Positions 1-64,000 of a stretch of DNA of 64,000 nucleotides are shown piece after piece. A program made the translations under genes and the position numbers. Under the pieces are notes generated by a model. That model made no database searches and was not told where the DNA came from. It was given only the letters and a program-made list of their open reading frames with translations. Source of the stretch: an uncultured Actinomycetota bacterium (lineage in GTDB: Bacteria > Actinomycetota > Actinomycetes > Mycobacteriales > Mycobacteriaceae); the NCBI GenBank assembly GCA_963707745.1, contig CAVPRG010000002.1:8833-72832 (forward strand), read 5' to 3'. Numbering within the stretch: the first letter of the stretch is position 1; each line of letters begins with the position of its first letter.

Positions 1-1
1 C

Positions 2-628
2 AACGGCCTGGTGGTCAGCAAGCTCGGTGTAGCGCCCTTCGTCGCCACGCTGGGCACACTCACTGCGGGCTCGGGTATCGCCTATGTGATCGGCGGCGGC
101 GCACCCATCAACGGCCTGCCGGTCGAGTGGGGCAAGATCGCCAACACCGAGGTGCTCGGCGTGCGGGTTCCCGTGCTGATCATGATCGCCGGCTTCGTCA
201 TCTCCTACCTCGTGCTCCGCAAGACCTCGTTCGGCCTGCGCGTCTACGCCGTCGGCGGCAACCGCACCGCGGCCGATGTCGCCGGCGTGAAGTCCGGGCA
301 GATCCTGATCGCCGTCTACGTGCTCAGCGGCGCCCTGGCCGGGCTGTCGGGCGTCATCCTCTCCTCGCGTGTCATCTCCGGACCGCCGAACCTGGGTTCC
401 GGTTACGAACTGGCCGCCATCGCCGCCGTCGTCATCGGTGGCGCAAGCTTGCTCGGCGGCCGCGGATCGGTGTGGGGGACCCTGTTGGGCCTGTTGCTGA
501 TCCAGACCCTCAACAACGGCCTCGACATCCTGGTGGTCCCCGCCTACTGGCAGAAGGTGATCAGCGGCGTGCTCATCGTCGCCGCCGTCGCGGTCGACGT
601 GTGGGCCGTTCGCCGCCGAAGCAGCTGA
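2..628 (+). CDS. Sugar ABC transporter permease (RbsC/AraH-type), 5' end cut by the window edge
   Basis: Frame is open from the window start. Hydrophobic multi-TM translation with GGASLLGGRGSVWGTLLGLLLIQTLNNGL, typical of monosaccharide ABC permeases. A sugar-binding lipoprotein gene follows 4 nt downstream. Confidence 0.85.
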   Translation, partial: NGLVVSKLGVAPFVATLGTLTAGSGIAYVIGGGAPINGLPVEWGKIANTEVLGVRVPVLIMIAGFVISYLVLRKTSFGLRVYAVGGNRTAADVAGVKSGQILIAVYVLSGALAGLSGVILSSRVISGPPNLGSGYELAAIAAVVIGGASLLGGRGSVWGTLLGLLLIQTLNNGLDILVVPAYWQKVISGVLIVAAVAVDVWAVRRRSS

Positions 629-676
629 ACATTGATCGAAACATCAACCGCACCAACGAAAGAAAGGCACCACCTC

Positions 677-1732
677 ATGATTCCCAGATTCGTCCGCCGG
701 CTGTGGCTAGCGGTGATCCCATTGCTGATGGTGGTCCTGGCCGCCTGCGGTGCCGGTGACCCCAACGCAAACAAGGACACCGGCGAGAAGCAGCTTCGCG
801 TCGGCGTCACGGTCTACGACATGTCCTCGTTCATCACACAGGGCCAGGAGGGTATGCAGGCGTTCGCCAAGGACAACAACGTCGAACTGCTGTGGAACTC
901 GGCCAACGGTGACGTCGCCACCCAGGCGAGTCAGGTCGACCAGCTGATCAACCAGCAGGTCGACGCCATTATCATCGTGCCGGTGCAGGCGGATTCCCTT
1001 GCGCCGCAGATGGCTTCGGCCAAGGCTGCCAATATTCCGGTGATCGCCGTGAACACCGCGCTATCCGATTCGGGGGCACTGGCGTCCTCGGTGCTGCCCG
1101 ACGACGTCGCGGCAGGCGCGCAGGAGATGCAGATGATGGCCGACAAGCTCGGCGGTAAGGGCAACATCGTCGTGCTGCAGGGCCCGCTGGGTTCGTCACC
1201 GGAACTGGACCGCACCAAGGGCATCAACGACACGCTGGCCAAGTACCCGGACATCAAGATCCTGGCCATGGACACGGCCAACTGGAAGCGTGACGAAGCC
1301 GTCAACAAGGTGAAGAACTGGCTGTCGAGCTTCGGCGACCAGATCAACGGCATCGTGTCGGAGAACGACGACATGGGACTCGGTGCGGTGCAAGCACTTT
1401 CCGAGGCCGGCAAGTCGATTCCGGTGGTCGGCATCGACGGCATCCAGGACGGTCTGGCGGCCGTGAAGGACGGCAAGTTCATCGGCACCTCGCTGCAGCA
1501 CGGCCGGGTGGAGATGGCCGAGGGTCTCGCCGTTGCGCAGAAGGCTGCCAACGGTGAGCCCATCGAGAAGAGCTACACCTACAAGATGCCTCCGATCACG
1601 CCGGAGAACGTCGACGTGTTCTACAAGAACGTCGTCACCGACAAGGACGCGTTCCTCAAGCAACTGCCGGCGCTGATCGCGCAGAACCTGGCATCGGGCG
1701 ACCTGTCGAACGAGCAACTCAAGCAGTCCTGA
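677..1732 (+). CDS. Sugar ABC transporter substrate-binding lipoprotein (periplasmic binding protein type I)
   Basis: ORF 632..1732. The likely start is [24 protein letters not shown], a signal peptide with an LAAC lipobox. The body resembles ribose/galactose-binding proteins ([35 protein letters not shown]). Confidence 0.85.
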
Positions 1733-1812
1733 CAGCGAGCACAGCCTAAGGTGCGGAAGGGGCGTGATGCGCGTCCCTTCCGCACCTACCGCACCGAGGA
1801 GAGGAAGTCCGT

Positions 1813-2652
1813 ATGCCCAACTCAGCGGGCGTCGGTCGGCTGCGGCGGGACGGGCATCCCGAGCCGCCCGCGGGTCCGAACGAGCGGCGCGCCGCGATCC
1901 TCGAAATGGTCATGGCCGCCGGCTCGGTGAAGATCGAGGACCTCCCCGACGCCTTCGGGGTGAGCCTGATGACGGTGCACCGCGACCTCGACACCCTGGC
2001 CGCCCAGGGGCTGATCCGCAAGACCCGCGGCGTGGCGACCGCGATGCCGAGCACACTGTCGGAAGCCAGCACCGAGTACCGGTCGCGGCAAAACGTCGCG
2101 GACAAGTACGCGGTGGCCAACGCGGCCCTGCAGATGATCGAACCGGGCCAATCGGTCATCCTGGACGACTCCACCACCGGGCTGCACCTGGTCAGCCAGC
2201 TCGCGAACCGGCAGCCGCTGACGGTCATCACGAACTTCCAGTCCGCGCTGGACCAACTGCTCAACCAGCCCGGCCTGAACGTCATCGCGCTAGGCGGGCA
2301 GTACTACCCGTGGTGCCGGGCCTACATGGGGTCATTGACGCTCGACGCACTGCGCAGCATCCGTGCCGACGTGTTCATCATGTCCACGTCGGCCGTTACC
2401 GACGGCATCTGCTTCCACCAGCACCACGACACCGTCCTGGTCAAGCGTGCCATGTTCGAGTCGGCCCGCACGCGGATCGCTTACCTCGACCATTCGAAGT
2501 TCGAACGCCGCGCGCTGCATGCACTCGGCCCGCTCAGCGACTTCGACACGGTGATCGTCGACAGCCGCACCTCCGAGGACCACATCCGCAGCCTGCGGCT
2601 GGACGGCGTCAATGTCGTGGTGGCACAAGACATCGGACCGTCTGCGCTTTAG
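1813..2652 (+). CDS. DeoR-family transcriptional regulator
   Basis: N-terminal HTH (ERRAAILEMVMAAGSVKIEDLPDAFGVSLMTVHRDLDTLAAQGLIRKTRG) followed by a DeoR C-terminal sugar-phosphate sensor domain. Confidence 0.9.
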   Translation: MPNSAGVGRLRRDGHPEPPAGPNERRAAILEMVMAAGSVKIEDLPDAFGVSLMTVHRDLDTLAAQGLIRKTRGVATAMPSTLSEASTEYRSRQNVADKYAVANAALQMIEPGQSVILDDSTTGLHLVSQLANRQPLTVITNFQSALDQLLNQPGLNVIALGGQYYPWCRAYMGSLTLDALRSIRADVFIMSTSAVTDGICFHQHHDTVLVKRAMFESARTRIAYLDHSKFERRALHALGPLSDFDTVIVDSRTSEDHIRSLRLDGVNVVVAQDIGPSAL

Positions 2653-2669
2653 GCGAGTGGACGGCGGCG

Positions 2670-3224
2670 CTAGTCCGGGAAGTCCAGCGGGATCCTCAGC
2701 GTCTCGATCGTCGCCGCGAGACCGTCGTATTGTGCTGCGAGCATGCAGAATTCGATGAGCTGGCGACGGTCGTAGTGGTTGCTCATCGCCGCCCAGGTCT
2801 CCGATGACATCGAGCGGGTGATGACGAACTCGTCGGTTGCGGTGATCAAGGTCCGCTGCCGATCGGTGAGGCCTTCAGCATCGGGACCTTCGAAGATCCT
2901 GGCTTGCATTTCGGCGTCGATGCCGCGCGTCCTGGCCAACCTGCGGTGCTGCTGAAGTTCGTATTCGCAGTTGCGGAGGTGCCCGACGCGCAGGATCACC
3001 ACCTCCGCGTCCTTGCGGGACAGCTTTCCGAATCTGAGCAGGACGAGCGAGAACGGGCCCCACAACAGAAACAGCAGCCTGTGCCGGCCCAGCACGCCGA
3101 ACAAGCTGAACCTCGGCGCGCGGATCACGCGGGCGCCGACTTTGGCGATCACCCAGTTGAGCGGGCCCAACTCGCGGAAGTCGCCGGGCGGAATGCGGGC
3201 GGGTGTCGTTTCGGGAGCGCTCAT
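2670..3224 (-). CDS. Carboxymuconolactone decarboxylase (AhpD-like) family protein
   Basis: ORF 2670..3290. The probable start is MSAPETTP at 3224. The translation contains RVGHLRNCEYELQQHRRLA, typical of CMD-family proteins. Confidence 0.75.
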   Translation of the reverse strand: MSAPETTPARIPPGDFRELGPLNWVIAKVGARVIRAPRFSLFGVLGRHRLLFLLWGPFSLVLLRFGKLSRKDAEVVILRVGHLRNCEYELQQHRRLARTRGIDAEMQARIFEGPDAEGLTDRQRTLITATDEFVITRSMSSETWAAMSNHYDRRQLIEFCMLAAQYDGLAATIETLRIPLDFPD

Positions 3225-3234
3225 CCCCGCGAGT

Positions 3235-4650
3235 CTAGGTCTGCTTGACCAGGTAGGGAGACACCGTGCTGCGGTGTTCGTCGAGATCAAGCGCGCGGCC
3301 TAGGGCGGGGAAGGCGCGCTGCGGGCAGTTGTCGCGTTCGCACACGCGGCATCCGGCGCCGATGGGCGTGGCGACCTCACCCGACAAGTCGAGGCCTTCG
3401 GAATAGACGAGCCGGTGTGCGTGCCGCAGCTCGCACCCGAGCCCGATCGCGAACGTCTTGCTGGGCTGGCCGTACCGCGACGCGCGCCGTTCGACGCTGC
3501 GGGCCACCCACATGTAGTGCCTGCCGTCGGGCATCTGCGCGATCTGCACGAGGATCTTGCCGGGGTTGGCGAATGTCTCGTAGACGTTCCACAGCGGACA
3601 GGTACCGCCGCTGGACGAGAAGTGAAAACCCGTGGCGGACTGTCGCTTCGACATGTTTCCTGCACGGTCGACCCGCACGAACGAGAGCGGTACCCCTCGC
3701 GCGGAGGGGCGCTGCAACGTCGAGAGCCGGTGCGCGATCGTCTCGTAGCTCACCGAGTAGAACGCCGACAGCCGCTCCACGTCGTAGCGGAAGCTCTCGG
3801 CGACGTCGTGGAACTGGCGGTACGGCAGTACGGTCGCCGCAGCGAAGTAGTTGGCCAGCCCCAGCCGGGCCAGGGTGCGCGACTCGTCGCTGGTGAACGT
3901 ACCGACTTCGACGAGGCTGTCGATCAGGTCGCCGTACTCCAGGTACGCCAGTTCGGTGGCGAGCCTGAACACGTACTGGCCGGAGGACAGGTGCCCGCCG
4001 ATCTCCAACGTCTTCGTCTCGGGGTCGAACCGGTGCAGCAGGGTATCGCCTAGGTCGGTGCGTTTGACGATGCGGACGCCGTGTACCGCAGTGAGCCGGT
4101 CGGACAGGTCTCGCGCCAAATCGGCGCGGTGCATCCGCATGCGGACGGTGAGTTCCTCGGCGGCGGTGTCGAGTTCGTGCAGATAGTTTTGCCGTTCGTA
4201 GAAGTAGTCGCGGACCTCCTCGTGCGGCATCGTGATCGAGCCGCTGCCGCTGGCGTCGGAGTAGCGTCCCTCGGTCGCCGCCGCCAGCTGGGTGGTGGTC
4301 AGGCGGTAGCGCCGGTGCAGGTTGACCATGGCTCTGGCGAGCGTGGGATGGGTGCTGACGATGTCCGCGAGCTCGGTCTGGTCCACGTCGATGCCGAGGT
4401 CGCGATCCATCGTGACCTCTCGGAGTTCGGCGACCAGTCGGGTGTCGTCGTGGGGCGCGAAGAACGTGGCGTCGACGCCGAACACCTCGGTGATGCGAAG
4501 CAGCACCGCGACGGTCAACGGGCGCACGTCGTGCTCGATCTGGTTGAGGTAGCTCGGGGAGATGTCGAGCATCTGCGCCAGCGCGGCCTGGCTGAAGCCC
4601 CGTTCGCTTCGAAGCTGGCGTACCCGCGATCCGACGAAGGTCTTGGCCAC
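3235..4650 (-). CDS. ramB: XRE-family regulator with C-terminal ImmA/IrrE-like domain, RamB (Rv0465c-like)
   Basis: 471 aa. N-terminal HTH (VGSRVRQLRSERGFSQAALAQMLDISPSYLNQIEHD), long C-terminal domain with a terminal Cys cluster. It sits upstream of icl as in M. tuberculosis. Confidence 0.9.
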   Translation of the reverse strand: MAKTFVGSRVRQLRSERGFSQAALAQMLDISPSYLNQIEHDVRPLTVAVLLRITEVFGVDATFFAPHDDTRLVAELREVTMDRDLGIDVDQTELADIVSTHPTLARAMVNLHRRYRLTTTQLAAATEGRYSDASGSGSITMPHEEVRDYFYERQNYLHELDTAAEELTVRMRMHRADLARDLSDRLTAVHGVRIVKRTDLGDTLLHRFDPETKTLEIGGHLSSGQYVFRLATELAYLEYGDLIDSLVEVGTFTSDESRTLARLGLANYFAAATVLPYRQFHDVAESFRYDVERLSAFYSVSYETIAHRLSTLQRPSARGVPLSFVRVDRAGNMSKRQSATGFHFSSSGGTCPLWNVYETFANPGKILVQIAQMPDGRHYMWVARSVERRASRYGQPSKTFAIGLGCELRHAHRLVYSEGLDLSGEVATPIGAGCRVCERDNCPQRAFPALGRALDLDEHRSTVSPYLVKQT

Positions 4651-4668
4651 GTCAGAAGCATAACGAGA

Positions 4669-4689
4669 CTGCGAAGACGTACTTCGCAG
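4669..4689. promoter_or_regulatory. 8-bp perfect inverted repeat CTGCGAAG-N5-CTTCGCAG just upstream of the ramB start
   Basis: Read directly from the sequence. It lies 19 nt upstream of the ramB start codon, inside the ramB/thioesterase divergent spacer. Confidence 0.35.
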
Positions 4690-4777
4690 CGTTGGCAGTT
4701 CCCGGGCTGTGGCAGTATCACGAACCGTGAGCAGCAGTGTTCAGGTCAGGGGCTCGGCGACGGGCCTGGCCAAGTCG

Positions 4778-5557
4778 ATGATGCCCGTTCCCGATCCGCA
4801 CCCCGACGTGTTCGACGTCCAGTGGCCGCTGCGGGTTGCCGACGTCGACCGAGAGGGCCGGCTGAAGTTCGACGCCGCGACTCGGCACATTCAGGACATC
4901 GGCTCGGACCAGTTGCGTGAGATGGGGTTCGAGGAGACCCATCCGCTGTGGATCGTGCGCCGGACGATGATCGACATGATCAGGCCCATCGAGTTCAAGG
5001 ACATGCTGCGGCTGCGGCGCTGGTGTTCGGGGACCTCAAACCGGTGGTGCGAGATGCGGGTACGCATAGATGGGGTGCGCAGGGTCGGGCTCATCGAATC
5101 CGAAGCGTTCTGGATCAACATCAACCGCGAGACGCAGGGACCGGCGCGGATCTCCGATGACTTCATCTCCGGGCTGCAGCGCACCACCGACGTCGATCGG
5201 TTGAGGTGGAAGGCCTACTTGAAGGCGGGCAGCCGCGATGACGCCGACGACATCCGCGCCTACCCCGTCCGCGTCAGCGACATCGACATCTTCGACCACA
5301 TGAACAATTCGGTCTACTGGAGCGTGGTCGAGGAGTACCTCAACACCCAGCCCGAACTGAGGGCCGGACCCTTGCGCGTGACCATCGAGCACGATCTTCC
5401 GGTCGCCTTGGGGGACCAGTTGGAGATCATCAAACACGTGTATCCGGCGGGATCCACCGACAAGTTCGGGGCCGAACTCACCGATCGCGTTGTTACAACG
5501 CTCACATATGTGGTCGGCGACGAGACGAAAGCAGTCGCCAGCATCTTCTCGCTCTGA
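4778..5557 (+). CDS. Acyl-ACP thioesterase family protein (Rv0466-like)
   Basis: ORF 4709..5557, with a likely start at MMPVPDPHPDVF. Acyl-ACP thioesterase-like translation (WPLRVADVDREGRLKFDAATRHIQD, WIVRRTMIDM). Synteny between ramB and icl supports the call. Confidence 0.85.
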   Translation: MMPVPDPHPDVFDVQWPLRVADVDREGRLKFDAATRHIQDIGSDQLREMGFEETHPLWIVRRTMIDMIRPIEFKDMLRLRRWCSGTSNRWCEMRVRIDGVRRVGLIESEAFWININRETQGPARISDDFISGLQRTTDVDRLRWKAYLKAGSRDDADDIRAYPVRVSDIDIFDHMNNSVYWSVVEEYLNTQPELRAGPLRVTIEHDLPVALGDQLEIIKHVYPAGSTDKFGAELTDRVVTTLTYVVGDETKAVASIFSL

Positions 5558-5640
5558 ACCGAGCGGTTTAACAGTACGACCGTACTGACCTGCGAATATC
5601 GTTACTGAGCGGTAACTTCTGAACCGTTTCAGCCACAGAT

Positions 5641-5662
5641 CACCTTTGCAATCTTTGCAGGT
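5641..5662. promoter_or_regulatory. Candidate RamB/PrpR-type operator (two TTTGCA motifs) in the AT-rich icl upstream region
   Basis: The sequence CACCTTTGCAATCTTTGCAGGT lies about 160 nt upstream of the icl start. It resembles the corynebacterial RamB box (A/GAACTTTGCAAA) and the PrpR TTTGCAAA core. Confidence 0.4.
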
Positions 5663-5821
5663 TAACGATTGGTGTTGGCAAAAAATGGCATGAGAAACGA
5701 GTGGACCTGCAGATATGCGGTGGTGCATCCTCGTAGTTAGCAGAGAAGCGAAGCTGCGTCGGCGTTAACAAGTCAAGTTCATGCATGACGCCCGCAGCGA
5801 CTCGAACCGAAGGAGCCCACA

Positions 5822-7108
5822 TTGTCCACCGTTGGCACGCCGAAGAGCCCCGAGCAGATCCAGCACGACTGGGACCACAACCCGCGATGGAAGGGCATCA
5901 CCCGCACTTACACCCCCAAGGACGTCGTCGCCCTGCAGGGACACGTGGTCGAGGAGAGCACGCTCGCCCGCCGCGGCGCGGAGGTGCTCTGGGAGCAGCT
6001 CCACGACATGGACTACGTCAACTCCCTGGGCGCGCTGACCGGCAACCAGGCCGTTCAGCAGGTCCGCGCCGGCCTCAAGGCCATCTACCTGTCGGGTTGG
6101 CAGGTCGCCGGTGACGCGAACCTGTCCGGCCACACCTACCCGGACCAGAGCCTGTACCCGGCCAACTCGGTGCCGCAGGTGATCCGCCGCATCAACAACG
6201 CCCTGCTGCGCGCCGACCAGATCGCCAAGGTCGAGGGTGACCGCTCGGTCGAGAACTGGCTCGCTCCGATCGTCGCCGACGGTGAAGCCGGCTTCGGTGG
6301 CGCACTGAACGTCTACGAGCTGCAGAAGGCGATGATCGCCGCCGGTGTCGCCGGTTCGCACTGGGAGGACCAGCTGGCCTCGGAGAAGAAGTGCGGCCAC
6401 CTCGGCGGCAAGGTGCTGATCCCCACCCAGCAGCACATCCGCACCCTGACCTCGGCCCGGCTGGCGGCCGATGTCGCCGACGTCCCGACGGTCGTCATCG
6501 CCCGCACCGATGCCGAGGCAGCCACGCTGATCACCTCGGACGTCGACGAGCGCGATCAGCCGTTCATCACCGGTGAGCGGACCAAGGAAGGCTTCTACCG
6601 GGTCCGCAACGGCCTCGAGCCCTGCATCGCCCGCGCCAAGTCCTACGCGCCGTACTCCGACCTGATCTGGATGGAGACCGGCACCCCGGACCTGGAGCTG
6701 GCCAAGAAGTTCGCCGAGGGCGTCAAGAGCGAGTTCCCGGACCAGATGCTGGCCTACAACTGCTCGCCGTCGTTCAACTGGAAGCAGCACCTGGACGACG
6801 CGACCATCGCGAAGTTCCAGAACGAGCTCGGCGCGATGGGCTTCAAGTTCCAGTTCATCACGCTGGCCGGCTTCCACGCCCTGAACTACTCGATGTTCGA
6901 TCTGGCCTATGGCTACGCCCGCAACCAGATGACCGCCTACGTCGACCTGCAGGAGCGCGAGTTCGCCGCCGAGGAGCGCGGTTATACCGCCACGAAGCAC
7001 CAGCGCGAGGTCGGCGCCGGCTACTTCGACCGGATCGCCACCACGGTTGATCCGACCTCGTCGACCACCGCGCTCGCGGGCTCGACCGAAGAGGGTCAGT
7101 TCCACTGA
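5822..7108 (+). CDS. icl: Isocitrate lyase
   Basis: 428 aa, near-collinear with mycobacterial Icl1 ([30 protein letters not shown]; catalytic KKCGHLGGK). TTG start. Confidence 0.97.
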
Positions 7109-7166
7109 GCGCACACAATTTGAGCCGGCGAGCCTGAGACAGTAGCTTGGCGGCTTGACAGCACAG

Positions 7167-7193
7167 GCCCCGCCCAGAAGCCCTGGGCGGGGC
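7167..7193 (+). terminator. GC-rich hairpin downstream of icl (candidate intrinsic terminator)
   Basis: GCCCCGCCCAG-aagcc-CTGGGCGGGGC forms an 11-bp perfect stem with a 5-nt loop, 59 nt after the icl stop. There is no clear U-tract, which is common in mycobacteria. Confidence 0.6.
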
Positions 7194-7221
7194 TGGCGCT
7201 ATCTGGAGAGGAAGATCTGCA

Positions 7222-8082
7222 GTGAGCAATTCCATTGAGCGGGTGGGCGTCATCGGCGCCGGACAGATGGGCGCGGGCATCGCCGAGGTTTCGGTGCGGG
7301 CAGGCGTCGACGTGCTGGTCTTCGAACCCACCGAGGCGCTGGCCACCGCGGGCGAGGCACGGATCACCGCGTCGCTGGCGCGCGGGGTCAGCAAGGGCAA
7401 GATCACCGAGGGTGAACGCGACGTCGCCCTTGCGAAGCTGAAGTTCACCACCAGCCTGGCCGACCTGTCGGATCGTCAGCTGGTGATCGAGGCGATCGTC
7501 GAGGACGAGGCCGCGAAGGCGAAGGTGTTCGCCGAACTCGATGAGATCATCACCGACCCCGACGCCGTGCTGGCGTCCAACACGTCGAGCATCCCGATCA
7601 TGAAGATCGCCGCGGCCACCAAGAATCCGGGCCGGGTGCTGGGCCTGCACTTCTTCAACCCGGTGCCGGTGCTACCGCTGGTCGAACTGGTCAGCACGCT
7701 CGTCACCACCGATGAGGCCGTGGCACGCACCGAGCAGTTCGCGAGCGCCGTGCTGGGCAAGCAGGTGGTGCGCTGCTCGGACCGCTCCGGGTTCGTCGTC
7801 AATGCCCTGCTGGTGCCCTACCTGTTGTCGGCCATCCGGATGGCGGAGGCCGGCGTCGCCACGGTGGAGGACATCGACACCGCCGTGGTCGCCGGTTTGT
7901 CGCACCCGATGGGGCCGCTGCGGTTGTCCGACCTCATCGGTTTGGACACCTTGAAGCTGATCGCGGACAAGATGTTCGATGAGTTCAAGGAGCCGCTGTA
8001 CGGGCCGCCGCCGCTGCTGCAACGCATGGTCGAGGCGGGCCTGCTCGGAAAGAAGTCGGGCAAGGGCTTTTACGAGTACTGA
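7222..8082 (+). CDS. fadB2: 3-hydroxybutyryl-CoA dehydrogenase
   Basis: 286 aa with the GAGQMGAGIA Rossmann motif and a 3-hydroxyacyl-CoA dehydrogenase C-terminal domain. It follows icl as Rv0468 does. Confidence 0.93.
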   Translation: MSNSIERVGVIGAGQMGAGIAEVSVRAGVDVLVFEPTEALATAGEARITASLARGVSKGKITEGERDVALAKLKFTTSLADLSDRQLVIEAIVEDEAAKAKVFAELDEIITDPDAVLASNTSSIPIMKIAAATKNPGRVLGLHFFNPVPVLPLVELVSTLVTTDEAVARTEQFASAVLGKQVVRCSDRSGFVVNALLVPYLLSAIRMAEAGVATVEDIDTAVVAGLSHPMGPLRLSDLIGLDTLKLIADKMFDEFKEPLYGPPPLLQRMVEAGLLGKKSGKGFYEY

Positions 8083-8124
8083 CGACGGTGTGTTGGCCAG
8101 TGCTGACGACGGCGTGTTGGCTAG
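8079..8124 (+). repeat. Tandem 24-bp-period duplication of the fadB2 3' end, including its stop codon
   Basis: CTGACGACGGTGTGTTGGCCAG (8079-8100) and CTGACGACGGCGTGTTGGCTAG (8103-8124) match at 20 of 22 positions. Confidence 0.8.
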
Positions 8125-8143
8125 AATCTTGTTCTTTAGCTAG

Positions 8144-9136
<993 letters not shown>

Positions 9137-9139
9137 GCG

Positions 9140-10019
9140 TCACGCCTTCGCAAGCCGTTTCTTCTCCGTTTTGACATCGAAATCGGCTGGGGGCCAGGAC
9201 AAGTCGAGTTGCTTGAGCGCCTCGATCAGCAGTTCGGTAATGGCCAACCGGCTGTACCACTTGCGGTCGCAGGGAACGACGTGCCACGGCGCGTACTCGG
9301 TCGAGGTCTTGTCGAGCACGGCCTGGTAGGCCTCCTGGTACTTCGGCCACAGCAGCCGCTCGTCGATGTCGGCCGGGTTGTACTTCCAGTACTTGTCGGG
9401 CCGCTCGAGCCGTTCGGCCAGCCGCGCCTTCTGTTCGTCGAGCGATACGAACATCGCGACCTTGACGATAGACGTGCCGCCGTCGACCAGTTCCTTCTCG
9501 AACGCGTTGATCTCGTCGTACCTCGCTCCCCACACCTCGGGTGGCACCAGGTCGTGCACACGCACGATCAGCACGTCCTCGTAGTGCGAGCGGTCGAATA
9601 CGCCGACGTGACCGGCCGCCGGCAGCGCGTTGCGGATCCGCCACAGGTAGTGATGGGCCAGTTCCTCCTCCGTGGGCTTGCCGAAGCTGGTGTATCGGAT
9701 GCCCTGTGGATTAGCGGCTCCCACAACGTGTTTGACGATACCGCCCTTGCCCGCGGTATCCATGCCCTGCAGCACCAGCAGGACGGATCGCGTCTCCCCC
9801 GAGCGGCTGTTCGCATATAACATCTCCTGCAACTCGGCGAAGCGCTCGTTGCGTTCGGCCTGCAGCTCGGGAGCGTCGCTCTTGGAGCCCTTGAATCCGG
9901 GGGTGGCAGTTCGTCTTGATGTCCGACACCTTGTCGCCCGCCTTGAACTCGAGGTGAACGTGGGGCTCGTGGGTCCACAGCGACGGCAGCTCAGATGGTT
10001 CGGTCATCCGTTCAGTCAA
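9140..10019 (-). pseudogene. Polyphosphate kinase 2 (PPK2) family gene, reading frame broken at a C5 run
   Basis: The N-terminal 40 codons (ORF 9711..10019: MTERMTEPSELPSLW...KTNCHP) and the body (ORF 9140..9832 and its in-frame upstream extension PGFKGSKSDAPELQAERNERFAELQEMLYAN...MDTAGKGG) are in different frames. They join at CCACCCCCGG (plus-strand G5, 9899-9903). Confidence 0.8.
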
Positions 10020-10716
10020 GCAGTTGGGGTGGCAGCACCGGCGACGGATGCGGCATCGAGTTGAACTTGTCCAGCGACCCGCCCACCTCGACGATGCCGC
10101 GCAACGCGTTCCACGACAGCATCGTCAGGTAGTCGATCAGCTCGTCGGCACTCATCCGCGGGTTCGACATCCACGCGTGCGTCGCCAGCTGCACCCCGCC
10201 GACGATCATGAACGCCCACGGGCCGGCGCCGTGGGTGTCCATGCCCTCGTGCGCCATCCGGCGGCGCAGCATCACGCCGAGCATGCGCGCGATGATTTGC
10301 TCGGACTCCGCGACGGCCTTGCTCTTGCTCGCCGAGCTGTTCGCCATCACGAACGGGTAGATCTCCGGCTCGGCGGCGACGGTCTCGACGTACACACGGA
10401 TGATCTCGCGGGTCAGGTCGTAGCCGTCCAGGTTCGACGACAGCGCGGCGGCCATGTTGGGGATGAGCGTGGTCTGCGCGAAGCGCATCATCACCGCGGT
10501 CGTCAGATCGTTCTTGTCGACGAAGTAGCGGTACAGCACGGTCTTCGAGACGCCGATCTCGGCGGCGATCTCGTCCATGCTCACGTTGCTGCCACGTTGA
10601 CGGATGGCCTCTAGGGTGCCGTCGACCAACTCGTTGCGTCGGTCGACTTTGTGCTGGTGCCAGCGCCGCTTGCGCCCATCGGTCTTCACTGCGCCGGCAG
10701 GGGTCTGTTGTGCCAC
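10012..10716 (-). CDS. TetR-family transcriptional regulator (Rv0472c-like)
   Basis: HTH segment LVDGTLEAIRQRGSNVSMDEIAAEIGVSKTVLYRYFVDKNDL. Divergent from the DUF445 gene, as in H37Rv. Confidence 0.88.
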   Translation of the reverse strand: MAQQTPAGAVKTDGRKRRWHQHKVDRRNELVDGTLEAIRQRGSNVSMDEIAAEIGVSKTVLYRYFVDKNDLTTAVMMRFAQTTLIPNMAAALSSNLDGYDLTREIIRVYVETVAAEPEIYPFVMANSSASKSKAVAESEQIIARMLGVMLRRRMAHEGMDTHGAGPWAFMIVGGVQLATHAWMSNPRMSADELIDYLTMLSWNALRGIVEVGGSLDKFNSMPHPSPVLPPQLLD

Positions 10717-10777
10717 TTTCGCCGTGTCCCGTTCCCTAGTTCCCTTGATAGTACGGTGAAACTCGGCCGCCGCCGCG

Positions 10778-12130
10778 GTGGGACGGACCGCTGCTGCGCC
10801 GATGACGGATGATGGAGGCGTGTCTCACCGAGCTACCGCCGAAGCGCGGCCGAGCCTCGCCGAGTCGTTCGTCGGCGCCGACACCGTTGCGGACGCCGAA
10901 CGGCGGCGTGGGCTGCGCCGAATGAAGGTCGTCGCCCTGAGCTTCCTCGTCGGGGCGACGGTGATCTTCCTGCTGTGCACGTGGGCGCAGTCGCGAGGTG
11001 CGGCAGAGTGGGTGGGCTACGTTCGCGCGGCCGCCGAGGCGGGCATGGTGGGCGCGCTGGCCGACTGGTTCGCGGTCACCGCGCTGTTCAAGCATCCGCT
11101 CGGCATTCCGATCCCGCACACCGCGATCATCAAGCGCAAGAAGGACCAGTTGGGTGAGGGGCTGGGCACGTTCGTCCGCGAGAACTTCATGTCGCCCGAG
11201 GTGGTGGAGACCAAGCTGCGCGACGCGCAGATCGCCGGCCGAATGGGCAAGTGGCTCTCGGAGAAGTCGCACGCGGAACGGGTAGCCGCCGAGGCGTCGA
11301 ATGTGCTGCGCGTGCTGGTGGAGATGCTGCGGGACGAGGACGTCCAGCACGTGCTGGACCGGATGATCGTCAAGCGCATCGCCGAACCACAGTGGGGACC
11401 ACCGATCGGGCGGGTGCTGAACTCGCTGCTCGTAGAGGGCCGACAGGAGGCGCTGATCCAGCTCCTTGCCGACCGCGCGTTCCAATGGTCGCTGAACGCC
11501 GACGAGATCATCGAACGAGTGGTCGAGCGCGACTCGCCGACATGGTCACCTCGGTGGGTGGACCACCTGATCGGTGAGCGAATCCACCGCGAGCTCATGG
11601 ACTTCACCGACAAGGTACGGCGCAACCCCGATCACGAACTGCGCCGCTCGGCCACCAAGTTCTTGTTCGAGTTCGCCGACGATCTGCAGCACGACCAGGC
11701 GACGGTCGACCGGGCCGAGAAGGTCAAGGAACAGATCATGGCGCGCGAGGAGGTCGCGCGAGCGGCCGAGACGGCCTGGACCGCGGCCAAGCGCATCATC
11801 CTCGAGTCCGTCGACGACCCGTCGTCCGCCTTGCGCAGCCGGATCGCCGACTCGGTCATGCACATCGGGGAGTCGTTGCGCGATGATGCCGAGCTCCGCG
11901 ACAAGGTCGACAACTGGATCATCCGTGCGGCTCAACACGTCGTCACGCAGTACGGGACGGAGATCACAGCGATCATCACCGAGACCATCGAACGCTGGGA
12001 CGCCGACGAGGCAAGTCGCCGGATCGAATTGCATGTCGGGCGTGACCTGCAATTCATCCGTATCAACGGCACCGTGGTGGGTTCGCTGGCCGGGCTGATC
12101 ATCTATTCGATAGCCCAACTACTCTTCTGA
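10778..12130 (+). CDS. DUF445-family membrane protein (Rv0473-like)
   Basis: 450 aa with an N-terminal TM segment and a C-terminal TM segment (GTVVGSLAGLIIYSIAQLLF). Conserved position. Confidence 0.8.
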   Translation: MGRTAAAPMTDDGGVSHRATAEARPSLAESFVGADTVADAERRRGLRRMKVVALSFLVGATVIFLLCTWAQSRGAAEWVGYVRAAAEAGMVGALADWFAVTALFKHPLGIPIPHTAIIKRKKDQLGEGLGTFVRENFMSPEVVETKLRDAQIAGRMGKWLSEKSHAERVAAEASNVLRVLVEMLRDEDVQHVLDRMIVKRIAEPQWGPPIGRVLNSLLVEGRQEALIQLLADRAFQWSLNADEIIERVVERDSPTWSPRWVDHLIGERIHRELMDFTDKVRRNPDHELRRSATKFLFEFADDLQHDQATVDRAEKVKEQIMAREEVARAAETAWTAAKRIILESVDDPSSALRSRIADSVMHIGESLRDDAELRDKVDNWIIRAAQHVVTQYGTEITAIITETIERWDADEASRRIELHVGRDLQFIRINGTVVGSLAGLIIYSIAQLLF

Positions 12131-12220
12131 CCTGCGCTAACAACTGCTTGCAAAAGCTAGCACCCCGTCGTACGGTTGGTTTTGAAGCCAACTGGTTACC
12201 TGACGCAGAAGGGGTCGAAT

Positions 12221-12679
12221 ATGTCGCAGGACGAGAATCTTGCCGCTGTCGTGTCCAACGCTGCGCAGGACATCGGTGGCTTCATCAGGGCCCAGCGCGA
12301 AGCCGCGCAGGTCTCGGTGCGCCAACTCGCGCAGAAGGCTGGAGTCAGCAATCCCTACCTCAGCCAGGTCGAGCGGGGGCTACGCAAGCCCTCGGCTGAC
12401 GTGCTGAACCAGATCGCCAAGGCGCTGCGGTTGTCCGCCGAGGTGCTCTACGTCCGGGCCGGGATGCTCGAGCCCAGCGAGCCCAGCGAGGTTCGCGACG
12501 CCGTCGTCGCCGACACCGCGATCACCGAGCGGCAGAAGCAGGTGCTGCTCGACATATATGCGTCGTTCTGTCAGCAGAACGAAGCGGAGGCCGCGGACGC
12601 GAGAAGCGATGTGGCTTCCGCGGACACGAGGGGCATCCAGGCACCAGTCGATTCGATCGAGGAGCCAGCCACTGACTAA
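12221..12679 (+). CDS. XRE-family HTH transcriptional regulator (Rv0474-like)
   Basis: ATG at 12221 preceded by GAAGGGG. HTH segment IRAQREAAQVSVRQLAQKAGVSNPYLSQVERGLRKPS. Confidence 0.88.
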   Translation: MSQDENLAAVVSNAAQDIGGFIRAQREAAQVSVRQLAQKAGVSNPYLSQVERGLRKPSADVLNQIAKALRLSAEVLYVRAGMLEPSEPSEVRDAVVADTAITERQKQVLLDIYASFCQQNEAEAADARSDVASADTRGIQAPVDSIEEPATD

Positions 12680-12749
12680 GAACCGATTGACCGTCCGTTA
12701 GAAGTCCATCAACGAGAACCAACGAACAAACCCTGAGAGAGGAATCAAC

Positions 12750-13358
12750 ATGGCCGAGAAGAACCAACCGACCATCGAGGACCTGAAGGCCCCGCTGCTC
12801 GCCGCCGTCGGCGCCGCCGACCTCGCGCTGGCCACCGTCAACGAGATCGTCGCGACTCTGCGTGAGCGTGCCGAGGAGGCCCGCACCGACGCCAACACCC
12901 GCGTTGGCGAGGGCCGGGCCCGCCTGAACAAGCTGCAAGAAGAACTGCCCACCCAGGTCACCGAGATCCGTGAGCGACTGAACAGCGACGAGCTGCGCAA
13001 GGCTGCCGAGGGCTACGCCGAGGCCGCGACCGCGACCTACAACAAGCTCGTCGAGCGTGGCGAGGCCGCGCTGGAACGCCTGCGCAGCCAGCCCGGGATC
13101 GAAGAGGCCGCGAACCGTGTCGAGAGCGTGACCGACCAGGCCGTCGAACTGACGCAGGACGCGCTGGGCACCGTGGCCAGCCAGACCCGCGCCGTTGGTG
13201 AGCGCGCCGCCAAGCTGGTCGGCGTCGAGCTTCCGAAGAAGGCCCAGAAGGCCGCCACACCGGTGAAGAAGGCCGCTGCCAAGGCACCGGCCAAGAAGGC
13301 CCCCGCCAAGAAGGCTCCGGCCAAGAAGGCTCCGGCCAAGAAGGTCACCCAGAAGTAA
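12750..13358 (+). CDS. hbhA: Heparin-binding hemagglutinin
   Basis: 202 aa, collinear with HbhA ([48 protein letters not shown]), with the Lys/Ala/Pro C-terminal tail [21 protein letters not shown]. Confidence 0.95.
13284..13343 (+). repeat. 4 x 15-bp coding tandem repeat (APAKK) in the HbhA heparin-binding tail
   Basis: The unit GCNCCGGCCAAGAAG starts at 13284, 13299, 13314 and 13329. Confidence 0.9.
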
Positions 13359-13417
13359 ATCCCCTGCCCAGGCAGTCGGAGTCGACGGTCAGGGCGGTCG
13401 CCACATAGGCTCCTCAC

Positions 13418-13705
13418 GTGGAGTTGGTGGAAACCGTCCTGGCCGTCGTTTGGGTTGGGGTATTGATCATGTCGGGGTACGCGCTGGTGCATGCCGGCTT
13501 GCAGCGTGCCGATGCCTACACCGCGGCCGAGAAGATGACGAAGAACACGTGGATGGCAATCCTCGGTGGCGCTACGTTTCTCGCCTTGGTAACGAACTTC
13601 ATCGGCCTCAGCATCACCGGTAGCGCGATCGCGGCGGTGGCCGCAGGCGTCTATCTCGTCGACGTCCGGCCGAAGGTACTCGAAGTCCAGGGAAAGTCGC
13701 GATAA
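13418..13705 (+). CDS. Small membrane protein (DUF2516, Rv0476-like)
   Basis: 95 aa with three hydrophobic helices. Conserved position after hbhA. Confidence 0.7.
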   Translation: MELVETVLAVVWVGVLIMSGYALVHAGLQRADAYTAAEKMTKNTWMAILGGATFLALVTNFIGLSITGSAIAAVAAGVYLVDVRPKVLEVQGKSR

Positions 13706-13708
13706 GTC

Positions 13709-14119
13709 GTGCGTCGCTTGCTCATTGCCACGGCCTTCGCCCTCGGCATGACGTTCACCGCTGCGGGTGTCGCGGGCGCGAACCCAGTACCCGACCCGCC
13801 GTTCGTCGCGCAAGCCGAATGGGTGCACTGGGGTGACCTGTCCAGCCTGCGGGTCTACCCGACGCAGGCGGGCCGCGACGCTGCAGGCGAACTCGGGACC
13901 GTCGCGCAAGCCGATGAGGCTTGGACGGAGATATTGACGCTGTCACCCGACGCCGCGATCCCCGGCATGCGCGAGCAGTTCATGTGCCACTGGAAGTTCG
14001 CAGAGATCGCCCAGCCCGGCAAGACCAGCTGGAACCTCGAGCCGTGGCGACCCGAGGTCGATGACGCGCAGATGCTTGCCGCGGGCTGCAATCCCGGTGG
14101 CACCGAAGAACCGTTCTAG
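13709..14119 (+). CDS. Secreted protein (DUF2599, Rv0477-like)
   Basis: Signal peptide [24 protein letters not shown]. Conserved position before deoC. Confidence 0.72.
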
Positions 14120-14796
14120 TGCCGACCTGGACGCGCGATCACGTCGCTCAGCTCGTCGATCACACACTGCTCAAGCCCGAGGCCAACGAGACCGACGTGG
14201 CGTTCCTCGTGCACGAGGCGTCCGAGCTGGGGGTGTACGCGGTCTGCGTGTCGCCGTCGTTGGTGTCCGCGGCTCGAGGGGCCGGTGCACTGGACTTGGC
14301 CATCGCCTCCGTCGTGGGATTCCCTTCAGGCAAACATGTTTCGACGATCAAGGCGCAGGAGGCCCGGCTCGCGGTCGAGTCGGGCGCGGAGGAGGTCGAC
14401 ATGGTCATCGACGTCGGCGCCGCCGTCGCCGGTGACTTCGCGGCCGTCCGCGCTGACATTGCCGCCGTCCGCGAAGCGGTTCCCGATGTGGTGCTCAAGG
14501 TGATCGTCGAATCCGCCGCGCTGCTGGATCTCGTCGGGGAACAGACGCTCGTCGACGTGTGCCGCGCCGCCGTGGAGGCGCAAGCGGACTTCGTCAAGAC
14601 CTCGACGGGGTTTCATCCCGCGGGCGGTGCGTCCGTGCGGGCCGTGGAGGTCATGGCCGCGACCGTCGGACCGAGCATCGGGGTCAAGGCCAGCGGCGGC
14701 ATCCGCACTGCTGCCGACGCGCTCGCAATGCTCGACGCCGGTGCGACGAGACTCGGGCTGTCGGGGACCCGCGCCGTGCTCGACGGATTGTCCTAG
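14119..14796 (+). CDS. deoC: Deoxyribose-phosphate aldolase
   Basis: 225 aa with [18 protein letters not shown] (Schiff-base Lys) and [11 protein letters not shown]. Confidence 0.93.
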
Positions 14797-14828
14797 CCCC
14801 TCGGCTGAATTGCCGGCCCCATGGCGGG

Positions 14829-15779
14829 CTACAGTCCGGCGAAGCAGGGATCCTCGTTGGCGGCGGGAATGGTGGCGTTTCGGGTGGAGAACTTGGCGAT
14901 GACACCCGTGTCGGTGACCTCGACACTGTCGGCATGAATGCCCAGCGGATACCCCTTGGTGAGCTGCGTGCTGAACAAGTCGAGCGCAGGCTGCACCGCC
15001 TCGCGTGGCAGCGCGAAGCCGAGCCCGGTGAGTTTCTGAACTTCGAGCCCGATGCCTTGGTCGGCGACCGTCGGCTTGGCGACGATGCTGCCCAGCGCGC
15101 CTTGAAGTTCGATGGTGCCGTCGGACGGGTTCGTATTCACCCCGTTGACGAAGCTCCCGACGAGCGGGATGGACTTCTGAATCGTCTCCTTGATGCCGTC
15201 GGAGGACCAGGTGATGGTGGCATCCAACGCTCCGATGGTGCCCTTCGAGTTGCCGGTGTCAGACAGTCGGACGTCGTCGATCTCGATGTCGGCCTTCATC
15301 CCCTTGGCATCGCGAATCTGGTTGCCCGCGGTGGAGATCGAGATGTTGCCGTAGTGCCCGGTCATGTGCTGAATCAAGAACGGGCTCGCGCCGAACGAGG
15401 CCGATGCACTGTCCTGCACGACGCATGCCGTCGCTTTGGCCACCACCTCGTTGGCGCGGTGGCGGGCGTAGAGCTCGACGCCGACGACCCCGGCGACCAC
15501 CAGCGCCAGCACGATGACCAGGACCAGCACGATCGACAGCGGATCGCGGAATATGCGTTTGAGGAACGGGCCCTTGCCGGGTGGCGGACCGTCAGGGTCG
15601 CCCGGCTTGGCCGGCGGGTGGTGCTCCGGTGGCGGGTACGAATGCGGGCGGGATTGTGTGGGCGGTGACTCGGCCGCGGAGGTGCCGTGTGGGATCTGCT
15701 GGGTCGGGGTCGAGGGGTCACCGGCCGGAGGTTGCGGGGTGGGCGGCTGGTGAGGCGGGCGAGCCCAGGGATCGGTCAC
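14829..15779 (-). CDS. Proline-rich membrane protein with DUF2993-like domain (Rv0479c-like)
   Basis: Pro-rich N-terminus, one TM segment (LSIVLVLVIVLALVVAGVVGV), then a beta-rich domain. Its GTG start overlaps the upstream gene's stop (GTGA). Confidence 0.75.
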   Translation of the reverse strand: MTDPWARPPHQPPTPQPPAGDPSTPTQQIPHGTSAAESPPTQSRPHSYPPPEHHPPAKPGDPDGPPPGKGPFLKRIFRDPLSIVLVLVIVLALVVAGVVGVELYARHRANEVVAKATACVVQDSASASFGASPFLIQHMTGHYGNISISTAGNQIRDAKGMKADIEIDDVRLSDTGNSKGTIGALDATITWSSDGIKETIQKSIPLVGSFVNGVNTNPSDGTIELQGALGSIVAKPTVADQGIGLEVQKLTGLGFALPREAVQPALDLFSTQLTKGYPLGIHADSVEVTDTGVIAKFSTRNATIPAANEDPCFAGL

Positions 15780-16591
15780 CCCCGCGATTCTGCCTTACCG
15801 GACTGAGCAAACACGGTGCGGTTGCGCAGCACGGCGATGCTGTCGCGGGCTACGTCGACGGCGTCGAGATCGATGTCGGCGACGAGCAACTGCGGGTCGG
15901 AACCCGCCGCGGACCACACTTCGCCCGTGGGGGAGACCACCAGGCTGCCACCGACGCCTGTAGGCCCGACGGCGGCCATCTCGTCGCCTGGATACGCCTG
16001 ATCGACGGCCGCGACGACGCTGGTGGCGTCCAGTGCGCGGGCCCTGGCCAGCAGCGTCCACTGTTCGAGCTTTCCCGGTCCGGCACCCCACGACGCGTGC
16101 ACCGTGATCAGCCGGGCTCCGCGTCGCGCCAGCTCGACGTAGAGCTCGGGGAAGCGAACGTCATAACAGGTGGTCAACCCGACGCCGATGCCGTCGACCG
16201 TAATGACTACCGGATCGGAACCCGGTGCGACAGTGCGTGATTCGGTGAACCCGAAGGCGTCGTAGAGATGGATCTTGTGATAGTGGGCGTCGACTCCAGG
16301 TCCCGTGGCGATCAGTGTGTTGGTGACGCGGCCGTCGGCGCTCGGGCAGAACATGCCCGCCACCACGACGATGCCGAAGCGCGCCGCGATGGCCCGCACG
16401 CCCGATGCCCAGGGTCCATCGAGCGGTTCCGCGATGGGCTCGAGGCGGACCCCGAAGCGGCACATCGTCGCCTCGGGAAACGACACCAGGCGCGCGCCCG
16501 CTTCGGCGGCCCGGCGCGTGAAGTCCTCGACTAGCCCGAGATTGGCGGCCGGTTTGGCGCTGGAGCACAGCTGTGCGAGGGCAATCCGCAT
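15776..16591 (-). CDS. Carbon-nitrogen hydrolase (nitrilase superfamily) amidohydrolase (Rv0480c-like)
   Basis: Only the C-terminal 271 codons of ORF 15776..17335 look protein-like (MRIALAQLCSS...FPE...KIHLYD...TCYDVRFPE, the Glu-Lys-Cys triad context). The upstream part of that ORF overlaps the methyltransferase gene. Confidence 0.88.
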   Translation of the reverse strand: MRIALAQLCSSAKPAANLGLVEDFTRRAAEAGARLVSFPEATMCRFGVRLEPIAEPLDGPWASGVRAIAARFGIVVVAGMFCPSADGRVTNTLIATGPGVDAHYHKIHLYDAFGFTESRTVAPGSDPVVITVDGIGVGLTTCYDVRFPELYVELARRGARLITVHASWGAGPGKLEQWTLLARARALDATSVVAAVDQAYPGDEMAAVGPTGVGGSLVVSPTGEVWSAAGSDPQLLVADIDLDAVDVARDSIAVLRNRTVFAQSGKAESRG

Positions 16592-16614
16592 GCACCTGAG
16601 CCTACGGCGAATGT

Positions 16615-17439
16615 TCAGTGGGGCGCGACGAACTCCCATGGGACGGACAGCACGCCGTCGCGCAATCGCCGTCGAGGCGGCTCGACCGGGACGCCATCGG
16701 CGGCGAGGACTTCCAGCATTGCGCGCCACCGCACCCGGGGACCGAACACCCCGTGCCCTGCGGTGCTGGCCCATGCACGATCGGCTGCGTTGAGCAACGA
16801 GTGAATGCGCTGATCCGGCACGTTGTGGTGGATCAGCACCTTGGGCAGCCGCTCGGCGAGCTCCGAGGGTCTTTCGATGGCGAACGGGTCGCACGCCAGC
16901 GTGAGGCTGATCGGGCCGTGCTGGTCCAGCAGCACCCAGCAGCAGTGCCTGCCGAGTTCGTCGCAGGTGCCGTCGACGATGAGCCCGCCGGGCGCCAACC
17001 GGGCCTGCATAAGCGCCCAGGCGCCGGCCACGTCGTCGACGTGATATTGGCGCAGGACGTTGAACGCGCGCACCAATACCGGTTGCAGGCCCGCCAATTC
17101 GAAGCCGCCGAGTCCGAATTCGACGTCGGGGGCACCCCCGGCAGCGGCGCGGGCCGTGCGAACCCGTTCGGGATGGATCTCGAGACCAACCACCTTGAGG
17201 TCGGGGCGTACTGAGCGCAGCCGCGCCGCCAGTTCCAGTGTCGTGACCGGTAGCGCGCCGTAGCCGAGGTCGACCACCACCGGGTCGGTGGCAGTGAGGA
17301 GCGCTGTACGCACGCGTGCTGAGTGCACCAACCAACGGTCGCTGCGGCGCAACCGGTTGTACCCCGTGGTGCCACGCGTCAGCTGGCCGACGGGGATCAA
17401 TCCTCCCGTCGATTCGCTCCTACCCGCCGGAGCGCCCAT
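16615..17439 (-). CDS. Class I SAM-dependent methyltransferase, start uncertain
   Basis: ORF 16615..17607. Methyltransferase fold motifs VVDLGYGALPVTT and KVVGLEIHPERV. Candidate starts are M at 17439 or 17517. Confidence 0.7.
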   Translation of the reverse strand: MGAPAGRSESTGGLIPVGQLTRGTTGYNRLRRSDRWLVHSARVRTALLTATDPVVVDLGYGALPVTTLELAARLRSVRPDLKVVGLEIHPERVRTARAAAGGAPDVEFGLGGFELAGLQPVLVRAFNVLRQYHVDDVAGAWALMQARLAPGGLIVDGTCDELGRHCCWVLLDQHGPISLTLACDPFAIERPSELAERLPKVLIHHNVPDQRIHSLLNAADRAWASTAGHGVFGPRVRWRAMLEVLAADGVPVEPPRRRLRDGVLSVPWEFVAPH

Positions 17440-17699
17440 GGCCAGGCATTTTAGCGGCGGACCGGGCCGATGCTCGCGATCCACGCCGCAGCGCAGACCG
17501 CCAGCGCGCAAGGCCATTGTGTGCATTTCTCGGTAGAACGCCATTCTCGTGTGGCAATAGCGATACTCTGACCCGGCTGCATCGACCGCAGAAACGCTGG
17601 GGGACACGCACGAGACAGTCGCTCACACCGAACCCGCCGCCCGCCTGTCTCGACGGACGTTCGGCGGCGACGTGCACCGATTGAGGAGGCGCTGACCCA

Positions 17700-18773
17700 G
17701 TGACGACGCCCGTACCCAACAGTCTCGACGAAGCACTGTCACCGACGTGGCTGACTTCCGCACTGCAACAGCGCTTTCCCGGGATCGAGGTCGGGCGCGT
17801 TACACCCGGTCCGGTGGTGGACCGTATCTCCACGAACGCCCGCTTCGCCGTCGAGTACTCAGGCGTCGCCGCGGGCAGTCCGTCGCCGTCGCTATGCATC
17901 AAGGGTTATTTCAACGAGATCGGCTGGATGGCCCGCCATGTCGGCGAACCCGAGGCCTACTTCTATCGCGATCTTGCGGCGTCCGCCGGAGTCCGTACCC
18001 TTCGCAGCGTATACGCCGATGTCGATCCAGAAAGTCGCCACGGTGTCGTCATCACCGAAGACGTCGTCGCCAGTGGGGGCGTATTTCTCGACGGCAGAAG
18101 CGTTTACACGCCTAAGCAGACCGCGTCGAGTTTGAGCGAACTGGCCCAACTGCACGCGGCGACCTGGGCGCAGCAGCGTTGGGCCACGACACCGTGGTTG
18201 AAGTCGCGCCTGAACGGCGCACTGCGGGTCTGGGGTGAGGCGGCGACGCTGGCGAAGATCGACGCGAACCTGAACGGGAGCAACGGTCGCGCAGTACCGG
18301 TTGAACTACGCGATCCGCAACGCCTCGTCGACACGTACCGGGCCATGGTCGTGGCACTGGCCGCCGCCGAACCGACGTCCCCGTGGTGTGTGATTCACGG
18401 CGACCCCCACCTTGGCAATCTGTTTCTCGACGCGGCGGGATTGCCGTGTCTGCTCGACTGGCAGCTGGTCCAACGCGGCATGTGGTACGTCGACGTGGGG
18501 TACCACATCGCCTCGACGCTGACTGTCAAGGACCGCCGCACGTCCGAACGCGAGTTGCTGCGGCACTATCTCGAGCGGCTGGCCGAACAAGGCGTCGAAC
18601 CGCCGCCGTGGGACCAGGCCTGGCGCGCCCTCAGCTGCGGCATCGTGCACGGTTTCTATTTGTGGAGTATCACCACCCAAGTTGAGCCGGGCCTCATCGA
18701 AATCCTTCTGCACCGCATGGGTGCCGCGGCGGCCGATCACGACGCACTGATTCACGCCTGCAGTGATTTCTGA
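17700..18773 (+). CDS. Phosphotransferase-family protein (APH / choline-kinase-like)
   Basis: 357 aa. Catalytic loop IHGDPHLGNLF and LLDWQLVQRG are typical of the APH/CHK kinase fold. Confidence 0.85.
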   Translation: MTTPVPNSLDEALSPTWLTSALQQRFPGIEVGRVTPGPVVDRISTNARFAVEYSGVAAGSPSPSLCIKGYFNEIGWMARHVGEPEAYFYRDLAASAGVRTLRSVYADVDPESRHGVVITEDVVASGGVFLDGRSVYTPKQTASSLSELAQLHAATWAQQRWATTPWLKSRLNGALRVWGEAATLAKIDANLNGSNGRAVPVELRDPQRLVDTYRAMVVALAAAEPTSPWCVIHGDPHLGNLFLDAAGLPCLLDWQLVQRGMWYVDVGYHIASTLTVKDRRTSERELLRHYLERLAEQGVEPPPWDQAWRALSCGIVHGFYLWSITTQVEPGLIEILLHRMGAAAADHDALIHACSDF

Positions 18774-18927
18774 GCGGGCGTCGCGGTCCGAACGTTCGAA
18801 TCCGCCCGCGCAGCGCACGATGCATGCCATTCTCTATTCGGATGTATACATCGCACTTGTTTAGACAAGAAGCACGTTCTACTGTGAACTCTGTGTTTCG
18901 AGTCGAAATGACCGATCTGGACCCGAA

Positions 18928-20485
18928 GTGGTGCAAATGATCGCTAGTCGCACGTTCGCGCCAGAACTGAGGGGCCGCTACGAAGCCGAGGGTTGGTGGA
19001 CGTCCGACACGCTCGGCTCACTGCTGGGCCGGGCTCTGGAAGAAGCACCGGCCACGACCTTTCGGGTGCATTCCACCGTCCGCCCGTACTCGGGCACCTT
19101 CAGCGACGTCGAAGACGTCGCGAGGCGGTTGGCGGCGGGTCTGCATGCCCGAGGGGTTGGACCCGGTGACGTCGTCGCGTTCCAGCTGCCCAACTGGATG
19201 GAGGCCGCCGCCACGTTCTGGGCCTCGGCCATCCTCGGAGCCGTCGTGGTGCCGATCGTGCACTTCTATGGCCGAAAGGAAGTCGGTTACATCCTGACGG
19301 CCGCCGAACCGAAGGTATTCATCACCACTGAAGAGTTCGGGCGGATGCAGTACCACGCAGATCTGTGCGTCGGCATTCCGATCGTCGGACTCGTTGGACG
19401 TGATTTCGATGAGCTGTTGGCCGAGGAACCCATGTCGGGCACGGTGGATACCGACCCGTCGAACCCGGCACTCATCGCGTTCACCTCGGGCACCACCCGC
19501 GACCCCAAGGGCGTGGTGCACAGCCACCAGACGCTGGGGTGCGAGATCCGCCAGCTCAACGCCGGCCATCCTAAGCACGCCGCCGGTCAGGTGACGGCGT
19601 TGCCCGTCGGACATTTCATCGGAATGCTCGGGGGTCTACTTTGCCCCGTGCTCGAGGGTGTACCGATTCACCTGTGCGATGCATGGGACCCCGGCCTGGT
19701 GCTCACGTTGATGACGCAAGAAGGAGTCGGATTCGGCGGCGGGCCAGCGTATTTCATCACGAGCTCTGTTGGATCATCCGGATTTCACCGAGGACCACCT
19801 TCAGCACATGCGCTACCTCGGCCTCGGTGGGTCGGCGATACCGACCACCATCACCCGCCGGTTGACGAACCTCGGGCTCGTCGTGACTCGGTCCTACGGC
19901 AGCACCGAGCATCCGTCCATCACCGGTTCGAGTCCGACGGCGGCGGGAGACAAGCGACTGCTCACCGACGGAGCCGCGCGCGAAGGCGTGGAGGTCCGAC
20001 TCGCAAGCGATGGCGAAATCCTCAGCAGGGGACCGGATCTGTGCCTCGGGTATCTCGACCCCAAGTTGTCGGCGAAGGCCTTTGACGACGACGGGTGGTA
20101 CCACACCGGCGACATCGGCGTGCTTGACGATGACGGCTACCTGACCATCACCGACCGAAAGTCGGACGTGATCATCCGCGGGGGTGAGAACATCAGCGCC
20201 ATCGAGGTGGAAGAGGCGCTACTGGCCATGCCGGAGGTGGCGGAAGCCGTCGTGGTCGCCGCCCCCGACGAGCGCTTCGGCGAACGTGTCGTGGCGGTGT
20301 TGCGGATCCGGCCGGGTAGCCAGTTGCCCAGCCGAGATCGCGTGCGCGAGCACTTCCAGGCCGCCGGACTGGCCAGGCAGAAGTGGCCTGAGGACCTGCG
20401 CGAGATCGAGGATTACCCCCGTACTCCGAGCGGCAAGGTACAGAAATATCTAGTGCGACAACAAGTTCGATCGTCTCAACGATGA
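18928..20485 (+). pseudogene. Acyl-CoA synthetase (AMP-binding, FadD-like) split by a 1-nt insertion
   Basis: The N-terminal part (ORF 18928..20085, AFTSGTTRDPKGVVHSH AMP motif) reads sensibly up to ...PAYFITS. The C-terminal part (ORF 19769..20485, LLDHPDFTEDHL...YHTGDIG...DRKSDVIIRGGENI...PRTPSGKVQK) is in the +1 frame. The extra T is at 19765. Confidence 0.85.
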
Positions 20486-20495
20486 GGAGAAGCTG

Positions 20496-21333
20496 ATGGC
20501 TGGACGGGTAGAAGGCAAGGTTGCATTCATCACCGGAGCGGCGCGCGGACAGGGCCGCAGTCACGCGGTCAGGTTGGCGCAGGAGGGCGCCGACATCATC
20601 GCGATCGACGTCTGTCGGCCAATCGAGAACACGACGGCAGTAGCGGCGACCCCCGAGGATCTCGCCGAAACGGCGGACCTGATCAAGGCACTGGACCGCC
20701 GGGTCGTCACCGCGGAGGTCGACGTGCGGGACTATGACGCGCTCAAGTCCGCGGTCGACGGGGGCGTCGAGCAACTCGGGTCGACTCGACATCGTGGTCG
20801 CCAATGCGGGAATCGGCACCCCCGGCGCCATGCTCGAGGAGATGGACGAGCCGCGCTGGGAACAGATGATGGACATCAACCTGACCGGCGTCTGGAAGTC
20901 GGTCAAGGCGGCCGTGCCGCACGTCAAGGCCGGCGGGCGTGGTGGTTCGGTGATCATGACGAGTTCAGTCGGCGGGCTCAAGGCATATCCGCACATCGGG
21001 CACTACGTCACCGCCAAGCATGGTGTCGTCGGATTGATGCGGACGTTCGCAGTCGAGTTGGGGCAGTACTCGATTCGGGTCAACTCGTTGCACCCAACAC
21101 ACGTGGCGACTTCGCTGCTGCACAACGAATCGACATTCCGGACGTTTCGCCCGGATCTGGAGAACCCGGGCAAGGACGACATGGCTCCCATATGCCGGAA
21201 TTTCCACATGCTGCCGATTCCGTGGGTGGAACCCGAGGACATCAGCAATGCGGTGCTGTTCCTGGCATCCGACGAATCGCGATACATCACAGGGGTTCCC
21301 CTTCCCATCGACGCCGGCTGCTGCCTGAAGTAG
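20496..21333 (+). pseudogene. SDR oxidoreductase of the carveol-dehydrogenase / mycofactocin-coupled type, split by 1 nt
   Basis: The N-terminus GKVAFITGAARGQGRSHAVRLAQEGADIIAIDVC runs to ...VEQLG (ORF 20496..). It continues as RLDIVVANAGI...YVTAKHGVVGL...ITGVPLPIDAG in ORF 20734..21333. The junction is at GGG 20778-20780. Confidence 0.82.
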
Positions 21334-21369
21334 GCAGGGGTGCACCGACTATCCGGAGGTACTCACACC

Positions 21370-22584
21370 GTGACAGCAGCAGGAGCATTCGACGGAGTTC
21401 GGGTCATCGAGCTTGCGCAGTGGGTCTTCGTGCCCGTCGCGGGCGCCCTGCTCGCGGATTGGGGCGCCGACGTGATCCGCATCGAGCGTCTCGACGGTGA
21501 CCCCTACCGAGGCCTGGCCACTCAAGGCATCGGCACCGACAGCGGTGGTGTGAATCTGTCCATGGCGCTTGCCAATCGGGGCAAGCGGTCCGTCGCACTC
21601 GACCTGCGCAAGCCGCACGGCCTCGACGCGCTCCACGACCTGCTCGCCACGGCTGACGTGCTGCTGACGAGTCTGCGGCCCGGAGCGCTCGAACGTTTGG
21701 GACTCGGTGCCGAGGCGGTTCGCAAGCGCTACCCGAAGCTGATCTACGCCCGCGGCAACGGCTTCGGCGTCAACGGACCCGACGCCGACCAGCCGGGCTA
21801 CGACAGTTCCGCGTTCTGGGCCCGCGGAGGCGTCGGCCACATGCTGACCCCTGCCGAGCGGGACTATCCGATCAGCCAACGCGGCGCGATGGGCGACCGC
21901 AACGGTGCCATGGCACTGGCGTTCGGCATCGCCGGGGCATTGTTGAAACGGACCCGCACCGGCGAGGGCTCGGTGGTCGACGTCTCGCTGCTCGCCACGG
22001 CGATGTGGATGTTGTCCTCGGATCTTCTTGCAGCGCTCAACGGCGGTGAGGTCAAGCCTGCGTCAGGACGCACCGCACTGTTCAGCCCGCTCACGGCCAC
22101 GTACCGCACGAAGGACGACCGCCACGTCCAGTTGATGTTCCTTCAGGGCGACAGGTACTGGCCGGAATTCTGCCGGACCGTTGGCCGTCCTGATCTCGCC
22201 GACGATCCGCGATTCGTCGACATGGCGGGGCGGCGCACGAACGCCGCCGCGTGCGTGGCCGAGCTCGACGCGATCTTCGCCGAGCACACGCTGGAGGAGT
22301 GGAAGGCGATCCTCGCGAAGCTGGACGCGCCTTGGTCGCCCATCCAGTCCATCCAGGAGCTGGTCGACGACCCCCAGGTGATCGCCAATTCGTATGTCGG
22401 CGACGTCGAGACCGGGGATGGAGTTTCCTACCGATTGCCCACCGTCCCAGTGCAATTCGATGGCCAGCCGCCCGAACTTCGACGGGCGCCGGAGCATGGC
22501 GAGCACACGGAGGCGATCCTGAACGAACTTGGCTACGACTGGGACCGCATCGGCGAGTTGGCCGACGAGGGCGTCATACCGTGA
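21370..22584 (+). CDS. CaiB/BaiF family III CoA-transferase
   Basis: GTG at 21370 follows GGAGG. Translation includes FDGVRVIELAQWVFVPVAGALLADWGADVIRIE and GYDSSAFWARGG. Confidence 0.88.
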   Translation: MTAAGAFDGVRVIELAQWVFVPVAGALLADWGADVIRIERLDGDPYRGLATQGIGTDSGGVNLSMALANRGKRSVALDLRKPHGLDALHDLLATADVLLTSLRPGALERLGLGAEAVRKRYPKLIYARGNGFGVNGPDADQPGYDSSAFWARGGVGHMLTPAERDYPISQRGAMGDRNGAMALAFGIAGALLKRTRTGEGSVVDVSLLATAMWMLSSDLLAALNGGEVKPASGRTALFSPLTATYRTKDDRHVQLMFLQGDRYWPEFCRTVGRPDLADDPRFVDMAGRRTNAAACVAELDAIFAEHTLEEWKAILAKLDAPWSPIQSIQELVDDPQVIANSYVGDVETGDGVSYRLPTVPVQFDGQPPELRRAPEHGEHTEAILNELGYDWDRIGELADEGVIP

Positions 22585-22994
22585 CCGCGGACCGTCCCCT
22601 GCCGGTGCCCGATGACACCTCGGCACCGTACTGGGCCGCAACGGCCCAACACGTCCTCACGGTGGCTCGCTGCGGGCAGTGCGGCGCCCTGACCCTTCCG
22701 CCCGACGTGATGTGTACGGCGTGCGGTTCGACCGATCCCGCGTACGAGTTCACCCCGGTGAGCGGACGTGCGGTCGTGCGGTCCTGGACGGTGGTGCGCC
22801 AGTCCTTCCTGCCCGGCTTCGATGTGCCGTTCGTCCTGGTCGACGTCGAACTCCCAGAGCAAGCCGACCTCCGGCTCATCGGTCGGCTGCTCGACGGCGT
22901 CGAGGCCGACTTGCGAATCGGTGCGGAGGTACGGGTGGCCTTCGAGGACCTCACGGCCGAAATCGCCGTTCCTGCCTTCGAGTTGGTTCGATGA
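22581..22994 (+). CDS. DUF35 OB-fold / zinc-ribbon protein
   Basis: GTGA overlap with the CaiB stop. Translation has APYWAATAQHVLTVARCGQCGALTLPPDVMCTACGS (rubredoxin-like 4-Cys) followed by an OB fold. Confidence 0.85.
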   Translation: MTADRPLPVPDDTSAPYWAATAQHVLTVARCGQCGALTLPPDVMCTACGSTDPAYEFTPVSGRAVVRSWTVVRQSFLPGFDVPFVLVDVELPEQADLRLIGRLLDGVEADLRIGAEVRVAFEDLTAEIAVPAFELVR

Positions 22995-24189
22995 CCGTCG
23001 ACGGCGCAGTACGTAGCCGGGTCGCCGTCGTCGGCTACGCCCACAGCATGATCGAGCGCCGCGGCGACCGCGCCATCGGCGCCGTGGCGGTCGACACGGC
23101 GAGGGCCGCAATCGCCGATGCGGGGCTCTCGGTGGATCAGGTCGACGGGTTCGTGAGCTCGAGCCTGTTGCCGAGCGCAGGTGGTCGTCAGGTGGTCGAC
23201 GGCGTCAGTATCGTGTCGTCGGCGTGGCTGGCCCGCAGCCTCGGAGCCAACCCGCGGTACGTTGCGGGGTTCGACGGCATCGGCCAGCTCAGTGGCTCAG
23301 TCGGCATGGGCGTCAACGCGGTCATCAGCGGCGCCGCCGACTACGTTCTGGTGCACCGGGCACTGCACAACCCGAAGGGCAGCTACCACGGCAACCCGAT
23401 GCGCGAGATCCGCGGCGCCCAGCAGTGGACCGCGCCCAGGGTTTCTTCGGGCCGCTGGCCATGATCGCGCTGCCCTACACCGAGTACCTCCAACGTTACG
23501 GTGCGCGAAGGGAATCGATGGCCGCCGTCGTGACAGAGGCCAGAAAGAACGGCGCGCGCATCCCATGGTCCTACTGGCGCGACAAGCCCCTGACCGTCGA
23601 GCAGTACCTTGCCGAGCCGACGTTGGTGGATCCGATCTGCCGGTTGGACTGCGACATTCCGGTCGACGGGGTCGCCACGTTCGTGCTCACGTCGGCCGAG
23701 CGGGCGCGGGACCTACCGAACCGGCCGGTGTACGTCGCGGGGTACGCGGGCAGCGCAGGTGGCCCGCGGCGGTTGCCGTTGCACTGGCCGCTCGACGACG
23801 TCGCCAACGGTGGCGCAGACACCGTCCAAAGACTCTGGCGCCAAACCGGACTCACGATCAATGACGTCGACCTGCCTCAGGTCTACGATGGCTTTTCGCC
23901 GTTCGTGTGGTTCTGGCTCGAGGCGCTTGGCGTCTGTCCGGCCGGCGAGGCGCATCGTTTCGTCGACTCCGGCGGCATCGACAGCGACGTTCCTGGCGGC
24001 ATTCCGGCGCTGTCGGGCGGGGGCGCGCTGGGCAACGGCCGCATGCACGGCGTGCCCCAGATGTTGGAGTGCTACCTGCAGCTGTCGGGCCGCGCAGGGG
24101 ACCGCCAGCGTGACGTGTCGGTCGGCCTCGCTTGTCAATCGGCGCCGCATTTCGGCGGCGTTGTGGCCTACTCGTCGGAACCGTGGTGA
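22991..24189 (+). pseudogene. Thiolase-like (SCP-x / lipid-transfer-protein type) gene with a 1-nt frame break
   Basis: ATGA overlap with the DUF35 stop. The N-terminal part reads MTVDGAVRSRVAVVGYAHS...AQQWTAP in the frame of ORF 22679..23464. It continues as QGFFGPLAMIALPYTEYLQRYG...SGGGALGNGRMHG in ORF 23224..24189. One C appears to be missing at CCC 23435-23437. Confidence 0.82.
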
Positions 24190-24193
24190 ACGG

Positions 24194-25780
24194 CTAGCGC
24201 GGAAGTAGGTCGTGCCACGTCTTCCCAGCCGCGGGCGTGGCCAGGTCGGTCTGCTGATAGACGTTGCCGTCGGGGCCGACGTACCGACCGGTCTGCGGAT
24301 CATAATGGGCGGACGCGAAAGATCCCTGAGCAGAAGTGCTGTTGGAGAACGAATTCGGAGTAGCAGCAGGCGCGTCGTCGGGGCCGGGAGGCGCTAAGTC
24401 CGGCGCGGGTGGGCCCGGCGGAGGGCCAAGTGGCGCCGGTGCGCCGTCGGTGGGCGCGCCGACCTCGGCCGCCGGCGGTGGTGTGCCCTCGACGGGAGCG
24501 TAGGTGTTCTCGTTGAGGACCGCTCGCGAGTCCGGCGGAACCCCCTGGGCGATGAGGTTGGGGTCGAACGGAGTTGGGCCGAACGCGTGCTGATGCATCG
24601 CGAGCGGTTCGTAGGGCCTGTCGCTGTTGCAGATCTCCACCGTCGGCGCCCGCTTGCCAGGGTGGCCCATGCAGGGGTTGTTGCGGACGCCGCGCACCGC
24701 GATCGGGGAGTCCTGCGGCAGTTTGCAATACAGCCCGTCCGGGGTGTCGACTACCGTTTCGTCTCCGGGCGAGCGCCACTCGGACGGGGGCAGAAAGCCG
24801 ACCGTACATGGTGGTGGGTCGCCGTTCATGAGCGAAAAGGCGCCGAAGGACAGGCCCACCGAATTGTTCAACTGCGACAGCGACCCGAAACCCGCGACGT
24901 AGGGCGGTAACAACACCAACAACTGCCGCAGTGATGGGTTGTAGGTGACCCCGACTTCACCGACCGTAGTCAGATTGGCCAGCAGCGTGGGCAGGGTCGG
25001 CTTCAATTGTTCGAGCAGCCGGGCTGCTTCCTGAAAGGCGTCTGGCCCGGTCTTCAAGATGGTGCGCACGTCGGGGTCGTGGCGGACGATTTGTCCGGTG
25101 ACGGCGTTGAGCTTGCTCGTCCACGTCCGCAACGCATCGACGCTTTGGGTCTGAGAGTCGAGCAGCGGCGCGCTGTCCTCGATGAGCGTTCGCGTCCGGT
25201 CGGCCGTCGCGTTGGCGTCGGAGGCGATCCGCGACCCGGAATCGAGCAACGATCCGACGTCGTATCCGGCGCCGTTGAAGGCCTGGAACGACTCGTCGAG
25301 CAGATCGGTGAGCCTGTCCTTCGGCACGCTGCCGACGAGTGCACTGAGTTGATCGAGGACGGGTCCCACCTTCTGTGGGACGGTCGTGTCCTCGCGTCTG
25401 ATGAGCGAGCCGTCCGTCAGGAACGGCGGCCCGTCGCCCAGGGGAACCAGGTCGACGTACTGTTCTCCCACCGCGGAAACGCTGCGTACGTTGGCCTGCA
25501 CGTGCGCGGGAATCCGTGGAGAGGCTTGCAGGGCCAGCTCTGCCGTCGCCCCCCGTGGAGTCGGTGTCACGCTCGACACCTTGCCGATCTGAACCCCCCG
25601 GTAGGTGACGTTGCCGAACCGGTAAAGACCTCCAGTAGCGGGCAACTCGACCGTTACGGTGATGTGCCCGATGCCGAACCACGTCGGCACCTGTAGGTAG
25701 CTGAAGGCCATCACAAAGACACCGATCACCGAGACGACGGTGAACAGGATCAGCTGGAACCGGACGAGGCGCGTCAACAT
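24194..25780 (-). CDS. mceF: MCE-family protein, sixth position (MceF-type)
   Basis: 528 aa with an N-terminal TM segment plus MCE domain (TVELPATGGLYRFGNVTYRGVQIGKV) and a Pro-rich C-terminus. Its start overlaps the upstream stop by 1 nt. Confidence 0.88.
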   Translation of the reverse strand: MLTRLVRFQLILFTVVSVIGVFVMAFSYLQVPTWFGIGHITVTVELPATGGLYRFGNVTYRGVQIGKVSSVTPTPRGATAELALQASPRIPAHVQANVRSVSAVGEQYVDLVPLGDGPPFLTDGSLIRREDTTVPQKVGPVLDQLSALVGSVPKDRLTDLLDESFQAFNGAGYDVGSLLDSGSRIASDANATADRTRTLIEDSAPLLDSQTQSVDALRTWTSKLNAVTGQIVRHDPDVRTILKTGPDAFQEAARLLEQLKPTLPTLLANLTTVGEVGVTYNPSLRQLLVLLPPYVAGFGSLSQLNNSVGLSFGAFSLMNGDPPPCTVGFLPPSEWRSPGDETVVDTPDGLYCKLPQDSPIAVRGVRNNPCMGHPGKRAPTVEICNSDRPYEPLAMHQHAFGPTPFDPNLIAQGVPPDSRAVLNENTYAPVEGTPPPAAEVGAPTDGAPAPLGPPPGPPAPDLAPPGPDDAPAATPNSFSNSTSAQGSFASAHYDPQTGRYVGPDGNVYQQTDLATPAAGKTWHDLLPR

Positions 25781-27046
25781 CAGCTACCCGCCGCTGCCGC
25801 TGAGTACGGTCCGGCGAAGATCGGCGACGTTGCACCGATCTGCGGCGTGGTCAGCGGCGGAGGAGCGACTGGCAGCGGCGCCTGGGGAACGACTGGCGCT
25901 TCGGGTGGCATCGTCGCGGTCGCTGGATCGCCCTGGGGCGGCGGTGGCGCGATGCCGGCGTTCAGCGGGTCGTAGGTGTAGTTGAAGTGGACCGGATCAC
26001 CTGGTGCGGGCGTCAACTCGGCGTTCGGGTCGCCCCAGCGAGTGCCGAGGAACAGTGAGCGCTTGAGCCGGGGGACGGTCAGGTCGAGGCTGGCGAAGAT
26101 GTTGATGTAGTCACCCCGGATGGCGCGGTCGATGAAGTTCTGTCCGAGGGGAAAGGTCGGCAGGTAGGCCAGCACCGTGCCGAGGTCCGGGCCGACGTCG
26201 ACGAGGGCCTTCAGCGTCGGCTTCGAGGTTGGTGAGGTTGTGGACGAGGTCGTCCTTGGTGGCGTTGACCACCTTGGTGGCGGTGTCACTGAACTCACCC
26301 AGCTTCTGCATGGCAGTGACGATTCGGGCGCGTTCGGCCAGCAGCACGTCGAGCGCCGGGGGGATGGTGTGGAGTGCATCGGTGATCTGGTCCTTGTCGG
26401 CAGCCAGGGTGTTGGTGAGCCGATCGAGTGCCGTGATGGCCGCACTGAAGTTGTCGCACTGCTCGTCGACCGTCCCAATGAACGTGTTCAAGCGCGTGAT
26501 CAGTTCTCGGACGTCGCCCTCGCGTCCGGTCAGCGCAGTCGCAGTGCTGTGTATCAAGTCGCCGATTTGTCCCAGCCCACCCGCGTTGACGACGACGGAC
26601 AGCGAGGACAGCGTCTGCTCGGTCGATGGGTACACCGACGATCGATTCAATGCGATCGTCGATCCTGGCGCGAGTCTGCCGCGCGGCTGCTCACCCACCG
26701 GCGGATCGAGCGCGAGGTGCATGGAGCCGAGCAGGCTGGTCTGTCCGATTCGGGCCATCGCATTCTCGGGCACGGTCACGTCGGGCTTGACGCGTACGTC
26801 GACGACGGCGTGCCAGTTCCGCACGCCGATCTTGCCGACGCTACCCACGACGACGTCGTCGATCATGACCGGCGAGTTCGATTCCAGCGTGACCACATTG
26901 GCGATCTCGACGTGGTAGACCGCGTTGCCCGAACCGCTCGCGACCGCACCGGGCAGCGGCAATGAGTTGACACCGCCGAATCCGCAGGAGGTGAGGGTCA
27001 GTACGGCGCAGCTCGCGGCGGCGAGTCGGCCGATGCGGGTCATCAC
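25780..27046 (-). pseudogene. mceE: MCE-family lipoprotein, fifth position (MceE/LprK-type), frame broken
   Basis: ORF 26111..27046 starts MMTRIGRLAAASCAVLTLTSCG (lipobox) and reads to ...DLVHNLTNLE. It continues as PTLKALVDVGPDLGTVLAYLPTFPLGQNF... in ORF 25780..26478. One extra base lies near 26222-26223. Confidence 0.82.
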
Positions 27047-28428
27047 GATGGCGGTGTCCCTTCGACCGGTGGCACAGGTGAGATCGGCGCGGGCGTGGCT
27101 TCGGCGGGCAGCAGCATGTCTCCCACGGTGGGCGCCACGGCGTCTGCGGGAGGCGTCGGCGGTCCGAAACCAGGCGGCGGTGGAACGTCGCCGTTGAGTC
27201 CGGTATAGGCGGACACTGCGGGCGGTTGCTCAGGAGGTCCGGGTGGGGCACCGGGTCCACCTGGCGCGAGAGCGGGGTCGGTGTAGACGATCTTGTCTGG
27301 AATCACCGTCGGTGCCAGCATGGGATTGATCGGTGGCCCTGGCAGAAAGTTGAAGTTCAACAACCGCAGTGCCGGGCCGAGGTAGTCCGCGCACAGCTTG
27401 CCCGTCTCTGCGGCCGTCACGTCCGCGACGCCGCCGATGGCGGCACAGATGAACGTCACTGGGTTGGCGAGATTGGGGAGGACGAACGTGCCCACGGCAC
27501 CGGGCAGATTCGGGTTCAAGATGTTGTAGGAGTTGGCGAACGCGGTTGGTGCGACGTGCAGGATGTTCTCGACGTCCAGGCGGTGGTCGGCCAGCACCTG
27601 GGTGACGTTGGCCAGCCGCTGGATCTGTTCGGCGGTCTTGTCCCGGGTACCCGCGACGAAGCGCTTGACCTCGCCTACGGCGATGGCGAGCTGCGACAAG
27701 GTGGTGCCTAGATCGTTTCTGCTGTCGTCGAGCATCGTGCTGAAGGTGGCCAGCCGGTCGCCGAACAGCACCAATTGGTCGCTGCTGTTGTGCAATGCCG
27801 TGACGAAGGTCTGAAGGTTCGAGATGGTGGCGACGACGTCCGGGCTGCCGTCGGACAGGATTCGCGCGAACTGGGACAGTTGGGCGAATGTCTGACGCAG
27901 TTTTTGGCCGTTGCCGTCCATCGCGTTGGCGGTGCTGTCGATGAACCTGCCCACGGAGCTTGTTGACATCGCGCTGTCTGGTCCGAGTTCGGTAGCCAGA
28001 CGGGACAATTGCGTCTTGACTTCATCCCATTCGATGGGCACGGCGGTGCGCTCCACGGGGATGGTCGAACCGCTGGCCATTCGCGGCGAGCCCGGCGTGT
28101 ATAGCGGAGCCAACTGGACGTAGCGGGCGGCCACCAGGTTCTGCGCGATCATCACCGCCTTGGCATCGGCGGGGACGCGTACCTGGTGGTCGACCTCGAG
28201 CGTGACCGCAGCGCGGTCGGGTTGCGGCGTGATGGAGCGGATCGTGCCGACCCGCACACCCGCGATGCGCACCTCGTCGCCGGGGTATAGCCCAGTGGCC
28301 GAGGAGAAGTACGCCGTGATGGTCTGTGGGGCGAAGACGCTTTGGCGCACTGCGAAGCCGGCGCCGAACGCCAGGAGTACGGCCAGTACGACGAGCAGGA
28401 CCTGCCTTGACCGGCGTCGCGCGGTCAC
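27043..28428 (-). CDS. mceD: MCE-family protein, fourth position (MceD-type)
   Basis: ORF 27043..28461. A GTG at 28428 gives a GTGA overlap with the upstream stop. TM segment plus MCE domain (ITAYFSSATGLYPGDEVRIAGVRVGTI). Confidence 0.88.
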   Translation of the reverse strand: MTARRRSRQVLLVVLAVLLAFGAGFAVRQSVFAPQTITAYFSSATGLYPGDEVRIAGVRVGTIRSITPQPDRAAVTLEVDHQVRVPADAKAVMIAQNLVAARYVQLAPLYTPGSPRMASGSTIPVERTAVPIEWDEVKTQLSRLATELGPDSAMSTSSVGRFIDSTANAMDGNGQKLRQTFAQLSQFARILSDGSPDVVATISNLQTFVTALHNSSDQLVLFGDRLATFSTMLDDSRNDLGTTLSQLAIAVGEVKRFVAGTRDKTAEQIQRLANVTQVLADHRLDVENILHVAPTAFANSYNILNPNLPGAVGTFVLPNLANPVTFICAAIGGVADVTAAETGKLCADYLGPALRLLNFNFLPGPPINPMLAPTVIPDKIVYTDPALAPGGPGAPPGPPEQPPAVSAYTGLNGDVPPPPGFGPPTPPADAVAPTVGDMLLPAEATPAPISPVPPVEGTPPS

Positions 28429-29486
28429 CGGGACCCTCCCGGAATCCCGTTGTGAGGCCACGGGAAGATTGCCCGTGGCATGTTCGGATCGCCTGCGCGG
28501 AAGCCGAACGCGTAGTCGAGGAATGGCTGGAGCAGTTCCGGGATCGCCAGGTTCGGCACGTAGGCGTTGTAATACGGCCCGCTGGAGACGGATTCACTGG
28601 TGGTGATCTCGAACTTCTTCAGACCGGGCAGCACCTTGGACAGGTTGTCGCGATTCTTCTCGAGCATCGCCGTGACGGCGTTGAGCCGATCCAGGGTCGG
28701 AGCCAGTTCGGCTTCGTTGTCCTTGACCAAACCGGTCAGGTTTTCGGCCACTGCCACCGTGTTGGCCAGTAAAGCGCTGATGGCTTGGCGGCGCTCCACC
28801 AGCACGGCGAACAGGTCGTTGGCATCGAGGATGAGCGTATTGACCTGTTGACTGCGCTGGGCCAGCACTTGGCTGACGGTGGCGGCGTGTTTCAACAACT
28901 CGCCGAGGGTTTCGCTGCGGCTGTTCAGCGAACGTGACAGCCTGTTCAACCCGTCGAGAGTTGGGCCCAGTTGCGGCGCAACCTGATCGAGGGTGGCCGA
29001 CAGCGTGTCCAGCGACTGATTGAGCGACTCGGTGTCGGTGGCGGCGACGTTGGTCGTCGTGTCGTTGACGGCTTCGTTGAGAGAGTACGGCGAGCCCGTC
29101 CGTGACAACGGGATGACGTCGCCGGCGTGCATGACGTCTCGTCCCGACGGTTCCAGGGTCACTATTCGCGCCCCGAGAAGCGAACCGGTCCTGATGTGGG
29201 CCGTGGTCTGGCTTCCCAGCCGCGTCCTGCTATCGACCACGAACGTCACCACGGCGCCGCGCTCGCCAAGAGTCACATCGGTGACGCTGCCAACCTTGAC
29301 TCCTGACACCTTGACTTCGTTGCCCGCGCTGAGTCCGCCGGCCTCGGTGAACTCCGCCTGGTAGCGAAGGGAGTTGGCCCAACTGGTGATTCGGTCGGGT
29401 TGCAGACCCACGGCGATGACGAGCATGACGAGGACGACGCCTAGGAATCCGACGCGGGCGATATTGGCGTTGCGATACTTGAGCAT
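28425..29486 (-). CDS. mceC: MCE-family protein, third position (MceC-type)
   Basis: The real start MLKYRNANIARVGFLGVVLV at 29486 overlaps the upstream stop (TAATG). MCE domain AEFTEAGGLSAGNEVKVSGVKVGSV. Confidence 0.86.
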   Translation of the reverse strand: MLKYRNANIARVGFLGVVLVMLVIAVGLQPDRITSWANSLRYQAEFTEAGGLSAGNEVKVSGVKVGSVTDVTLGERGAVVTFVVDSRTRLGSQTTAHIRTGSLLGARIVTLEPSGRDVMHAGDVIPLSRTGSPYSLNEAVNDTTTNVAATDTESLNQSLDTLSATLDQVAPQLGPTLDGLNRLSRSLNSRSETLGELLKHAATVSQVLAQRSQQVNTLILDANDLFAVLVERRQAISALLANTVAVAENLTGLVKDNEAELAPTLDRLNAVTAMLEKNRDNLSKVLPGLKKFEITTSESVSSGPYYNAYVPNLAIPELLQPFLDYAFGFRAGDPNMPRAIFPWPHNGIPGGSR

Positions 29487-30508
29487 TAGGGCTCCGCGCA
29501 CCTTCCCGCTCGCTGCTTGAGCCACGGGAAGACTGCCGTGCGTCCCTGAAGATCGGTGACCCGCAAGGTGATACCGCACAGGTAGTAGTTGACGAAGCTT
29601 CCGTAGGACCCGACCCTGGTGAGTTTGCGGTAATTTTCAGGTGCCCGTTGCAGCGCCACTTCGAGTAGGTCCTTGTCCTTGTCCACCAGTGGTGCAAGCC
29701 GGTTGAGCTGGTCGATCGTGGCCGCCAGCGGGGGTCGGGCGCTCGTCAGTAGATCGGCAATGGATGCGGTGCCGTTGCTCAACGACTCGACCGCAGTGCC
29801 GATCGTGTCGCGGTCGTTGGCCAACTCGGTGGTGAGCTGCTGGAACTTGTCCAGTGCTCCCGAGAACCGGTCACCCTCCTTGCCCAGTGTGGCGAGCACC
29901 GTGTCGAGGTTGTCGACCAGTGACTCCAACGCAGTGTTGTTGTCCGCCAACGTGTTCGAGAACGATGACGTCTTGCTCAGCAATGACTGCAACGTGTCGC
30001 CCTGCCCCTGGAAGATCTGGAGCAACGCGTTCGTCAACGCGTTGACGTCGCGCGGGTCCAGGCCCCGAATGACTGGTTTCAGCCCGCCGAGCAGCAGGTC
30101 GAGGTCCAGCGCCGGTTCGGTCTGGCCGATCGGGAGATGGGCGCCGCGAGGCAGCACCCGCGTGGAGCCTGGCCCGTCGAGCAGTTCCAGGTAGCGATCG
30201 CCAACCAGGTTGAGATAGCGCACGGCAGCGCGCGTGCCGGTGGTGAGCACGACGTCCTGGTCGGCGTCGAAGGACACCGCCACAGTGTTGTCGTCCCGAA
30301 GCCTCACCGAGGTGACTGTCCCCACCCGCACGCCCGCCACCCGGACCGAGTCACCGGACTTCAGGCTCGACGCGTCCCGGAAGACAGCCGAGTAATCACT
30401 GGTCGAACCGCCTCGGAGTTGCGCGAACACCGCGAAGAGGCATCCCGTCAGCAACGCCATCACGACGGTGAAGACGCCGAGTTTGGCGGCGGTTCTGCCC
30501 ATGCTCAT
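29486..30508 (-). CDS. mceB: MCE-family protein, second position (MceB-type)
   Basis: The start MSMGRTAAKLGVFTVVMALLTGCLF at 30508 overlaps the mceA stop (ATGA). MCE domain AVFRDASSLKSGDSVRVAGVRVGTV. Confidence 0.86.
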   Translation of the reverse strand: MSMGRTAAKLGVFTVVMALLTGCLFAVFAQLRGGSTSDYSAVFRDASSLKSGDSVRVAGVRVGTVTSVRLRDDNTVAVSFDADQDVVLTTGTRAAVRYLNLVGDRYLELLDGPGSTRVLPRGAHLPIGQTEPALDLDLLLGGLKPVIRGLDPRDVNALTNALLQIFQGQGDTLQSLLSKTSSFSNTLADNNTALESLVDNLDTVLATLGKEGDRFSGALDKFQQLTTELANDRDTIGTAVESLSNGTASIADLLTSARPPLAATIDQLNRLAPLVDKDKDLLEVALQRAPENYRKLTRVGSYGSFVNYYLCGITLRVTDLQGRTAVFPWLKQRAGRCAEP

Positions 30509-31774
30509 CCAGGTTGTCCATACTGTGCCGAGTTGCGCGGAGGTCCGTCGATCGGGCCGAACAGCGCCTGCTTGAGCCCGTCGGAGTTCCACTGCCACCG
30601 CTGGTTGCCGTAGCGGTAGGGATTGGTGCCGACGTCGGCGACGACCTTGGGCGGGGTGTTGTCGAACTGAAGTGGCAACTGGCCCTTGCACTGTGAACCG
30701 CCCGTGGCTGCGACCCTCGGCAAGTCCTGCGGGTAGCGGTAGCGTTCGATTCCAAGAGTGAGGGCCCCGAGGTCGTTGACTCCGGGAACCGGGGCGGGGG
30801 GTTTGAGCGCGAACAAGAGCACGCCTTTGAGCGCACAGGTAAGAGCCTCGTGATACTCGTTCGTCAGGTCCGTCGTCGGGACCAGCAGATGCATGACGTT
30901 TGCGAGAGCGTCGCCGTTACCGCCGATGACGTCGTTGCCGGTGTCGGCCAAGCCGATGCTGGAGACCAGGAATCGGTCCAGATCGGACTGCTGGTCGACG
31001 AGCGTGCGACTGACGCTGACTGCTGTTCCTGACGATGCCGATGAGGTCGGGCGCCGCATCGGCGTAGGCGTTGGCCACCTCGGGCAGCGCGCGCAGGTCG
31101 CCGCTCAGTTGGGGCAAGCTCGGCTCGATCTTGGCCAGGAAGGCGTTGAAGTCGCTTAGCGAACGTCCGAACGCGTCGCCGCGGCCGCTGAATGCCGTCG
31201 ACACCGCTCCGAGGGTTTCGTTGAGCTTTGCGGGCTCGATGTGCGACAGGACCGAATTGAGTTGTTCGAATATCGTGTTCACCTCGACGGTGACGTGCCG
31301 GGAGTCCAGCACCTGGCCGGCGCGTAGCGGTGTCCCCGATGGGTCGGGGGGTGGCGTGAACTCGACCGACTTCGCGCCGAACACCGTCTGCGAGCCGATC
31401 TCGACGTGCACGTTGTCGGGCACAATGCGCAATCGGGCCGGGTCGATGGCCAGCATGAGCCGGGCGCGCCCGTCCGAGGTCTCGTCGACGGCTGCGACCG
31501 TACCGATCTCGGCCCCGTTCAGCTTCACCTTGGAACCGGGAATGAGGAGCAGCCCGGCCCTGTCGGCCATGACCGTCACCGCGTCGGTCTTGACGAAACT
31601 GCCGTTGAACGCCGCGATGGCGGCCGCGACCACGCCTGCGATCACGAGGACGGAGATCAAACCGACCACGGGTCGCTTGTAGCTTCGCGCGCCGAAGTCG
31701 CGTCCGGGTGCTGCGGCGACCGGACCTGCTTTGGTCGCGGCACTCCACGGCGGCTTCGTCAGACCTGGCCGCAC
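30505..31774 (-). pseudogene. mceA: MCE-family protein, first position (MceA-type), frame broken
   Basis: ORF 30917..31774 (TM segment plus VMADRAGLLLIPGSKVKLNGAEIGTV) reads sensibly to ...DLIGIVRN. It continues as TAVSVSRTLVDQQSDLDRFLVSS... in ORF 30505..31059. The shift lies within 31024-31027. Confidence 0.8.
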
Positions 31775-32044
31775 GCGGCCGCCCGCTCCAGGTCGCCGGG
31801 CGCCCGGAGGGCGTGCATGATCGCCGGGTCGTAGGCGCTGACCAGCGTTGCGCCGTCGACCAGCGAGATGCTGGCGGCGATCAAGTCCGTCCCCCTAAGA
31901 TGTTGTGATCTGAGTCTCATGCTTGCAGTGACGAGAAGAGTACACACGACACAATAGAAGCTCAAGATGTTTTGAGAACTAGTTGTGCTCTTGCTAATCT
32001 AGAGAATAAGGTTCTACTTCTAGCAGGTAGTTAGGAGATCGAAA

Positions 32045-33514
32045 GTGCCGATTCTCGCGGAACGGCGGACCTATGTCGCAGGTCAGTGGGTGACCGGCGA
32101 CCAAGTGGTCAGCGTCGAGAACCCCGCCGACGAGACTCACGTCGGCGACGTCACCGTCACGCCGCTTGCAGGGTTCGAACGGGCCATCGCCGAGGCTCGG
32201 CGGAGCTTTGATTCGGGCGTGTGGGCCGACCTGCCCGTGACGGAGCGCGCCAAGACATTGCATGCCTTCGTCGATTACATCGAAGGTTGCCGCGAGACGC
32301 TGGTCCCTACCCTTGTTGCCGAGGCCGGGCAGCCGACGGCGTTCGCCGACATGACACAGGTCGGCAGCGGGCTGTCGCTGGCTCGTAACACCATCGACCT
32401 GTATCTGTCGATGACGCACGAAGAGGCGAGCCCCGTGCCGGTGGACGAGCTCGTCCGAGGGCGGGTCGCCCTCAGCATGCGCAGGCACGAGCCGATCGGC
32501 GTGGTGGCGGCCATCACGCCCTACAACGCCGCATTGCTGATGGGTTTCCAGAAGCTCATTCCCGCCCTGATGGCTGGCAACTCGATCATCTTGCGGCCCA
32601 GCCCGCTGACGCCGATTTCATCACTGATCTTCGGTGCCGCCGCCGATGCGGCCGGCCTGCCCGCAGGAGTACTGAGTGTCGTGGTGGAGGAAGGCATCGA
32701 GGGCGCGGGGTTGCTGACCAGCCACCCCGCCGTCGACATGGTTTCCTTCACCGGTTCCACAGTGGCCGGCCGCAAGATAATCGCCCAGTCCGCTCCGACC
32801 GTGAAGCGACTGTCCATGGAGCTCGGCGGCAAATCGGCACAGATCTACTTGGCGGACGCGGTGCACCGGGCCGCCATCGGTGCGCTCGGGGTCGTCTACT
32901 ACACCTGCGGCCAGGCCTGTGTGGCGGCCACCCGGATGCTGGTTCCTGAAGACCGCAAGGGCGAAGTGTTGGAGGCCGTCAGCGCCGCCTACGGTTCGCT
33001 CAAGGTCGGCGCGCCCACCGATCCCGCGGTCGCGATAGGCCCCCTGATCAGTGCCGCGCAGCGCGAAAAGTGCGAGCAGTACGTGCAATTGGCGGAGGAT
33101 CACGGCGGCAAGGTATTCAGTGGCGGGAGCCGTCCGGCGGGCCTCGACAAGGGTTATTACTTCGAGCCGACGGTGCTGGACCTGCCGAACAACGCCAACC
33201 CCGCTGCGCAAGAAGAGATCTTCGGCCCGGTGATCGGCGTACTCGGATACCGCGATCTCGACGATGCGGTCGCGATCGCCAACGACAGCCCCTACGGGTT
33301 GTCGGCTCAGGTATACGGCGCGGACGTCGCGGCGGCGGTGGCGGTAGGCCGCAAGCTGCGGGCCGGCGCGGTCAACGTCAACGCCACCGTCTTCAGCGCT
33401 TATGCGCCCAGTGGCGGCTACAAGCAGAGTGGCTTGGGCCGTGAACGGGGTCCCGACGGGATCCGCGAATTTCAAGAAGTCAAACACATGGCGATAGGAG
33501 AGTTGGCCCGATGA
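32045..33514 (+). CDS. NAD(P)-dependent aldehyde dehydrogenase
   Basis: 489 aa with FTGSTVAGRKI, MELGGKSAQI and EEIFGPV motifs. GTG start preceded by GGAGATCGAAA. Confidence 0.93.
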   Translation: MPILAERRTYVAGQWVTGDQVVSVENPADETHVGDVTVTPLAGFERAIAEARRSFDSGVWADLPVTERAKTLHAFVDYIEGCRETLVPTLVAEAGQPTAFADMTQVGSGLSLARNTIDLYLSMTHEEASPVPVDELVRGRVALSMRRHEPIGVVAAITPYNAALLMGFQKLIPALMAGNSIILRPSPLTPISSLIFGAAADAAGLPAGVLSVVVEEGIEGAGLLTSHPAVDMVSFTGSTVAGRKIIAQSAPTVKRLSMELGGKSAQIYLADAVHRAAIGALGVVYYTCGQACVAATRMLVPEDRKGEVLEAVSAAYGSLKVGAPTDPAVAIGPLISAAQREKCEQYVQLAEDHGGKVFSGGSRPAGLDKGYYFEPTVLDLPNNANPAAQEEIFGPVIGVLGYRDLDDAVAIANDSPYGLSAQVYGADVAAAVAVGRKLRAGAVNVNATVFSAYAPSGGYKQSGLGRERGPDGIREFQEVKHMAIGELAR

Positions 33515-34731
33515 GCAACGAAACCGACGGCAGCACATACAACTTGGACTGGTTGATCTCGGTTGACGATCACATTCTCGAGCCGCCGAACCTGTGGGTC
33601 GACCGGGTCGCCGCGAAGGATAAGGACCGCGCGCCCAACATGCAGACCGACGACAATGGCATGGACGTCTGGGTGTACGACGGCAAGAGGATGCCCAGTT
33701 CGGGCCTGAGCGCGGTTGTCGGCAAGTCCAAGGAGGAGTTCAGCCCAGAGCCACTGAACTACGCAGAGATGCGGCCCGGGTGCTACGACGCAAAGGCGCG
33801 AGTCGAGGACATGGACCAGTCGGGCGTGCTTGCGTCGCTGTGCTTTCCGACCCTACCCCGGTTCTGCGGGCAGCTGTTCATGGAAGCCAGCGACCGCGAG
33901 TTCGGTTTCCAGTGCCTGCAGATCTACAACGACTGGCTGGTGGAGGAATGGTGCGGTGCCGCGCCGGGACGCTACATCCCGCTGATGCTGATCCCCATGT
34001 GGGATCCGCAGCTGGCCGTCAAGGAGATGGAGCGCATGGCTGCCAGAGGCGTGACTTCGTTCGCCTTCTCCGAGAACCCGGAGCCGTTGGGACTGCCCAC
34101 GATTCACGACGCCAACCATTATTGGGATCCCGTCATGGCTGCGGCCAACGACCTCGGCATGGTGGCGAGCATGCACGTCGGCTCGTCGTCCACGCTGCCC
34201 AGGATCTGCAACGACGCACCCTTCATGGCCAACCTGACATGGGGCGCCTCGCGCACCTCGGGCACCATGCTGTCCTGGATCTTCAGCGGGCTCTTCCAGC
34301 GCTACCCCAACCTGAAGATCGCCCTGTCGGAAGGTGAGATCGGGTGGGCGCCTTACTTCCTGGAGCGCGCCGAGCAGGTTCTGGACAAACAACGGTATTG
34401 GGTGAAGCGGGGCACGAAGTTCATGGGCCACGCCGGCAACGAGGCCGATCTCGACACGCTCGACATCCGCGAATCGTTCCGCAACCACATCTTCGGCTGC
34501 ATCATCGAAGACCGCCACGCGATGAAGAGCCTCGACGAAATCGGCGAGGACAACGTGATGTGCGAAACCGATTATCCGCACTCGGACTCGACATGGCCGA
34601 ACTGCATCGACGTCGCCCGCGACACGATGAAGGATCTGCCGGAGAGCGTCCAGTACAAACTGCTCCGCGGCAACGCCGAGCGGCTGTACCGGTTCACTCC
34701 GGCAGAGCCGCCCGTGCTGGCGACGGTCTAG
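33511..34731 (+). CDS. Amidohydrolase-2 (ACMSD-like metal-dependent hydrolase/decarboxylase) family protein
   Basis: ATGA overlap with the aldH stop. 406 aa with ISVDDHILEP, SMHVGSS and MCETDYPHSDSTWP, typical of the PF04909-type TIM-barrel hydrolases. Confidence 0.82.
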   Translation: MSNETDGSTYNLDWLISVDDHILEPPNLWVDRVAAKDKDRAPNMQTDDNGMDVWVYDGKRMPSSGLSAVVGKSKEEFSPEPLNYAEMRPGCYDAKARVEDMDQSGVLASLCFPTLPRFCGQLFMEASDREFGFQCLQIYNDWLVEEWCGAAPGRYIPLMLIPMWDPQLAVKEMERMAARGVTSFAFSENPEPLGLPTIHDANHYWDPVMAAANDLGMVASMHVGSSSTLPRICNDAPFMANLTWGASRTSGTMLSWIFSGLFQRYPNLKIALSEGEIGWAPYFLERAEQVLDKQRYWVKRGTKFMGHAGNEADLDTLDIRESFRNHIFGCIIEDRHAMKSLDEIGEDNVMCETDYPHSDSTWPNCIDVARDTMKDLPESVQYKLLRGNAERLYRFTPAEPPVLATV

Positions 34732-34735
34732 GCCA

Positions 34736-35521
34736 GTGGCAGGTCTATTGGATGGCAAGAGCGCCATCGTCACCGGCGCCGGCTCCGGCGTCGGACGGGT
34801 GTCCGCCCAGCGCTTCGCGCAGGAGGGCGCCAAGGTGGTTGCTGCCGACATCAACGTCGACAACGCCAAAGAGACTGTGCGCGACATCGAATCGGCGGGC
34901 GGGACCGCCATCGCAATCGGAGTCGACGTCTCGAACGAGCAGCAGGTGCAGGCGATGATCGCCGCCGCGGTCGACCAGTACGGCCGGCTCGACATCTTGT
35001 TCAATAATGTCGGCATCCCGACGCCGCGACTCGGGTTGACCTTCGAGGAGCACACGTTCGAGGACTTCAACCGTCTGATTGCGGTAAATCTCGGCGGGGT
35101 CTTCCTCGGGTGCAAGTACGCGGTGCTGCAGTTCAAGGAACAAGGTGACGGCGGCGTCATCCTCAACACCGCTTCGGTTGCGGGACTTGTGGGTTGGGGC
35201 GGCACGGTTTACGGAGCCACGAAGGGCGGCGTCATCCAGCTCACCCGGGGTGTGGCCGTCGAAGCCGCTCCATTCGGAATCCGGGTCAACGCTATCTGCC
35301 CAGCTGCCATGCCGGCGACCGGCTTCATGGCGGCGGGCGGACTCGACGTCGACGGAGCTCAGCAGGCTCAGATCGCCCAAGTGGTCGGCCAGCAGCACCC
35401 GCTCGGTCGTGCCATCACAGCCGAGGACTGCGCAGAAGCCGCGGTGTACCTGGTGTCGGACGCGTCACGCAACGTCACCGGAGTTGCACTGCCCATCGAC
35501 GGTGGATTCGTGGCCAAATGA
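34736..35521 (+). CDS. SDR-family oxidoreductase
   Basis: TGAGSGVGR cofactor motif, NNVG, and YGATKGGV catalytic Tyr-Lys. Confidence 0.9.
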   Translation: MAGLLDGKSAIVTGAGSGVGRVSAQRFAQEGAKVVAADINVDNAKETVRDIESAGGTAIAIGVDVSNEQQVQAMIAAAVDQYGRLDILFNNVGIPTPRLGLTFEEHTFEDFNRLIAVNLGGVFLGCKYAVLQFKEQGDGGVILNTASVAGLVGWGGTVYGATKGGVIQLTRGVAVEAAPFGIRVNAICPAAMPATGFMAAGGLDVDGAQQAQIAQVVGQQHPLGRAITAEDCAEAAVYLVSDASRNVTGVALPIDGGFVAK

Positions 35522-36771
35522 CGACACCCACTCTCGACCGCGAGCGCCTGCGGGAGTTGTTCGATCTCCGAAGCTCATACAACGAATACACCGGCGGGAA
35601 CTATCACGACGATCCGTACCCGATCTGGCACCGGCTTCGCGAACAAGGCCCGGTGCTACCGGGCACCCTGCACGAACTGACCGGATGCACCGCGCCGTAC
35701 TTCTTTCACGGGCTGCCGTATCCCGACCGGCCGCACTTCACGGTGTTCGACTACGAAACCTGCATGGTTGCTTATCGCAATCCCGAGGTGTTCAGCTCCT
35801 CGGCAGAGCCAGTGGACATGGAAAACGGACAGCTCGGTGTCGCCAACAGCATGCTGTCGATGGGCGGCGACCAGCACAAGCGCTATCGCGCTTTGGTGCA
35901 ACCATCGTTCCTGCCGGCGAACGGCAAGTGGTGGGCCCACAATTGGATCATCGAGACGGTGGACATCCTCGTTGACGGGTTGGCCCGGGACGGCCGCGCC
36001 GAACTCAACGTCGACTTCTTCGCTGCCATCCCGCTACTCACCATCACTGGCAGTTTCGGCGTGCCCATCGAGCAGGCGCTGGAGATTCGGCAAGCGCTCG
36101 GGCACAATCCGCAGAAGGTCGTCGACATGGTCAGGCCCATCGTCGCCGCGCGCCGCGAACAACCGCAGGACGACCTGATCAGCATTTTGGTGCAGGCCGA
36201 GCTCACCGACGACGACGGAGTCACCACCCGTCTCACGGATTTGGAGATCGACTCCTTCGTGCTGCTGTTGCTCGCAGCCGGTTCGGGCACCACCTGGAAG
36301 CAGATGGGTACCACTTTCACCGCGCTGCTGCAGCGGCCTGCGCTGCTTGAGGCGGTACGCGCCGACCGAGCGCTGCTGCGGCCGGCGATCGAGGAGGCGC
36401 TGCGGTGGATGCCGACCGATCCCATGTTCTCCCGATGGGTGACGGCCGATACCGAGCTGGCCGGCGTCGAGGTGCCGGCCGGATCGGTCGTGCACCTCGC
36501 GATCGGGGCCGCCAATCGAGACCCTGCGCGCTGGGACCGCCCCGACGAATTCGATCCCACCCGAAAACTGAGGCCGTCCTTGTGTTTCGGGCAAGGCTCC
36601 CACATCTGTCTCGGTATGCACGTGGCTCGTGCGGAGATGACAGTAGCCATCTCGGCACTCCTGGACCGGCTGCCGAACCTGCGGCTCGACCCGGACGCCG
36701 AACAGCCTCGGTTCGTCGGCATGTATGAGCGTGGCGCAACCGCGATACCCGTCCTGTTCGACGCCCCGTGA
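35518..36771 (+). CDS. Cytochrome P450
   Basis: ATGA overlap with the SDR stop. AGSGTT I-helix, EEALRW (ExxR), and heme loop FGQGSHICLGMHVA. Confidence 0.92.
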   Translation: MTTPTLDRERLRELFDLRSSYNEYTGGNYHDDPYPIWHRLREQGPVLPGTLHELTGCTAPYFFHGLPYPDRPHFTVFDYETCMVAYRNPEVFSSSAEPVDMENGQLGVANSMLSMGGDQHKRYRALVQPSFLPANGKWWAHNWIIETVDILVDGLARDGRAELNVDFFAAIPLLTITGSFGVPIEQALEIRQALGHNPQKVVDMVRPIVAARREQPQDDLISILVQAELTDDDGVTTRLTDLEIDSFVLLLLAAGSGTTWKQMGTTFTALLQRPALLEAVRADRALLRPAIEEALRWMPTDPMFSRWVTADTELAGVEVPAGSVVHLAIGAANRDPARWDRPDEFDPTRKLRPSLCFGQGSHICLGMHVARAEMTVAISALLDRLPNLRLDPDAEQPRFVGMYERGATAIPVLFDAP

Positions 36772-36814
36772 GGGACCCTGGTCAACCACCGCACGCAAGG
36801 AGGACAAACAGAAG

Positions 36815-37249
36815 ATGACCCAGCCGAAGTACAGCTCACCCGATCTAACGCTCATCGGAGCCGACCACATCCGCCGGTATCGGGAGACCGACGGTGAGGT
36901 GGGCTACCTGTGGAATGGGGTACCGACTCTTCTGCTCAACGCGACCGGGCGAAAGAGTGGCACCGTCCACACTTCGGCGCTGATCTTCGCCCGCGACGGC
37001 GACGACTATCTGATCGTGGCCTCGTATGGCGGCGCGCCGAGACACCCGGCCTGGTATCTCAATTTGCAGGCTCAGCCGAACGCCGAGATCCAGGTGAAGG
37101 GCGACCGAATCGCGGTGACCGCGCGCACCGCCTCGGCGGCGGAGAAGCCGCGGCTCTGGCAGCTAGTGACCGAGGCGTGGCCGAACTACGACGTCTATCA
37201 GACGCGGACGGATCGGGAGATTCCCATCGTCGTGCTCTCACCGTCGTGA
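36815..37249 (+). CDS. Deazaflavin (F420)-dependent nitroreductase-family protein (Ddn/DUF385-like)
   Basis: AGGAGG precedes the ATG at 36815. Translation has LLLNATGRKSGTVHTSALIFARDGDDYLIVASYGGAPRHPAWYLNLQAQP, characteristic of the family. Confidence 0.85.
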   Translation: MTQPKYSSPDLTLIGADHIRRYRETDGEVGYLWNGVPTLLLNATGRKSGTVHTSALIFARDGDDYLIVASYGGAPRHPAWYLNLQAQPNAEIQVKGDRIAVTARTASAAEKPRLWQLVTEAWPNYDVYQTRTDREIPIVVLSPS

Positions 37250-37944
37250 CGAACCCCGGCCCACCACCGGTGGAGTGGGTGGAACGGGCCGTCGAGCGGT
37301 CGGCGGCCGTGCAACGCTCGCGGTTGCGGATCGCCCATCAGGTGCGGGAAATGCTTGAGGCCGCGGGCCGGCTCATCCACACCAAGGGCGACGAGTTCAC
37401 CACCCAGGAACTGTGCGCCGAAGCCGGTGTCGCGCTGCAGACGTTCTACCGCTACTTCGCCAGCAAGGACGAACTGCTCCTCGCGGTGATCGGCGACGCG
37501 ATGACCGACGCGTGCGAAAGGTGGGCGGAGGCCGCGGCCGAATTGCCCGACCCGTTGGCCCGACTGAAGTACTACCTCACGTCGACGCTGCAGCGGCTAA
37601 ACGCGCCGGGCGCTGATGCAGCAAAGGCGCGATTCATCGTCTCGACGCGCTGGCAGCTTCATCGCAATTACGCGAAGGATCTCGCCGAAGCCGAGAAGCC
37701 GTTCGTCGAACTACTGCGTGGTGAAGTCAACGCGGCGATCGAGGCTGGGTTGCTGAATTCGCCTGACCCGGAATGGGATCCATGGTTCCTTGCCGAACTC
37801 GCGCGTTCCGTGTTCCACTTCTACGCGTTCGCCGCACCGGCCGAGGGCGAGTTGGAACTCGTCGCCGAGCGGATGTGGCGGTTCTGCCTGACCGCGTTGG
37901 GTGGCACCACGGCGGCCCAGCCCCAACCTCCTGGAAAACCTTGA
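37246..37944 (+). CDS. TetR-family regulator embedded in the operon (paralog of 40428..41075)
   Basis: GTGA overlap with the upstream stop. HTH segment GDEFTTQELCAEAGVALQTFYRYFASKDEL. Confidence 0.88.
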   Translation: MTNPGPPPVEWVERAVERSAAVQRSRLRIAHQVREMLEAAGRLIHTKGDEFTTQELCAEAGVALQTFYRYFASKDELLLAVIGDAMTDACERWAEAAAELPDPLARLKYYLTSTLQRLNAPGADAAKARFIVSTRWQLHRNYAKDLAEAEKPFVELLRGEVNAAIEAGLLNSPDPEWDPWFLAELARSVFHFYAFAAPAEGELELVAERMWRFCLTALGGTTAAQPQPPGKP

Positions 37945-37957
37945 AAGGCATTGTGCA

Positions 37958-39247
37958 GTGACCGAATCAGAACCCGAAGCAGTCGACTTCGACGGCATGG
38001 ACTTCTTCACGAATCCAGCGTTCGTGCCCGATCCAAATCCCTACTTCGAGCATCTTCGCCGGCAAGGTCGCGTCGTGAAGGAGCCGCACCACGGCGTGAT
38101 GGCGGTGACGGGCTACCTCGACACGCTCGAGGTGTTCAAGGACGCCGACGCCTTCTCCAATTGCGTCTCCGTTGGGGGTCCGTTCGTCCCGCTGCCGTTC
38201 ACGCCCGAAGGTGACGACATCAGCCACCTGATCGAGCAGCACCGCACCGAGCTGCCGCTCCACGAGCACATGGTGGCCATGGACCCGCCCCGCCACACCA
38301 ATGCCCGGTCACTGTTGAGTCGGCTGCTCACCCCCAGCCGGCTGAAGGCCAACCAGGACTTCCTCTGGGGCCTCGCGGACCGCCAGCTCGACGAATTCGT
38401 CGAAGCCGGCGAGTGTGAGTTCCTGACCGCGTACTCGAAACCTTTCTCGCTGTTGGCCATTGCCGACTTGTTGGGCGTTCCGAGGAACGACCACGACGTG
38501 TTCCTCGAGGTGTTGGCCAACCCGCATCTGATGGGCAACATCGAGGGGGAGGCGGCATCGATCAACCCGCTCGAGTTCCTCGACGAGAAGTTCAGCGCGT
38601 ACATCGAGGACCGCCGCGCGGAACCCCGCGACGACGTACTCAGCGAGCTTGCGTCGGCCACCTATCCGGACGGCTCGCTACCCGAGGTCAGCGATGTCGT
38701 CCGCACCGCGACATTCCTCTTCGGGGCGGGCCAGGAGACCACGGCCAAACTCCTCGGTGCTGCGCTGCGCATCCTGTGCGACCGTCCGGATCTCCAACAG
38801 ACCCTGCGCGCAGACCCGAGTCAGGTGCCCGTCTTCATCGAGGAGACCCTGCGACTGGAGAGTCCGGTGAAGACCGACTTCCGACTGGCGCGGAAGTCGA
38901 CGACGATCGCCGGCGTCGACATTCCGGCGGGCACGGTCGTGATGGTCTCGCCCGGGGCCGCGAACCGCGACCCCGATCGCTTCGAGTGCCCGCACGAGTT
39001 CCGGCTGGACCGCAAGAACGTCCGCGAGCAAGTCGCCTTCGCCCGCGGCGTGCATTCATGTCCCGGTGCGCCCCTGGCCCGGGTGGAAGGACGCATATCG
39101 CTGGAGCGAATCTTGGCTCGTATGGCGGACATCACCGTCGACGAGGACTTCCATGGTCCGGTCGATGACCGCCGCTACACCTACGAGCCGACGTTCATCT
39201 TGCGCGGGCTGACGGACTTGCACCTGCGCTTCGCGCCGGTCGGCTGA
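37958..39247 (+). CDS. Cytochrome P450
   Basis: GTG at 37958. GAGQETT I-helix, ETLRLESP (ExxR), and heme loop FARGVHSCPGAPLA. Confidence 0.9.
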   Translation: MTESEPEAVDFDGMDFFTNPAFVPDPNPYFEHLRRQGRVVKEPHHGVMAVTGYLDTLEVFKDADAFSNCVSVGGPFVPLPFTPEGDDISHLIEQHRTELPLHEHMVAMDPPRHTNARSLLSRLLTPSRLKANQDFLWGLADRQLDEFVEAGECEFLTAYSKPFSLLAIADLLGVPRNDHDVFLEVLANPHLMGNIEGEAASINPLEFLDEKFSAYIEDRRAEPRDDVLSELASATYPDGSLPEVSDVVRTATFLFGAGQETTAKLLGAALRILCDRPDLQQTLRADPSQVPVFIEETLRLESPVKTDFRLARKSTTIAGVDIPAGTVVMVSPGAANRDPDRFECPHEFRLDRKNVREQVAFARGVHSCPGAPLARVEGRISLERILARMADITVDEDFHGPVDDRRYTYEPTFILRGLTDLHLRFAPVG

Positions 39248-39251
39248 GGCC

Positions 39252-39767
39252 GTGGCGACCGGTCCGGCGATGGGGATGCGGATTGCCGCGGTGTGCGGTG
39301 CCGCCTTGGTCGCCGCTGTCACCGCCGCACCCGCGGCGCACGCCGACGATGCCGCGCTCAACGGGAGGTTCCTAGCGACGTCGAACGGCGACTGGGCCAC
39401 GACCAACGACGTGTATCGGAACGAGGCGAGCACTCGGAGTACGTGGACCATCGAGATGACGTGTACCAACGTCGTCACGTGTTCGGGTCACGTCACCAGT
39501 GACGCCGGCTGGAGCGCCGACATCGTCACGACCAATGGCGAGTACATCGTGCAGCGAGAGCTTCCGAACTGGGAGCCATGCGCCGACGGTCGGACCGTCA
39601 CGGGTCATCAGCGCTACCGGTTCTTCCCCGTCGACGACAACGGATATGTGCGGCCGGGCTCGCGAGTATTCGCCGGGTTCGACAAGACGTCGGGGGAGAG
39701 CGGCGGATGCAGTCTGAACGAGCAGCTGGAGATCGACATGCCCTTGCGGCTGGAGAAGCTGGACTGA
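39252..39767 (+). CDS. Secreted Cys-containing protein of unknown function
   Basis: Signal peptide MRIAAVCGAALVAAVTAAPAAHA/DD. Starts 4 nt after the P450 stop. No family recognised with confidence. Confidence 0.7.
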   Translation: MATGPAMGMRIAAVCGAALVAAVTAAPAAHADDAALNGRFLATSNGDWATTNDVYRNEASTRSTWTIEMTCTNVVTCSGHVTSDAGWSADIVTTNGEYIVQRELPNWEPCADGRTVTGHQRYRFFPVDDNGYVRPGSRVFAGFDKTSGESGGCSLNEQLEIDMPLRLEKLD

Positions 39768-39777
39768 CGGCTGTCGT

Positions 39778-40250
39778 TCACCTCCTTACGTAGAGCAGAC
39801 CGAAGATGACGATCCAAAGCAGATCGACCATGTGCCAGTAGGTGGCACCCTGCTCCACCACCGATGCCCTGCGAAGTCCAGGTTACGTATCTCGCGAACG
39901 GTGACGCCCAGGATCAACAGTCCCAGAGCGACGTGAAACAGGTGTGTTCCAGTGAGCACGTAGTAGAACGAGAAGAATTGGTTCGAAAGGGTGTATCCCG
40001 CAGTGCCATCGCTTGGCTCCCGGTTCTTCGCCGAAGTCTCCTGCGCTGCGGGATGTGTTGACGACAACTGCGTCCAGGCCCTGGAAGAGCGGCTCGGCCC
40101 GGTTGTTCAAGGATCTCCTCGCGCTCCACTTCTCCACGGCGCGGCCGCCGGAGGAAGTGTGGGTCAACCATCCCGTCATCGTGATCGTCGTGGACGAGCT
40201 ATGGCGTGCGCACGCTCGGGGAGTGATACCCGGGGACGTCGACACCTTCT
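39778..40250 (-). pseudogene. Decayed cytochrome c oxidase subunit III-like (heme-copper oxidase SU3 / NorE family) remnant
   Basis: The family C-terminus ATYWHMVDLLWIVIFGLLYVRR* (39778-39846) and the helix FFSFYYVLTGTHLFHVALGLLILG (ORF 39786..40067) are in different frames. Upstream pieces (VPG..., AEPLFQGLDAVVVNT) are in yet other frames, and about two helices are missing. Confidence 0.5.
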
Positions 40251-40427
40251 ACAGCGGCGTCTTCTTCCTGGCCGGGCTGTAGGCCTTGTTGATCACCCTG
40301 CCCGGCACCGGTTCGACGCGCGAGCAGGTGCTGAGACAGTTCGTGGACACGTCGCTGCACGGCATGAGAGTTCACGCAGACGGTGCAGCCAAATACTGAA
40401 TCGGTCGAAAGGCGCTAGCATTCTTCG

Positions 40428-41075
40428 GTGTCGTGGGTCGAACGCGCTGTTGAACGATCGGCAGCTGTGCAGCGCTCTCGCCTGCGCATTGCCGAGCAGG
40501 TGCGGCTCATGCTCGACGCGGCCCGGCGCCTGATTCAGGCCAAGGGTGACGAATTCACCACGCAGGAGCTGGTCGCGGAAGCAGGTGTCGCGCTTCAGAC
40601 TTTCTACCGCTACTTCGCCAGCAAGGACGAGTTGATCCTGGCCGTCATCGGCGACGCGATGAACGATGCGTGCGAACAGTGGGCGGCGACCGCCAGCGAG
40701 ATGCCCGACCCGCTGGACCGGCTCCGGTTCTACCTCACGTCGACGCTCGAGCGGCTCGGTGGTGGTCAGGACGCCGGGACGGCCCGGTTCGTCGTGTCGG
40801 CCCACTGGCGTCTGCATCGTCAGTTCCCCAAGGAGCTGGCCGAAGCCGAGAAGCCATTCGTCGACCTACTGCGCGGCGAGGTGCAGGCCGCCGTCGACGC
40901 GGGATTGCTGAATCCTGCTGACCCGGAATGGGATTCGTGGTTGCTCGCCGAACTCGTGCGTGCGGTCTACCACTACTACGCGTTCGCGCCCCACGACGAC
41001 GCCGAGATGGAAGTGGTCAAGGAGAAGCTGTGGCGGTTTTGCCTGACTGCCCTCGGCGGCGCCGTCAAACCCTGA
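40428..41075 (+). CDS. TetR-family regulator (paralog of 37246..37944)
   Basis: Translation MSWVERAVERSAAVQRSRLRIAEQV...GDEFTTQELVAEAGVALQTFYRYFASKDEL. Roughly 70-75 percent identical to the other copy when aligned by eye. Confidence 0.88.
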   Translation: MSWVERAVERSAAVQRSRLRIAEQVRLMLDAARRLIQAKGDEFTTQELVAEAGVALQTFYRYFASKDELILAVIGDAMNDACEQWAATASEMPDPLDRLRFYLTSTLERLGGGQDAGTARFVVSAHWRLHRQFPKELAEAEKPFVDLLRGEVQAAVDAGLLNPADPEWDSWLLAELVRAVYHYYAFAPHDDAEMEVVKEKLWRFCLTALGGAVKP

Positions 41076-41077
41076 GC

Positions 41078-41590
41078 TCAGGAGTTTTCCTGAATCCACG
41101 TGGTGGTGAAGCGCTGCTCGGCGATCAACAGGTCGACCAGCTGGTTGCCGATGAAATTCTCCACCTTGCCGCCGACCAGCGGGATGCGCACCTCGACGGT
41201 GGTCTTGAACTCCAGCCGTGAGCCGCTGGTCGCCGGCGTCAACACGGCGGTGCCGTCCAACGTGGCGGGCGCGCCGCGGATGGAACCCTTGATCACCGCC
41301 GTCGCCTGGCCATCGACGATCGGCCCCCACGTCTCCTCGCGGACGAAACTCAGGTCGCCGTTGTGGAATTGGGTCACCACACCTGGCAGCCGGTCGGCCC
41401 GCAGCGTCTGCGTCGTGACGATGTCCACGCCACCGTCGGCAGTGAGCTCCATGGCATCCAGCGTCGTCTTGTCCGCCCCCGAACCCGTCAGCCGCGCCAG
41501 CCAGTACCGCTCATCGCTGAAAGCCCGGTAGACCTGTTCGACGGTGCCCTCGTACTCGGCTGCCATGTCGAAAGAACGCGGCATAGTCAC
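41078..41590 (-). CDS. SRPBCC-fold DUF2505 protein (probable Rv0481c counterpart)
   Basis: 170 aa ([28 protein letters not shown]). Divergent from murB. Confidence 0.75.
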
Positions 41591-41610
41591 CCACGCTACC
41601 GTTACGGCCC

Positions 41611-42672
41611 GTGGTCAGTTCGGATATTGGGGGCGCAGCGGTCCGGGAGTCGGTCCCGCTCGCACCGTTGACCACGCTGCGCATCGGGCCCGTCGCACGC
41701 ACGCTGATCACCTGCGACAGCACCGAACGGGTCGTCGCCGCGCTCGGTGCGCTCCCCGTGGACGCGCCCGCCGAACGGGTGCTGGTCCTCGCGGGCGGTT
41801 CCAACGTCGTGATCGCCGACGACCTGACCGACCTGACCATCGTCCTGCTTGCCAACACCGAGGTGACAGTCGACGGCCACCTCGTGCGCGCCGAAGCCGG
41901 GGCACCGTGGGACCACGTCGTCGTCACCGCTCTGGCGCACGGACTCGGTGGATTGGAATGCCTGTCGGGGATTCCCGGCTCCGCTGGAGCGACGCCCGTG
42001 CAGAACGTCGGCGCTTACGGCGCCGAGGTGTCCGACACCATCAGCCGGGTCAGGCTGCTCGACCGGCGCACCGGTGAAGACCGCTGGGTCGCTCCCGGCG
42101 AGTTGGGCTTCTCTTACCGACACAGCGTGCTGAAGAACGCCGGGCACGCGGTGGTGCTCGAGGTCGAGTTCGCCCTGGATGCGGCGGGGCGAAGTGCGCC
42201 GCTGCGCTACGGCGAACTGGCTCATGCGTTGGGCGTCGACCCAGGTGACCGGGCCGATCCGAACCGGGTGCGCGAAGCGGTGCTCGCGCTGCGGGCAGGC
42301 AAAGGCATGGTCCTCGACGAGGGCGACCACGACACGTGGAGCGTCGGGTCGTTCTTCACCAATCCGGTCGTCGCGCCCGCGGTGCTGGAACGGCTACGGA
42401 CCGGGCACGGCGACGTGCCCAACTACCCGGCCTCGGACGGCGTGAAGCTGGCCGCGGGCTGGCTGGTGGAACGTGCCGGCTTCGGCAAGGGCTTCCCCGG
42501 CGACGGCGCACCGGTCCGGCTGTCGACCAAGCACGCGCTGGCGCTGACCAACCGCGGGACCGCCACCACCGCCGACGTGATTGGGCTGGCCAGGACGGTG
42601 CGTGACGGCGTACTTGCCGAATTCGGGATCAAACTCACACCCGAGCCTGTCCTGATCGGGTGCGCGATCTAG
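41611..42672 (+). CDS. murB: UDP-N-acetylenolpyruvoylglucosamine reductase
   Basis: 353 aa with [37 protein letters not shown] and SVGSFFTNP. Confidence 0.95.
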
Positions 42673-42687
42673 GTAACCTGGGTACAC

Positions 42688-43992
42688 GTGAGCATGAACC
42701 GGCGGCAGGCACTTACCGCGCTCGCGGTGGGCGCATCTGGCGTACTCGCCGCCTGCGCCGGTAGATCCAGCACTCAGTCTGGGTCGGCAACCGCGCAGGC
42801 GCCGGAAACCCCGATGATCACGTTCAAACCCGCCAACGCCTCCACCGACGTGGCGCCGACCGCGCCCATCGGGCTCGAGATCGACAACGGGTGGCTGCAG
42901 CGCGTCGCGCTGACCAACCCCGAAGGCAAGGTCGTGGCGGGCGCCGTCAACCGCGACCGCACGTCCTTCTCCACCACCGAACCGCTGGGCTATGGCGTCG
43001 AGTACACGTGGGTTGGTTCGGCGGTGGGCCGCGACGGCAAGGCGATCCCGCTGGCAGGCAGCTTCACTACCGTGATCCCGGACAACGAGGTCAACGCGCA
43101 GTTCCAGCTGGCCGATGGGCAGGTCGTCGGCGTCGCCGTGCCCGTCATCATGCAGTTCGACGCTGCGATCACCGACAAGGCGTCCGTCGAGCGCGCCCTG
43201 ATGGTGACCACGACGCCGCCCGTCGAGGGCAGCTGGGCCTGGCTGCCCGACGAGGCCGGCGGATCGCGGGTGCACTGGCGCACGCGCGACTACTACCCGG
43301 CCGGGACCAAGGTCCATGTCGCGGCCAACGTATACGGCGTCCCGTTCGGCGACGGCGCGTTCGGCGCGCAGGATCTGACGCTGGACTTCGAGATCGGCCG
43401 CAGGCAGGTGGTCAAGGCGGAGGCGTCGAGTCACCGCATCCAGGTCATCACCGACGAGGGCGTCATCATGGACTTCCCGTGCAGCTACGGCGAGGCCGAC
43501 CTGCCGCGCAACATCACCCGCAGCGGCGTCCACGTGGTCAGCGAGAAGTACGAGGACTTCTACATGTCCAACCCTGCGGCCGGCTACAGCAACGTCCACG
43601 AACGCTTCGCGGTGCGCATCTCCAACAATGGCGAGTTCATCCACTGCAATCCCAATAGCATTGGGGCACAGGGCAACACCAACGTCACCAACGGCTGCAT
43701 CAACCTGAACCTGGAAAACGCCGAGCAGTACTTCCACAGCGCGATCTACGGCGACCCCGTCGAGGTCACGGGCACGTCGATCGAACTGTCCTACTCCGAC
43801 GGCGACATCTGGGACTGGGCCGTCGACTGGGACGAGTGGAAGGCGATGTCGGCGCTCGCCTCACAGGCCGCGCCCGTCAACATCCCCAGCACCGCGCCCG
43901 TGACGCCCACCGACGCGCCGACACTGTCCGGCACGCCGACGACGACGCCGCCGCGTCCGGCTACGTTGCCTGTGGAGGCTCCGGGCGGGTGA
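42688..43992 (+). CDS. lprQ: L,D-transpeptidase lipoprotein (LprQ / Rv0483-like)
   Basis: Signal with [19 protein letters not shown] lipobox, Ig-like domains, and a YkuD domain with HCNP...NVTNGCINL. Confidence 0.9.
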
Positions 43993-44728
43993 ACTTCCGC
44001 GTGGCAGTCGCCTGATCCCGCGGCCGGATCACGATCTGGTCCAGGTTGACGTGCGCCGGTCGGGTGGCCACGAAGCCGATGACCTCCGCGATGTCCTCGG
44101 CCACCAGCGGCGTCATCCCCGAATAGACCGCGTCCGCACGCGCTTCGTCACCGGCGAAGCGGACCAACGAGAACTCCGTCTCCACCATTCCGGGCGCAAT
44201 CTCGGTGAGCCGCACCGGTTTTCCCAAGAGCTCGCCGCGGAGCGTCCGGTGCATCGCACCCTGCGCATGCTTGGCGGCGGTGTACCCGCCGCCGCCGTCG
44301 TAGATCTCGAATGCCGCGATGGACGTGACCGTGACGATGAGCCCGTTGCCGGACTCCACGAGCTTGGGCAACAGCGCCCTGGTCACCCGCAGCGTGCCCA
44401 TCACGTTGGTCTCCCACATCCAGCGCCAGTTCTCGAGGTCGGCGTCGGCGACCGGCTCCAGACCCTTGGCCCCGCCGGCGTTGTTGACCAGCACGTCGAC
44501 CCGGTCCAGTTGCGCGGCCAGCGCGTCGATGGCGGCGGCATCAGTGACGTCCGCCACAATCGCGGTTCCGCCGACCTCGTCGGCGACGGCCTTCACCCGA
44601 TCTTCGCGGCGGGCCACGCAGACCACGTGGAAGTCAAGTCCGGCAAGGGTTTTCGCGGTGGCCTCGCCGATGCCCGAACTGGCGCCGGTCACGACCGCGA
44701 CGCGCTTGTGTGCTTCGAGTGCCGTCAT
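43961..44728 (-). CDS. SDR-family oxidoreductase (Rv0484c-like)
   Basis: Start [23 protein letters not shown] at 44728. NNAG and YTAAKHA motifs. The longer ORF 43961..44833 adds an implausible N-terminus. Confidence 0.9.
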
Positions 44729-44925
44729 CCCTACGACTTTAGTTGGCGTGCTAAATTCTCTCTGTGATTCATCCGGGTCGTACCAGTCAGGCCGCCCGCA
44801 TCGCCGTCCGGCGTGCGTGTTGTTGTCGCGCAACTCGTCGCGCCTGACTGATCGCGGACAACCCTCCGTCCTTCTGAGTCGTTAGGCGTGGCCTAGCCCC
44901 GCCGACCACTCACCAAAGGACACCC

Positions 44926-46233
44926 GTGAGCACTCCCACCCTTCGCCCGACTTCCACCGACATCGCTCGCAAGCGGACCGGCGCTCCCGCTGCGCGGTCA
45001 GAGTCCCCCCAGGCCAAGAGGCTGCTTCTCGCGCGCCATCACGTCGTGGCGCCGTCGCTGCGGGTCGCCGACGCGGCTGCCGGGTCGGTCTTCGGGGCCG
45101 CCCGCCTGCGTGGACCGATCGCCAGGGACAGCATCGCGGGAGTCACCGGGCTCAGTATTGCCACGGTGAACCGCCAGGTCACCGCACTGCTCGACGCCGG
45201 TGTGCTGCGGGAGCGGGCCGATCTCGCGGTATCCGGTGCCATCGGCAGGCCTCGGATCCCCGTCGAGGTCAACCACGAGCCGTTCCTGACGCTCGGCATC
45301 CACATCGGTGCCCGCACCACCAGCATCGTGGCCACCGACCTGCTCGGCCGCACGCTCGACGTGGTGGAGACGTCGACGCCGCAGGGCCCCCAGAACGCCG
45401 CACTGGCCTCGCTGGCCGACAGCGCGCGCCGCTACCTGAGCCGCTGGCACCGGCGCAAGCCCTTGTGGGTCGGAGTCGCCGCGGGCGGCGTGATCGACAC
45501 CGCCACCGGTTACTTCGACCACGCGCGGCTCGGCTGGGCGGACGCGCCCGTCGGACCCGTGCTCGCCGAGGCGCTGGGGCTGCCCGTCTCGGTCGCCTCT
45601 CACGTCGACGCGATGGCAGGTGCCGAACTGTTGCTCGGGGTGCGCCGTTCCCACACGCCGACGGCCACCAGCCTGTACGTGTACGCCCGCGAAACCGTTG
45701 GCTACGCACTGTCGATCGGCGGGCGGGTGCACTCGCCGGCGAGTGGGCCCGGCACCATCGCGACGCTGCCCGCGAAGTCCGAACTGCTGGGAAACACGGG
45801 CCAACTGGAGTCGACGGTCAGCGACGAGGCCGTGCTGATCGCCGCCCGGAGGTTGCGGATCGTCCCGGCCGACGGTCCGTCGTCGACCATCGGAGGCGTG
45901 TTGCGCGCGGCCCGGCAGGGGAACGAGGGCGCGGCGGCGCTGCTGGCCGAGCGGGCCCGCGTGCTCGGGCAGGCCGTCGCGATGCTGCGCGACATGCTCA
46001 ACCCCGACGACCTCGTCGTGGGCGGGCAGGCGTTCACCGAGTACCCCGAGGGCATGGCGCTCGTCGAGGCCGCGTTCGCGGACCGTTCGGTGCTGGCGCC
46101 ACGTGACATCCGGGTGACGGCGTTCGGCAATCGGGTGCAGGAGGCCGGTGCCGGGGTGGTGTCCCTCGGCGGTCTCTACGCCGACCCCGTCGGCGCGATG
46201 CGACGGGCTCAGCGCTCCCAGTCGACCGCCTGA
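44926..46233 (+). CDS. ROK-family transcriptional regulator (Rv0485-like)
   Basis: 435 aa with an N-terminal wHTH (IARDSIAGVTGLSIATVNRQVTALLDAGVL) and a ROK sugar-kinase-like domain. Confidence 0.88.
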   Translation: MSTPTLRPTSTDIARKRTGAPAARSESPQAKRLLLARHHVVAPSLRVADAAAGSVFGAARLRGPIARDSIAGVTGLSIATVNRQVTALLDAGVLRERADLAVSGAIGRPRIPVEVNHEPFLTLGIHIGARTTSIVATDLLGRTLDVVETSTPQGPQNAALASLADSARRYLSRWHRRKPLWVGVAAGGVIDTATGYFDHARLGWADAPVGPVLAEALGLPVSVASHVDAMAGAELLLGVRRSHTPTATSLYVYARETVGYALSIGGRVHSPASGPGTIATLPAKSELLGNTGQLESTVSDEAVLIAARRLRIVPADGPSSTIGGVLRAARQGNEGAAALLAERARVLGQAVAMLRDMLNPDDLVVGGQAFTEYPEGMALVEAAFADRSVLAPRDIRVTAFGNRVQEAGAGVVSLGGLYADPVGAMRRAQRSQSTA

Positions 46234-46260
46234 CGGTCCGCGCGTCGCCTTCAAGTCGCC

Positions 46261-46315
46261 TTTGTGTCGTTTGTTGCGGCGTCATCCTGCGATTCGACGC
46301 AACAAACGACACAAA
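46261..46315. promoter_or_regulatory. 18-bp perfect inverted repeat (hairpin, terminator or operator candidate) between the ROK gene and mshA
   Basis: TTTGTGTCGTTTGTTGCG (46261-46278), a 19-nt spacer, then CGCAACAAACGACACAAA (46298-46315). Exact reverse complements. Confidence 0.7.
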
Positions 46316-46379
46316 CGTGGGTGATCCGAACAGGTGACCGGAACCGGCGCAAGCAGGGCACTACCGGGGCAGTGCAAGG

Positions 46380-47669
46380 ATGGGATTCGTGCGCGTCGCC
46401 GTCTTGTCCGTCCATACCTCGCCGTTGGCACAGCCGGGTACCGGCGACGCGGGCGGGATGAACGTCTACGTGCTGCAGAGCGCGCTCGAGCTGGCGAGCC
46501 GGGGCGTCGACGTCGAGATCTTCACCAGGGCGACGTCGTCGACCGATCCGCCGGTCGTGCGAGTCGCTCCCCGAGTGCTGGTTCGCAACGTCGTCGCTGG
46601 GCCCTTCGAAGGACTGGACAAGAACGACCTGCCCACACAGCTGTGCGCGTTCACCGCCGGAGTGCTGCGCGCCGAGGCCACCCACGAGCCGGGGTACTAC
46701 GACATCGTCCATTCGCACTACTGGCTGTCCGGTCAGGTGGGCTGGCTGGCGCGGGATCGCTGGGCCGTGCCGCTCGTCCACACGGCCCACACGCTCGCCG
46801 CGGTGAAGAACGCCACGCTGGCCGAGGGTGACTCGCCCGAGCCGCCGCTGCGGGCCGTGGGCGAGCAACAGGTGGTCGACGAGGCGGACCGGCTCATCGT
46901 GAACACCGAAGATGAAGCGCGACAACTAGTTTCGCTACATCACGCCGATTCCGACCGCATCGACGTCGTCCATCCCGGCGTCGACCTGACGACCTTCACG
47001 CCCGGCGACAAGCGCGCCGCCCGTGCTGTGCTCGGCATCGCTTCCGACGAAGACGTGGTTGCGTTCGTCGGCCGCATTCAGCCGCTCAAGGCGCCTGACG
47101 TCCTGCTGCGCGCCGCGGCGAAGCTGCCTGGCGTCCGCGTGCTGGTCGTCGGCGGTCCTTCGGGCAGCGGTCTGGCCGCGCCCGACGTGCTGGTTCGGCT
47201 CGCCGACGAATTGGGTATCTCCGACCGGGTGACGTTCCTTCCCCCGCAGCCGCGCGAGCAGCTGGCCAACGTGTACCGCGCCGCAGACCTCGTCGCGGTG
47301 CCGAGCTACTCGGAATCGTTCGGCCTCGTCGCCGTCGAGGCGCAGGCCTGTGGGACGCCGGTGGTGGCCGCCGCGGTGGGCGGGCTGCCGGTGGCGGTGC
47401 GCGACGGCGTCAGCGGGGTGTTGGTGCCCGGACACGACACCGACGAGTGGGCGGCCGCAATCGCCGGCGTGTTCGAGCGTGGGCCGGAGACCATGAGTGC
47501 CGCCGCGGTCGAGCACGCCGCGACGTTCTCCTGGTCGGCGACCGTCGATGCGCTGCTCGCCAGCTACGGTCGGGCGATAGCCGACTATCGAGCCCGCCAT
47601 CAGCAGCGGGACGTCGCGTCGCGGCGCAACGGGCGCAGGTTCTCGCTGCGGCGAGGCATCCGCGCATGA
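46380..47669 (+). CDS. mshA: D-inositol-3-phosphate glycosyltransferase (mycothiol biosynthesis)
   Basis: 429 aa with [35 protein letters not shown] and [24 protein letters not shown]. Confidence 0.95.
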
Positions 47670-48220
47670 GCGATGAGCCGCTTGCGCGAAGAGCAGACGG
47701 CCGCGATGAGGACGCAGCAGGCAGCGTCCATCGAGTCATCGAGGACACCATCAAGGAGCAGGAGCTCGACTACGCGCTCCATCCGAACGAATCCGGCGGG
47801 CTGCCGGGCATCGTCGTCGCGCTGCCGGGCGAGCGGCGTCTGGTCACCAACACGATCCTGTCCGTCAGCGCACATGGGGTGCGCGTCGAGGCGTTCATCT
47901 GCCGCAAGCCCGAGGAGAACTGCGAGGGCGTCTACCGCTACCTGCTGCGGCGCAACCGCAAGATGTACGGCCTCGCCTACACCCTCGACAACCTCGGCGA
48001 CATCTACCTCGTGGGCCGGATGTCACTGCACTCGGTCACGCCCGAGGAGCTCGACCGCATCTTCGGTCAGGTGCTCGATGCCGTCGATCGGGACTTCAAC
48101 GCGTTGCTGGAGTTGGGTTTTCGCACGTCCATCCAGAAGGAATGGAAATGGCGGGTGTCGCGCGGTGAGTCGCTGAAGAATCTGCGTGCCTTCGAGCACC
48201 TGATCGACGACGAGGAATGA
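47666..48220 (+). CDS. Conserved hypothetical protein (Rv0487-like, YbjN-type fold family)
   Basis: ATGA overlap with the mshA stop. 184 aa. Conserved position between mshA and gpm1. Confidence 0.7.
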
Positions 48221-48355
48221 ATCGGCTCCGGCATCGAGTCGGCACTGGCGGTCACCGCCACTGGCACATTCGCGCCGCCAGTTCCGGATCGATGGGTTGG
48301 GGCGTCATGGCGAGCGCACGGGCGGCCGTGCCGTCGCCGTGAGAGGATCTGAGTC

Positions 48356-49096
48356 ATGGCGACCCTTGTCTTGCTCCGTCACGGCGAGAGCGAATGGAAC
48401 GCGCTGAACCTGTTCACCGGCTGGGTCGACGTCGACCTCACCGACAAGGGCAGGACCGAAGCCGCGCGCAGCGGCGAACTGCTCGTCGAACAGGGCGTCC
48501 TACCCGACGTGCTCTACACGTCGCTGCTGCGTCGCGCCATCACCACCGCGCACCTGGCGCTGGACAAGGCCGACCGGCTGTGGATCCCCGTGCACCGCGA
48601 CTGGCGGCTCAACGAGCGGCACTACGGTGCCCTGCAGGGCCTGGACAAGGCCGAGACCAAGGCGAAGTACGGCGACGAACAGTTCATGGCGTGGCGCCGC
48701 AGCTACGACACACCACCTCCCCCGATCGACAAGGGGAGCAAGTACAGCCAGGACGCCGACCCGCGTTACGCCGACATCGGTGGCGGCCCGCTGACCGAGT
48801 GCCTGGCCGACGTGGTCACCCGGTTCGTGCCGTACTACGAACAGACCATCGTCCCGGACCTCGAAGCGGACAAGACGGTACTGATCGCCGCCCACGGCAA
48901 CTCGCTGCGCGCGCTGGTGAAGTACCTGGACGGCATGTCCGACGAGGACGTCGTCGCGCTGAACATCCCGACGGGCATCCCGCTGCGATACGACCTCGAT
49001 GCCGACCTGAAGCCCAAGGTTGCCGGCGGGGTGTACCTGGATCCGGAAGCCGCGGCGGCGGGCGCCGCAGCGGTTGCTTCGCAGGGCGCGAAGTAG
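48356..49096 (+). CDS. gpmA: 2,3-bisphosphoglycerate-dependent phosphoglycerate mutase
   Basis: [20 protein letters not shown] and [10 protein letters not shown] motifs. Confidence 0.95.
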
Positions 49097-49228
49097 CCGC
49101 GCGGGGCCCGCGCAGGCGAATTGTTGGTGAACTCGGATGAACACGGGCCAAACTCCTGGATTTGGGTATGTGACATGTCCCGAATTGGCCGCACGCTGCT
49201 GGGATGACGTTCACCGGAAACGTACGAT

Positions 49229-50419
49229 TTGCCCGTGAGTGTGCTAACCGCACTGCTGCTGACGGCAGTCGTGGCGCTGCTCGCGCTCGCGGTCGGCGGG
49301 ATACTCGGAATCGTCATCACTCCGCGCCTCGCCGAACACCGGCGGCGTCGGTCCGTGGACCAGGACGGCATCACCGTTTCGGAGATGCTGCAGCGCATCG
49401 TGTCGTTGGCTCCGGTGGGGATCGTGGTCGTCGACACCTACCGTGACGTCGTCTACACCAATGACCGGGCCCACGAGCTGGGGTTGGTCCGCGACCGCCT
49501 GCTCGACGACCGTGCCTGGACCGCGGCCGAGCGCACGCTGGCCACGGGTGAGGACGTGGAGGTCGACCTGGCCCCCGTCAAACGCCAGAATCCGGGTCGG
49601 TCCGGGCTGTCGGTGCGGGGTCACGTTCGACTGCTCACCGAGGACGATCGCCGCTTTGCCGTCGTCTACGTCGACGACCAGTCCGAACACGCCCGCATGG
49701 AGGCCACGCGCCGCGACTTCGTGGCCAACGTCAGCCACGAGCTGAAGACGCCGGTGGGCGCCATGGGGGTGCTCGCCGAGGCATTGCTCGCCTCGACCGA
49801 CGACGCCGTGACAGTCGGCCGGTTCGCCGAGATGATGGTCACCGAATCCAATCGGCTGGCCAACATGGTCGGCGAGCTCATCGAGCTGTCGCGGCTGCAG
49901 GGCGCCGAGCCGCTGCCCGACCTGGGGGCCGTCGACGTCGACACCGTGGTAGCGGAAGCCCTGTCCCGCTACAAGGTGGCCGCCGACAACGCCGACATCG
50001 CGGTCACCACCGACGCTCCGACGGGGTATCGCGTGCTCGGCGATCAGCCGCTGTTGGTCAGCGCGCTGGCAAACCTCGTCTCGAACGCAATTGCATACTC
50101 GCCCAACGGGTCTCCGGTATCGATCAGCCGGAGGAGGCGGGGAGACAACGTCGAGATCGCCGTCACCGACCGTGGTATCGGTATCGCGCGGGCCGACCAG
50201 GAGCGGGTTTTCGAACGGTTCTTCCGCGTCGACAAGGCGCGCTCCCGGGCCACCGGCGGGACCGGGCTCGGGCTGGCCATCGTGAAGCACGTGGCGGCCA
50301 ATCACAACGGATCCATCCGGCTGTGGAGTCAGCCGGGTACCGGGTCGACGTTCACTTTGTCGATACCGGCGTACCCCGACACCGACGACGAATTCGACGA
50401 ACGGTCGGATAACCAATAA
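49229..50419 (+). CDS. senX3: Sensor histidine kinase SenX3
   Basis: TM segment, PAS-like region, H-box [12 protein letters not shown], and N, G1 and G2 boxes ([23 protein letters not shown]). Followed by regX3. Confidence 0.93.
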
Positions 50420-50434
50420 GGAGGCGTCAGACCG

Positions 50435-51121
50435 ATGACCAGTGTGCTGATCGTGGAGGACGAGGAGTCCCTGGCCGATCCCCTGGCATTTCTGCTGCGC
50501 AAGGAGGGCTTCGAGGCGACGGTTGTCGCGGACGGTCCGTCGGCCTTGGCCGAATTCGAGCGCTCCGGTGCTGACATCGTGCTGCTGGATCTGATGCTGC
50601 CGGGAATGAGCGGGACCGATGTCTGTAAGCAGCTTCGTTCGCGGTCGAGTGTGCCCGTGATCATGGTCACCGCCCGCGACAGCGAGATCGACAAGGTTGT
50701 CGGGCTCGAGCTCGGTGCCGACGACTACGTCACCAAGCCGTACTCGGCGCGCGAGCTGATCGCCCGAATTCGCGCGGTGCTACGTCGCGGTGCGGACACC
50801 GACGACTCCGGCATCGGGGATGGGGTGTTGGAGGCCGGACCGGTGCGGATGGACGTCGAACGGCACATCGTTTCAGTCAATGGCGAAGCGATCACATTGC
50901 CGCTCAAGGAGTTCGACCTACTCGAGTACCTGATGCGCAATAGTGGCCGAGTGCTGACGCGGGGCCAGCTCATCGACCGGGTGTGGGGCGCCGACTACGT
51001 GGGTGACACCAAGACGCTGGACGTCCACGTCAAGCGGCTGCGCAGCAAGATCGAATCCGATCCGGCCAACCCCGTTCACCTCGTAACGGTTCGCGGGCTG
51101 GGCTACAAGCTGGAGGGCTGA
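50435..51121 (+). CDS. regX3: Response regulator RegX3 (OmpR/PhoB family)
   Basis: Receiver domain (VLIVEDEES...DIVLLDLMLPG) plus a winged-helix output domain (LTVRGLGYKLE). Confidence 0.95.
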   Translation: MTSVLIVEDEESLADPLAFLLRKEGFEATVVADGPSALAEFERSGADIVLLDLMLPGMSGTDVCKQLRSRSSVPVIMVTARDSEIDKVVGLELGADDYVTKPYSARELIARIRAVLRRGADTDDSGIGDGVLEAGPVRMDVERHIVSVNGEAITLPLKEFDLLEYLMRNSGRVLTRGQLIDRVWGADYVGDTKTLDVHVKRLRSKIESDPANPVHLVTVRGLGYKLEG

Positions 51122-51137
51122 CTCGACGACTGAGTTG

Positions 51138-51932
51138 TCACTCAGCAGCGCGCGTCGCCGGGTGGATCGCGATGAGCCCCAATGACTTTCGCCGCTCACA
51201 CATGGCCGCGAGTTCGGCGTACGCCTTCTCGCCGAGCAGCTCGGTGAGCTCGGGAGCGTAGGACTGCCACACCTGGCGCGCTCCGACATGGGCCGCGGGA
51301 TCGCCCGTGCAGTACCAGTGCAGATCTGCGCCGCCCTCACCCCAACCGCGACGGTCGTATTCGGTGATGGTGGTGCGCAGGATCTCCGACCCGTCGGGCC
51401 GGGTGATCCACTCCTGGCTGCGGCGGATGGGGAGCTGCCAGCAGACGTCGGGTTTCATGGTCAGGGGTTCGACGCCCAGCTTGAGCGCCTTGCTGTGCAG
51501 GGCGCACCCGATACCGCCCTCGAACCCCGGCCGGTTGAGGAAGATGCAGGCGCCCTTGTACTTTCGGGTCCGGTAGTTGGGTTTGCCGTCGTACTCGTCA
51601 AGCTCCAGGTAGCCCTTGCGGCCCAGTCCCTTCTCCCGGAACTGCCAGTCGTCGTCGGTCAGCTTCGTGACGGCGTCGTCGAGACGCGCTCGGTCGTCGT
51701 CGTCGGACAGGAACGCACCGTGGCTGCAGCAGCCGTCGTCGGGTCGCCCCGCGACGGTGCCCTGGCAGGCGGGCGTGCCGAAAACGCATGTCCAGCGCGA
51801 CAACAGCCACGTCAAGTCCGCGGCGATCAAGTGCTCGGGGTTGTCGGGGTCGTAGAACTCCACCCACTCCCGGGCGAAGTCCAGTTCCACCTCTCCGCGT
51901 TGGGAGTTCTTGCTCTTCCCGCTAGCGCTCAT
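51138..51932 (-). CDS. Conserved Cys-rich hypothetical protein (Rv0495c-like)
   Basis: 264 aa ([12 protein letters not shown]...GCCSHGAF...GACIFLN...GCALH). Divergent from ppx1, as in H37Rv. Confidence 0.78.
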
Positions 51933-52070
51933 CGCCGATCCCGTTCACAAAACCATTCTTGCTCTTCGCGCAAGCGCTCACGCCGCCCTTCGCTCTTCGC
52001 GCAAGCGCTCATCGCCGCCCTTCGCTCTTCGCGCAAGCGCTCATCGCGCCGATCCCGTTCACAAAAACCA
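51912..52070 (-). repeat. Tandem array (31/32-bp period) of the ATGAGCGCTTGCGCGAAGAGC cassette upstream of, and including, the Rv0495c-like start codon
   Basis: Plus-strand copies of GCTCTTCGCGCAAGCGCTCA(TC) at 51961, 51992 and 52024. The gene's own 5' end (51912-51932) matches the core at 19 of 21 positions. Flanking direct repeats GCGCTCATCGC(G)CGATCCCGTTCACAAAA(A)CC lie at 51925 and 52038. Confidence 0.9.
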
Positions 52071-52096
52071 ACGGTAGACCCGATAACGTGGGCTGC

Positions 52097-53083
52097 GTGC
52101 GATTGGGCGTGCTCGACGTGGGCAGCAACACAGTTCATCTGCTCGTGGTCGACGCGCGCCGCGGGGGTCACCCCACGCCAATGAGTTCCACGAAGGCTTC
52201 GCTGCGACTGGCGGAGGCCATCGACGGCTCCGGCAAGCTGACGCGCAAAGGCGCCGACAAGCTGATCAACACGATCGACGAATTCGCCAAGATCGCCGCG
52301 AGTTCCGGCTGTGCCGAGCTGATGGCGTTCGCCACCTCGGCCGTGCGGGACGCCACCAACTCCGAGGATGTGCTCGCCCGCGTCCGCGCCGACACCGGGG
52401 TGGCGTTGCGCGTGCTGTCGGGGGTCGACGAGTCCAGGCTGACGTTCCTTGCGGTCCGTCGCTGGTACGGGTGGAGCGCGGGTCGGATCATCAACATCGA
52501 CATCGGCGGCGGGTCGCTCGAGTTGTCCAGCGGCGTCGACGAGGAGCCAGAGATCGCGTTGTCGCTGCCGCTGGGTGCGGGCCGGCTCACCAGGGAGTGG
52601 CTGCCCGACGATCCACCGGGACGCCGCCGCGTGGCGATGCTGCGGGAATGGCTGTCCACCGAACTGGCCGACGCGGGCGCGAAGGTCTTGGAGACCGGGG
52701 TGCCCGATCTGACCGTGGCGACCTCGAAGACTTTCCGCTCGCTGGCGCGACTCACCGGCGCCGCGCCCTCCGGGGCAGGACCCCGTGTGAAGAGGACACT
52801 GACAGCTGCGGGGTTGAGGCAACTCATTGCCTTCATCTCCAGGATGACCGCGGCGGACCGAGCTGAGTTGGAAGGGGTCAGCGCTGAAAGGGCGCCACAG
52901 ATCGTGGCCGGCGCCCTGGTGGCGGAAGCGAGCATGCGAGCGCTTTCGATCGACACAGTGGACATTTGCCCGTGGGCGTTGCGGGAGGGGCTGATTTTGC
53001 GGAAACTCGACAGCGAGGCTGACGGAACTGCCTTCGTCGAGGCGTTCGCGGGCTTAGCCAGGGCCAGAGGCAACAGACCATGA
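52097..53083 (+). CDS. ppx1: Exopolyphosphatase (Ppx/GppA family)
   Basis: GTG at 52097 gives [20 protein letters not shown], the canonical Ppx N-terminus. The longer ORF from 51959 runs through the repeat array. Confidence 0.9.
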
Positions 53084-54333
53084 CAGAACCAGAAGACACC
53101 CACAGCAGCACCAGACCGATCTCGGTCGCCGAGCTGCTGGCCAGAAATGGCAGTATCGGCTCCCCACCGGTCGGAGGGCGCCGGCGCCATCGCCGGGGCA
53201 ACGCCGATTCGGTGACGGTCGCCGAACTGACCGGCGAGATCCCGATCATCAGAGACTCGACGCCCGTCGTGAAGGTCGACGAGCCGGTGCAAACAAGCGG
53301 CTCCGCCGCTGAGGCCGTCGAGCCGGTGTCGACCAACGGTGTCGCCGAGCACGTCGAATCCCTCGAGCTCGTGGAACCGGTGGAAGTCGACGAACACGTC
53401 GAAGTCGACGAACCGGTGGAAGTCGACGAACACGGTGGAAGTCGACGAACCGGTGGAGACCGATGAACCAGTCGCACCGGTCGAGGACGCGGTCGAGCAG
53501 GCCGACGTCGAGGCCGAGGTGGTCGAGGACGCGGTCGAGCAGGCCGACGTCGAGGCCGAGGAAGTCGAGGACGCGGTCGAGCAGGCCGACGTCGAGGCCG
53601 AGGTGGTCGAGGAGGCTTCCGTCACGGCGCCCGAGCCGGAGTTGACCGAAGCCGAGGTCGACTACGAAGCTCATCTCGAGCAGCGGGACGCCGAGGTCGA
53701 TCCGATCGAGTTCGCCGCCCCGCCGCGTCGCCCCCGGGTGACCCCGCCCGCGTTCTCCGCCCTCGCGGGCGGCGCCGAGCAGATGAGCCCGGATCCCGTC
53801 GTCGACGACGGTGAGATGGGGTCCGACGTCGACCTCATCGAGTCGCTCGAGGGCGAGGCGCCGCTCGCCGCCGCCGACGACGAGGAAGGCACGCAAGAGG
53901 CCTTCGTGGTTCCGTCCTACCTGCGCTCCAACTCCGACACGTTGTTCGGTGGTCAGTCCGTGGCCGACGACCTCGCCCGCCGCGGCCCGAGGCCCGGACC
54001 GGAGGACATCGACCTCGGCGAGGACGCCAGGCCGGACGTGGACGAGCCGGAGACCGTAAAAGCCCCGCGGCTCCGCCTTCATGTTGCGGCGTGTGGGTGG
54101 TCGTGCAGTGCATCCTCGCCGTCGTCTTCGGTGCGGGCTTGTTCATCGCCTTCGATCTGCTGTGGAAGTGGAACCACATCGTTGCGCTGGTGTTGTCGGT
54201 GCTCGTCATCCTCGGGCTCGTCATCGGCGTGCGCGTGGTTCGCAAGACCGAGGACATCGGCAGCACGCTCATCGCGGTGGCGGTTGGCGCCTTGGTCACA
54301 TTGGGACCCCTGGTCCTGCTGAAGACGCACTGA
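53080..54333 (+). pseudogene. Acidic-repeat membrane protein (Rv0497-like) with two compensating frame shifts
   Basis: The N-terminus ([24 protein letters not shown], frame of 53080) and the C-terminal 2-TM domain ([44 protein letters not shown], 54091..54333) share one frame. The plausible acidic middle section (ORF 53339..54322 frame, VEDAVEQADVEAE...[24 protein letters not shown]) is in another frame. Confidence 0.75.
53480..53605 (+). repeat. 3 x 42-bp coding tandem repeat (VEDAVEQADVEAEV) preceded by 18/36-bp [12 protein letters not shown] repeats
   Basis: Units start at 53480, 53522 and 53564. The shorter repeats occupy about 53371-53470. Confidence 0.9.
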
Positions 54334-54353
54334 CGCGCAAAAATAAACCCCCA

Positions 54354-55199
54354 GTGCGCCCTGCCATCAAGGTCGGTTTGTCGACAGCCTCGGTATATCC
54401 CTTGAGGACCGAGGCTGCCTTCGAGTACGCGGCGCGTCTTGGCTACGACGGCGTCGAACTCATGGTGTGGGCCGAAACGGTCAGTCAGGACGTTGCGGCG
54501 ATCACCAAACTGTCGGACGACTATGGGGTTCCGGTGCTCAGCGTGCATGCGCCGTGCCTGTTGATCTCGCAACGGGTCTGGGGTGCCAACCCCATTCCCA
54601 AACTCGAGCGCAGCGTGCGTGCCGCAGAGGAACTCGGCGCCCAGACGGTGGTGGTGCATCCGCCGTTCCGGTGGCAACGCCGGTATGCGGAGGGGTTCGC
54701 CGACCAGGTCGCCAAACTGGAGGCGTCCAGCGACGTCTTGGTCGCAGTCGAGAACATGTTTCCGTTCCGCGCGGACCGCATCTTCGGAACGGGTCAGCCG
54801 TCTATCCAGCGGATGCGCAAGCGCGGTGGGACACCCGGTGTGGCGATCTCGGCGTTCGCCCCGTCCTTCGACCCACTCGACGGGGGTCATGCCCATTTCA
54901 CACTGGACCTGTCGCATTCGGCCACCGCAGGCACCGATGCCATCGACATGGCCCGTCGGATGGGCGACGGTCTCGTCCATCTGCACCTGTGCGATGGCAG
55001 CGGAGCCTCCACCGACGAACACCTCGTCCCCGGACGCGGGACCCAGCCGACCGTCGAGATCTGTCAGATGCTCGCGGCGAATGACTTCTCCGGCCACGTC
55101 ATTCTCGAGGTGACGACGTCGCGCGCGCGGACCGCGGCCGAGCGCGAGGAGCTGCTGGTCGAATCGCTCGAGTTCGCGCGTGCCCACCTGCTGCGCTAG
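54354..55199 (+). CDS. Sugar phosphate isomerase/epimerase (xylose-isomerase-like TIM barrel, Rv0498-like)
   Basis: In-frame GTG at 54354 (VRPAIKVGLSTASVYP). Translation includes GYDGVELMVW, VVHPPF, VAVENM and LHLCDG. Confidence 0.82.
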   Translation: MRPAIKVGLSTASVYPLRTEAAFEYAARLGYDGVELMVWAETVSQDVAAITKLSDDYGVPVLSVHAPCLLISQRVWGANPIPKLERSVRAAEELGAQTVVVHPPFRWQRRYAEGFADQVAKLEASSDVLVAVENMFPFRADRIFGTGQPSIQRMRKRGGTPGVAISAFAPSFDPLDGGHAHFTLDLSHSATAGTDAIDMARRMGDGLVHLHLCDGSGASTDEHLVPGRGTQPTVEICQMLAANDFSGHVILEVTTSRARTAAEREELLVESLEFARAHLLR

Positions 55200-55272
55200 A
55201 GGACGACGATGATCGCTTGCGCGAAGAGCAGAGGATGACGATGAGCGCTTGCGCGAAGAGCAGAGGATGACG
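55200..55272 (+). repeat. 2 x 32-bp tandem cassette (AGGA(C/T)GACGATGA(T/G)CGCTTGCGCGAAGAGCAG) leading directly into the thioesterase-like gene start
   Basis: Units start at 55200 and 55232. A third, truncated unit at 55264 is the real gene's SD and start (AGGATGACGATGACC). Confidence 0.9.
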
Positions 55273-56154
55273 ATGACCGACTCCACCCGGTTCGCCGACG
55301 CGATGGCGCTGACGAGGGTTTCGTCCAACGAAGCCGTCAGCGTCTTCGAGGGCGTGCTCAACAAGCACTGGACCATCGGCGAGAAGGTGCACGGCGGCGC
55401 GATGCTGGCGTTGAGCGCCAAGGCGGCACGGACCGCGCTGTCCAGTGACGACGGCGAGGACGACCCGACTGGCGATGAGCGCTTGCGCGAAGAGCAGCTG
55501 ATCGGAATACAGCCGATCGCGGTGTCGGGCAGCTTCCTGTGGGCTCCTGACCCCGGGGCGATGAGGGTGGTATGCACGGTGCGCAAGCGGGGGCGGCGGG
55601 TGAGCCTGGTCGACGTCGAACTCGGTCAGGGCGGGAAGACCGCCGTGCGGTCGGTGATGACCTTGGCCGACCCGGAACACGACGTCGCGCCCCTGCTGTC
55701 GGTGAATCCGGTGGTGGCGCTGATGACACCCGATCCGCCGCCTGGGCTGGAGCCGATCGGCCCCGGACATCCGATGGCCGACATCGTGCACCTCGCGCAC
55801 GGGTGCGACATCCGGCCGTCACTGACGACGATGGCCCCGCGTGCTGACGGCGGTCCGCCCGTAATCGAATATTGGGTGCGCCCGCGGGAGGGCTCACCGG
55901 ACGTCTTGTTCGCGTTGTTGTGCGGCGACGTCTCGGCTCCGGTGACGTTCGGCGTCAACCGGTTTGGCTGGGCGCCGACGGTTCAGCTGACGGCCTACCT
56001 TCGCGGCATACCTGCCGACGGTTGGTTGCGAGTGATGTGCACCACGATGCAGATCGGCCAAGACTGGTTCGACGAGGACCACCTCGTCGTGGATTGCGAG
56101 GGCCGCATCATCGTGCAGTCCCGCCAACTCGCATTGGTGCCGCCCGCGCCGTAG
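55267..56154 (+). CDS. Thioesterase-like superfamily protein (double hotdog, TesB-like, Rv0499-like)
   Basis: Start MTMTDSTRFADAM. Translation includes GVLNKHWTIGEKVHGGAMLAL. It carries an in-frame copy of the repeat cassette at 55456-55497. Confidence 0.8.
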   Translation: MTMTDSTRFADAMALTRVSSNEAVSVFEGVLNKHWTIGEKVHGGAMLALSAKAARTALSSDDGEDDPTGDERLREEQLIGIQPIAVSGSFLWAPDPGAMRVVCTVRKRGRRVSLVDVELGQGGKTAVRSVMTLADPEHDVAPLLSVNPVVALMTPDPPPGLEPIGPGHPMADIVHLAHGCDIRPSLTTMAPRADGGPPVIEYWVRPREGSPDVLFALLCGDVSAPVTFGVNRFGWAPTVQLTAYLRGIPADGWLRVMCTTMQIGQDWFDEDHLVVDCEGRIIVQSRQLALVPPAP

Positions 56155-56181
56155 CGAATCCGGACGTGCAATGCTTGCCCC

Positions 56182-57048
56182 GTGGCCAGAATTGCGATCA
56201 TCGGAGGCGGAAGCATAGGCGAGGCATTGCTTTCCGGACTGCTGCGCGCAGGGCGTCAGACCAAGGACTTGGTGGTCGCCGAGAAGGACCCCAACCGGTC
56301 GAGGTACCTGGCCGAGACCTACTCGGTACTGATGACTTCGGTCGCCGACGCCGCCGAGAATGCCACCTACATCGTCGTCGCAGTCAAGCCTGCAGACGTC
56401 GAGTCGGCGCTCATCGACATCGCCGAAGCCGCCGCGCGCGCCGAGAACTCCAGCGCAGAACAGGTTTTCATCACCGTGGCGGCGGGGGTCAGCACGGCCT
56501 ACTACGAATCGAAGCTTCCTGCGGGGGCGCCGGTCGTCCGCGTCATGCCCAACGCTCCCGTCGTCGTCGGTGGAGGAGTCAGCGCGCTTGCGCGCGGGCG
56601 CTTCGCGACGGAGCAGCAGCTCAAGGAGGTGGCGGCGATCTTCGACGCGGTCGGTGGGGTCCTGACGGTGCCCGAGTCCCAACTCGACGCCGTCACCGCC
56701 GTGTCCGGCTCGGGTCCCGCCTACTTCTTCCTGATGGTCGAGGCGCTCGTCGACGCCGGGGTCGCGGCGGGGCTGCCTCGCGGGGTGGCCACGGATCTGG
56801 TGACTCAGACGATGGCCGGTTCGGCGGCGATGTTGCTGGAACGCCTCGACGAGCAGCACGTGGCAGGAGACGCAGCAATTGGTTCGGCCACGGATACCAG
56901 CGCGGCGCAGTTGCGCGCCATCGTCACGTCGCCCGGTGGCACCACCGCCGCTGGGCTGCGGGAACTCGAGCGGGGTGGCCTGCGCGCGGCGGTGGCCGAT
57001 GCGGTGGCCGCCGCAAAAACACGCTCTGAGCAGCTAGGAATTACATAA
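56182..57048 (+). CDS. proC: Pyrroline-5-carboxylate reductase
   Basis: IAIIGGGSIGEA, MPNAPVVVGGGVSAL, SGSGPAYFFLMVEAL and VTSPGGTTAAGL motifs. Confidence 0.95.
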   Translation: MARIAIIGGGSIGEALLSGLLRAGRQTKDLVVAEKDPNRSRYLAETYSVLMTSVADAAENATYIVVAVKPADVESALIDIAEAAARAENSSAEQVFITVAAGVSTAYYESKLPAGAPVVRVMPNAPVVVGGGVSALARGRFATEQQLKEVAAIFDAVGGVLTVPESQLDAVTAVSGSGPAYFFLMVEALVDAGVAAGLPRGVATDLVTQTMAGSAAMLLERLDEQHVAGDAAIGSATDTSAAQLRAIVTSPGGTTAAGLRELERGGLRAAVADAVAAAKTRSEQLGIT

Positions 57049-57194
57049 GAGTAGTTCATGAAATTTCAAACGGATTACCCCACACCCGTCGCAATAACCA
57101 CATCTGCCACGCTATTCTCCTCGTTGTAAGCATGCGTTGGTGCCAATGGTGGGGAAGCCGCTGGGACTGGCCGTGCCTGATGGATTGGGTTGCG

Positions 57195-57458
57195 ATGACG
57201 TCTATGAACGGGCCATCGGCGCGCGATTCCGGCAGCGGGAAATCGGCGCGTGACGCCGCGGCTGGCGACAGTCAACCGCCACGGGCTCAATTTCTCACCG
57301 TCGCGGAAGTGGCGAGCCTCATGCGGGTGAGCAAGATGACTGTCTATCGATTGGTCCACAACGGAGAGCTGCCCGCGGTCCGGGTCGGTCGGTCATTCCG
57401 GGTGCACGCCAAGGCGGTTCACGACCTGCTCGAGACGTCGTACTTCGACGCCGGTTAG
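57195..57458 (+). CDS. Excisionase/MerR-superfamily HTH DNA-binding protein (Rv0500A-like)
   Basis: FLTVAEVASLMRVSKMTVYRLVHNGELPAVRVGRSFRV is the helix-turn-helix_17 signature. The start is taken at the ATG at 57195. Confidence 0.85.
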   Translation: MTSMNGPSARDSGSGKSARDAAAGDSQPPRAQFLTVAEVASLMRVSKMTVYRLVHNGELPAVRVGRSFRVHAKAVHDLLETSYFDAG

Positions 57459-57636
57459 GCCTCCTCTCCGCGGGCGCAGACGCGCACGATCCCGCGTGTG
57501 GTGAGCCGTCCGTCGGGCCGCGTGCTCCCGACGCGCTTTTCGTTTTGCTGGGCCAGGCCGGTAAGGTAGCCGGGTTGGTTCAGAAGGATTCAGAGTCCTT
57601 CAATGCGTCTCGTCAAAGTCTTAGGTAGCGGAGTTC

Positions 57637-57738
57637 ATGGGTTCAGTCATCAAGAAGCGTCGCAAGCGCATGTCGAAGAAGAAGCACCGCAAGCTGCTTC
57701 GTCGCACGCGGGTGCAGCGCAGAAAACTTGGCAAGTAG
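57637..57738 (+). CDS. Small ribosomal protein bS22 (Rv0500B-type, 33 aa)
   Basis: Not in the ORF track because it is shorter than 60 aa. ATG at 57637 follows GGTAGCGGAG. The translation [33 protein letters not shown] matches the actinobacterial bS22 peptide as I remember it. Confidence 0.9.
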
Positions 57739-57778
57739 CGTCCAGCTTCAGCCCAGCCACTGACGCTAGGCTGACGGG

Positions 57779-58891
57779 ATGGATGCTGACGGCCGCTCCG
57801 GAGATCGGCCCCAGCCGGGTTCGGGAGGTTCTGATTCCAAGGACACCGTCCACTACCCCAAGGTCGTGCTCGTCACCGGCGCCTGCCGGTTCCTCGGTGG
57901 GTATCTGACCGCCAGACTGGCGCAAGACCCGCTGATCAACCACGTCATCGCGGTCGACGCGATCGCGCCGAGCAAGGATCTGCTCCGGCGGATGGGCCGA
58001 GCCGAGTTCGTCCGTGCCGACATCCGGAACCCGTTCATCTCCAAAGTGATCCGAAACGGCGAAGTCGACACCGTCGTGCACGCGGCGGCAGCCTCCTACG
58101 CACCGCGCTCAGGCGGCCGGGCGGCGCTGAAGGAACTCAACGTGATGGGCGCGATGCAGTTGTTTGCTGCCTGCCAGAAGGCTCCGTCGGTGCGTCGGGT
58201 CGTGTTGAAATCCACTTCCGAGGTGTACGGCTCGAGCCCGAAGGACCCTGTGCTGTTCACCGAGGACGGCCACTCCCGCCGGCCCCCGGGCGAGGGATTT
58301 GCGCGCGACAGCATCGACATCGAGGGTTACGCGCGGGGCCTGGCCCGGCGTCGGCCCGACATCGCGGTCACGATACTGCGGCTGGCCAACATGATCGGAC
58401 CTGCGATGGACACCGCGCTGTCGCGCTACCTCGCCGGGCCGGTTGTGCCGTCGGTACTCGGACACGACCCGCGCCTGCAGCTGCTGCACGAACAGGACGC
58501 GCTCGGTGTCCTCGAACGGGCGACCGTCGCGGGTCGGGCGGGCACCTTCAACGTCGGTGCCCCCGGCATCATCATGATGTCCCAGGCGATCCGTCGGTCC
58601 GGGCGCCTCGAGCTTCCGGTGCCGCGTTCAGCGCTGTCCCTGGTGGATTCGCTGAGACGTGCAACGCGCTACACCGAGCTGGATCGCGAGCAGCTGAACT
58701 ACTTGAGTTACGGTCGGGTCATGGACACCGCGCGCATGCGCAAGGACCTGGGTTATATCCCGAAGTGGACGACGACGGAGGCGTTCGACGATTACGTGCG
58801 AGGTCGTGGATTGACGCCGATCATCGACCCGAGCTGGGTAATCTCGATGGAGAAGCGCGCGGTGTCTGCAGCGCAGCGTTGGGGGCGCTAG
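57779..58891 (+). CDS. galE2: NAD-dependent epimerase/dehydratase (GalE2, Rv0501-like)
   Basis: VLVTGACRFLGGYL Rossmann motif. 370 aa. Conserved position. Confidence 0.85.
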   Translation: MDADGRSGDRPQPGSGGSDSKDTVHYPKVVLVTGACRFLGGYLTARLAQDPLINHVIAVDAIAPSKDLLRRMGRAEFVRADIRNPFISKVIRNGEVDTVVHAAAASYAPRSGGRAALKELNVMGAMQLFAACQKAPSVRRVVLKSTSEVYGSSPKDPVLFTEDGHSRRPPGEGFARDSIDIEGYARGLARRRPDIAVTILRLANMIGPAMDTALSRYLAGPVVPSVLGHDPRLQLLHEQDALGVLERATVAGRAGTFNVGAPGIIMMSQAIRRSGRLELPVPRSALSLVDSLRRATRYTELDREQLNYLSYGRVMDTARMRKDLGYIPKWTTTEAFDDYVRGRGLTPIIDPSWVISMEKRAVSAAQRWGR

Positions 58892-58928
58892 ACTCACAGT
58901 TCACCCGGGGGTAAGAGAAGGTAGTAAC

Positions 58929-59996
58929 GTGGCCGGCGAGTCAAAAGCGAAAGTCATTCCGCTGCACTCGAATTCGGGCCGTTCCTCGGCTCAGCGACGC
59001 GCAGCCGCGCGAGCGGAGAGTTCGCGCCGACATCCGTCGCTGCTGTCCGACCCCGGATCCCGGGCATCGGCCGAGCAGCTGGCCGACGTAGTCCGCGAGA
59101 TCGACAAGCGCCGCAGTTCCGCTGGCGGATCCGCTCAGTCCGACGAGGGCCCCAACGAACTGGCGCAACGGATCGCCGCCATGGCCGAGTTCGTCCGCAA
59201 GCGGATGGCCGGCGACTACACGGTCGACGAGTTCGGCTTCGATCGGCACCTCAATGAAGCAATCTTCCTTCCTTTGCTGAGAGGACTTTTCAAGCACTGG
59301 TTCCGAGTGGAGGTCAGCGGGATCGAGCACCTGCCCGCGGAGGGGGCCGCGCTGGTCGTCGCCAACCATGCGGGCGTGCTTCCGTTCGACGGGCTGATGG
59401 CCTCGGTCGCGGTGCACGACGAGCATCCCGCCAAGCGCGACCTCAGGTTGCTGGCCGCCGACATGCTCTTCGACATGCCCATGCTCGGCCAGGCGGCACG
59501 CAAGGCCGGCCACACCATGGCGTGCACGGCCGATGCGCATCGGCTCTTGGCTGCCGGCGAGCTGACGGCCGTGTTCCCCGAGGGGTACAAGGGGTTGGGC
59601 AAGCGCTTCCGGGACCGCTACAAGCTGCAGCGGTTCGGCCGTGGCGGGTTCGTGTCAGCAGCACTACAAGCAAAGGCACCCATCATCCCGTGCTCGATCG
59701 TCGGGTCGGAGGAGATCTACCCGATGCTCACCGACGTGAAGTTGCTGGCCCGGTTGCTGGGGTTGCCGTACTTCCCGGTGACACCGTTGTTCCCGCTGGC
59801 CGGGCCGGTCGGGCTCGTCCCGCTGCCGTCGAAGTGGCACATCCAGTTCGGTGAGCCGATCTCCACCGAGAGCTACGACGAATACGCCGCCGAGGATCCG
59901 ATGATCACCTTCGAATTGACCGACCAGATCCGCGAGACCATCCAGCAGACGCTCTACCAACTGCTGACCAACCGCAGGAACATGTTCATGGGCTGA
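58929..59996 (+). CDS. Lysophospholipid / 1-acyl-sn-glycerol-3-phosphate acyltransferase family protein (Rv0502-like)
   Basis: VVANHAGVLPFD (HX4D block), FPEGYKG, and PIIPCSIVGSEE. Confidence 0.87.
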   Translation: MAGESKAKVIPLHSNSGRSSAQRRAAARAESSRRHPSLLSDPGSRASAEQLADVVREIDKRRSSAGGSAQSDEGPNELAQRIAAMAEFVRKRMAGDYTVDEFGFDRHLNEAIFLPLLRGLFKHWFRVEVSGIEHLPAEGAALVVANHAGVLPFDGLMASVAVHDEHPAKRDLRLLAADMLFDMPMLGQAARKAGHTMACTADAHRLLAAGELTAVFPEGYKGLGKRFRDRYKLQRFGRGGFVSAALQAKAPIIPCSIVGSEEIYPMLTDVKLLARLLGLPYFPVTPLFPLAGPVGLVPLPSKWHIQFGEPISTESYDEYAAEDPMITFELTDQIRETIQQTLYQLLTNRRNMFMG

Positions 59997-60119
59997 GCCC
60001 AGCCGCAGCTTCCCGCGACCAGACGCAAACCCCCCAAATGCCGGGCGACGTTTGCGTGTGCTCGCGGGGTTCACCACGCGCGAACGGAGACACGCCGAAA
60101 TCGCCTGGCGTAACTCAAC

Positions 60120-60650
60120 TTACGAGTTTTGCCCAGCAACCATTCTCGCGATGGCTGCATCGCGGGCCGCCGCGATCTGTGCGGTGACCTCGTCGGCCTG
60201 GTCGGGGTGTTCGGCTTCGCCGAGGATGGTCACGATGCTCGTCAGTACCGGATTGCCGTCGTCATCGGTGACCTCGCCGCGCACCTCGGTGAGAATCGCG
60301 CCGTGCGACTCGATGACCGAATCCAGGTAGGAGTCGAACCACAACTTGTCGCCGGCGACGATGGGCCGGTGAAAGATCAACTTCTGGTCGCGATGTAGCA
60401 CCCGCTCCATGTTCACCGGGACGTCGAACTGGTTGAAGATCTCCAGCTGCACCCGGCGCCCCGCGACCGCGACGAACGTCAGCGACGCGATCAGGGAGTC
60501 GTAGCCGCACTCCTTGGCGGCGTCCTCGCTGTAGTGGGCGGGGTGGTCGTCCTTGACCGCTCTCGCAAACTCACGCACCTTCTCGCGGTCCACCTCGAAG
60601 TAGTCCGGATAGCGGTAGTGGGTTCCGATGATGTCTTGGGCGATGCTCAT
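60120..60650 (-). CDS. hadD: MaoC-like (R)-specific hydratase/dehydratase (HadD / Rv0504c-like)
   Basis: Start [32 protein letters not shown] at 60650. Hotdog fold. Conserved position next to serB1. Confidence 0.8.
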
Positions 60651-60766
60651 GGTCGGACTTGCTCCCCGTCGAACTCTTCCTGGGTGTGGCTGAGGCATTC
60701 ATGCGCGTCACCCAGCGGCGCCGAGCCTATCAGTGCAGCGGTCGTGCTCCGCTCGTCCGCGCCGCC

Positions 60767-61651
60767 TCAACGACCGCCCTGACGGCGCGAAACGACGGCG
60801 GCCAGGGCGCCACCTGCGGCGCCGAGAGCCAATGCCGACGGCACTCCAATGCGCGCCGCCTTGCGGGCGGTGCGGAAGTCGCGGATCTCCCATCCCCGTT
60901 GGCGGGCGACGTCGCGCAGCGCGGCGTCCGGGTTGATCGCGACGGCGGTCCCTACGAGCGACAGCATCGGCACGTCGTTGAAGCTGTCGGAATAGGCGGT
61001 GCACCGCTTCAGGTTGAGGCCCTCGCGGATGGCCAGAGAGCGCACGGCGTGGGCCTTGCCCACGCCGTGCAGGACGTCGCCGACCAGCCGACCCGTGAAG
61101 ACGCCGTCGACGGATTCGGCCACGGTGCCCAGCGCGCCGGTCAGCCCGAGCTTGCGGGCGATGGTGGCGGCGAGCTCGTAGGGCGTCGCCGTGACGAGCC
61201 ACACCTGTTGGCCGGCATCGAGGTGCATCTGCGCGAGCGCACGAGTGCCCGGCCAGATCTTGTCGGCGATGATCTCGTCGTAGATCTCTTCGCCGACGGC
61301 GACGAGCTCGGAGGTCTCGCGGCCCTCGATGAAGGCCAGCGCCTTGCGCCGACCCGCGGCGACGTCGTCGCTGTTCTCCTTGCCGGTTAGCTGAAACTTG
61401 GCTTGTGCGTATCCAAATCGCGCGAGGTCGCCATATGTGAAGAACTTCCGGGCCGCCAGCCCCCGCGCGAAGTGCACCAGCGACGAGCCCTGCACCAGGG
61501 TGTTGTCGACGTCGAAGAACGCCGCTGCGGTGAGATCGGGCGGCGGAGCGGGCGGGGGACCCGACGCCTCGGCGACGATGCCATGCTCGTCGACCAGGAC
61601 CTCGGCGTCGGCGTCCATATTGGGATCGGCGACAGCCCCGGACTCGGACAC
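60767..61651 (-). CDS. serB1: HAD-IB family phosphoserine phosphatase-like hydrolase (SerB1, Rv0505c-like)
   Basis: [11 protein letters not shown] (DxDxT), VTATP, and [11 protein letters not shown]. Confidence 0.88.
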
Positions 61652-61694
61652 GTATCAACAGTAGGTCACGGAATACTGGTCGCAGATGGGCACT

Positions 61695-61916
61695 CGGCGG
61701 GCAGGAGCGTAGCGACATGGGGAACCAGCATCGGCGGGCAGGAGCGTAGCGACATGGGGAACCAGCATCGGCGGGCAGGAGCGTAGCGACATGGGGAACC
61801 AGCATCGGCGGGCAGGAGCGTAGCGACATGGGGAACCAGCTTCGGCGGGCAGGAGCGTAGCGACATGGGGAACCAGCTTCGGCGGGCAGGAGCGTAGCGA
61901 CATGGGGAACCAGCAC
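61695..61916 (+). repeat. 6 x 37-bp perfect-period tandem repeat. Each unit is an SD + ATG + 10-codon mini-ORF, and the last unit supplies the start of the glutaredoxin-like gene
   Basis: Units of CGGCGGGCAGGAGCGTAGCGACATGGGGAACCAGC(AT/TT/AC) start at 61695, 61732, 61769, 61806, 61843 and 61880. Confidence 0.95.
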
Positions 61917-62165
61917 AGCGTGATCTTGCTGACACGCGCCGGGTGCGGCCTGTGTGACCGGGCGAAGGACCAGTTGACCCACCTGTCGAAGGAGCTCGGC
62001 TTCGACCTCGGTACCACGGACGTGGACGCCGCGGCGGCCGCCGGAGACCCTGCGATGCGGACCGAGTACGGCGACCGGCTGCCCGTCGTGCTGCTCGACG
62101 GGCGGGAGCACAGCTACTGGGAGGTCGACGAGGCCCGGCTGCGCACCGATCTGGGTGCTAAGTAG
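61902..62165 (+). CDS. Glutaredoxin-like protein (DUF836, Rv0508-like)
   Basis: 87 aa with a CGLC redox motif (VILLTRAGCGLCDRA). Directly upstream of hemA. Confidence 0.85.
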   Translation: MGNQHSVILLTRAGCGLCDRAKDQLTHLSKELGFDLGTTDVDAAAAAGDPAMRTEYGDRLPVVLLDGREHSYWEVDEARLRTDLGAK

Positions 62166-62229
62166 GTGCACAGCAAATTTGGTAGGCGGGCTGGTGAACG
62201 GCTACCTTTGACGACGTGGTGAAGAGGCC

Positions 62230-63588
62230 ATGAGCGTTCTGCTTTTCGGGGTTTCGCACCGCAGCGCGCCGGTATCCGTCCTGGAACAGTTGAGCACCGA
62301 CGAGTCCGATCAAGCGAAGATCGTCGACCAGGTGCTCCAATCGTCGCTGGTCACTGAGGCGATGGTGCTGTCGACCTGCAACCGCGTCGAGGTGTACGCG
62401 GTGGTCGAGGCCTTCCACGGCGGCCTGTCGGTCATCGGTTCGGTGCTCTCCGAGCACTCCGGCATGTCGTTGGGTGATCTCACCAAATACGCCTACGTGC
62501 GCTACGCCGAGGCCGCCGTCGAGCACCTTTTCGCCGTGGCCAGCGGGCTGGATTCCGCGGTGATCGGTGAGCAGCAGGTACTCGGCCAGGTCCGCCGCGC
62601 GTACGCCGCCGCCGAGGCCAACCACACCGTCGGGCGCACCCTGCACGAGCTCGCGCAGCGGGCGCTGTCGGTGGGCAAGCGGGTGCACTCCGAGACCGGG
62701 ATCGACGCCGCGGGCGCCTCCGTGGTGTCAGTGGCGCTGGACATGGCCAATGCCAAGCTCCCCGGCGGGCTGGCGGCACGCACGGCCACCGTCGTCGGCG
62801 CCGGGTCCATGGGCGCGCTGGCATCCGCGCACCTGGTGCGGGCGGGCATCGGCCACGTGCACGTCGTGAACCGCTCGTTGCCGCGCGCCGAACGTCTTGC
62901 GCAGAACCTGCGCGACGAGGGCGTCGAGGCCGACGCCCACGTGCTCGACGACATCGCCGGAACCCTCGCCGACGCCGACGTCGTGGTGAGTTGCACGGGC
63001 GCCGTGCGGCCAGTGGTGTCACTTGCCGACGCGCACCGTGGACTGACCGGGCGCTCCGAATACCGCCAGCTGGTGATCTGTGACCTGGGCATGCCCCGCG
63101 ACGTCGACCCCGCCGTGGCAGGCCTGCCCGGCGTGTACGTCGTCGACATGGACCGCATCCAGCGCGAACCCACCGCTAGCGCCGCCGCCTCCGACGCCGA
63201 AGCCGCCCGGGCGATCGTCGCCACCGAAGTCGCCAACTATCTGGCGGGCCAGCGGATGGCCGAGGTGACGCCCACGGTGACGGCGTTGCGCCAGCGCGCC
63301 GCCGACGTCGTCGAGGCCGAACTGCTGCGCCTGGACAATCGCCTGCCGGGCCTTGAGGCCACCCAGCGCGACGAGGTCGCCCGCACCGTGCGCCGCGTCG
63401 TCGACAAGCTCCTGCACGCGCCGACGGTGCGCGTCAAGCAACTGGCCAGCGCACCGGGCGGGGACAGCTACGCCGAGGCGTTGCGTGAACTGTTCGAGCT
63501 CGACCCGCAGGCGGTCGACGCCGTAGCTGGCGGTGAATTGCCGTTGGTGACAAGCGATTCCCGGCTGGATCTCGACGGGACCGAGTAA
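62230..63588 (+). CDS. hemA: Glutamyl-tRNA reductase
   Basis: [29 protein letters not shown] (catalytic Cys), and GAGSMG. Confidence 0.96.
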
Positions 63589-63592
63589 GCGC

Positions 63593-64000
63593 TTGCCCAC
63601 CACCTCATCGTCTTCGCGCGACAGGGTCATCCGGATCGGCACCAGGGGAAGCCTGCTGGCGACCACCCAGGCCGGCACCATCAAGGCGGCCATCGAGGCC
63701 AACGGGCACGCGGCCGAACTCGTCCTCATCGTCACTGACGGCGACCGGTCCAGTGATCCCATCGCCGAGATCGGCGTCGGTGTGTTCACCGCCGCATTGC
63801 GTGAAGCCATCGCCGAAGGCACGGTCGACATGGCGGTGCACTCGTACAAGGATTTGCCCACGGCGACCGACGACCGGTTCGTGATCGCCGCCGTTCCCCG
63901 GCGTGAAGACCCGCGTGACGCGCTGGTGGCCCGCGACGGAATGGTGCTCGGAGAGTTGCCCGCGGGGTCGGTGATCGGCACGTCGAGCCCGCGGCGGGCC
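63593..64000 (+). CDS. hemC: Porphobilinogen deaminase (hydroxymethylbilane synthase), 3' end cut by the window edge
   Basis: The frame is open to the window end: [16 protein letters not shown]...[11 protein letters not shown]...[10 protein letters not shown]. The only in-frame start candidate upstream is the TTG at 63593, so the start is uncertain. Confidence 0.88.

Follow-up and report, generated by a model that had tools for sequence, protein, structure and literature searches.

The window, the whole 64,000-nucleotide stretch of DNA analysed here, carries six mce genes without any yrbE permease gene, and this permease-less layout is ancient, syntenic and kept by selection across dozens of species. 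Mycobacteria import lipids mainly through Mce transporters, for which "two YrbE plus six Mce" is the accepted unit. The hexad of the window, which comes from a soil mycobacterium, is an ordinary member of a permease-less class within one Mce family, here termed type X.

The six genes run on the minus strand from 31774 to 24194 in A-F order:

30505..31774, minus strand: mceA (type X), with MlaD and Mce4_CUP1 spread over two ORFs and a frame break within 31010-31023
29486..30508, minus strand: mceB, intact (Pfam), ATGA overlap with mceA
28425..29486, minus strand: mceC, intact (Pfam; best own-operon match at position C), TAATG junction
27043..28428, minus strand: mceD, intact (Pfam; position D), GTGA junction
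25780..27046, minus strand: mceE, a lipoprotein gene (Pfam; lipobox LTLTSC), with a frame break within 26217-26225
24194..25780, minus strand: mceF, intact, the longest of the six, with a Pro-rich tail (Pfam)

All six ORFs contain MlaD and Mce4_CUP1 domains, and each window Mce protein best matched the same A-F position among the canonical operons of its own genome. The mceB product aligned over its full length with Mce1B of M. smegmatis (PDB 8FED_B, 247 bits). Read directly from the sequence, the five junctions are ATGA, TAATG, GTGA, GTGA and TGATG. The products of genes A, B, C, D and F each keep a membrane anchor in the form of one hydrophobic N-terminal segment, while MceE carries a lipobox at its start (...AVLTLTSCG). 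MceF has 528 aa, and proline makes up 20% of its final 140 residues. Domains and sequence thus bear out what the earlier note had described: six mce genes in A-F order, stop/start overlaps, a lipobox in the fifth gene and a Pro-rich, longest last gene. For mceD, the GTG start at 28428 overlaps with the stop of mceC, and a second possible GTG start is found at 28461.

The permease genes were sought with profiles and with a topology scan. The PF02405 profile (MlaE/YrbE) had no match on the whole 235-kb contig (C2), an HMM trained on the YrbE proteins of this genome had no hit at the locus and revealed no yrbE remnant in the upstream spacer, and a scan between 16 and 41 kb of the window returned no multi-TM ORF. 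The earlier claim that the window has no YrbE-like ORF therefore holds. So does the claimed lack of mas genes: downstream from mceF there are no co-directional mam/mas genes; instead, the neighbouring gene is thiolase-like and convergent, and its end is 4 nt away from the stop of mceF. In the canonical actinobacterial operon (2 yrbE + 6 mce; Casali & Riley 2007), two yrbE genes directly precede mceA, and most families, though not all, have mam/mas genes after mceF. Two type-X loci of the same genome, C20c and C9, also lack mam genes, whereas C13, C20b and C10a have Mam-like ORFs.

The genome-wide count of yrbE and mceG against hexads that the earlier note had proposed gave eight hexads and one single MCE gene versus six yrbEAB pairs, with MceG present. 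The hexads without yrbE are the one in the window and a second one on contig C9. A full type-X operon (C20c; G000:C20, about 149.5-160.6 kb) is found in the same genome. The MceG orthologue (G000:C16:85925-87061) lies beside rplL and matches M. smegmatis MceG (8FED_G) with an E value of 1.6e-186; an ABC ATPase picked by its LSGGM pattern is not MceG.

Could the yrbE genes be missing through a misassembly at the upstream boundary of mceA? The only odd feature there is an extra segment of ~100 nt at 31775-31890. An independent metagenome contig spans 31718-32068 and crosses the mceA 5' end, the spacer and the start of the aldehyde dehydrogenase gene; thus, the junction is not misassembled. Other independent contigs cover 31461-31839 and 31529-31847, and the yrbE-free order mceA-spacer-aldehyde dehydrogenase recurs in 11 orthologous loci from other species. 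The hexad also lies more than 30 kb from both ends of its contig. We regard a misassembly as hardly credible.

We then compared 80 related loci. A locus counted as yrbE-free when its upstream flank extended over 2.3 kb or more without a co-directional yrbE: 63 loci were yrbE-free, 8 had yrbEAB and 9 were cut by contig ends. Thus, 63 of the 71 loci with enough flank, from other Mycobacteriaceae, have no co-directional yrbE. Six full-length ORFs were present in 62 of 67 six-domain loci. Among permease-less orthologues, all six genes showed dN/dS values of 0.09-0.27, indicating purifying selection. The MceB+C+D tree grouped 64 hexads in one clade (SH-aLRT 100) that includes the window hexad and C9 together with the full operons C20c, L044 and L046. 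The branches adjoining this clade (C13 of the same genome and Nocardia) carry yrbE, and the fork there is not resolved. Type X is therefore one Mce family in two forms, yrbEAB-mceABCDEF operons and hexad-only copies. The earlier suggestion of a decaying remnant is not supported for the lineage, in which a syntenic layout, intact ORFs and low dN/dS are found in dozens of species. The implied novelty of a permease-less hexad was overstated: the arrangement is common in the genus and has been tabulated in M. avium subsp. paratuberculosis by two papers, but it has not been characterised.

In several genomes, hexad-only copies outnumber full type-X operons. Ten genomes held 35 type-X MceB genes versus 14 adjacent type-X YrbEB genes. 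Type-specific MceB and YrbEB proteins also served as queries against a sample of 101 genomes of the genus: type-X MceB outnumbered YrbEB in 22 of them, each of which retains one type-X YrbEB or more. The non-pathogenic M. aurum, for example, has five type-X hexads, of which two come with yrbEAB. A type-X YrbEB (at least 77% identical) was found in 29 of the 30 named genomes holding hexad-only loci, a co-occurrence that is weakly diagnostic because ~86% of genus genomes carry type-X yrbEB anyway. Divergence between hexad-only and full type-X proteins was uniform (TM segments 44-57%, ring 62-68%, needle about 60%), and by regional identity the presumed docking parts (TM segments and MCE ring) showed no special conservation relative to the needle.

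The frame breaks that the earlier note had reported in the first and fifth genes are present in the assembly, each as a single extra base. At the mceA break the assembly has one base more than the 6-7 aligned orthologues, and tblastn with orthologous MceA placed the frame shift at 31016-31023; the mceE break is one extra base relative to 5-7 aligned orthologues, and tblastn likewise shows a change of frame. Public runs yielded nothing beyond low-depth contigs from relatives (0.59 at best for the share of sampled words); two of these contigs cover the mceA site, and none of 11 runs covers the mceE site. Both contigs at the mceA site, which come from X4 and X24 and represent close environmental relatives, have one base fewer, which leaves the frame intact.

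In this strain, nothing but the two single-base breaks speaks for decay. They most likely arose as assembly indels, or as lesions acquired very recently by the strain, rather than through long decay. They are not read as decay because they match the genome-wide background and have no secondary lesions behind them: past the breaks, mceA and mceE have dN/dS values of 0.11-0.19 and no secondary stops. Genome-wide, ~13 of 72 AMP-binding genes or domains (~18%) are split or contain stops, and one yrbEA and probably another mceE are also broken. Against a background of about one per 9 kb, a 7.6-kb hexad would be expected to contain two breaks ~20% of the time. The related loci that show breaks are all from long-read MAGs. 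A rival reading is a set of pseudogenes inactivated recently in this strain. Comparison with orthologues placed further breaks in the flanking fadD-like gene (near 19764) and thiolase-like gene (near 23438), so that the ~13 kb at 18.9-31.8 kb contain four breaks and the following 9 kb contain none; neither mce break sits in a long homopolymer, and the 11 closest orthologous loci are all intact. If so, the frameshifts in mceA, mceE and the fadD-like and thiolase-like genes would be real and would have knocked out an uptake-plus-catabolism module whose function relatives retain. The high break density elsewhere in the genome, the intact mceA site in environmental relatives, the constraint past the breaks and the restriction of breaks to long-read MAGs argue against such a set, and we consider it unlikely. 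A reading of the two breaks as decay needs read-level evidence first.

The hexad is embedded between two groups of genes on the opposite strand:

18883..24189, plus strand: lipid-CoA genes (fadD-like ligase, SDR, family III CoA-transferase and thiolase-like), convergent with the hexad (Pfam; synteny)
31775..32044, no strand: divergent control region, the 270-bp spacer between mceA and the aldehyde dehydrogenase gene (alignment of ten loci)
32045..33514, plus strand: aldehyde dehydrogenase gene, divergent from mceA (Pfam Aldedh, E 1e-129)
33511..39247, plus strand: amidohydrolase_2, SDR, P450, F420H2-dependent reductase family, TetR (37228-37929) and second P450 genes (Pfam)
40419..41075, plus strand: second TetR-family regulator of the island (Pfam TetR_N), paralogous to the gene at 37228-37929

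Sequence and Pfam agree with the divergent and convergent neighbours noted earlier. Apart from the second P450, which only the closest 12 loci share, the catabolic genes at 33511..39247 have orthologues that are 60-92% identical and in the same order at ~30 loci; the divergent aldehyde dehydrogenase/amidohydrolase/SDR/P450/F420-reductase/TetR set is syntenic in a 31-locus clade. Metatranscriptome matches were found, with possible DNA carry-over among them. The spacer had been described as 270 bp and AT-rich. Its length is right, but only the 155 bp proximal to the aldehyde dehydrogenase gene are AT-rich (42% GC) and the whole spacer has 56% GC. The ten-locus alignment revealed a ~55-nt block that is conserved throughout the aligned orthologues and, after it, a GGGGGA motif resembling a Shine-Dalgarno sequence. 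Ahead of the mceA start, the window spacer has ~100 additional nt (about 31775-31890) relative to orthologues. A VapC/PIN-like fragment at 31762-31965 was rejected, having no Pfam match at E values up to 0.1 and overlapping the ~100-nt insertion.

How might a hexad work without its own permease? Of the two alternatives in the earlier note, a remnant or a hexamer that relies on permeases and an MceG encoded elsewhere, we favour the latter, given MceG, the six yrbEAB pairs and the co-occurring full operon. The hexad is probably a functional "needle cassette" that is tied to the adjacent catabolic cluster and uses YrbEAB and MceG in trans, its docking and substrate class being the inferred parts. 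The six proteins would build the heterohexameric ring and needle usual for MCE systems, with their own N-terminal helices and the lipid of MceE as anchors. The assembly may dock on a YrbEA/B pair encoded elsewhere, for which the full type-X operon on contig C20 is the most likely source; the yrbEA of this proposed donor is also frame-broken in the assembly. Energy would come from the shared ATPase MceG. The imported molecule would probably be a hydrophobic lipid, possibly methyl-branched, and it could feed the neighbouring enzymes (two P450s, an aldehyde dehydrogenase, SDRs, a FadD ligase, a family III CoA-transferase and a thiolase-like protein) under local TetR control. There is precedent for shared parts: MceG is common to several Mce systems, and the orphan oMce1A joins the Mce1 complex (bioRxiv 10.1101/2022.12.08.519548).

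There is also a broader model, which we hold with somewhat less than even confidence. Type X may be modular, with one or a few YrbEAB-MceG engines serving several interchangeable six-protein cassettes that were duplicated without permease genes; each cassette would sit beside a different catabolic set with its own regulator and would set substrate specificity through exchange of the entire periplasmic tunnel. The cassette of the window would then be the importer for the adjacent P450/aldehyde dehydrogenase/FadD/CoA-transferase/thiolase pathway.

Alternatively, the hexad could work without YrbE or an ATPase, either as a passive lipid tunnel spanning the envelope or as a surface or structural complex held by its own helices. 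Some MCE systems of E. coli, PqiB and LetB, do operate without an ABC transporter. However, PqiB and LetB require PqiA/LetA partners, and we found no match to this family (PF04403) in the genome under conditions in which the E. coli control matched. Hexad-only loci exceed full type-X operons in several genomes and one MAG (G149) has a hexad-only locus without a type-X YrbEB, as a permease-free complex would allow; yet all complete genomes examined retain type-X yrbEB. Moreover, when M. tuberculosis loses a YrbE or Mce subunit, the Mce1 proteins that are left become unstable (PMC1810536). A permease-free hexad thus appears improbable, and we retain the cassette that borrows its permease.

Type-X hexads without permease genes occur in about one in five genomes of the genus, and a single genome can hold as many as five; they are old, selection-kept and tied to particular catabolic clusters. 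If these hexads do dock on a shared YrbEAB-MceG, exchange of the entire tunnel could widen substrate range. The number of transporters would then be misstated where genome papers count "mce operons", and deletion of one yrbE pair could disable several importers together.

The closest described arrangement is in M. avium subsp. paratuberculosis, where MAP2189-MAP2194 are listed as a second "mce5" copy without upstream permease genes (Casali & Riley 2007, PMC1810536, Table 3); the "mce6" of Wibberg et al. 2020 (PMC7823733) is probably the same cluster. It has been tabulated but not studied functionally (PMC1810536, PMC7823733). Both loci have six mce genes, no permease upstream, immediate upstream genes that point the opposite way, a second complete copy of the same family elsewhere in the genome, and a frameshifted mceE (MAP2193), a likeness that rests on the described gene order (PMC7823733, PMC1810536) and not on sequence comparison. 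In MAP an AMP-binding CoA ligase gene comes first on the divergent side, an order shared by a 17-locus sister subclade of the window lineage, whereas in the window it is the aldehyde dehydrogenase gene and the fadD-like gene lies on the opposite side. It is plausible that type X corresponds to mce5, an assignment based on the precedent in MAP and the missing co-directional mam genes rather than on sequence.

Like the canonical transporters Mce1 (M. smegmatis structure 8FED/8FEE/8FEF) and Mce4, the hexad has the A-F order, MlaD and helical domains, N-terminal helices, translational coupling, an MceE lipobox and a Pro-rich MceF tail, with MceG encoded elsewhere and shared. Unlike them, it has no yrbEA/B and no mam genes, and it is embedded in a catabolic island instead of the context of mce1 or mce4; its six proteins share 32-44% identity with those of the mce1-like operon in the same genome. 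Precedents are oMce1A (MSMEG_6540) and the orphan Mam proteins OmamA/B, off-operon parts that join or stabilise a complex built on the YrbEAB and MceG of another locus. However, these are single genes that replace one subunit or stabilise the complex, whereas in the window a whole six-subunit set would need a foreign permease pair.

We examined the six-gene mce cluster of the window (hereafter the window hexad) with Pfam profiles and alignments. In each of the six genes, on the minus strand from 31774 to 24194, an MlaD (MCE) domain precedes the actinobacterial Mce4_CUP1 helical region. When the proteins were compared with the canonical mce operons of the same genome, the best match held the corresponding A–F position in 40 of 42 comparisons; both exceptions fell in the two most distant operons. 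MceB aligned over its full length with Mce1B from the solved Mce1 complex of M. smegmatis (8FED_B, 247 bits). MceA, B, C, D, and F carry one N-terminal hydrophobic helix each, MceE has an N-terminal lipobox (LTLTSC), and MceF is the longest of the six, with 20% Pro over its final 140 residues. The gene junctions, read from the sequence, are the overlaps ATGA, TAATG, GTGA, GTGA, and TGATG. Upstream of mceA, a 270-bp spacer is followed by a divergent aldehyde dehydrogenase (ALDH) gene, and on the other side only 4 nt separate the mceF stop from the end of a convergent thiolase-like gene. A profile search found no MlaE/YrbE match on the whole 235-kb contig C2, which carries the window, and no multi-TM ORF was found in the stretch from 16 to 41 kb inside the window. 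The gene order, overlaps, lipobox, Pro-rich tail, flanking genes, and lack of YrbE described in the earlier note were all borne out, confirming that the permease-less six-gene mce cluster is a real feature.

Misassembly upstream of mceA was ruled out. The hexad lies more than 30 kb from both ends of contig C2. An independent metagenome contig spans the mceA interior, the spacer, and the ALDH start (31718–32068), further independent contigs cover 31461–31839 and 31529–31847, and the same junction was found in eleven orthologous loci of other species.

We then counted mce, yrbE, and mceG genes in the whole assembly (6.25 Mb, 21 contigs, 95.6% complete, 2.9% contamination). Thirteen MlaE matches correspond to six yrbEA/B pairs, one with a split yrbEA; 49 MlaD matches correspond to eight hexads and a single gene at C18:170671. 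All six pairs directly precede a hexad, and two of the eight hexads, in the window and on contig C9, have none. MceG, which one of the two readings in the earlier note would place elsewhere in the genome, is indeed encoded on another contig. The relevant loci are as follows (C numbers are contigs of this genome).

C9:87443–95315, second permease-less hexad of the window's Mce family (type X), no yrbE, spacer of about 650 bp
C9:83704–85911, fadD-like gene before the C9 hexad
C9:85936–86787, 283-aa ORF before the C9 hexad
C16:85925–87061, MceG, located right after rplL; E 1.6e-186 against the MceG of M. smegmatis (8FED)
C20:149500–160600, full type-X operon (C20c), split yrbEA at 159421–160060, proposed permease donor

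In C20c, mceD and mceE are fused in one frame (a 1047-aa ORF with two MCE domains). Another operon (C10:49667–64500) looks like mce1, with a fadD5-like gene ahead of yrbEAB and, after its six mce genes, about four Mam-like genes. A further C10 operon precedes a regulator that has two TetR domains and resembles Mce3R.

The earlier note read the cluster either as a decaying operon remnant or as a hexamer depending on permeases and MceG encoded elsewhere. We built a maximum-likelihood tree from concatenated MceB, C, and D cores (75 hexads, 920 columns). The window hexad fell into a single type-X clade (SH-aLRT 100) with the C9 hexad, C20c, the full loci L044 and L046, and 59 other hexads in which no co-directional yrbE was scored (two of these 59, cut at contig ends, are unverified). 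The genome's own C13 operon and Nocardia loci, both with yrbE, branch next to this clade at an unresolved fork. The window Mce proteins are 53–65% identical to those of C20c and C9 and 40–46% to those of C13. Pairwise Nei-Gojobori comparison with the closest permease-less orthologues gave dN/dS of 0.09–0.27 in each of the six genes at dS near 1, indicating that these hexads were kept by purifying selection over a long divergence. Judged from these substitution rates, the label "remnant of a decayed operon" appears incompatible with the history of the lineage.

The permease-less layout is also widespread. With the window MceB as query and one genome per species, we collected 80 loci, nearly all from Mycolicibacterium or Mycobacterium, and called yrbE and mce genes with HMMs built from the genome's own YrbE and MlaD segments. 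The nearest loci (M. barrassiae, M. celeriflavum, M. moriokaense, M. elephantis, and M. pulveris) are 76–81% identical. Six MCE genes without a co-directional yrbE were present in 63 of the 80, all of them with an upstream flank of 2.3 kb or more; yrbEAB was present in eight (six Nocardia loci at ∼50% identity, L044, and L046), and nine were cut at contig ends. Six full-length ORFs were found in 62 of the 67 six-domain loci, the exceptions all being long-read MAGs. In one of the 63, the MAG locus L058, a yrbE pair lies divergently upstream of the type-X hexad (L058:6855–8900), and in genome G150 a type-X yrbEB is located immediately downstream of one (G150:C1:269242–277338). Separation or shuffling of yrbE pairs and hexads thus recurs in type X. 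Casali and Riley already tabulated MAP2189-2194 of M. avium subsp. paratuberculosis, a second mce5 copy, with empty yrbE columns (Table 3, PMC1810536); like the window hexad it lacks permeases, and its MceE too is frameshifted (PMC1810536). It is probably the cluster that Wibberg et al. 2020 named mce6 (PMC7823733). Our literature search found no paper characterising permease-less mce hexads. The novelty implied earlier is overstated: the permease-less hexad is a common kind of locus, already listed in the literature and functionally unstudied, and the window hexad is an ordinary member.

The earlier note also reported frame breaks in the first and fifth genes. tblastn with orthologous MceA and MceE located one frame change in each gene, and in nucleotide alignments each carries a single base more than every aligned orthologue, within 31010–31023 (mceA) and 26217–26225 (mceE). 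Such breaks are not confined to the hexad. The fadD-like ligase (18883–20485) and the thiolase-like gene (22580–24189) each have a single frame change relative to orthologues, near 19764 and 23438, one yrbEA is split, mceE of the C20b operon is probably split, and ∼13 of 72 AMP-binding genes or domains in the genome are split or carry a stop, far above the usual mycobacterial isolate genome. This excess points to indel errors in the assembly (or to a genome unusually rich in pseudogenes). Any single frame break of this assembly calls for caution. With roughly one break in every 9 kb of coding sequence, a 7.6-kb hexad would be expected to carry two in about one case in five. Downstream of both breaks the shifted frame stays open to the normal stop, with dN/dS of 0.11–0.19, as in intact genes. 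Two independent contigs of close relatives, from the public runs X4 (2024 rhizosphere DNA) and X24 (2017 soil metatranscriptome), are one base shorter at the mceA site and encode an orthologue-like peptide across it. The mceE site had no coverage in the 11 runs aligned to the window. The best share of sampled words was 0.59, and none of the runs appears to be the assembly source. We consider assembly error the likelier origin of both breaks, with recent mutation retaining a sizeable minority chance. The genome-wide breaks, the selection downstream, and the intact mceA site in relatives all speak against long-term decay.

The surroundings of the hexad are conserved as well. ALDH, amidohydrolase_2, SDR, P450, F420H2-dependent reductase family, and TetR genes stand in the same order beside it, divergently and at 60–92% identity, across a 31-locus clade that takes in slow growers such as M. 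alsense; a second P450 is confined to the 12 nearest loci. The other flank holds the thiolase-like gene, a family III CoA-transferase, an SDR, and the fadD-like ligase. In a 17-locus sister subclade, a divergent fadD-like gene lies right before mceA. An LmeA-like gene (14829–15794) and murB (41587–42672) flank this ∼25-kb catabolic/mce island. The control region contains one conserved element:

31890–32044, divergent intergenic region with a ∼55-nt block, nearly invariant across ten species, TGTGTACTCTTCTCGTCAC..GCAAGTATGAGATTTCGGTCA

Together with TAGAAC-type half-sites near the ALDH start in the same region, this block is a candidate operator for the TetR regulators at 37228–37929 and 40419–41075. 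Between the leader/Shine-Dalgarno block and the mceA start, ∼100 extra nt (31775–31890) are absent from ten orthologous loci; a Pfam search of this segment gave no match at E up to 0.1. In four 2017 soil metatranscriptome runs, low-depth contigs share 97–100% identity with segments of mceA, B, C, D, and F, the leader, the ALDH gene, and a P450 gene (25048–31847, 32664–33217, 36025–36762). They suggest that close relatives transcribe the mce cluster in soil, although such libraries can carry DNA and the contigs are without strand.

We wondered which permease might serve the hexad. YrbEB of C20c is 86–87% identical to its L044 and L046 counterparts but only 67% to that of C13, making type-X YrbEB recognisable. 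A YrbEB at least 77% identical occurs in 29 of 30 named genomes with permease-less type-X hexads, the exception being a MAG. In ten genomes whose coordinates were compared, only 14 of 35 type-X MceB genes adjoin a type-X YrbEB; type-X hexads and yrbE pairs number five and two in M. aurum, three and two in Mycobacterium sp. AMU20-3851, six and three in RTGN5, and three and one in the genome studied here. Of 101 evenly sampled genomes from the genus, 86 contained type-X MceB, and 22 of these had more type-X MceB than YrbEB. All 22 had at least one type-X YrbEB (in the apparent exception, G192, two copies are cut at contig ends). This fits the use of the family's own permease pair by hexad-only modules, but the test is weak because the full type-X operon occurs almost throughout the genus. 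Identity computed for each region did not single out the presumed docking parts. No PqiA/LetA-type alternative partner was found in the genome.

Taken together, the six MCE genes of the window form a complete and conserved set whose products have membrane anchors, within a catabolic neighbourhood that is itself conserved, and MceG and a same-family yrbEAB operon are encoded elsewhere in the genome. Dependence on permeases encoded elsewhere is the best explanation, and decay is unsupported for the lineage. Of that reading in the earlier note, MceG and six yrbEA/B pairs are present; docking is our proposal. The six proteins would form a heterohexameric ring and needle as known from Mce1, which may dock on a YrbEA/B pair provided in trans, with MceG as the ATPase. 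The family III CoA-transferase family includes alpha-methylacyl-CoA racemase. Given the neighbouring two P450s, ALDH, SDRs, CoA ligase, family III CoA-transferase, and thiolase-like protein, the substrate may be hydrophobic and possibly methyl-branched. Such docking in trans would parallel known sharing between Mce systems, in which MceG is common to them and the orphan oMce1A enters Mce1 (bioRxiv 10.1101/2022.12.08.519548).

Follow-up and report, generated by a model that had tools for sequence, protein, structure and literature searches.

A dispersed 32-bp actinobacterial repeat that probably behaves like a MIRU forms a copy-number-variable array at the start of a mycobacterial Rv0495c-like gene

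The start of the Rv0495c-like gene in the 64-kb stretch of DNA analyzed here (the window) is preceded by tandem copies of a short repeat that occurs elsewhere in the window and in many other genomes. In our view, the array is probably a local cluster, variable in copy number, of a 32-bp repeat that is dispersed in actinobacteria, acts in the manner of a MIRU (mycobacterial interspersed repetitive unit), and is relay-translated into the gene. The repeat family is new, but the kind to which it belongs, the MIRU minisatellites, is already known, and the mechanism is not new.

On the minus strand, three tandem units of 32 or 31 bp lie at 52045-51961, upstream of the Rv0495c-like gene. The first-pass annotation had described three copies of a core and a fourth, with two mismatches, formed by the gene's own 5' end, and our searches found all four. 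The core, GATGAGCGCTTGCGCGAAGAGC, matches without mismatch at 52024-52045 and 51992-52013, with two mismatches that amount to loss of the A of the ATG at 51961-51982, and with two mismatches at the gene's 5' end (51912-51933). Seven core matches occur in the window, compared with 0.00 expected from 100 shuffles, and TRF reports a repeat at 51961-52047 with a period of 32, 2.8 copies, 98% matches, and a score of 167. The array and the gene are made up as follows.

52047 to 52066, minus strand: native 5' segment TTTTGTGAACGGGATCGGCG, copy 1 of a 20-bp direct repeat; aligns with empty sites
52014 to 52045, minus strand: unit 1, core at 52045-52024 and SD-like spacer GAAGGGCGGC
51982 to 52013, minus strand: unit 2, 32 bp, identical to unit 1
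51953 to 51981, minus strand: unit 3, a 21-nt core without the A of its ATG (51981-51961) and AAGAATGG
51933 to 51952, minus strand: copy 2 of the 20-bp native segment, directly 5' of the gene's ATG, without a strong SD
51912 to 51933, minus strand: degenerate fourth core, two mismatches, supplying ATG 51932 and codons 1-7 (MSASGKS)
52009 to 52044, minus strand: mini-ORF 1, MSACAKSEGRR, whose TGA (52011-52009) overlaps ATG 52012 as ATGA
51929 to 52012, minus strand: mini-ORF 2, 27 aa, ending ...EWFCERDRR, whose TGA (51931-51929) overlaps ATG 51932 as ATGA
51138 to 51932, minus strand: Rv0495c-like gene (DUF3109, PF11307), 264 aa

The family of the Rv0495c-like protein comes from a precomputed PF11307 assignment, on which we relied when a Pfam hmmscan returned no family. 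The direct repeat flanking the array had been put at about 30 bp. It exists, but the exact match is 20 bp (51933-51952 and 52047-52066); about 25-30 bp is reached only with single-base gaps, and the second coordinate is 52037 rather than 52038. The core-to-core spacing of 49 bp indicates local duplication of the native 5' segment together with one unit.

Each unit is a portable cassette of SD-like sequence, ATG, and in-phase TGA. Because the unit length of 32 is 2 mod 3, its 11-codon ORF stops at a TGA overlapping the ATG that follows, so that ORF plus stop comes to 36, or 32 + 4. The ATGA-linked chain of mini-ORFs ending on the gene's ATG had been noticed earlier and is present as described, including the passage of mini-ORF 2 through the third unit, which lacks the A of its ATG. 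ATG 51932 appears to be derived from the element and has no good SD of its own; no other in-frame start precedes the conserved GEVELDF block.

No inverted repeats were found in or around the units, the minimum free energy of the array RNA fold did not fall below that of shuffled sequences (z = +0.73), and the sole Rfam match in 49000-57000 was a sub-threshold M23 at 53127-53178 (E = 0.45), outside the array. On these grounds we set aside REP-like, riboswitch-like, and terminator-like readings; a "terminator-like" match at 51974-51958 is simply the core pairing with AAGAA, and the count of such matches is similar to that in shuffles. A RegX3 site was also rejected, since the duplicated segment has one TGTGA only (the published motif is GGTGCcaactGGTGA; bioRxiv 10.1101/400960).

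A search for the core showed that it is not private to this locus. The window holds four loci in total: the core recurs on the plus strand at 55208, 55240, and 55474 and, with a 1-nt insertion, at 47671.

55207 to 55272, plus strand: second array, two units, spacer AGAGGATGAC, between an AP-endonuclease-like gene and a thioesterase gene (ATG 55273)
55474 to 55495, plus strand: core inside the thioesterase CDS, read as DERLREEQ, in an 18-aa insertion relative to M. novocastrense
47671 to 47705, plus strand: single 33-nt unit (core with the 1-nt insertion) at a GT4 stop/YbjN-like start junction

All three of these sites are empty in M. novocastrense. The equivalent of the second array is unrelated spacer DNA, and the junction equivalent to 47671 is a plain GTGA, whereas the unit in the window has ATGA on both sides and is in frame with the downstream gene. 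A PDB search with the thioesterase did not cover the insertion region, and it was the M. novocastrense orthologue that settled the insertion.

Beyond the window, other genomes from dozens of species, mostly environmental Mycobacterium/Mycolicibacterium, carry the core in more than 117 stretches; 65 of these stretches carry the name Mycobacterium, Mycolicibacterium, or other Mycobacteriales, and several other genomes show more than one locus. There are one to five tandem copies per stretch, and the 51 spacings measured are 32 bp in 44 cases, 33 bp in 6, and 35 bp in 1. The core is also found in Jatrophihabitans, Nakamurella, and Frankiales MAGs, as the 3' module of a unit of about 83 nt. A blastn search for carriage of the element on phages or plasmids gave no match, and a literature search found the core sequence in no paper.

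The element usually sits between the TGA of an upstream gene and the ATG of a downstream gene. Among the 65 named-mycobacterial arrays, 45 chain through -4 overlaps directly into a long, high-GC3 ORF, and in 38 an upstream long ORF ends in the first (T)GATGA. A control that allowed internal starts was too lax, counting 20% of random short ORFs as "chained," and was replaced by a stricter test in which 23 of 60 arrays chained, compared with 201 of 3,451 random short ORFs (odds ratio 10, p = 3e-13). The commonest flank orientation among about 101 family arrays is co-oriented (39); 23 are divergent-upstream, and some are antisense or convergent. The Rv0495c-like locus has the divergent-upstream context and is not intercistronic. 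Between about a quarter and a third of the family's arrays either fail to chain into a gene or are antisense to the gene downstream. An SD-like 4-mer was present in 60 of 150 spacers by a crude test.

Could the array instead have been born from the gene's own 5' end, as the first-pass annotation proposed? A purely local tandem duplication of the start region, unrelated to the other loci, is supported by the 20-bp native segment on either side of the array and by the 49-bp spacing. However, the identical 22-nt core lies at three other loci in the window and throughout the stretches described above, the array copies equal the family consensus exactly and the gene's own copy is the diverged one, and orthologues at empty sites lack the MSASGKSK N-terminus. 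We therefore regard a purely local origin as quite unlikely. As the sole origin, local duplication is contradicted by the dispersal of the repeat; it can stand only as a secondary event that followed insertion, and the part of the earlier claim that holds is that a duplication took in native 5' sequence. The same three observations (array copies at consensus, diverged gene copy, and array-less orthologues without MSASGKSK) indicate, as far as sequence comparison can tell, that the element donated the start codon to the gene and not the reverse.

What did the locus look like before the element arrived? The following features on its upstream side bear on this question.

52060 to 52062, minus strand: ancestral GTG, probably leaderless, now opening a 17-aa ORF (MNGIGAMSACAKSEGRR) that runs into unit 1
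52071 to 52076, minus strand: -10-like hexamer TACCGT, separated from the ancestral GTG by 8 nt; putative promoter of the Rv0495c-like gene
52097 to 53083, plus strand: divergent ppx1 (Ppx-GppA), GTG start preceded by TAACGT (52084-52089) and 7 nt

The arrangement TA(C/A)CGT-N7-8-GTG is present in the window and at seven other orthologous loci, which represent six further lineages (L122, L123, L127/128, L129, L130, and L131); it is conserved in all eight lineages compared. The start of the Rv0495c-like gene has no array in M. novocastrense and six other orthologous loci, all seven that were examined, and the GTG equivalent to 52062 is the annotated start of the M. porcinum, M. adipatum, and M. 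saskatchewanense orthologues. In the window, this GTG no longer shares the gene's reading frame. A sigma-70 promoter scan gave no matches, and we relied instead on the conserved TANNNT-N7-8-GTG. Its conservation at empty sites suggests a leaderless ancestral start, and the gene probably began at GTG 52062.

The array had also been said to occupy the promoter region shared by the two divergent genes. Both conserved -10-like hexamers (52071-52076 and 52084-52089) lie within the native 34 bp between the ancestral start codons and thus outside the array, which is downstream of the minus-strand gene's ancestral GTG; what stands is that the array lies between about -52 and -136, counted from the ppx1 GTG. 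The minus strand has no TA dinucleotide from 52062 to 51932, and hence there is no TANNNT inside the array. Separately, gene callers give ppx as 300 aa or 331 aa on two nearly identical contigs.

These observations fit the following model for our preferred reading, a dispersed, MIRU-like element. The unit comprises an invariant 22-nt core containing an ATG and a purine-rich, often SD-like spacer of about 10 nt, and at most loci it would sit at the start of a gene or exactly at the RTGA junction between genes of like orientation. The insertion would be tolerated at such places because ribosomes that stop at the upstream TGA are passed along the mini-ORFs to the start downstream. The ancestral Rv0495c-like gene would have had TACCGT, 8 nt, and then a leaderless GTG at 52062, and the element may have inserted about 17 nt into this ORF. 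A 49-bp piece consisting of the native 5' segment and one unit would then have been duplicated, followed by expansion of the 32-bp unit. Transcription would still start at the native promoter, and the array would be co-transcribed with the gene, for which the lack of a TANNNT inside it is indirect support. Translation may begin at GTG 52062, at the unit ATGs, or at both, and would be relayed to ATG 51932 by termination-reinitiation at the ATGA overlaps.

The array varies between strains. Contigs of the same species are 98.6-99.6% identical to the window, and the inter-strain length polymorphism for which the first-pass annotation had called is seen among them: three units in the window, four in L001 and L002, and at least four in L003 and L004. 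The unit lacking the A of its ATG also occurs in L002/L132, L003, and L004 and is intact in L001/L133. In each of the three full-length alleles, ORFs follow one another without a gap between the ancestral GTG and the gene's ATG. This relay is unbroken in the window and in L002; in L001 the last mini-ORF ends 8-10 nt past the gene's ATG and overlaps it by 11 nt instead of 4, so the exact -4 coupling is not conserved.

One might therefore ask whether the array is an expression rheostat or contingency locus, in which unit number or indels are selected for tuning how the Rv0495c-like redox gene is translated or how ppx1 is transcribed. This locus is the only one of the four in the window that differs between strains of the species (the other three show no variation), the last ORF meets the gene's ATG differently from allele to allele, and the array starts about 52 bp upstream of the ppx1 start. 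On the other hand, unit changes leave the main reading frame unaffected and the relay remains continuous in each of the three alleles, which gives no sign of an on/off switch. Moreover, some indels may be long-read assembly errors, as L133 shows 20 gap openings in 10.9 kb against the window. Selection of this kind is unlikely, in our view, though less so than a purely local origin.

A more radical doubt is that mis-assembly of a repeat created the array or its copy number. The short-read contigs L003 and L004 break inside the array, and the three-unit allele was found in no other assembly examined. Metagenome scans for this allele and for the locus-specific right junction gave no matches, but the JGI contigs L003 and L004 have that junction, so the collection evidently lacks them and the scans are uninformative. 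Four independent assemblies nevertheless agree on the array, its site, and its flanks, although not on the copy number of three, so the uncertainty concerns copy number only and an artifact is very improbable.

It is equally improbable that the array encodes functional micropeptides or amino-acid-sensing attenuators such as cysteine-responsive uORFs. Every unit peptide does contain one Cys (MSACAKS...), but one such residue does not make a poly-Cys sensor. What is conserved is the nucleotide sequence, with variants at the three codon positions numbering 14, 9, and 15 and thus without third-codon bias; the C-termini of the peptides differ between loci with the spacer. The absence of third-codon bias, together with the reading of the core in another frame inside the thioesterase CDS, argues that selection is not on the peptide.

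The closest known systems are the MIRUs (Supply et al. 1997, as summarized in PMC12548453, PMC3184786, and PMC3914561), direct repeats of about 40-100 bp (46-101 bp in H37Rv) that insert at start codons with -4 coupling (PMC12548453) and show tetranucleotide direct repeats and empty and filled sites (PMC3184786). MIRU292 of MAP is 53 bp, and its ORF plus stop is 57, or 53 + 4 (PMC7977185). The element described here shares with MIRUs short tandem direct repeats that are dispersed and lie in sense orientation at gene starts or intercistronic junctions, a unit ORF whose start and stop overlap those of its neighbors as ATGA, a unit length of 2 mod 3 (32 here and 53 for MAP MIRU292) with an ORF plus stop of unit + 4, filled and empty sites with ATGA duplicated at both ends (the 47671 locus), and copy-number variation from strain to strain. 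It differs in that its units of 32-33 bp fall below the 40-100 bp of MIRUs and in its range, which consists chiefly of environmental fast growers and extends beyond Mycobacterium. At the Rv0495c-like locus, moreover, the array lies inside the first codons of a divergent, apparently leaderless gene and not between cistrons, is flanked by a 20-bp rather than a 4-bp duplication, and appears to donate the start codon. The 32-bp unit aligns to MAP MIRU292 with a local score of 21, which was reached by 75 of 2,000 shuffles and is not significant; the 5' module of the longer, core-carrying composite does somewhat better (2-27 of 500 shuffles in eight of nine cases).

Mycobacteria are enriched in leaderless small ORFs with RTGA coupling (Shell et al. 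2015, PMC4633059). The locus resembles these in having a short ORF, probably from the transcript's first GTG, whose TGA overlaps the annotated ATG, and in keeping the coupling while the peptide sequence is unconstrained. In contrast, the coupled ORFs here are made of a repeat that can move or expand, and two or three of them are chained together; the leaderless start is deduced from the conserved TANNNT-N7-8-GTG. Like REP/BIME and MITE sequences, the element is small, non-autonomous, dispersed, and intergenic. Unlike REP/BIME, it has no palindrome and folds no better than shuffles; unlike MITEs, it has no terminal inverted repeats; and unlike both, it is strongly tied to reading-frame phase.

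The 22-nt core is the same in dozens of mycobacterial species. Why is it so strictly conserved? A tentative idea, which we think rather unlikely, is that the core is an active cis-signal, serving either as a portable reinitiation module or as the site recognized by a mobilizing activity directed at RTGA junctions. If it were a reinitiation module, a leaderless gene could become relay-translated, with copy number tuning its output. Arrays of this family break short-read assemblies and mislead start-codon annotation. With its invariant core and simple 32-bp units, the family offers clean material for the question of how MIRUs spread and are tolerated. There are many pairs of filled and empty sites in fast-growing, culturable species, among them M. 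vanbaalenii, M. parafortuitum, and M. iranicum, and the family includes a case in which an element appears to have entered a probably leaderless ORF and replaced its start codon and N-terminus. Thus, the idea that MIRUs survive by preserving translational coupling becomes directly testable.

The 32-bp units between the Rv0495c-like gene (DUF3109; minus strand, 51932-51138, 264 aa) and the divergent ppx1 (plus strand, 52097-53083) are built on a 22-nt, ATG-containing core followed by a spacer. Read on the minus strand, the array has the order TTTTGTGAACGGGATCGGCG-c-(GATGAGCGCTTGCGCGAAGAGC GAAGGGCGGC)x2-(G-TGAGCGCTTGCGCGAAGAGC AAGAATGG)-TTTTGTGAACGGGATCGGCG-ATGAGCGCTaGCGgGAAGAGC..., and Tandem Repeats Finder (TRF) gave it a score of 167 with a period of 32 and 2.8 copies. 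Across the whole window we found 7 core matches against 0 expected.

Core copies and units in the window
52024-52045 and 51992-52013, minus strand: perfect core copies, from the core search
51961-51982, minus strand: core with two mismatches, the A of its ATG lost, from the core search
51912-51933, minus strand: core with two mismatches that is the start of the Rv0495c-like gene, from the core search
55208 and 55240, plus strand: cores of a two-unit 32-bp array between the AP-endonuclease-like and thioesterase genes
55474, plus strand: single core within the thioesterase coding sequence (55273-56154)
47671, plus strand: core with a 1-nt insertion at the glycosyltransferase stop/YbjN-like start junction
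47667-47708, plus strand: the single 33-nt unit at that junction, its core with one extra C, lying between the glycosyltransferase TGA (47667-47669) and the YbjN-like gene

Core search, TRF and translation agreed with the first-pass annotation on the repeats and on a chain of mini-ORFs, one coordinate being off by one base. On the minus strand, ATG 52044 gives MSACAKSEGRR, whose TGA overlaps ATG 52012; this second ATG opens a 27-aa ORF that spans the A-less third unit, and the TGA of that ORF overlaps the Rv0495c-like ATG 51932. A 20-bp exact direct repeat flanks the array. A REP-, MITE- or CRISPR-like identity was rejected because the array contains no inverted repeats and its RNA fold does not exceed that of shuffled sequences (z = +0.73). 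The array also has no match in Rfam.

What did this start region look like before the array? Orthologous loci were obtained through homologues of the Rv0495c-like protein, and the array was absent from every one fetched. All of them have TA(C/A)CGT, 7-8 variable nt, a GTG, a few codons and then a conserved GEVELDF block, with 5-11 codons from GTG to GEVELDF in the species compared. Annotations of M. porcinum (MTDVHPGEVELDF), M. adipatum and M. saskatchewanense place the start codon at this GTG. A TANNNT-type hexamer directly against an RTG, with no space for a Shine-Dalgarno (SD) sequence, is the mycobacterial signature of leaderless genes (PMC4633059), and from this layout we infer that the ancestral Rv0495c-like gene was probably leaderless. 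The other strand mirrors the arrangement at ppx1 (TAACGT at 52084-52089, 7 nt, GTG 52097). The two ancestral start codons are only 34 bp apart, and this native interval contains both -10-like hexamers.

In the window the native sequence reads TACCGT-N8-GTG AAC GGG ATC GGC and is then interrupted; alignment to the empty sites restarts about 140-150 nt on, just before GGA GAG GTG. The inserted DNA comprises three units, a second 20-bp native segment and the degenerate fourth core. Since the insertion, no in-frame start other than ATG 51932 lies upstream of GEVELDF, and the N-terminus is unique among homologues, so the element gave the gene its start codon and first residues.

Did the array arise from the gene beside it? 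The first-pass annotation had read it as a tandem duplication of the gene's own 5' region. Part of this reading holds: the 49 bp between cores 3 and 4 consist of TGG, the 20-bp native segment, 21 nt of core from its ATG and AAGAA, and therefore reflect a secondary local duplication. As an account of origin it fails, since the core is dispersed and the element supplied the gene start. An exact-match scan with one genome per species found the core in at least 117 stretches of other genomes. Among the matches listed, 65 stretches are from named Mycobacterium, Mycolicibacterium or other Mycobacteriales (including M. vanbaalenii, parafortuitum, iranicum, houstonense, canariasense, litorale and novocastrense), many more are from Actinomycetota MAGs, and a few are from Jatrophihabitans, Nakamurella and Frankiales. 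Chance or mis-binning appears to explain isolated matches in unrelated phyla. The core was absent from the phage and plasmid collections searched, and its sequence appears in no searchable paper. The family consensus among the matches listed is gGC-GATGAGCGCTTGCGCGAAGAGC-AGAgGGCacC-GATG; arrays there hold one (67 arrays), two (23), three (6), four (4) or five (1) copies, spaced at 32 (44), 33 (6) or 35 (1) nt.

Empty sites were also found for the other window loci. At the GT4/YbjN junction M. novocastrense has nothing but GTGA, and the window has ATGA-gc-[33-nt unit]-GATGA. The 33-nt length of the unit keeps ATG 47673 in the reading frame of the original ATG 47706, so the YbjN-like protein could gain 11 residues. 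In M. novocastrense the AP-endonuclease/thioesterase spacer is occupied by unrelated DNA, and the thioesterase there lacks the 18 residues (GEDDPTGDERLREEQLIG) that hold the in-frame core in the window (within 55420-55530, plus strand). The element was therefore gained in a lineage-specific manner at all four window loci. In the thioesterase of L132, a same-species contig, a 1-nt deletion 8 nt past the core leaves ORFs of 96 and 197 aa with a 4-nt overlap; this split could be genuine or an error of long-read assembly. Elsewhere, several species share certain filled loci at differing copy numbers (fetched loci L026 versus L116, L028 versus L077, and L005 versus L100), a pattern that indicates older insertions followed by copy-number change.

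An identical Rv0495c-like protein is encoded on four other contigs. Two long contigs that share 98.6-99.6% identity with the window across 10-20 kb carry four units each, and two short-read contigs stop within the array after at least four. The length polymorphism between strains that the first-pass annotation proposed to look for is thus present, with three units in the window. Independent assemblies reproduced the array at this site and not its three units: that allele was found neither in other assemblies nor in a metagenome collection that evidently lacks the known junction contigs L003 and L004 (the two short-read contigs). The array is therefore real and variable, and its exact length here is unconfirmed. 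Its A-less last unit is shared by four assemblies (the window, long contig L002, L003 and L004), the intact form occurs only in long contig L001, and an extra CG following the first native segment is peculiar to the window. The three strains show no difference at the other three family loci of the window.

How is such an insertion tolerated? The window's GTG 52062 starts the ORF MNGIGAMSACAKSEGRR, which terminates on ATG 52012; the ORF begun there terminates on ATG 51932. L002 has four units, the last A-less; a 27-aa GTG ORF spans units 1-2 and hands over at an ATGA to a second 27-aa ORF that ends on the gene's ATG. The four intact units of L001 give a chain of 27, 11 and 19 aa, the last ORF reaching a TAG 8-10 nt beyond the gene's ATG. 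The region from old to new start is therefore fully covered by ORFs in all three alleles, and exact -4 coupling to the Rv0495c-like gene is not universal among them. The 16 nt upstream of ATG 51932 are copied former coding sequence without a good SD, and TA dinucleotides, and with them any TANNNT, are absent from the 131 nt that separate 52062 from 51932. These absences favor a route in which the gene would be transcribed from its native promoter and ATG 51932 would be used by termination-reinitiation. Translational coupling, itself inferred, is the best-supported explanation.

The same phasing is seen across the family. For 65 arrays from named mycobacteria among the matches listed, we started at the ATG of the first unit and followed the chain of successive -4 overlaps toward a high-GC3 ORF of 80 codons or more. 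The chain entered such an ORF directly, or ran off the locus end still open, in 45 of the 65; the TGA of the first (T)GATGA was the stop of an upstream long ORF in 38, and 28 showed both. Under a stricter definition (ATG/GTG only, coupled start no more than 150 nt from the in-frame stop), chaining was found in 23/60 arrays among the matches listed versus 201/3451 random short ORFs (odds ratio 10, p = 3e-13). Among the same matches the downstream gene is co-oriented in about two-thirds of arrays, a bias that is not absolute, and about 23/101 have a divergent upstream neighbor, as at the Rv0495c-like locus. Variant cores differ mostly in the central TT of GCGC-TT-GCGC. Because variant positions show no third-codon bias (14/9/15 by codon position) and the thioesterase reads the core as DERLREEQ, it is the nucleotide sequence, not the peptide, that is conserved.

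The window holds other repeats. Six tandem 37-bp units (TCGGCGGGCAGGAGCGTAGCGACATGGGGAACCAGCA; 61694-61915, plus strand) lie immediately 5' of a glutaredoxin-like gene (MGNQHSVILLTRAGCGLCD), each repeating GGAG, 9 nt, and the ATG and first four codons of that gene; they form 10-aa mini-ORFs whose TAG lies 4 nt ahead of the next ATG. The 37-bp unit had no exact match among 126 loci and belongs to a different sequence family from the core; L132 has a similar array. At 53374-53613 (plus strand), nested 18/36-bp and 42-bp tandem repeats (TRF 154 and 256) sit in ORFs between ppx1 and the AP-endonuclease-like gene (e.g. 53339-54322), where relatives encode an Rv0497_C-domain protein, and encode acidic stretches (VEVDEPVE..., AVEQADVEAE...). 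Same-species contigs align there at only 82-83% with many gaps, and the comparison suggests that these repeats vary in length. Automatic ppx calls on the nearly identical L001 and L002 are 300 and 331 aa; the longer extends into the array, and the conserved GTG gives 328 aa. Evidently the array disturbs start-codon annotation on both strands.

Mycobacterial interspersed repetitive units (MIRUs) were reportedly first described, by Supply in 1997, in the senX3-regX3 intercistronic gap of M. tuberculosis. Here that gap (50420-50434) is 15 nt and repeat-free, and in M. novocastrense the genes overlap by 4 nt. MIRUs are 40-100 bp repeats at 40-50 loci, with ORF ends that overlap flanking genes, tetranucleotide direct repeats, and empty and filled sites (PMC3184786; PMC3914561), and their insertion at start codons with -4 spacing disturbs expression little (PMC12548453). 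The arithmetic of our unit matches that of the 53-bp MAP MIRU292 (PMC7977185): the ORF including its stop is 57 = 53 + 4 there and 36 = 32 + 4 here. Sequence similarity to MIRU292 is weak (its score was reached by 75/2000 shuffles), our unit is shorter than classical MIRUs, and homology to them is uncertain.

Outside Mycobacterium, in Jatrophihabitans, Nakamurella, Frankiales and other Actinomycetota MAGs, the core makes up the 3' module of a longer repeat unit (about 83 nt), at fetched loci L006, L012, L022, L029, L071, L073, L075, L089 and L112. Its layout is ATGAGCGAGCATCGCAGCGAGG..GAGCGAGGAGCGGAGCGAAT..-core-..ATGA, its length counted from the sequences is 2 mod 3, and its ORF, as read in L012, is ATGA-phased. 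The 5' module bears a weak but recurrent likeness to MIRU292 (2-27/500 shuffles in 8/9 cases), somewhat better than that of the 32-bp unit, which hints at a possible modular superfamily.

Altogether, the feature is a MIRU-type minisatellite whose family appears to be undescribed. The element entered a probably leaderless gene within its first codons, donated a start codon and N-terminus, and kept the ORF relay unbroken. The class would be familiar to mycobacterial genomicists. Strict conservation of the 22-nt core across genera, together with clean empty/filled pairs, makes this family a good system for questions about how MIRU-like elements move and are tolerated.

Follow-up and report, generated by a model that had tools for sequence, protein, structure and literature searches.

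A junction between an Rv0498-like gene and an Rv0499-like acyl-CoA thioesterase gene carried an array of 2.5 copies of a dispersed 32-nt repeat which, judging from its sequence, probably acts as a miniature MIRU-like ribosome relay. The junction lies in a 64,000-nucleotide stretch of mycobacterial DNA, called the window below. Mycobacterial interspersed repetitive units (MIRUs), reportedly introduced by Supply et al. in 1997 (Mol Microbiol 26:991), fall into classes of 77 and 53 bp, among others, and are used worldwide in the strain typing of M. tuberculosis. The 32-nt repeat family is apparently undescribed and is widespread in soil mycobacteria and related actinobacteria.

Tandem Repeats Finder placed the array at 55198-55276, with a period of 32, 2.5 copies and 95% matches. 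Each unit had a core of 22 nt, GATGAGCGCTTGCGCGAAGAGC, followed by a purine-rich linker of 10 nt that resembles a Shine-Dalgarno sequence. Positions 55197-55280 read, in succession, TAG, AGGACGAC, GATGATCGCTTGCGCGAAGAGC, AGAGGATGAC, GATGAGCGCTTGCGCGAAGAGC, AGAGGATGAC and GATGACCGAC. Both the program and the sequence bore out what an earlier, sequence-only reading had noticed here, namely a tandem 32-nt cassette on the plus strand after the TAG of the Rv0498-like gene (55197-55199). The features of the junction were:

54360..55199, plus strand: Rv0498-like gene, a xylose-isomerase-like TIM barrel with an AP_endonuc_2 domain (Pfam, 1.7e-25); TAG stop codon at 55197-55199
55200..55207, plus strand: left copy of the junction/linker sequence, AGGACGAC, read from the sequence; the empty-site orthologue L129 has TAGAGGAGCGTGATGAC
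55208..55239, plus strand: unit 1, with the core GATGATCGCTTGCGCGAAGAGC (55208-55229, one mismatch, GATGATC) and the linker AGAGGATGAC
55240..55271, plus strand: unit 2, with the exact core GATGAGCGCTTGCGCGAAGAGC (55240-55261) and the linker AGAGGATGAC
55272..55276, plus strand: truncated third unit, GATGA (reads GATGACC), containing the ATG at 55273
55273..56154, plus strand: Rv0499-like acyl-CoA thioesterase with 4HBT_3 and 4HBT_3C domains (Pfam), downstream of the array

Joined to the TAG, AGGACGAC gives TAGAGGACGAC, which nearly duplicates the linker AGAGGATGAC. AGGACGAC is also a putative Shine-Dalgarno-like site for mini-ORF 1. This mini-ORF spanned 55209-55238 and read M I A C A K S R G stop, with its TGA at 55236-38. 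Mini-ORF 2 ran from the ATG at 55235 (or 55241) to the TGA at 55268-70, which overlaps the ATG at 55267. The mini-ORFs proposed from 55209 and 55241, whose TGAs were said to overlap ATGs as ATGA, were thus visible in the sequence, with the overlaps at 55235-38 and 55267-70. One step was an exception to the relay anatomy: the TAG of the Rv0498-like gene (55197-99) lies 9 nt 5' of the first mini-ORF ATG, without overlap.

Further 5' of the Rv0498-like gene were mshA, a YbjN-like gene, gpm, senX3, regX3, an Rv0495c-like gene, ppx and an Rv0497-like gene; proC was found 3' of the thioesterase gene. This neighborhood is the Rv0486-Rv0500 syntenic block of Mycobacteriaceae. The synteny of the Rv0498-like gene was kept in the orthologous loci L199, L200 and L202-L211.

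For the thioesterase we found 2002 homologues, and a database protein (P0001) was identical to it from 55273. The conserved start is more likely the ATG at 55273 (MTDSTRF) than the ATG at 55267 favored before, because the orthologues begin MT[DN]STRF, P0001 starts there, and the closest orthologue, L199, has GGATCAC where the window has GGATGAC. The relay would be kept with either ATG, through an ATGA overlap (55267) or a 2-nt gap (55273). The Shine-Dalgarno sequence and start had also been attributed to the truncated third unit. They probably belong to the native junction instead: the empty junction of L129 reads cgcTAGAGGAGCGTGATGACT, which is the window junction minus the array.

The 22-mer, searched with up to three mismatches, had seven matches in the window, where 100 shuffles gave an expectation of 0.00. 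With a profile derived from 178 units, eight significant copies were recognized at four sites and none elsewhere in the 64 kb. All of them were located between 47.67 and 55.5 kb, the four sites being clustered within 8 kb of the window. Two copies had not been noticed before, the one at 55474-55495 in the thioesterase gene and a 23-nt variant at 47672-47694 in the YbjN-like gene. There was no transposase gene associated with the repeat in the window. Outside the 55.2-kb junction, the features were:

47672..47704, plus strand: 33-nt unit made of a 23-nt core (47672-47694, one extra C) and the linker AGACGGCCGC
51912..51933, minus strand: core-like copy (20/22 bases) comprising the start codon and first seven codons of the Rv0495c-like gene
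51934..51955, minus strand: 5'-leader segment TGGTTTTGTGAACGGGATCGGC, copy 2 (copy 1 at 52070-52046)
51961..52045, minus strand: three-unit array in the 5' region of the Rv0495c-like gene, with the linker GAAGGGCGGC
55474..55495, plus strand: solo core copy within the coding region of the thioesterase, with the in-frame translation D-E-R-L-R-E-E-(Q)

The minus-strand array, which had been described as an inverted counterpart with a different linker, was confirmed as such. Its cores were at 52045-52024, 52013-51992 and 51982-51961, the third unit being one base short, and its mini-ORF chain led from 11 codons through 27 codons to the Rv0495c-like gene. The array was located in the leader of this gene, in the divergent intergenic region common to it and ppx. 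On either side of it, a leader segment of 22-25 nt, TGGTTTT(T)GTGAACGGGATCGGC, was present as a direct duplication. The Rv0495c-like gene itself begins ATGAGCGCTAGCGGGAAGAGC (MSASGKS), within a lineage-specific N-terminus. Its orthologues start VTDVHPGEVELDF, and conservation sets in only from GEVELDFAR on. From the sequence, the lineage of the window appears to have taken the start codon and first residues of this protein from a copy of the element.

Two further copies were inside genes. The unit at 47672-47704 was an in-frame insertion of 11 codons after codon 2 of the YbjN-like gene, with GATGAG on both sides. The native overlap between the mshA stop and the ybjN start is an ATGA at 47666-47669, and empty orthologous junctions read gcgcGTGAcg or gcgcATGAcc, a plain GTGA/ATGA overlap. 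The copy at 55474 sits in a hypervariable loop of the thioesterase, where orthologues have other short repeats; in other species, a different tandem insertion there reads GGQERSDSGNG. This copy is probably of the 33-nt in-frame type, tolerated as extra loop residues.

Beyond the window, we scanned one genome per species for the exact 20-mer TGAGCGCTTGCGCGAAGAGC, which gave at least 117 loci. Carrier species included Mycolicibacterium parafortuitum, M. litorale, M. novocastrense, M. hippocampi and M. lacusdiani. Among the 80 matches listed, 44 were from Mycobacterium, Mycolicibacterium and Mycobacteriaceae, 23 from unclassified Actinomycetota MAGs, six from Jatrophihabitans-like genomes, two from Nakamurella and five from other phyla. 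From the last group, L020, L053 and L077 look like chance matches or mis-binned contigs, because their flanks were without the usual family context; L004 and L045 had the usual cga flank. CGA preceded the 20-mer almost invariably, even though it was outside the searched pattern. The proposal that the repeat is a dispersed element rather than a local duplication was strengthened by these data, since the at least 117 loci are unrelated, occur in dozens of genomes and have locus-specific linkers. The possible confinement to this 8-kb stretch applied within the window (47.67-55.5 kb) and not to the family, which was found in many genomes. The phage search did not find the repeat and the plasmid search gave one weak match only. 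An Rfam scan of positions 45000-58000 at E <= 1 gave no relevant match. Literature searches by exact sequence and by peptide did not find the repeat, and keyword searches returned MIRU papers only.

We analyzed 134 arrays, with one to five units each. Of 54 spacings between units, 46 measured 32 nt and six 33 nt; 31 and 35 nt occurred once each. Unit length went with context: intergenic units had 32 nt (2 mod 3) and those within genes 33 nt. In L030, three 33-nt units formed one ORF of 31 codons. The copy number differed between orthologous junctions, with one unit in L001, five in L050 and three in L096, and one versus two in the pair L022/L112. The window and L198, another sample of the same species, both had two units at the thioesterase junction, and no within-species difference was seen between them. 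The linker was identical inside one array and different between loci. A family-wide linker consensus was nevertheless recognized, [A/C/G]GA[G/A]G[G/A]CA[C/G]C followed by GATGA[G/C], indicating that the linker belongs to the unit and did not arise by duplication of target sequence at each locus. An ATGA-bounded element of ~83 nt (51 + 32) was found in Jatrophihabitans, Nakamurella and related MAGs, with the core as its 3' module.

The placement of the arrays was compared with the neighboring genes, whose coding strand and phase we called from GC3 periodicity. The genes on both sides were co-oriented with the array in 72 cases; counting the downstream gene only, 91 arrays had the same orientation as the gene and 22 the opposite one. 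An upstream gene in the same orientation was present for 95 arrays. In 46 of them this gene ended at the TGA of the first GATGA, and in eight more at a TGA that adjoins the motif on its 5' side (TGATGA), which makes 54/95 together. The downstream start was typically an ATG or GTG 11 nt past the last core. The enrichment at gene starts and stop-start junctions that had been put forward for testing was supported by these positions.

Reading frames were followed from the ATG of the first unit through each array. Seventy-three chains reached a long GC3-rich ORF, and 53 of these did so through ATGA/GTGA hops only; the chained mini-ORFs, so far noticed at one locus, are thus a family-wide trait. A typical mini-ORF had 11 codons, with its TGA overlapping the next ATG, as follows from the unit length: with 32 being 2 mod 3, the frame changes by one base with every unit. 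Across the 134 arrays, the last ATG(A) was typically the start codon of the downstream gene. Gene callers often placed this start at a TTG inside the core, yielding N-termini of the type LREEQ..., which points to a systematic misannotation of start codons caused by the repeats.

Searching metagenome contigs at the protein level, we obtained 80 orthologous thioesterase loci. Most of the Rv0498/thioesterase junctions were empty, for example in L129, L118 and L202-L211. Occupied junctions were found in L125 and L126 (two units), in L127 and L128, in L159 (one unit), in L200 (two units), and in L198, which differed from the window by two SNPs. The closest orthologue L199 (88% protein identity) had a truncated remnant, TAGAGG/GCGCGAAGAACAGAGGATCACGATGACC, and L133 and L131 look like deletion derivatives, e.g., TGATGAGCGC/CCACATG. 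Arrays with diverged linkers were present in orthologues of 76-88% protein identity, and remnants in others. The junction linkers were related across species (AGAGGATGAC, AGACGATGGT, AAAGGATGGT, AGATGACGGT), which suggests a single ancient insertion that was later duplicated, degraded or lost. We infer from these sequences that the founding insertion at the Rv0498-like/thioesterase junction is older than the split of several Mycobacteriaceae lineages. The idea that orthologous junctions would date the insertion held insofar as the diverged linkers speak for an ancient event; a recent insertion found no support, and most junctions had no array at all. In assembled genomes, the 20 syntenic regions located via RegX3 (L202-L221) had no copy at any of the four sites and thus represent the native, empty state of these sites.

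In the same orthologues, the core was more conserved than its surroundings. An exact 33-nt in-frame insertion, GGC GAT GAG CGC TCG CGC GAA GAG CAG AGA ACC, was present at a second site in seven thioesterase loci, which represent six lineages (L118 being equal to L200 over the region); the site was empty in the window and in L199. The core of the insertion was identical in 22/22 positions across the six lineages, with 72-89% identity in the flanking coding DNA and 36-91% in the adjacent linker. Third codon positions were invariant in 7/8 cases in the core versus 19/78 in the flanks (Fisher p = 8e-4). These loci were found by protein homology, so that the sample is free of a bias toward intact cores. 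The cores at the junction were likewise identical among L200, L125, L127 and L159, with linkers at 40-80% and the upstream gene at 71-76% identity. Two site-specific variants, GCTCGCG in the coding copy and GAAGAAC at the junction, coexisted in the same genomes and persisted across species, which makes a genome-wide homogenization unlikely. A core that stays 100% identical while its flanks diverge implies a constraint at the nucleotide level, and purifying selection on the nucleotide sequence of the core would be the simplest reading.

With respect to structure, RNA folding of one unit, two units, the coding copy and a MIRU gave z-scores of -0.2 to +0.5, that is, no structure beyond that of shuffled sequences. 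The inverted-repeat search at the 55.2-kb array gave no hit, and no dyad symmetry was recognized. No promoter-like site was found, and terminator-like sites occurred at chance frequency.

The anatomy of the unit suggests how the relay could work. The unit has four parts: (i) a GATGA, whose TGA can end the incoming frame and is overlapped by an ATG; (ii) an 11-codon mini-ORF, coding for MSACAKS plus four variable residues; (iii) the purine-rich, Shine-Dalgarno-like linker; and (iv) the next GATGA, whose TGA closes the mini-ORF and whose ATG opens the next unit or gene. A ribosome finishing the upstream gene or a mini-ORF would restart at the overlapping ATG and in this way be passed on to the thioesterase start, a handover of the kind proposed for the MIRUs of the tuberculosis bacillus. 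Because the unit is 2 mod 3 long, any number of units could be chained without breaking the termination-reinitiation relay. Such handing on would make insertion and copy-number change nearly neutral for downstream expression. The arrays may grow and shrink by slippage, and the repeat may spread via start-codon contexts of the type (C)GATGA(GC). A neutral relay alone does not account for the 22/22 identity of the core at the relay-free site in the coding sequence.

This identity speaks for a different reading, in which the 22-nt core is a selected, sequence-specific RNA or DNA signal, such as a protein or RNA binding site or a reinitiation enhancer, and the relay is secondary. We consider it a possibility worth keeping, though a clearly less probable one than the relay. 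It would explain the invariance of the in-gene core in six lineages and of its third codon positions, the identical junction cores next to diverged linkers and upstream genes, and the stability of the two variants, which speaks against homogenization. Against it, the core had no RNA structure, dyad symmetry, Rfam family or promoter-like site, the flanking genes are functionally unrelated, and many orthologous sites were without the element or had lost it, with no obvious replacement. A wider version, about as tentative, takes the core as a cis-acting signal in phylogenetically broad, portable translational-coupling cassettes of Actinomycetota. MIRUs, the 32-nt repeat, a 37-nt 'QERSD' element and the 65- and 83-nt ATGA-bounded elements could then be modular relatives, with a trans factor or the ribosome recognizing the core for reinitiation, propagation or both, and with an occasional donation of a start codon and N-terminus, as apparently to the Rv0495c-like gene.

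The dispersal, multiplicity and high conservation of the repeat in many genomes could also be expected from a non-autonomous mobile element of the REP/BIME, MITE or PATE type, moved by a transposase that recognizes a hairpin or terminal repeats and placed at junctions only incidentally. Flank duplications of 15 nt at 55200, 12 nt in L093 and 10 nt in L021, and the GATGAG at 47672/47705, would fit such an origin. We regard it as improbable: the copies are direct and not inverted, inverted repeats and a stable hairpin are missing, the flank duplications are inconsistent in length and absent from many loci (e.g., L003 and L014), and the phase with stop and start codons is strict. The absence from phages, the single weak plasmid match and the lack of an associated transposase gene in the window point the same way. 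A simple target-site duplication was tried separately; it fits 55200, L021 and L093, but not L003 and L014, and with a fit at some loci only, no single duplication length can be defined. Least credible of all is that the mini-ORF peptide (MSACAKS...) is a functional product, or that the repeat is a locally duplicated gene 5' end. The mini-ORFs are indeed open and preceded by Shine-Dalgarno-like sequence, and one copy is the real N-terminus of the Rv0495c-like protein. Yet the four C-terminal codons vary freely among loci, in the mini-ORF frame, synonymous sites are no less invariant than other sites, and the copies in genes use a different frame, DERLREEQ; local duplication is excluded by the number of unrelated loci. 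The ribosome relay is the probable reading of the array.

To our knowledge, the origin, spread and function of MIRUs are still unexplained. The 32-nt relative offers a minimal model, with GATGA boundaries, a mini-ORF and a Shine-Dalgarno-like tract only, and its abundance in culturable, fast-growing mycobacteria makes it a tractable system for the ribosome-relay question. Comparing the 32-nt intergenic with the 33-nt coding form could separate translational from sequence-specific constraints, and the core, being so strongly conserved at orthologous sites, may have an overlooked function. For annotation, the repeats are a warning, as they cause wrong start codons in downstream genes.

Several known systems resemble the repeat. 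Like REP/BIME (RAYT) elements and MITEs such as Correia and ERIC, it is a small multi-copy repeat, mostly intergenic, often within operons and co-transcribed. These elements are imperfect palindromes or have terminal inverted repeats, whereas the 32-nt repeat has neither and is in codon phase. A REP-like hairpin or attenuator was ruled out at the 55.2-kb array by the fold z-scores near 0 and the missing inverted repeat. A MITE was rejected due to the lack of terminal inverted repeats and to flank duplications that vary in length and are missing at some loci, and a CRISPR array, in which repeats of 23-47 nt alternate with unique spacers of similar length, because the linker is 10 nt long and identical between the units of one array. 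Bicistronic-design and uORF coupling cassettes likewise have a short ORF that ends with ATGA/TGATG at the downstream start and an embedded Shine-Dalgarno sequence, and it has been proposed that they bring in ribosomes regardless of the local mRNA structure (PMC12548453). They are single engineered or gene-specific leaders; the 32-nt repeat is natural, dispersed and concatenable. The leuA gene of M. tuberculosis has a 57-bp in-frame coding VNTR (PMC2704214), which shares with the 33-nt copies (at 47672 and in orthologous thioesterases) a unit length divisible by three and tolerated inside coding sequence. The leuA VNTR is locus-specific, whereas the 32/33-nt repeat has the same dispersed core between and within genes.

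The closest parallel is with MIRUs. According to a 2025 review (PMC12548453), MIRUs insert at start codons, with their ORF coupled at -4, and a typing review gives a unit range of 46-101 bp for 41 loci (PMC3914561). Our MIRU reference was one locus, the senX3-regX3 spacer of M. tuberculosis (L201). It has 3.1 copies of the 77-nt MIRU GATGACCTGCGCCGACGACGATGCAGAGCGTAGCGATGAGGTGGGGGCACCACCCGCTTGCGGGGGAGAGTGGCGCT; senX3 ends ...cGATGA, each MIRU unit opens with GATGA, and regX3 starts at the last ATGA. No 32-nt copy was found in this 3.8-kb locus. Both MIRUs and the 32-nt unit are short dispersed repeats of Mycobacteriaceae that form head-to-tail arrays of variable copy number, are placed between co-oriented genes along the direction of transcription, and have GATGA bounds with a small ORF overlapping the neighboring stop and start codons (ATGA, -4). 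Both are 2 mod 3 long (77 vs 32), and both contain GCGATGAG and CGCTTGCG.

The sequence comparisons with this one MIRU locus were of mixed outcome. The local alignment of the 32-mer (CGAAGA-GCAGAGGGCAGCGATGAG over CGACGATGCAGAGCGTAGCGATGAG) had a score reached by 3/2000 shuffles, and its global alignment with the first 34 nt of the MIRU by 2/5000 (p ~4e-4). Alignment with the last 43 nt was not significant despite the common CGCTTGCG (789/5000 shuffles, global), nor was that of the 72-87-nt composite from three loci with the MIRU (143-200/3000, p ~0.05-0.07, global). The similarity in sequence to the 77-nt MIRU of M. tuberculosis is thus only suggestive. We file the 32-nt element as one that would work like a MIRU in architecture, with descent from MIRUs unproven. 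Unlike MIRUs, it is found in fast-growing and environmental mycobacteria and outside the family (Jatrophihabitans, Nakamurella), its unit (32 nt, or 33 in coding sequence) is below the published MIRU range of 46-101 bp, and it also forms 33-nt in-frame insertions within genes. The kind of element is therefore known; what is new is a length below that of the described MIRUs, a reach beyond Mycobacteriaceae and the copies inside genes.

The four sites of the 32-nt family in the window were all located at 47.67–55.5 kb, within 8 kb around senX3-regX3, and no site was found in the remaining 56 kb. This clustering could be due to local spread or to chance.

Orthologous thioesterases had a second insertion site of the 22-nt core inside the coding sequence, with the variant GCTCGCG. 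The insertion was exactly 33 nt long, encoding 11 codons (GDERSREEQRT), and its core had no differences among six lineages. It was not found in the window's thioesterase.

L118 2819, L200 2379, L159 2822, L179 2420, L180 1134, L185 625 and L193 499: 33-nt GCTCGCG-variant insertion in orthologous thioesterase loci

In the protein alignment of the thioesterase homologues (P0003-P0116) and in the DNA of L200 (about 2190–2230), the loop after ...AKAAR.AL carried an 11–12-residue unit (GQERSDSGNG/KERSDRGIEYGG), present in zero to three in-frame tandem copies in many species. In the window's thioesterase, the DERLREEQ core occupied the same loop position as the GQERSDSGNG-type units of other species. 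Short-repeat insertions have a hot spot in this loop.

The intergenic junctions also carried other repeats. Short tandem repeats unrelated to the 32-nt family were found between Rv0498 and the thioesterase in other species, and this spot gains such repeats again and again.

Rv0498/thioesterase junction of L134/L138, L136 and L157/L169/L178/L185: 33-nt unit tgcggacgagaggagcayccgagtcta, and 15-nt units agcccgaatgtccc and agcctgaattcccc

At the mshA/ybjN junction, which holds a 33-nt unit in the window, the syntenic regions L203 (about 3215–3285) and L210 had a different, 65-nt insert (ATGAGCGAAGCTCGCGAGCGAATCATCGGCACTGAATGCGGTAACCGAGGCTGCGAGGAAACCGC), with ATGA at both ends and, as for the 32-nt unit, a length of 2 mod 3. 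No 65-nt insert was present at this junction in L202, a related genome. Further tandem repeats, coding for acidic amino-acid repeats, had no relation to the 32-nt family.

Window 53374–53613: in-frame tandem repeats of 18, 36 and 42 nt, inside the Rv0497-like gene

Gene callers often chose a TTG within the core as the start of the downstream gene, giving LREEQ... N-termini (P0008-P0011, P0021, P0028, P0034, P0092, P0093). They also extended the M. tuberculosis RegX3 through the MIRU ORFs, to 245–277 aa versus 227 (P0121-P0124). Repeats of the 32-nt family and MIRUs lead to systematic wrong start-codon annotation.

A tandem array preceded the glutaredoxin-like gene, whose GTG start at 61920 lies 4 nt beyond the array end.

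Window 61694–61915: six tandem 37-nt units (TCGGCGGGCAGGAGCGTAGCGACATGGGGAACCAGCA)

Each unit contained a 10-codon ORF (ATG...TAG) and, in another frame, encoded GQERSDMGN, the same motif as in the tandem 'GGQERSDSGNG' insertions of orthologous thioesterases. The 37-nt unit appears to represent a second family of short dispersed repeats. It had GCAG(G)AGCGTAGCGA in common with the M. tuberculosis MIRU, a score reached by 12 of 2000 shuffles.

Follow-up and report, generated by a model that had tools for sequence, protein, structure and literature searches.

A strain-variable array of SD-ATG cassettes, probably derived from a MIRU-like insertion, in front of a glutaredoxin-like gene and hemA in an environmental Mycobacterium

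Six tandem copies of a 37-bp cassette, each with an SD sequence and an ATG, precede a glutaredoxin-like (Glrx-like) gene and hemA in the DNA analyzed here, and near-identical strains differ in the number of copies. On balance, we favor a model in which a MIRU-like insertion was amplified by slippage into an array that is transcribed as a leader of coupled uORFs and maybe tunes grx-hemA. All coordinates refer to the window, i.e., the whole stretch of 64,000 nucleotides that was analyzed. Among named organisms, the nearest relatives are Mycobacterium sp. MAG RYN_144 (85% identity) and Mycobacterium sp. RTGN4 (83%), which identifies the host as an uncultured environmental Mycobacterium.

The array, its flanking genes and its copy number

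The array lies in a divergent spacer of 250 bp (61652-61901), the length given in an earlier note on this DNA. On its left, the gene at 60767..61651 (- strand; GTG start at 61651), previously called "serB1-like", encodes an HAD-IB family hydrolase (192 bits against NCBIfam TIGR01490 HAD-IB, cut-off 98). To the right, an ORF at 61902..62165 (+ strand) encodes an 87-aa glutaredoxin-like (DUF836) protein (MGNQHSVILLTRAGCGLC) that matches Pfam PF05768, Glrx-like, with 73 bits. It has 2903 homologues, and the N-terminal alignment favors a start at 61902; together with the ORF listing and the Pfam match, this bears out the proposal that the sixth cassette ATG opens the real gene. Transcribed in the same direction, hemA (62230..63588, + strand; glutamyl-tRNA reductase, NCBIfam NF000744, 625 bits) begins 64 nt downstream of the Glrx-like gene, and the two probably form one operon. 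Its product carries out the first committed step of heme synthesis. When the HAD and HemA proteins on either side were looked up by exact match, neither was on record. One Glrx-like homologue from NCBI (P0006, 130 aa) has two internal tandem duplications, SSELGFDMMTIDV x2 and TGNPGLRAEFGDRLPVVLLDGREH x2, which are either real or an assembly error in that genome.

Tandem Repeats Finder places the 37-bp array at 61694..61915 (+ strand) with 6.0 copies, 98% matches, no indels and a score of 430. Moreover, the 37-mer has six matches with 0-1 mismatch each at a spacing of exactly 37 nt, where shuffled sequences are expected to give 0.00; both methods agree with the unit number and period noticed earlier. 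Every unit reads AGGAG, then 9 nt (CGTAGCGAC), then ATG, and the cassette ATGs are at 61717, 61754, 61791, 61828, 61865 and 61902. From the first five, the sequence continues as ATG GGG AAC CAG C(A/T)T CGG CGG GCA GGA GCG TAG, i.e., MGNQ(H/L)RRAGA-stop, again as previously read. All on the + strand, MGNQHRRAGA is encoded by uORF1 (61717..61749; SD AGGAG at 61703-61707), uORF2 (61754..61786, with the frame end at 61786 also given by the ORF listing) and uORF3 (61791..61823), and MGNQLRRAGA by uORF4 (61828..61860) and uORF5 (61865..61897). Each TAG is 4 nt upstream of the next ATG, which for uORF5 is the real start, and there is no overlap. AGGAG falls inside codons 8-9 of every mini-ORF such that the downstream SD is contained in the upstream ORF; the SD of the real grx start (61888-61892) is thus inside uORF5.

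The upstream units are exact copies of the SD, start codon and first four codons of the gene, and each of them terminates itself, as had been stated. The sole internal polymorphism is one base, giving CAT in three units and CTT in two. These counts agree with the variation reported before, except that a third variant, "AC", is the end of the repeat running into unique sequence. Given the near-identity of all copies, sequence conservation says nothing about selection for the uORFs. A coding repeat was rejected for the + strand, where a TAG is met within three units, and for the - strand, where the array is crossed by long ORFs of the GC-rich kind, including one that overlaps the HAD gene but is read in another frame.

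The locus is also present, with near-identical flanks, on contigs from other samples. Those spanning both flanks hold two units (L089), three units (L093), six units (the window) and 6.0 units (L090, a 149-kb contig from a different sample than the window); the two- and three-unit alleles rest on short-read contigs, in which identical units may collapse. Contigs that begin inside the array have at least five (L001), at least three (L094) and at least two units (L002). The order of CAT and CTT units also differs among alleles. The array is a true VNTR in near-identical strains, and the stepwise expansion suggested earlier is supported by these alleles and their unlike unit orders. In L090, one aberrant unit of 43 nt (1458-1500, ATGGGGGTGGAGATACCAGCATCGGCGGGCGGAGCGTAGCGAC) has a net gain of 6 nt, so that its mini-ORF still ends at the same TAG; the unit may be genuine or may reflect noise in the long-read consensus.

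Three short-read contigs (L001, L002 and L094) are broken off within the array, indicating that it is hard to assemble and raising the question of whether the six copies are a mis-assembly of a shorter repeat. This explanation, for which a check had been proposed, is hardly credible, since eight independent contigs from different samples (the window and seven others) each carry at least two units, L090 crosses both flanks with its full set of copies, and the CAT/CTT variants are ordered and not random.

A more divergent strain, L092, has a two-unit allele in which the proximal ATG has become CGG and the TAG has become CAG, together with a 1-nt deletion. Its ORF runs from the upstream cassette ATG, giving MGNQRRRAGAQRPGDRHSVILL (P0126), which suggests that a cassette ATG can act as a functional start.

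Predicted promoter, leader and ancestral start of the Glrx-like gene

The predicted promoter element of grx-hemA is the -10-like hexamer AATACT (61672..61677, + strand), which lies upstream of the array. The prediction is based on an alignment of eight relatives, in which the core ATACTG is invariant, and on a comparison of orthologues. A generic sigma-70 and terminator scan of 61400-62400 returned nothing; the scan omits the mycobacterial TANNNT-only promoter type and is blind to it, and for this reason the orthologue comparison was used instead. Here, the region upstream of the conserved LLTR motif was compared for 79 orthologous loci from named species and MAGs. At 71 of the 79, an in-frame ATG or GTG follows the end of a NANNNT hexamer (CACACT, GATACT, CAGACT or GACACT) at a distance of 5-8 nt, in most cases 6-7 nt, compared with only 17% of out-of-frame control ATG/GTGs. 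The ancestral Glrx-like gene therefore looks leaderless as judged from its orthologues. For the HAD gene, TACTGT (61658..61663, - strand), situated 6 nt before its GTG and outside the array, is a candidate leaderless promoter read from the sequence; on the opposite strand this hexamer, ACAGTA, is kept in L003, L004, L005, L074 and L053.

No TANNNT motif was found on the + strand of the array. This feature and the conserved -10 box upstream make it probable that the transcript includes the entire array as its 5' leader. Such a leader would begin with a seventh upstream ATG, at 61686, that is absent from the earlier note. It opens uORF0 (61686..61712, + strand), which reads ATG GGC ACT CGG CGG GCA GGA GCG TAG (MGTRRAGA, eight codons then TAG) and stops 4 nt before the first cassette ATG. 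Its frame and stop are kept in the divergent strain L092 (ATGAGCACTCGTCGGGCGGGAGCGTAG). uORF0 is putatively what is left of the ancestral leaderless start, which has since lost its frame with the gene, and it would sit at or beside the 5' end of the mRNA. The ATG is 8 nt past the -10 box compared with the commonest distance of 6-7 nt, so it may not be exactly at +1.

Related lineages show the site in simpler states. The same SD-ATG leader is present in single copy in L003 and L004, while L074 and L005 are without the leader segment and have the -10 box, 6-7 nt and then the ATG. In L053 (Mycobacterium sp. RTGN4), a 36-nt version is in frame after the leaderless ATG, MVH[IGGQERSDRGMH]EVM, and the Glrx-like protein (P0005) has 101 aa in NCBI sources. 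The segment at this site is bounded by CAC...CAC. A leaderless ancestor and an SD-bearing insertion imply that the ribosome-binding site of the gene would itself be secondary. Hence, the description of the array as copies of the gene's "own" ribosome-binding site holds as far as exact copying is concerned, but the site itself appears to be acquired, given the leaderless appearance of most orthologues and the in-frame insert of L053/P0005. Likewise, the statement that this is not a coding repeat applies to the 37-nt lineage only, as the segment is read in frame as protein in L053/P0005.

Other duplications are found in other mycobacteria at the 5' site of the Glrx-like gene: a 32-bp x3.0 tandem duplication that includes the -10 box CACACT (L081, ~1383-1479), a 25-bp x2 duplication (L084, by TRF, with a matching duplication in L067 read by eye), a 26-bp x2 tandem duplication (L071) and, in the N-terminal codons, a 12-bp in-frame repeat x2.4 (L044). 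These are independent and non-homologous, and control coding windows have short 12-15-bp x2 repeats only. The promoter and 5' end of the Glrx-like gene look like a recurrent duplication hot spot.

Proposed uORF relay and possible effects on expression

In the model that we favor, a ~36-nt MIRU-like element would have entered the Glrx-like gene directly behind its ancestral, leaderless start codon. Its GGAG would then have come to serve, in the lineage of the window, as SD for an internal ATG. With a length of 37 instead of 36 nt, each copy would be out of frame with the next, and slippage or unequal recombination might have multiplied the cassette from two to six copies. The gene-proximal copy keeps the native initiation site intact, and thus extra copies would be tolerated. 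The resulting 5' leader would have six short ORFs in series, i.e., the leaderless 8-codon uORF0 and five SD-led 10-codon uORFs, with the last copy supplying the initiation site of the gene itself. Two routes would bring ribosomes to the real start, direct binding to its SD and termination-reinitiation passed along the chain, and copy number may in this way tune translation of grx-hemA.

Two known systems resemble parts of this arrangement. Short stop-start distances favor translational coupling, and uORFs can bring ribosomes to a downstream gene (PMC12548453). As in synthetic bicistronic designs, each leader ORF of the array holds the next SD and stops a few nt before the next start; in those designs, ribosomes that terminate are able to start again and the local structure stays open (PMC12548453). 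Unlike them, the array is natural, has five or six such ORFs in series and varies in copy number, and its coupling is predicted. The second system comprises the leaderless 5' small ORFs and uORFs of mycobacteria (Shell et al. 2015, PMC4633059). Here, the resemblance is in an ATG at or near the predicted 5' end of the transcript and a short ORF that ends just upstream of the gene; the difference is that uORF0 would be a frameshifted remnant of the gene's own N-terminus, followed by repeated SD-led uORFs.

A structured-RNA leader was considered and rejected: Rfam gave no match at gathering score over the window, nor at E <= 1 in 61500-62400; of 200 shuffles, 199 fold more stably than the leader (z = +2.6); and neither inverted repeats nor dyad symmetry were found in it. 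Folding also predicts the accessibility of the real SD to change non-monotonically across copy numbers (0.13, 0.63, 0.49, 0.37, 0.24, 0.21), so no simple dose effect is supported by folding. For the six-unit allele at equilibrium, the decoy SDs are 0.5-0.7 unpaired compared with 0.21 for the real SD.

The missing dose effect in folding bears on the possibility that the array is a neutral slippage product, that is, a young VNTR which affects the expression of neither flank and is tolerated because the proximal initiation site is intact. The copies are almost identical, as expected for a young array, and the unrelated duplications at the same 5' site (L081, L084/L067, L071) suggest a mutational hot spot and not selection. 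However, one would normally expect ribosome loading or mRNA stability to change when 185 nt of translatable leader and five good SD-ATG sites are added, and six units were recovered in two samples (the window and L090). Moreover, a rate of variation of 1e-2 to 1e-3 per chromosome is reported for tandem repeats in 5' regions of M. tuberculosis, where they are proposed to alter promoter strength (PMC12817950). We regard neutrality as possible but rather unlikely.

The tandem repeats just referred to are found at the promoters of dop (57 bp), lpdA (58 bp/VNTR3690) and cysG (54-56 bp), and their copy number is phase-variable (PMC12817950). The array resembles them in being a strain-variable, locus-specific tandem repeat of local sequence directly 5' of an ancestrally leaderless transcription unit (the ETR/PTR type), and in having copy numbers that differ in close strains and are obscured by short-read assemblies. 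The M. tuberculosis repeats duplicate a promoter upstream of the start site, whereas the array duplicates a translation initiation region downstream of the predicted start; its unit does not hold the conserved -10 box, which is outside the array, but only a weak TACGCT on the - strand.

This TACGCT, a TANNNT match, occurs six times, once per unit, and the array is just upstream of the HAD core promoter, a geometry like that of the dop, lpdA and cysG repeats upstream of M. tuberculosis leaderless promoters (PMC12817950). The array could accordingly be imagined to act on the divergent HAD gene, with copy number adding start sites or moving an upstream site. We consider this very unlikely. TANNNT is a weak motif, for which roughly 0.4 chance matches per unit are estimated with both strands taken together; no ATG or GTG follows TACGCT at a leaderless distance; TACGCT is the complement of the SD-to-stop region (AGCGTA); and the generic sigma-70 scan found no promoter-like site.

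Returning to the uORF relay, the locus offers a natural allelic series of a short MIRU-like cassette with 0, 1, 2, 3 and 6 units; related lineages supply the states with no unit or one, and near-identical strains those with two to six. The putative steps can be traced from insertion past a leaderless start, through an in-frame N-terminal extension and an internal SD-led start, to the out-of-frame amplification of a uORF chain. The series makes the change from a leaderless to a leadered gene a testable question. It does the same for the question of whether repeats at initiation sites, and not promoters alone, give mycobacteria phase-variable control of translation.

Further copies of the element and comparison with MIRUs

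Homologues of the ~36-nt unit are found at three unrelated sites, i.e., the 5' end of the Glrx-like gene, a loop of hemA and the N-terminus of a methyltransferase; two of the three sites (loci) fall within the 64-kb window. After the hemA and methyltransferase homologues were found, the idea that the unit is purely a local duplication of the native leader was dropped. In the hemA loop, L074 and L004 have a 36-nt in-frame insert, GGTGGGCAGGAGCGAAGCGACCCGGGGAATCGCCTG (KL[GGQERSDPGNRL]NGLAGR), flanked by a GGGC direct repeat, and L053, L005 and the window are without the element. The grx insert of L053 and the hemA insert of L074 are identical at 29 of 31 positions, a score that none of 500 shuffles reached. 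Even without the insert, the hemA site has a sequence similar to the 5' end of the element (AAGCTCGGCGGG).

The third copy is in a class I SAM-dependent methyltransferase gene (16615..17439, - strand; named from the source names of its homologues), the ATG of which (17439) is 8 nt after TAAAAT. It is a 36-nt in-frame insert after codon 4 (17393..17428, - strand; GGCGGGTAGGAGCGAATCGACGGGAGGATTGATCCC, encoding AGRSESTGGLIP) that is flanked by TCC and matches the unit at 27 of 31 positions (score reached by 0 of 200 shuffles). Among 120 methyltransferase homologues, 47 have an N-terminus of empty-site length, with five residues before GQLTRGTT (e.g., MGAPVGQLTRGTT), including the closest one (P0128, 91% identical), which reads MGGPVGQLTRGTT; the 12-aa insert is present in at least eight, and P0130 has two tandem copies of the element. 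Occupancy of the grx and hemA sites is patchy in close relatives (L005 -/-, L074 -/+, L053 +/-, L004 +/+, window +/-). The reading frame of the element differs at all three sites, and the flanking direct repeats are 3-4 nt long (CAC, TCC and GGGC). As the empty hemA site resembles the element's 5' end, microhomology-guided template switching is as plausible as transposition, and copying templated in this way would explain the filled/empty pattern equally well.

Both coding sites also show other insertions or repeats. In the hemA loop before the GAGSMG motif (about 62740-62790 in the window), a separate clade of 13 loci, including L026, L031, L036 and L054, has a different insertion of 9 aa (LYRPELGPSYTAL); this insertion beside the 12-aa GGQERSD insert of L074 and L004 indicates that the loop tolerates insertions. 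The methyltransferase homologues P0237, P0165, P0219 and P0228 have other N-terminal tandem repeats, e.g., of a 7-aa VGQPRGT type in 3-4 copies, and the beginning of this gene is thus prone to repeats of several kinds.

Broader searches returned no further copies. The exact 27-mer core of the unit had no match in 185,579 species-representative genomes, a test too strict for copies that are 70-90% identical. Degenerate-pattern scans of viral contigs found no match, and blastn against 72,556 plasmids gave chance-level matches only, none of them in Mycobacterium. A word-indexed protein search with the three reading frames of the element found no candidate, and phmmer with a 34-aa three-frame translation against 1.84 billion representatives gave 0 matches at E <= 0.001, which is no surprise for segments of 12 residues.

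Mycobacteria are typed worldwide by means of MIRU-type repeats, but little is understood of how these repeats arose and how they affect gene expression. MIRUs (Supply et al. 1997, as described) are 40-100 bp long, or 46-101 bp at 41 H37Rv loci (PMC3184786, PMC3914561). They are present in about 40-50 copies per genome in operon intergenic regions, with tetranucleotide direct repeats at filled sites and ORFs that overlap the flanking genes with a -4 spacing at start codons (PMC3914561, PMC3184786, PMC12548453).

The element described here behaves similarly. Like MIRUs, it has several sites, filled and empty states (at the grx site, empty in L074 and L005 and filled in L053, L003 and L004), short flanking direct repeats and tandem copy-number variation (2, 3, at least 5, 6 and 6 units at the grx locus, the low-copy alleles from short-read contigs). 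Its small ORFs are likewise predicted to hand translation on to an adjacent start codon. The analogy with MIRUs drawn earlier is strengthened by the three sites, their filled and empty states and the doubled copy at a second site, and weakened by the sequence comparison below and by differences in size, position and stop-start spacing. The element is 36-37 nt long, shorter than any MIRU in the ranges above. The array is in a divergent spacer without an upstream co-oriented gene, and the hemA and methyltransferase copies are inside coding sequence, whereas MIRUs lie between co-oriented operon genes. The stop-start distance is a 4-nt gap in the array and an ATGA overlap in MIRUs, and three sites have been found so far compared with about 40-50 MIRUs per genome. 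The element is MIRU-like in behavior, as far as can be judged from sequence, without established membership of the family.

True membership, with the unit as a short divergent homologue of M. tuberculosis and M. avium MIRUs, would accord with this shared behavior, including the GGGC at the hemA site and the small ORFs by start codons (PMC12548453, PMC3184786). The unit was compared with MIRU motifs A (TGACGAGGAGCGGCGCAGATGGCA) and B (GGCGCCGGTGACGATGCAGAGCGTAGCGA) (PMC6286618) and with the 53-bp MIRU292 unit (PMC7977185). The best local alignment pairs GCAGGAGCGTAGCGA with GCA-GAGCGTAGCGA; the unit and the end of motif B have GCAG(G)AGCGTAGCGA in common, and the frame that encodes ERSD is shared with MIRU292. 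In pairwise tests, however, the similarity is not significant, as the score was reached by 54 of 1000 shuffles (motifs B+A) and 184 of 1000 (MIRU292). Together with the length of the unit, its position in first codons or a coding loop and its stop-to-start gap, this makes membership doubtful, and we think it distinctly improbable.

A wider reading, which we put forward tentatively and think unlikely, is that the unit represents an unrecognized family of ~36-nt MIRU-like copy-and-paste cassettes in environmental mycobacteria. Such cassettes would land with an SD-like GGAG in the first codons of leaderless genes and could turn these into SD-led genes. Where amplified out of frame, they would form copy-variable relays of coupled uORFs and could act as a heritable, reversible dial of translation, here for the Glrx-like/heme operon.

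The window also has a second, unrelated family of SD+ATG mini-ORF cassettes with a period of 32 and the core GATGAGCGCTTGCGCGAAGAGC (51961-52047, - strand; 55198-55276 and 55474-55495, + strand). About 2.5-2.8 tandem copies abut the starts of two outward-facing genes, one for a 264-aa hypothetical protein and the other for an acyl-CoA thioesterase. The mini-ORFs read MSACAKSRG-stop, ending 2 nt before the next ATG, and MSACAKSEGRR-stop, with an ATGA overlap, which is the -4 spacing described for MIRUs. A third copy is in frame within the thioesterase coding sequence (DERLREEQ). Another Mycobacterium MAG (L037, 546-567, - strand) carries a single copy in an operon intergenic region, with the mini-ORF MSACAKSKSR. 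This 32-bp family fits the description of MIRUs better than the 37-bp unit. Between its two arrays, tandem repeats with in-frame periods (18-, 36- and 42-bp units) are present at 53374-53613, and a 15-bp unit (AAGGCTCCGGCCAAG) is repeated x4.3 at 13258-13344; both are probably coding low-complexity repeats.
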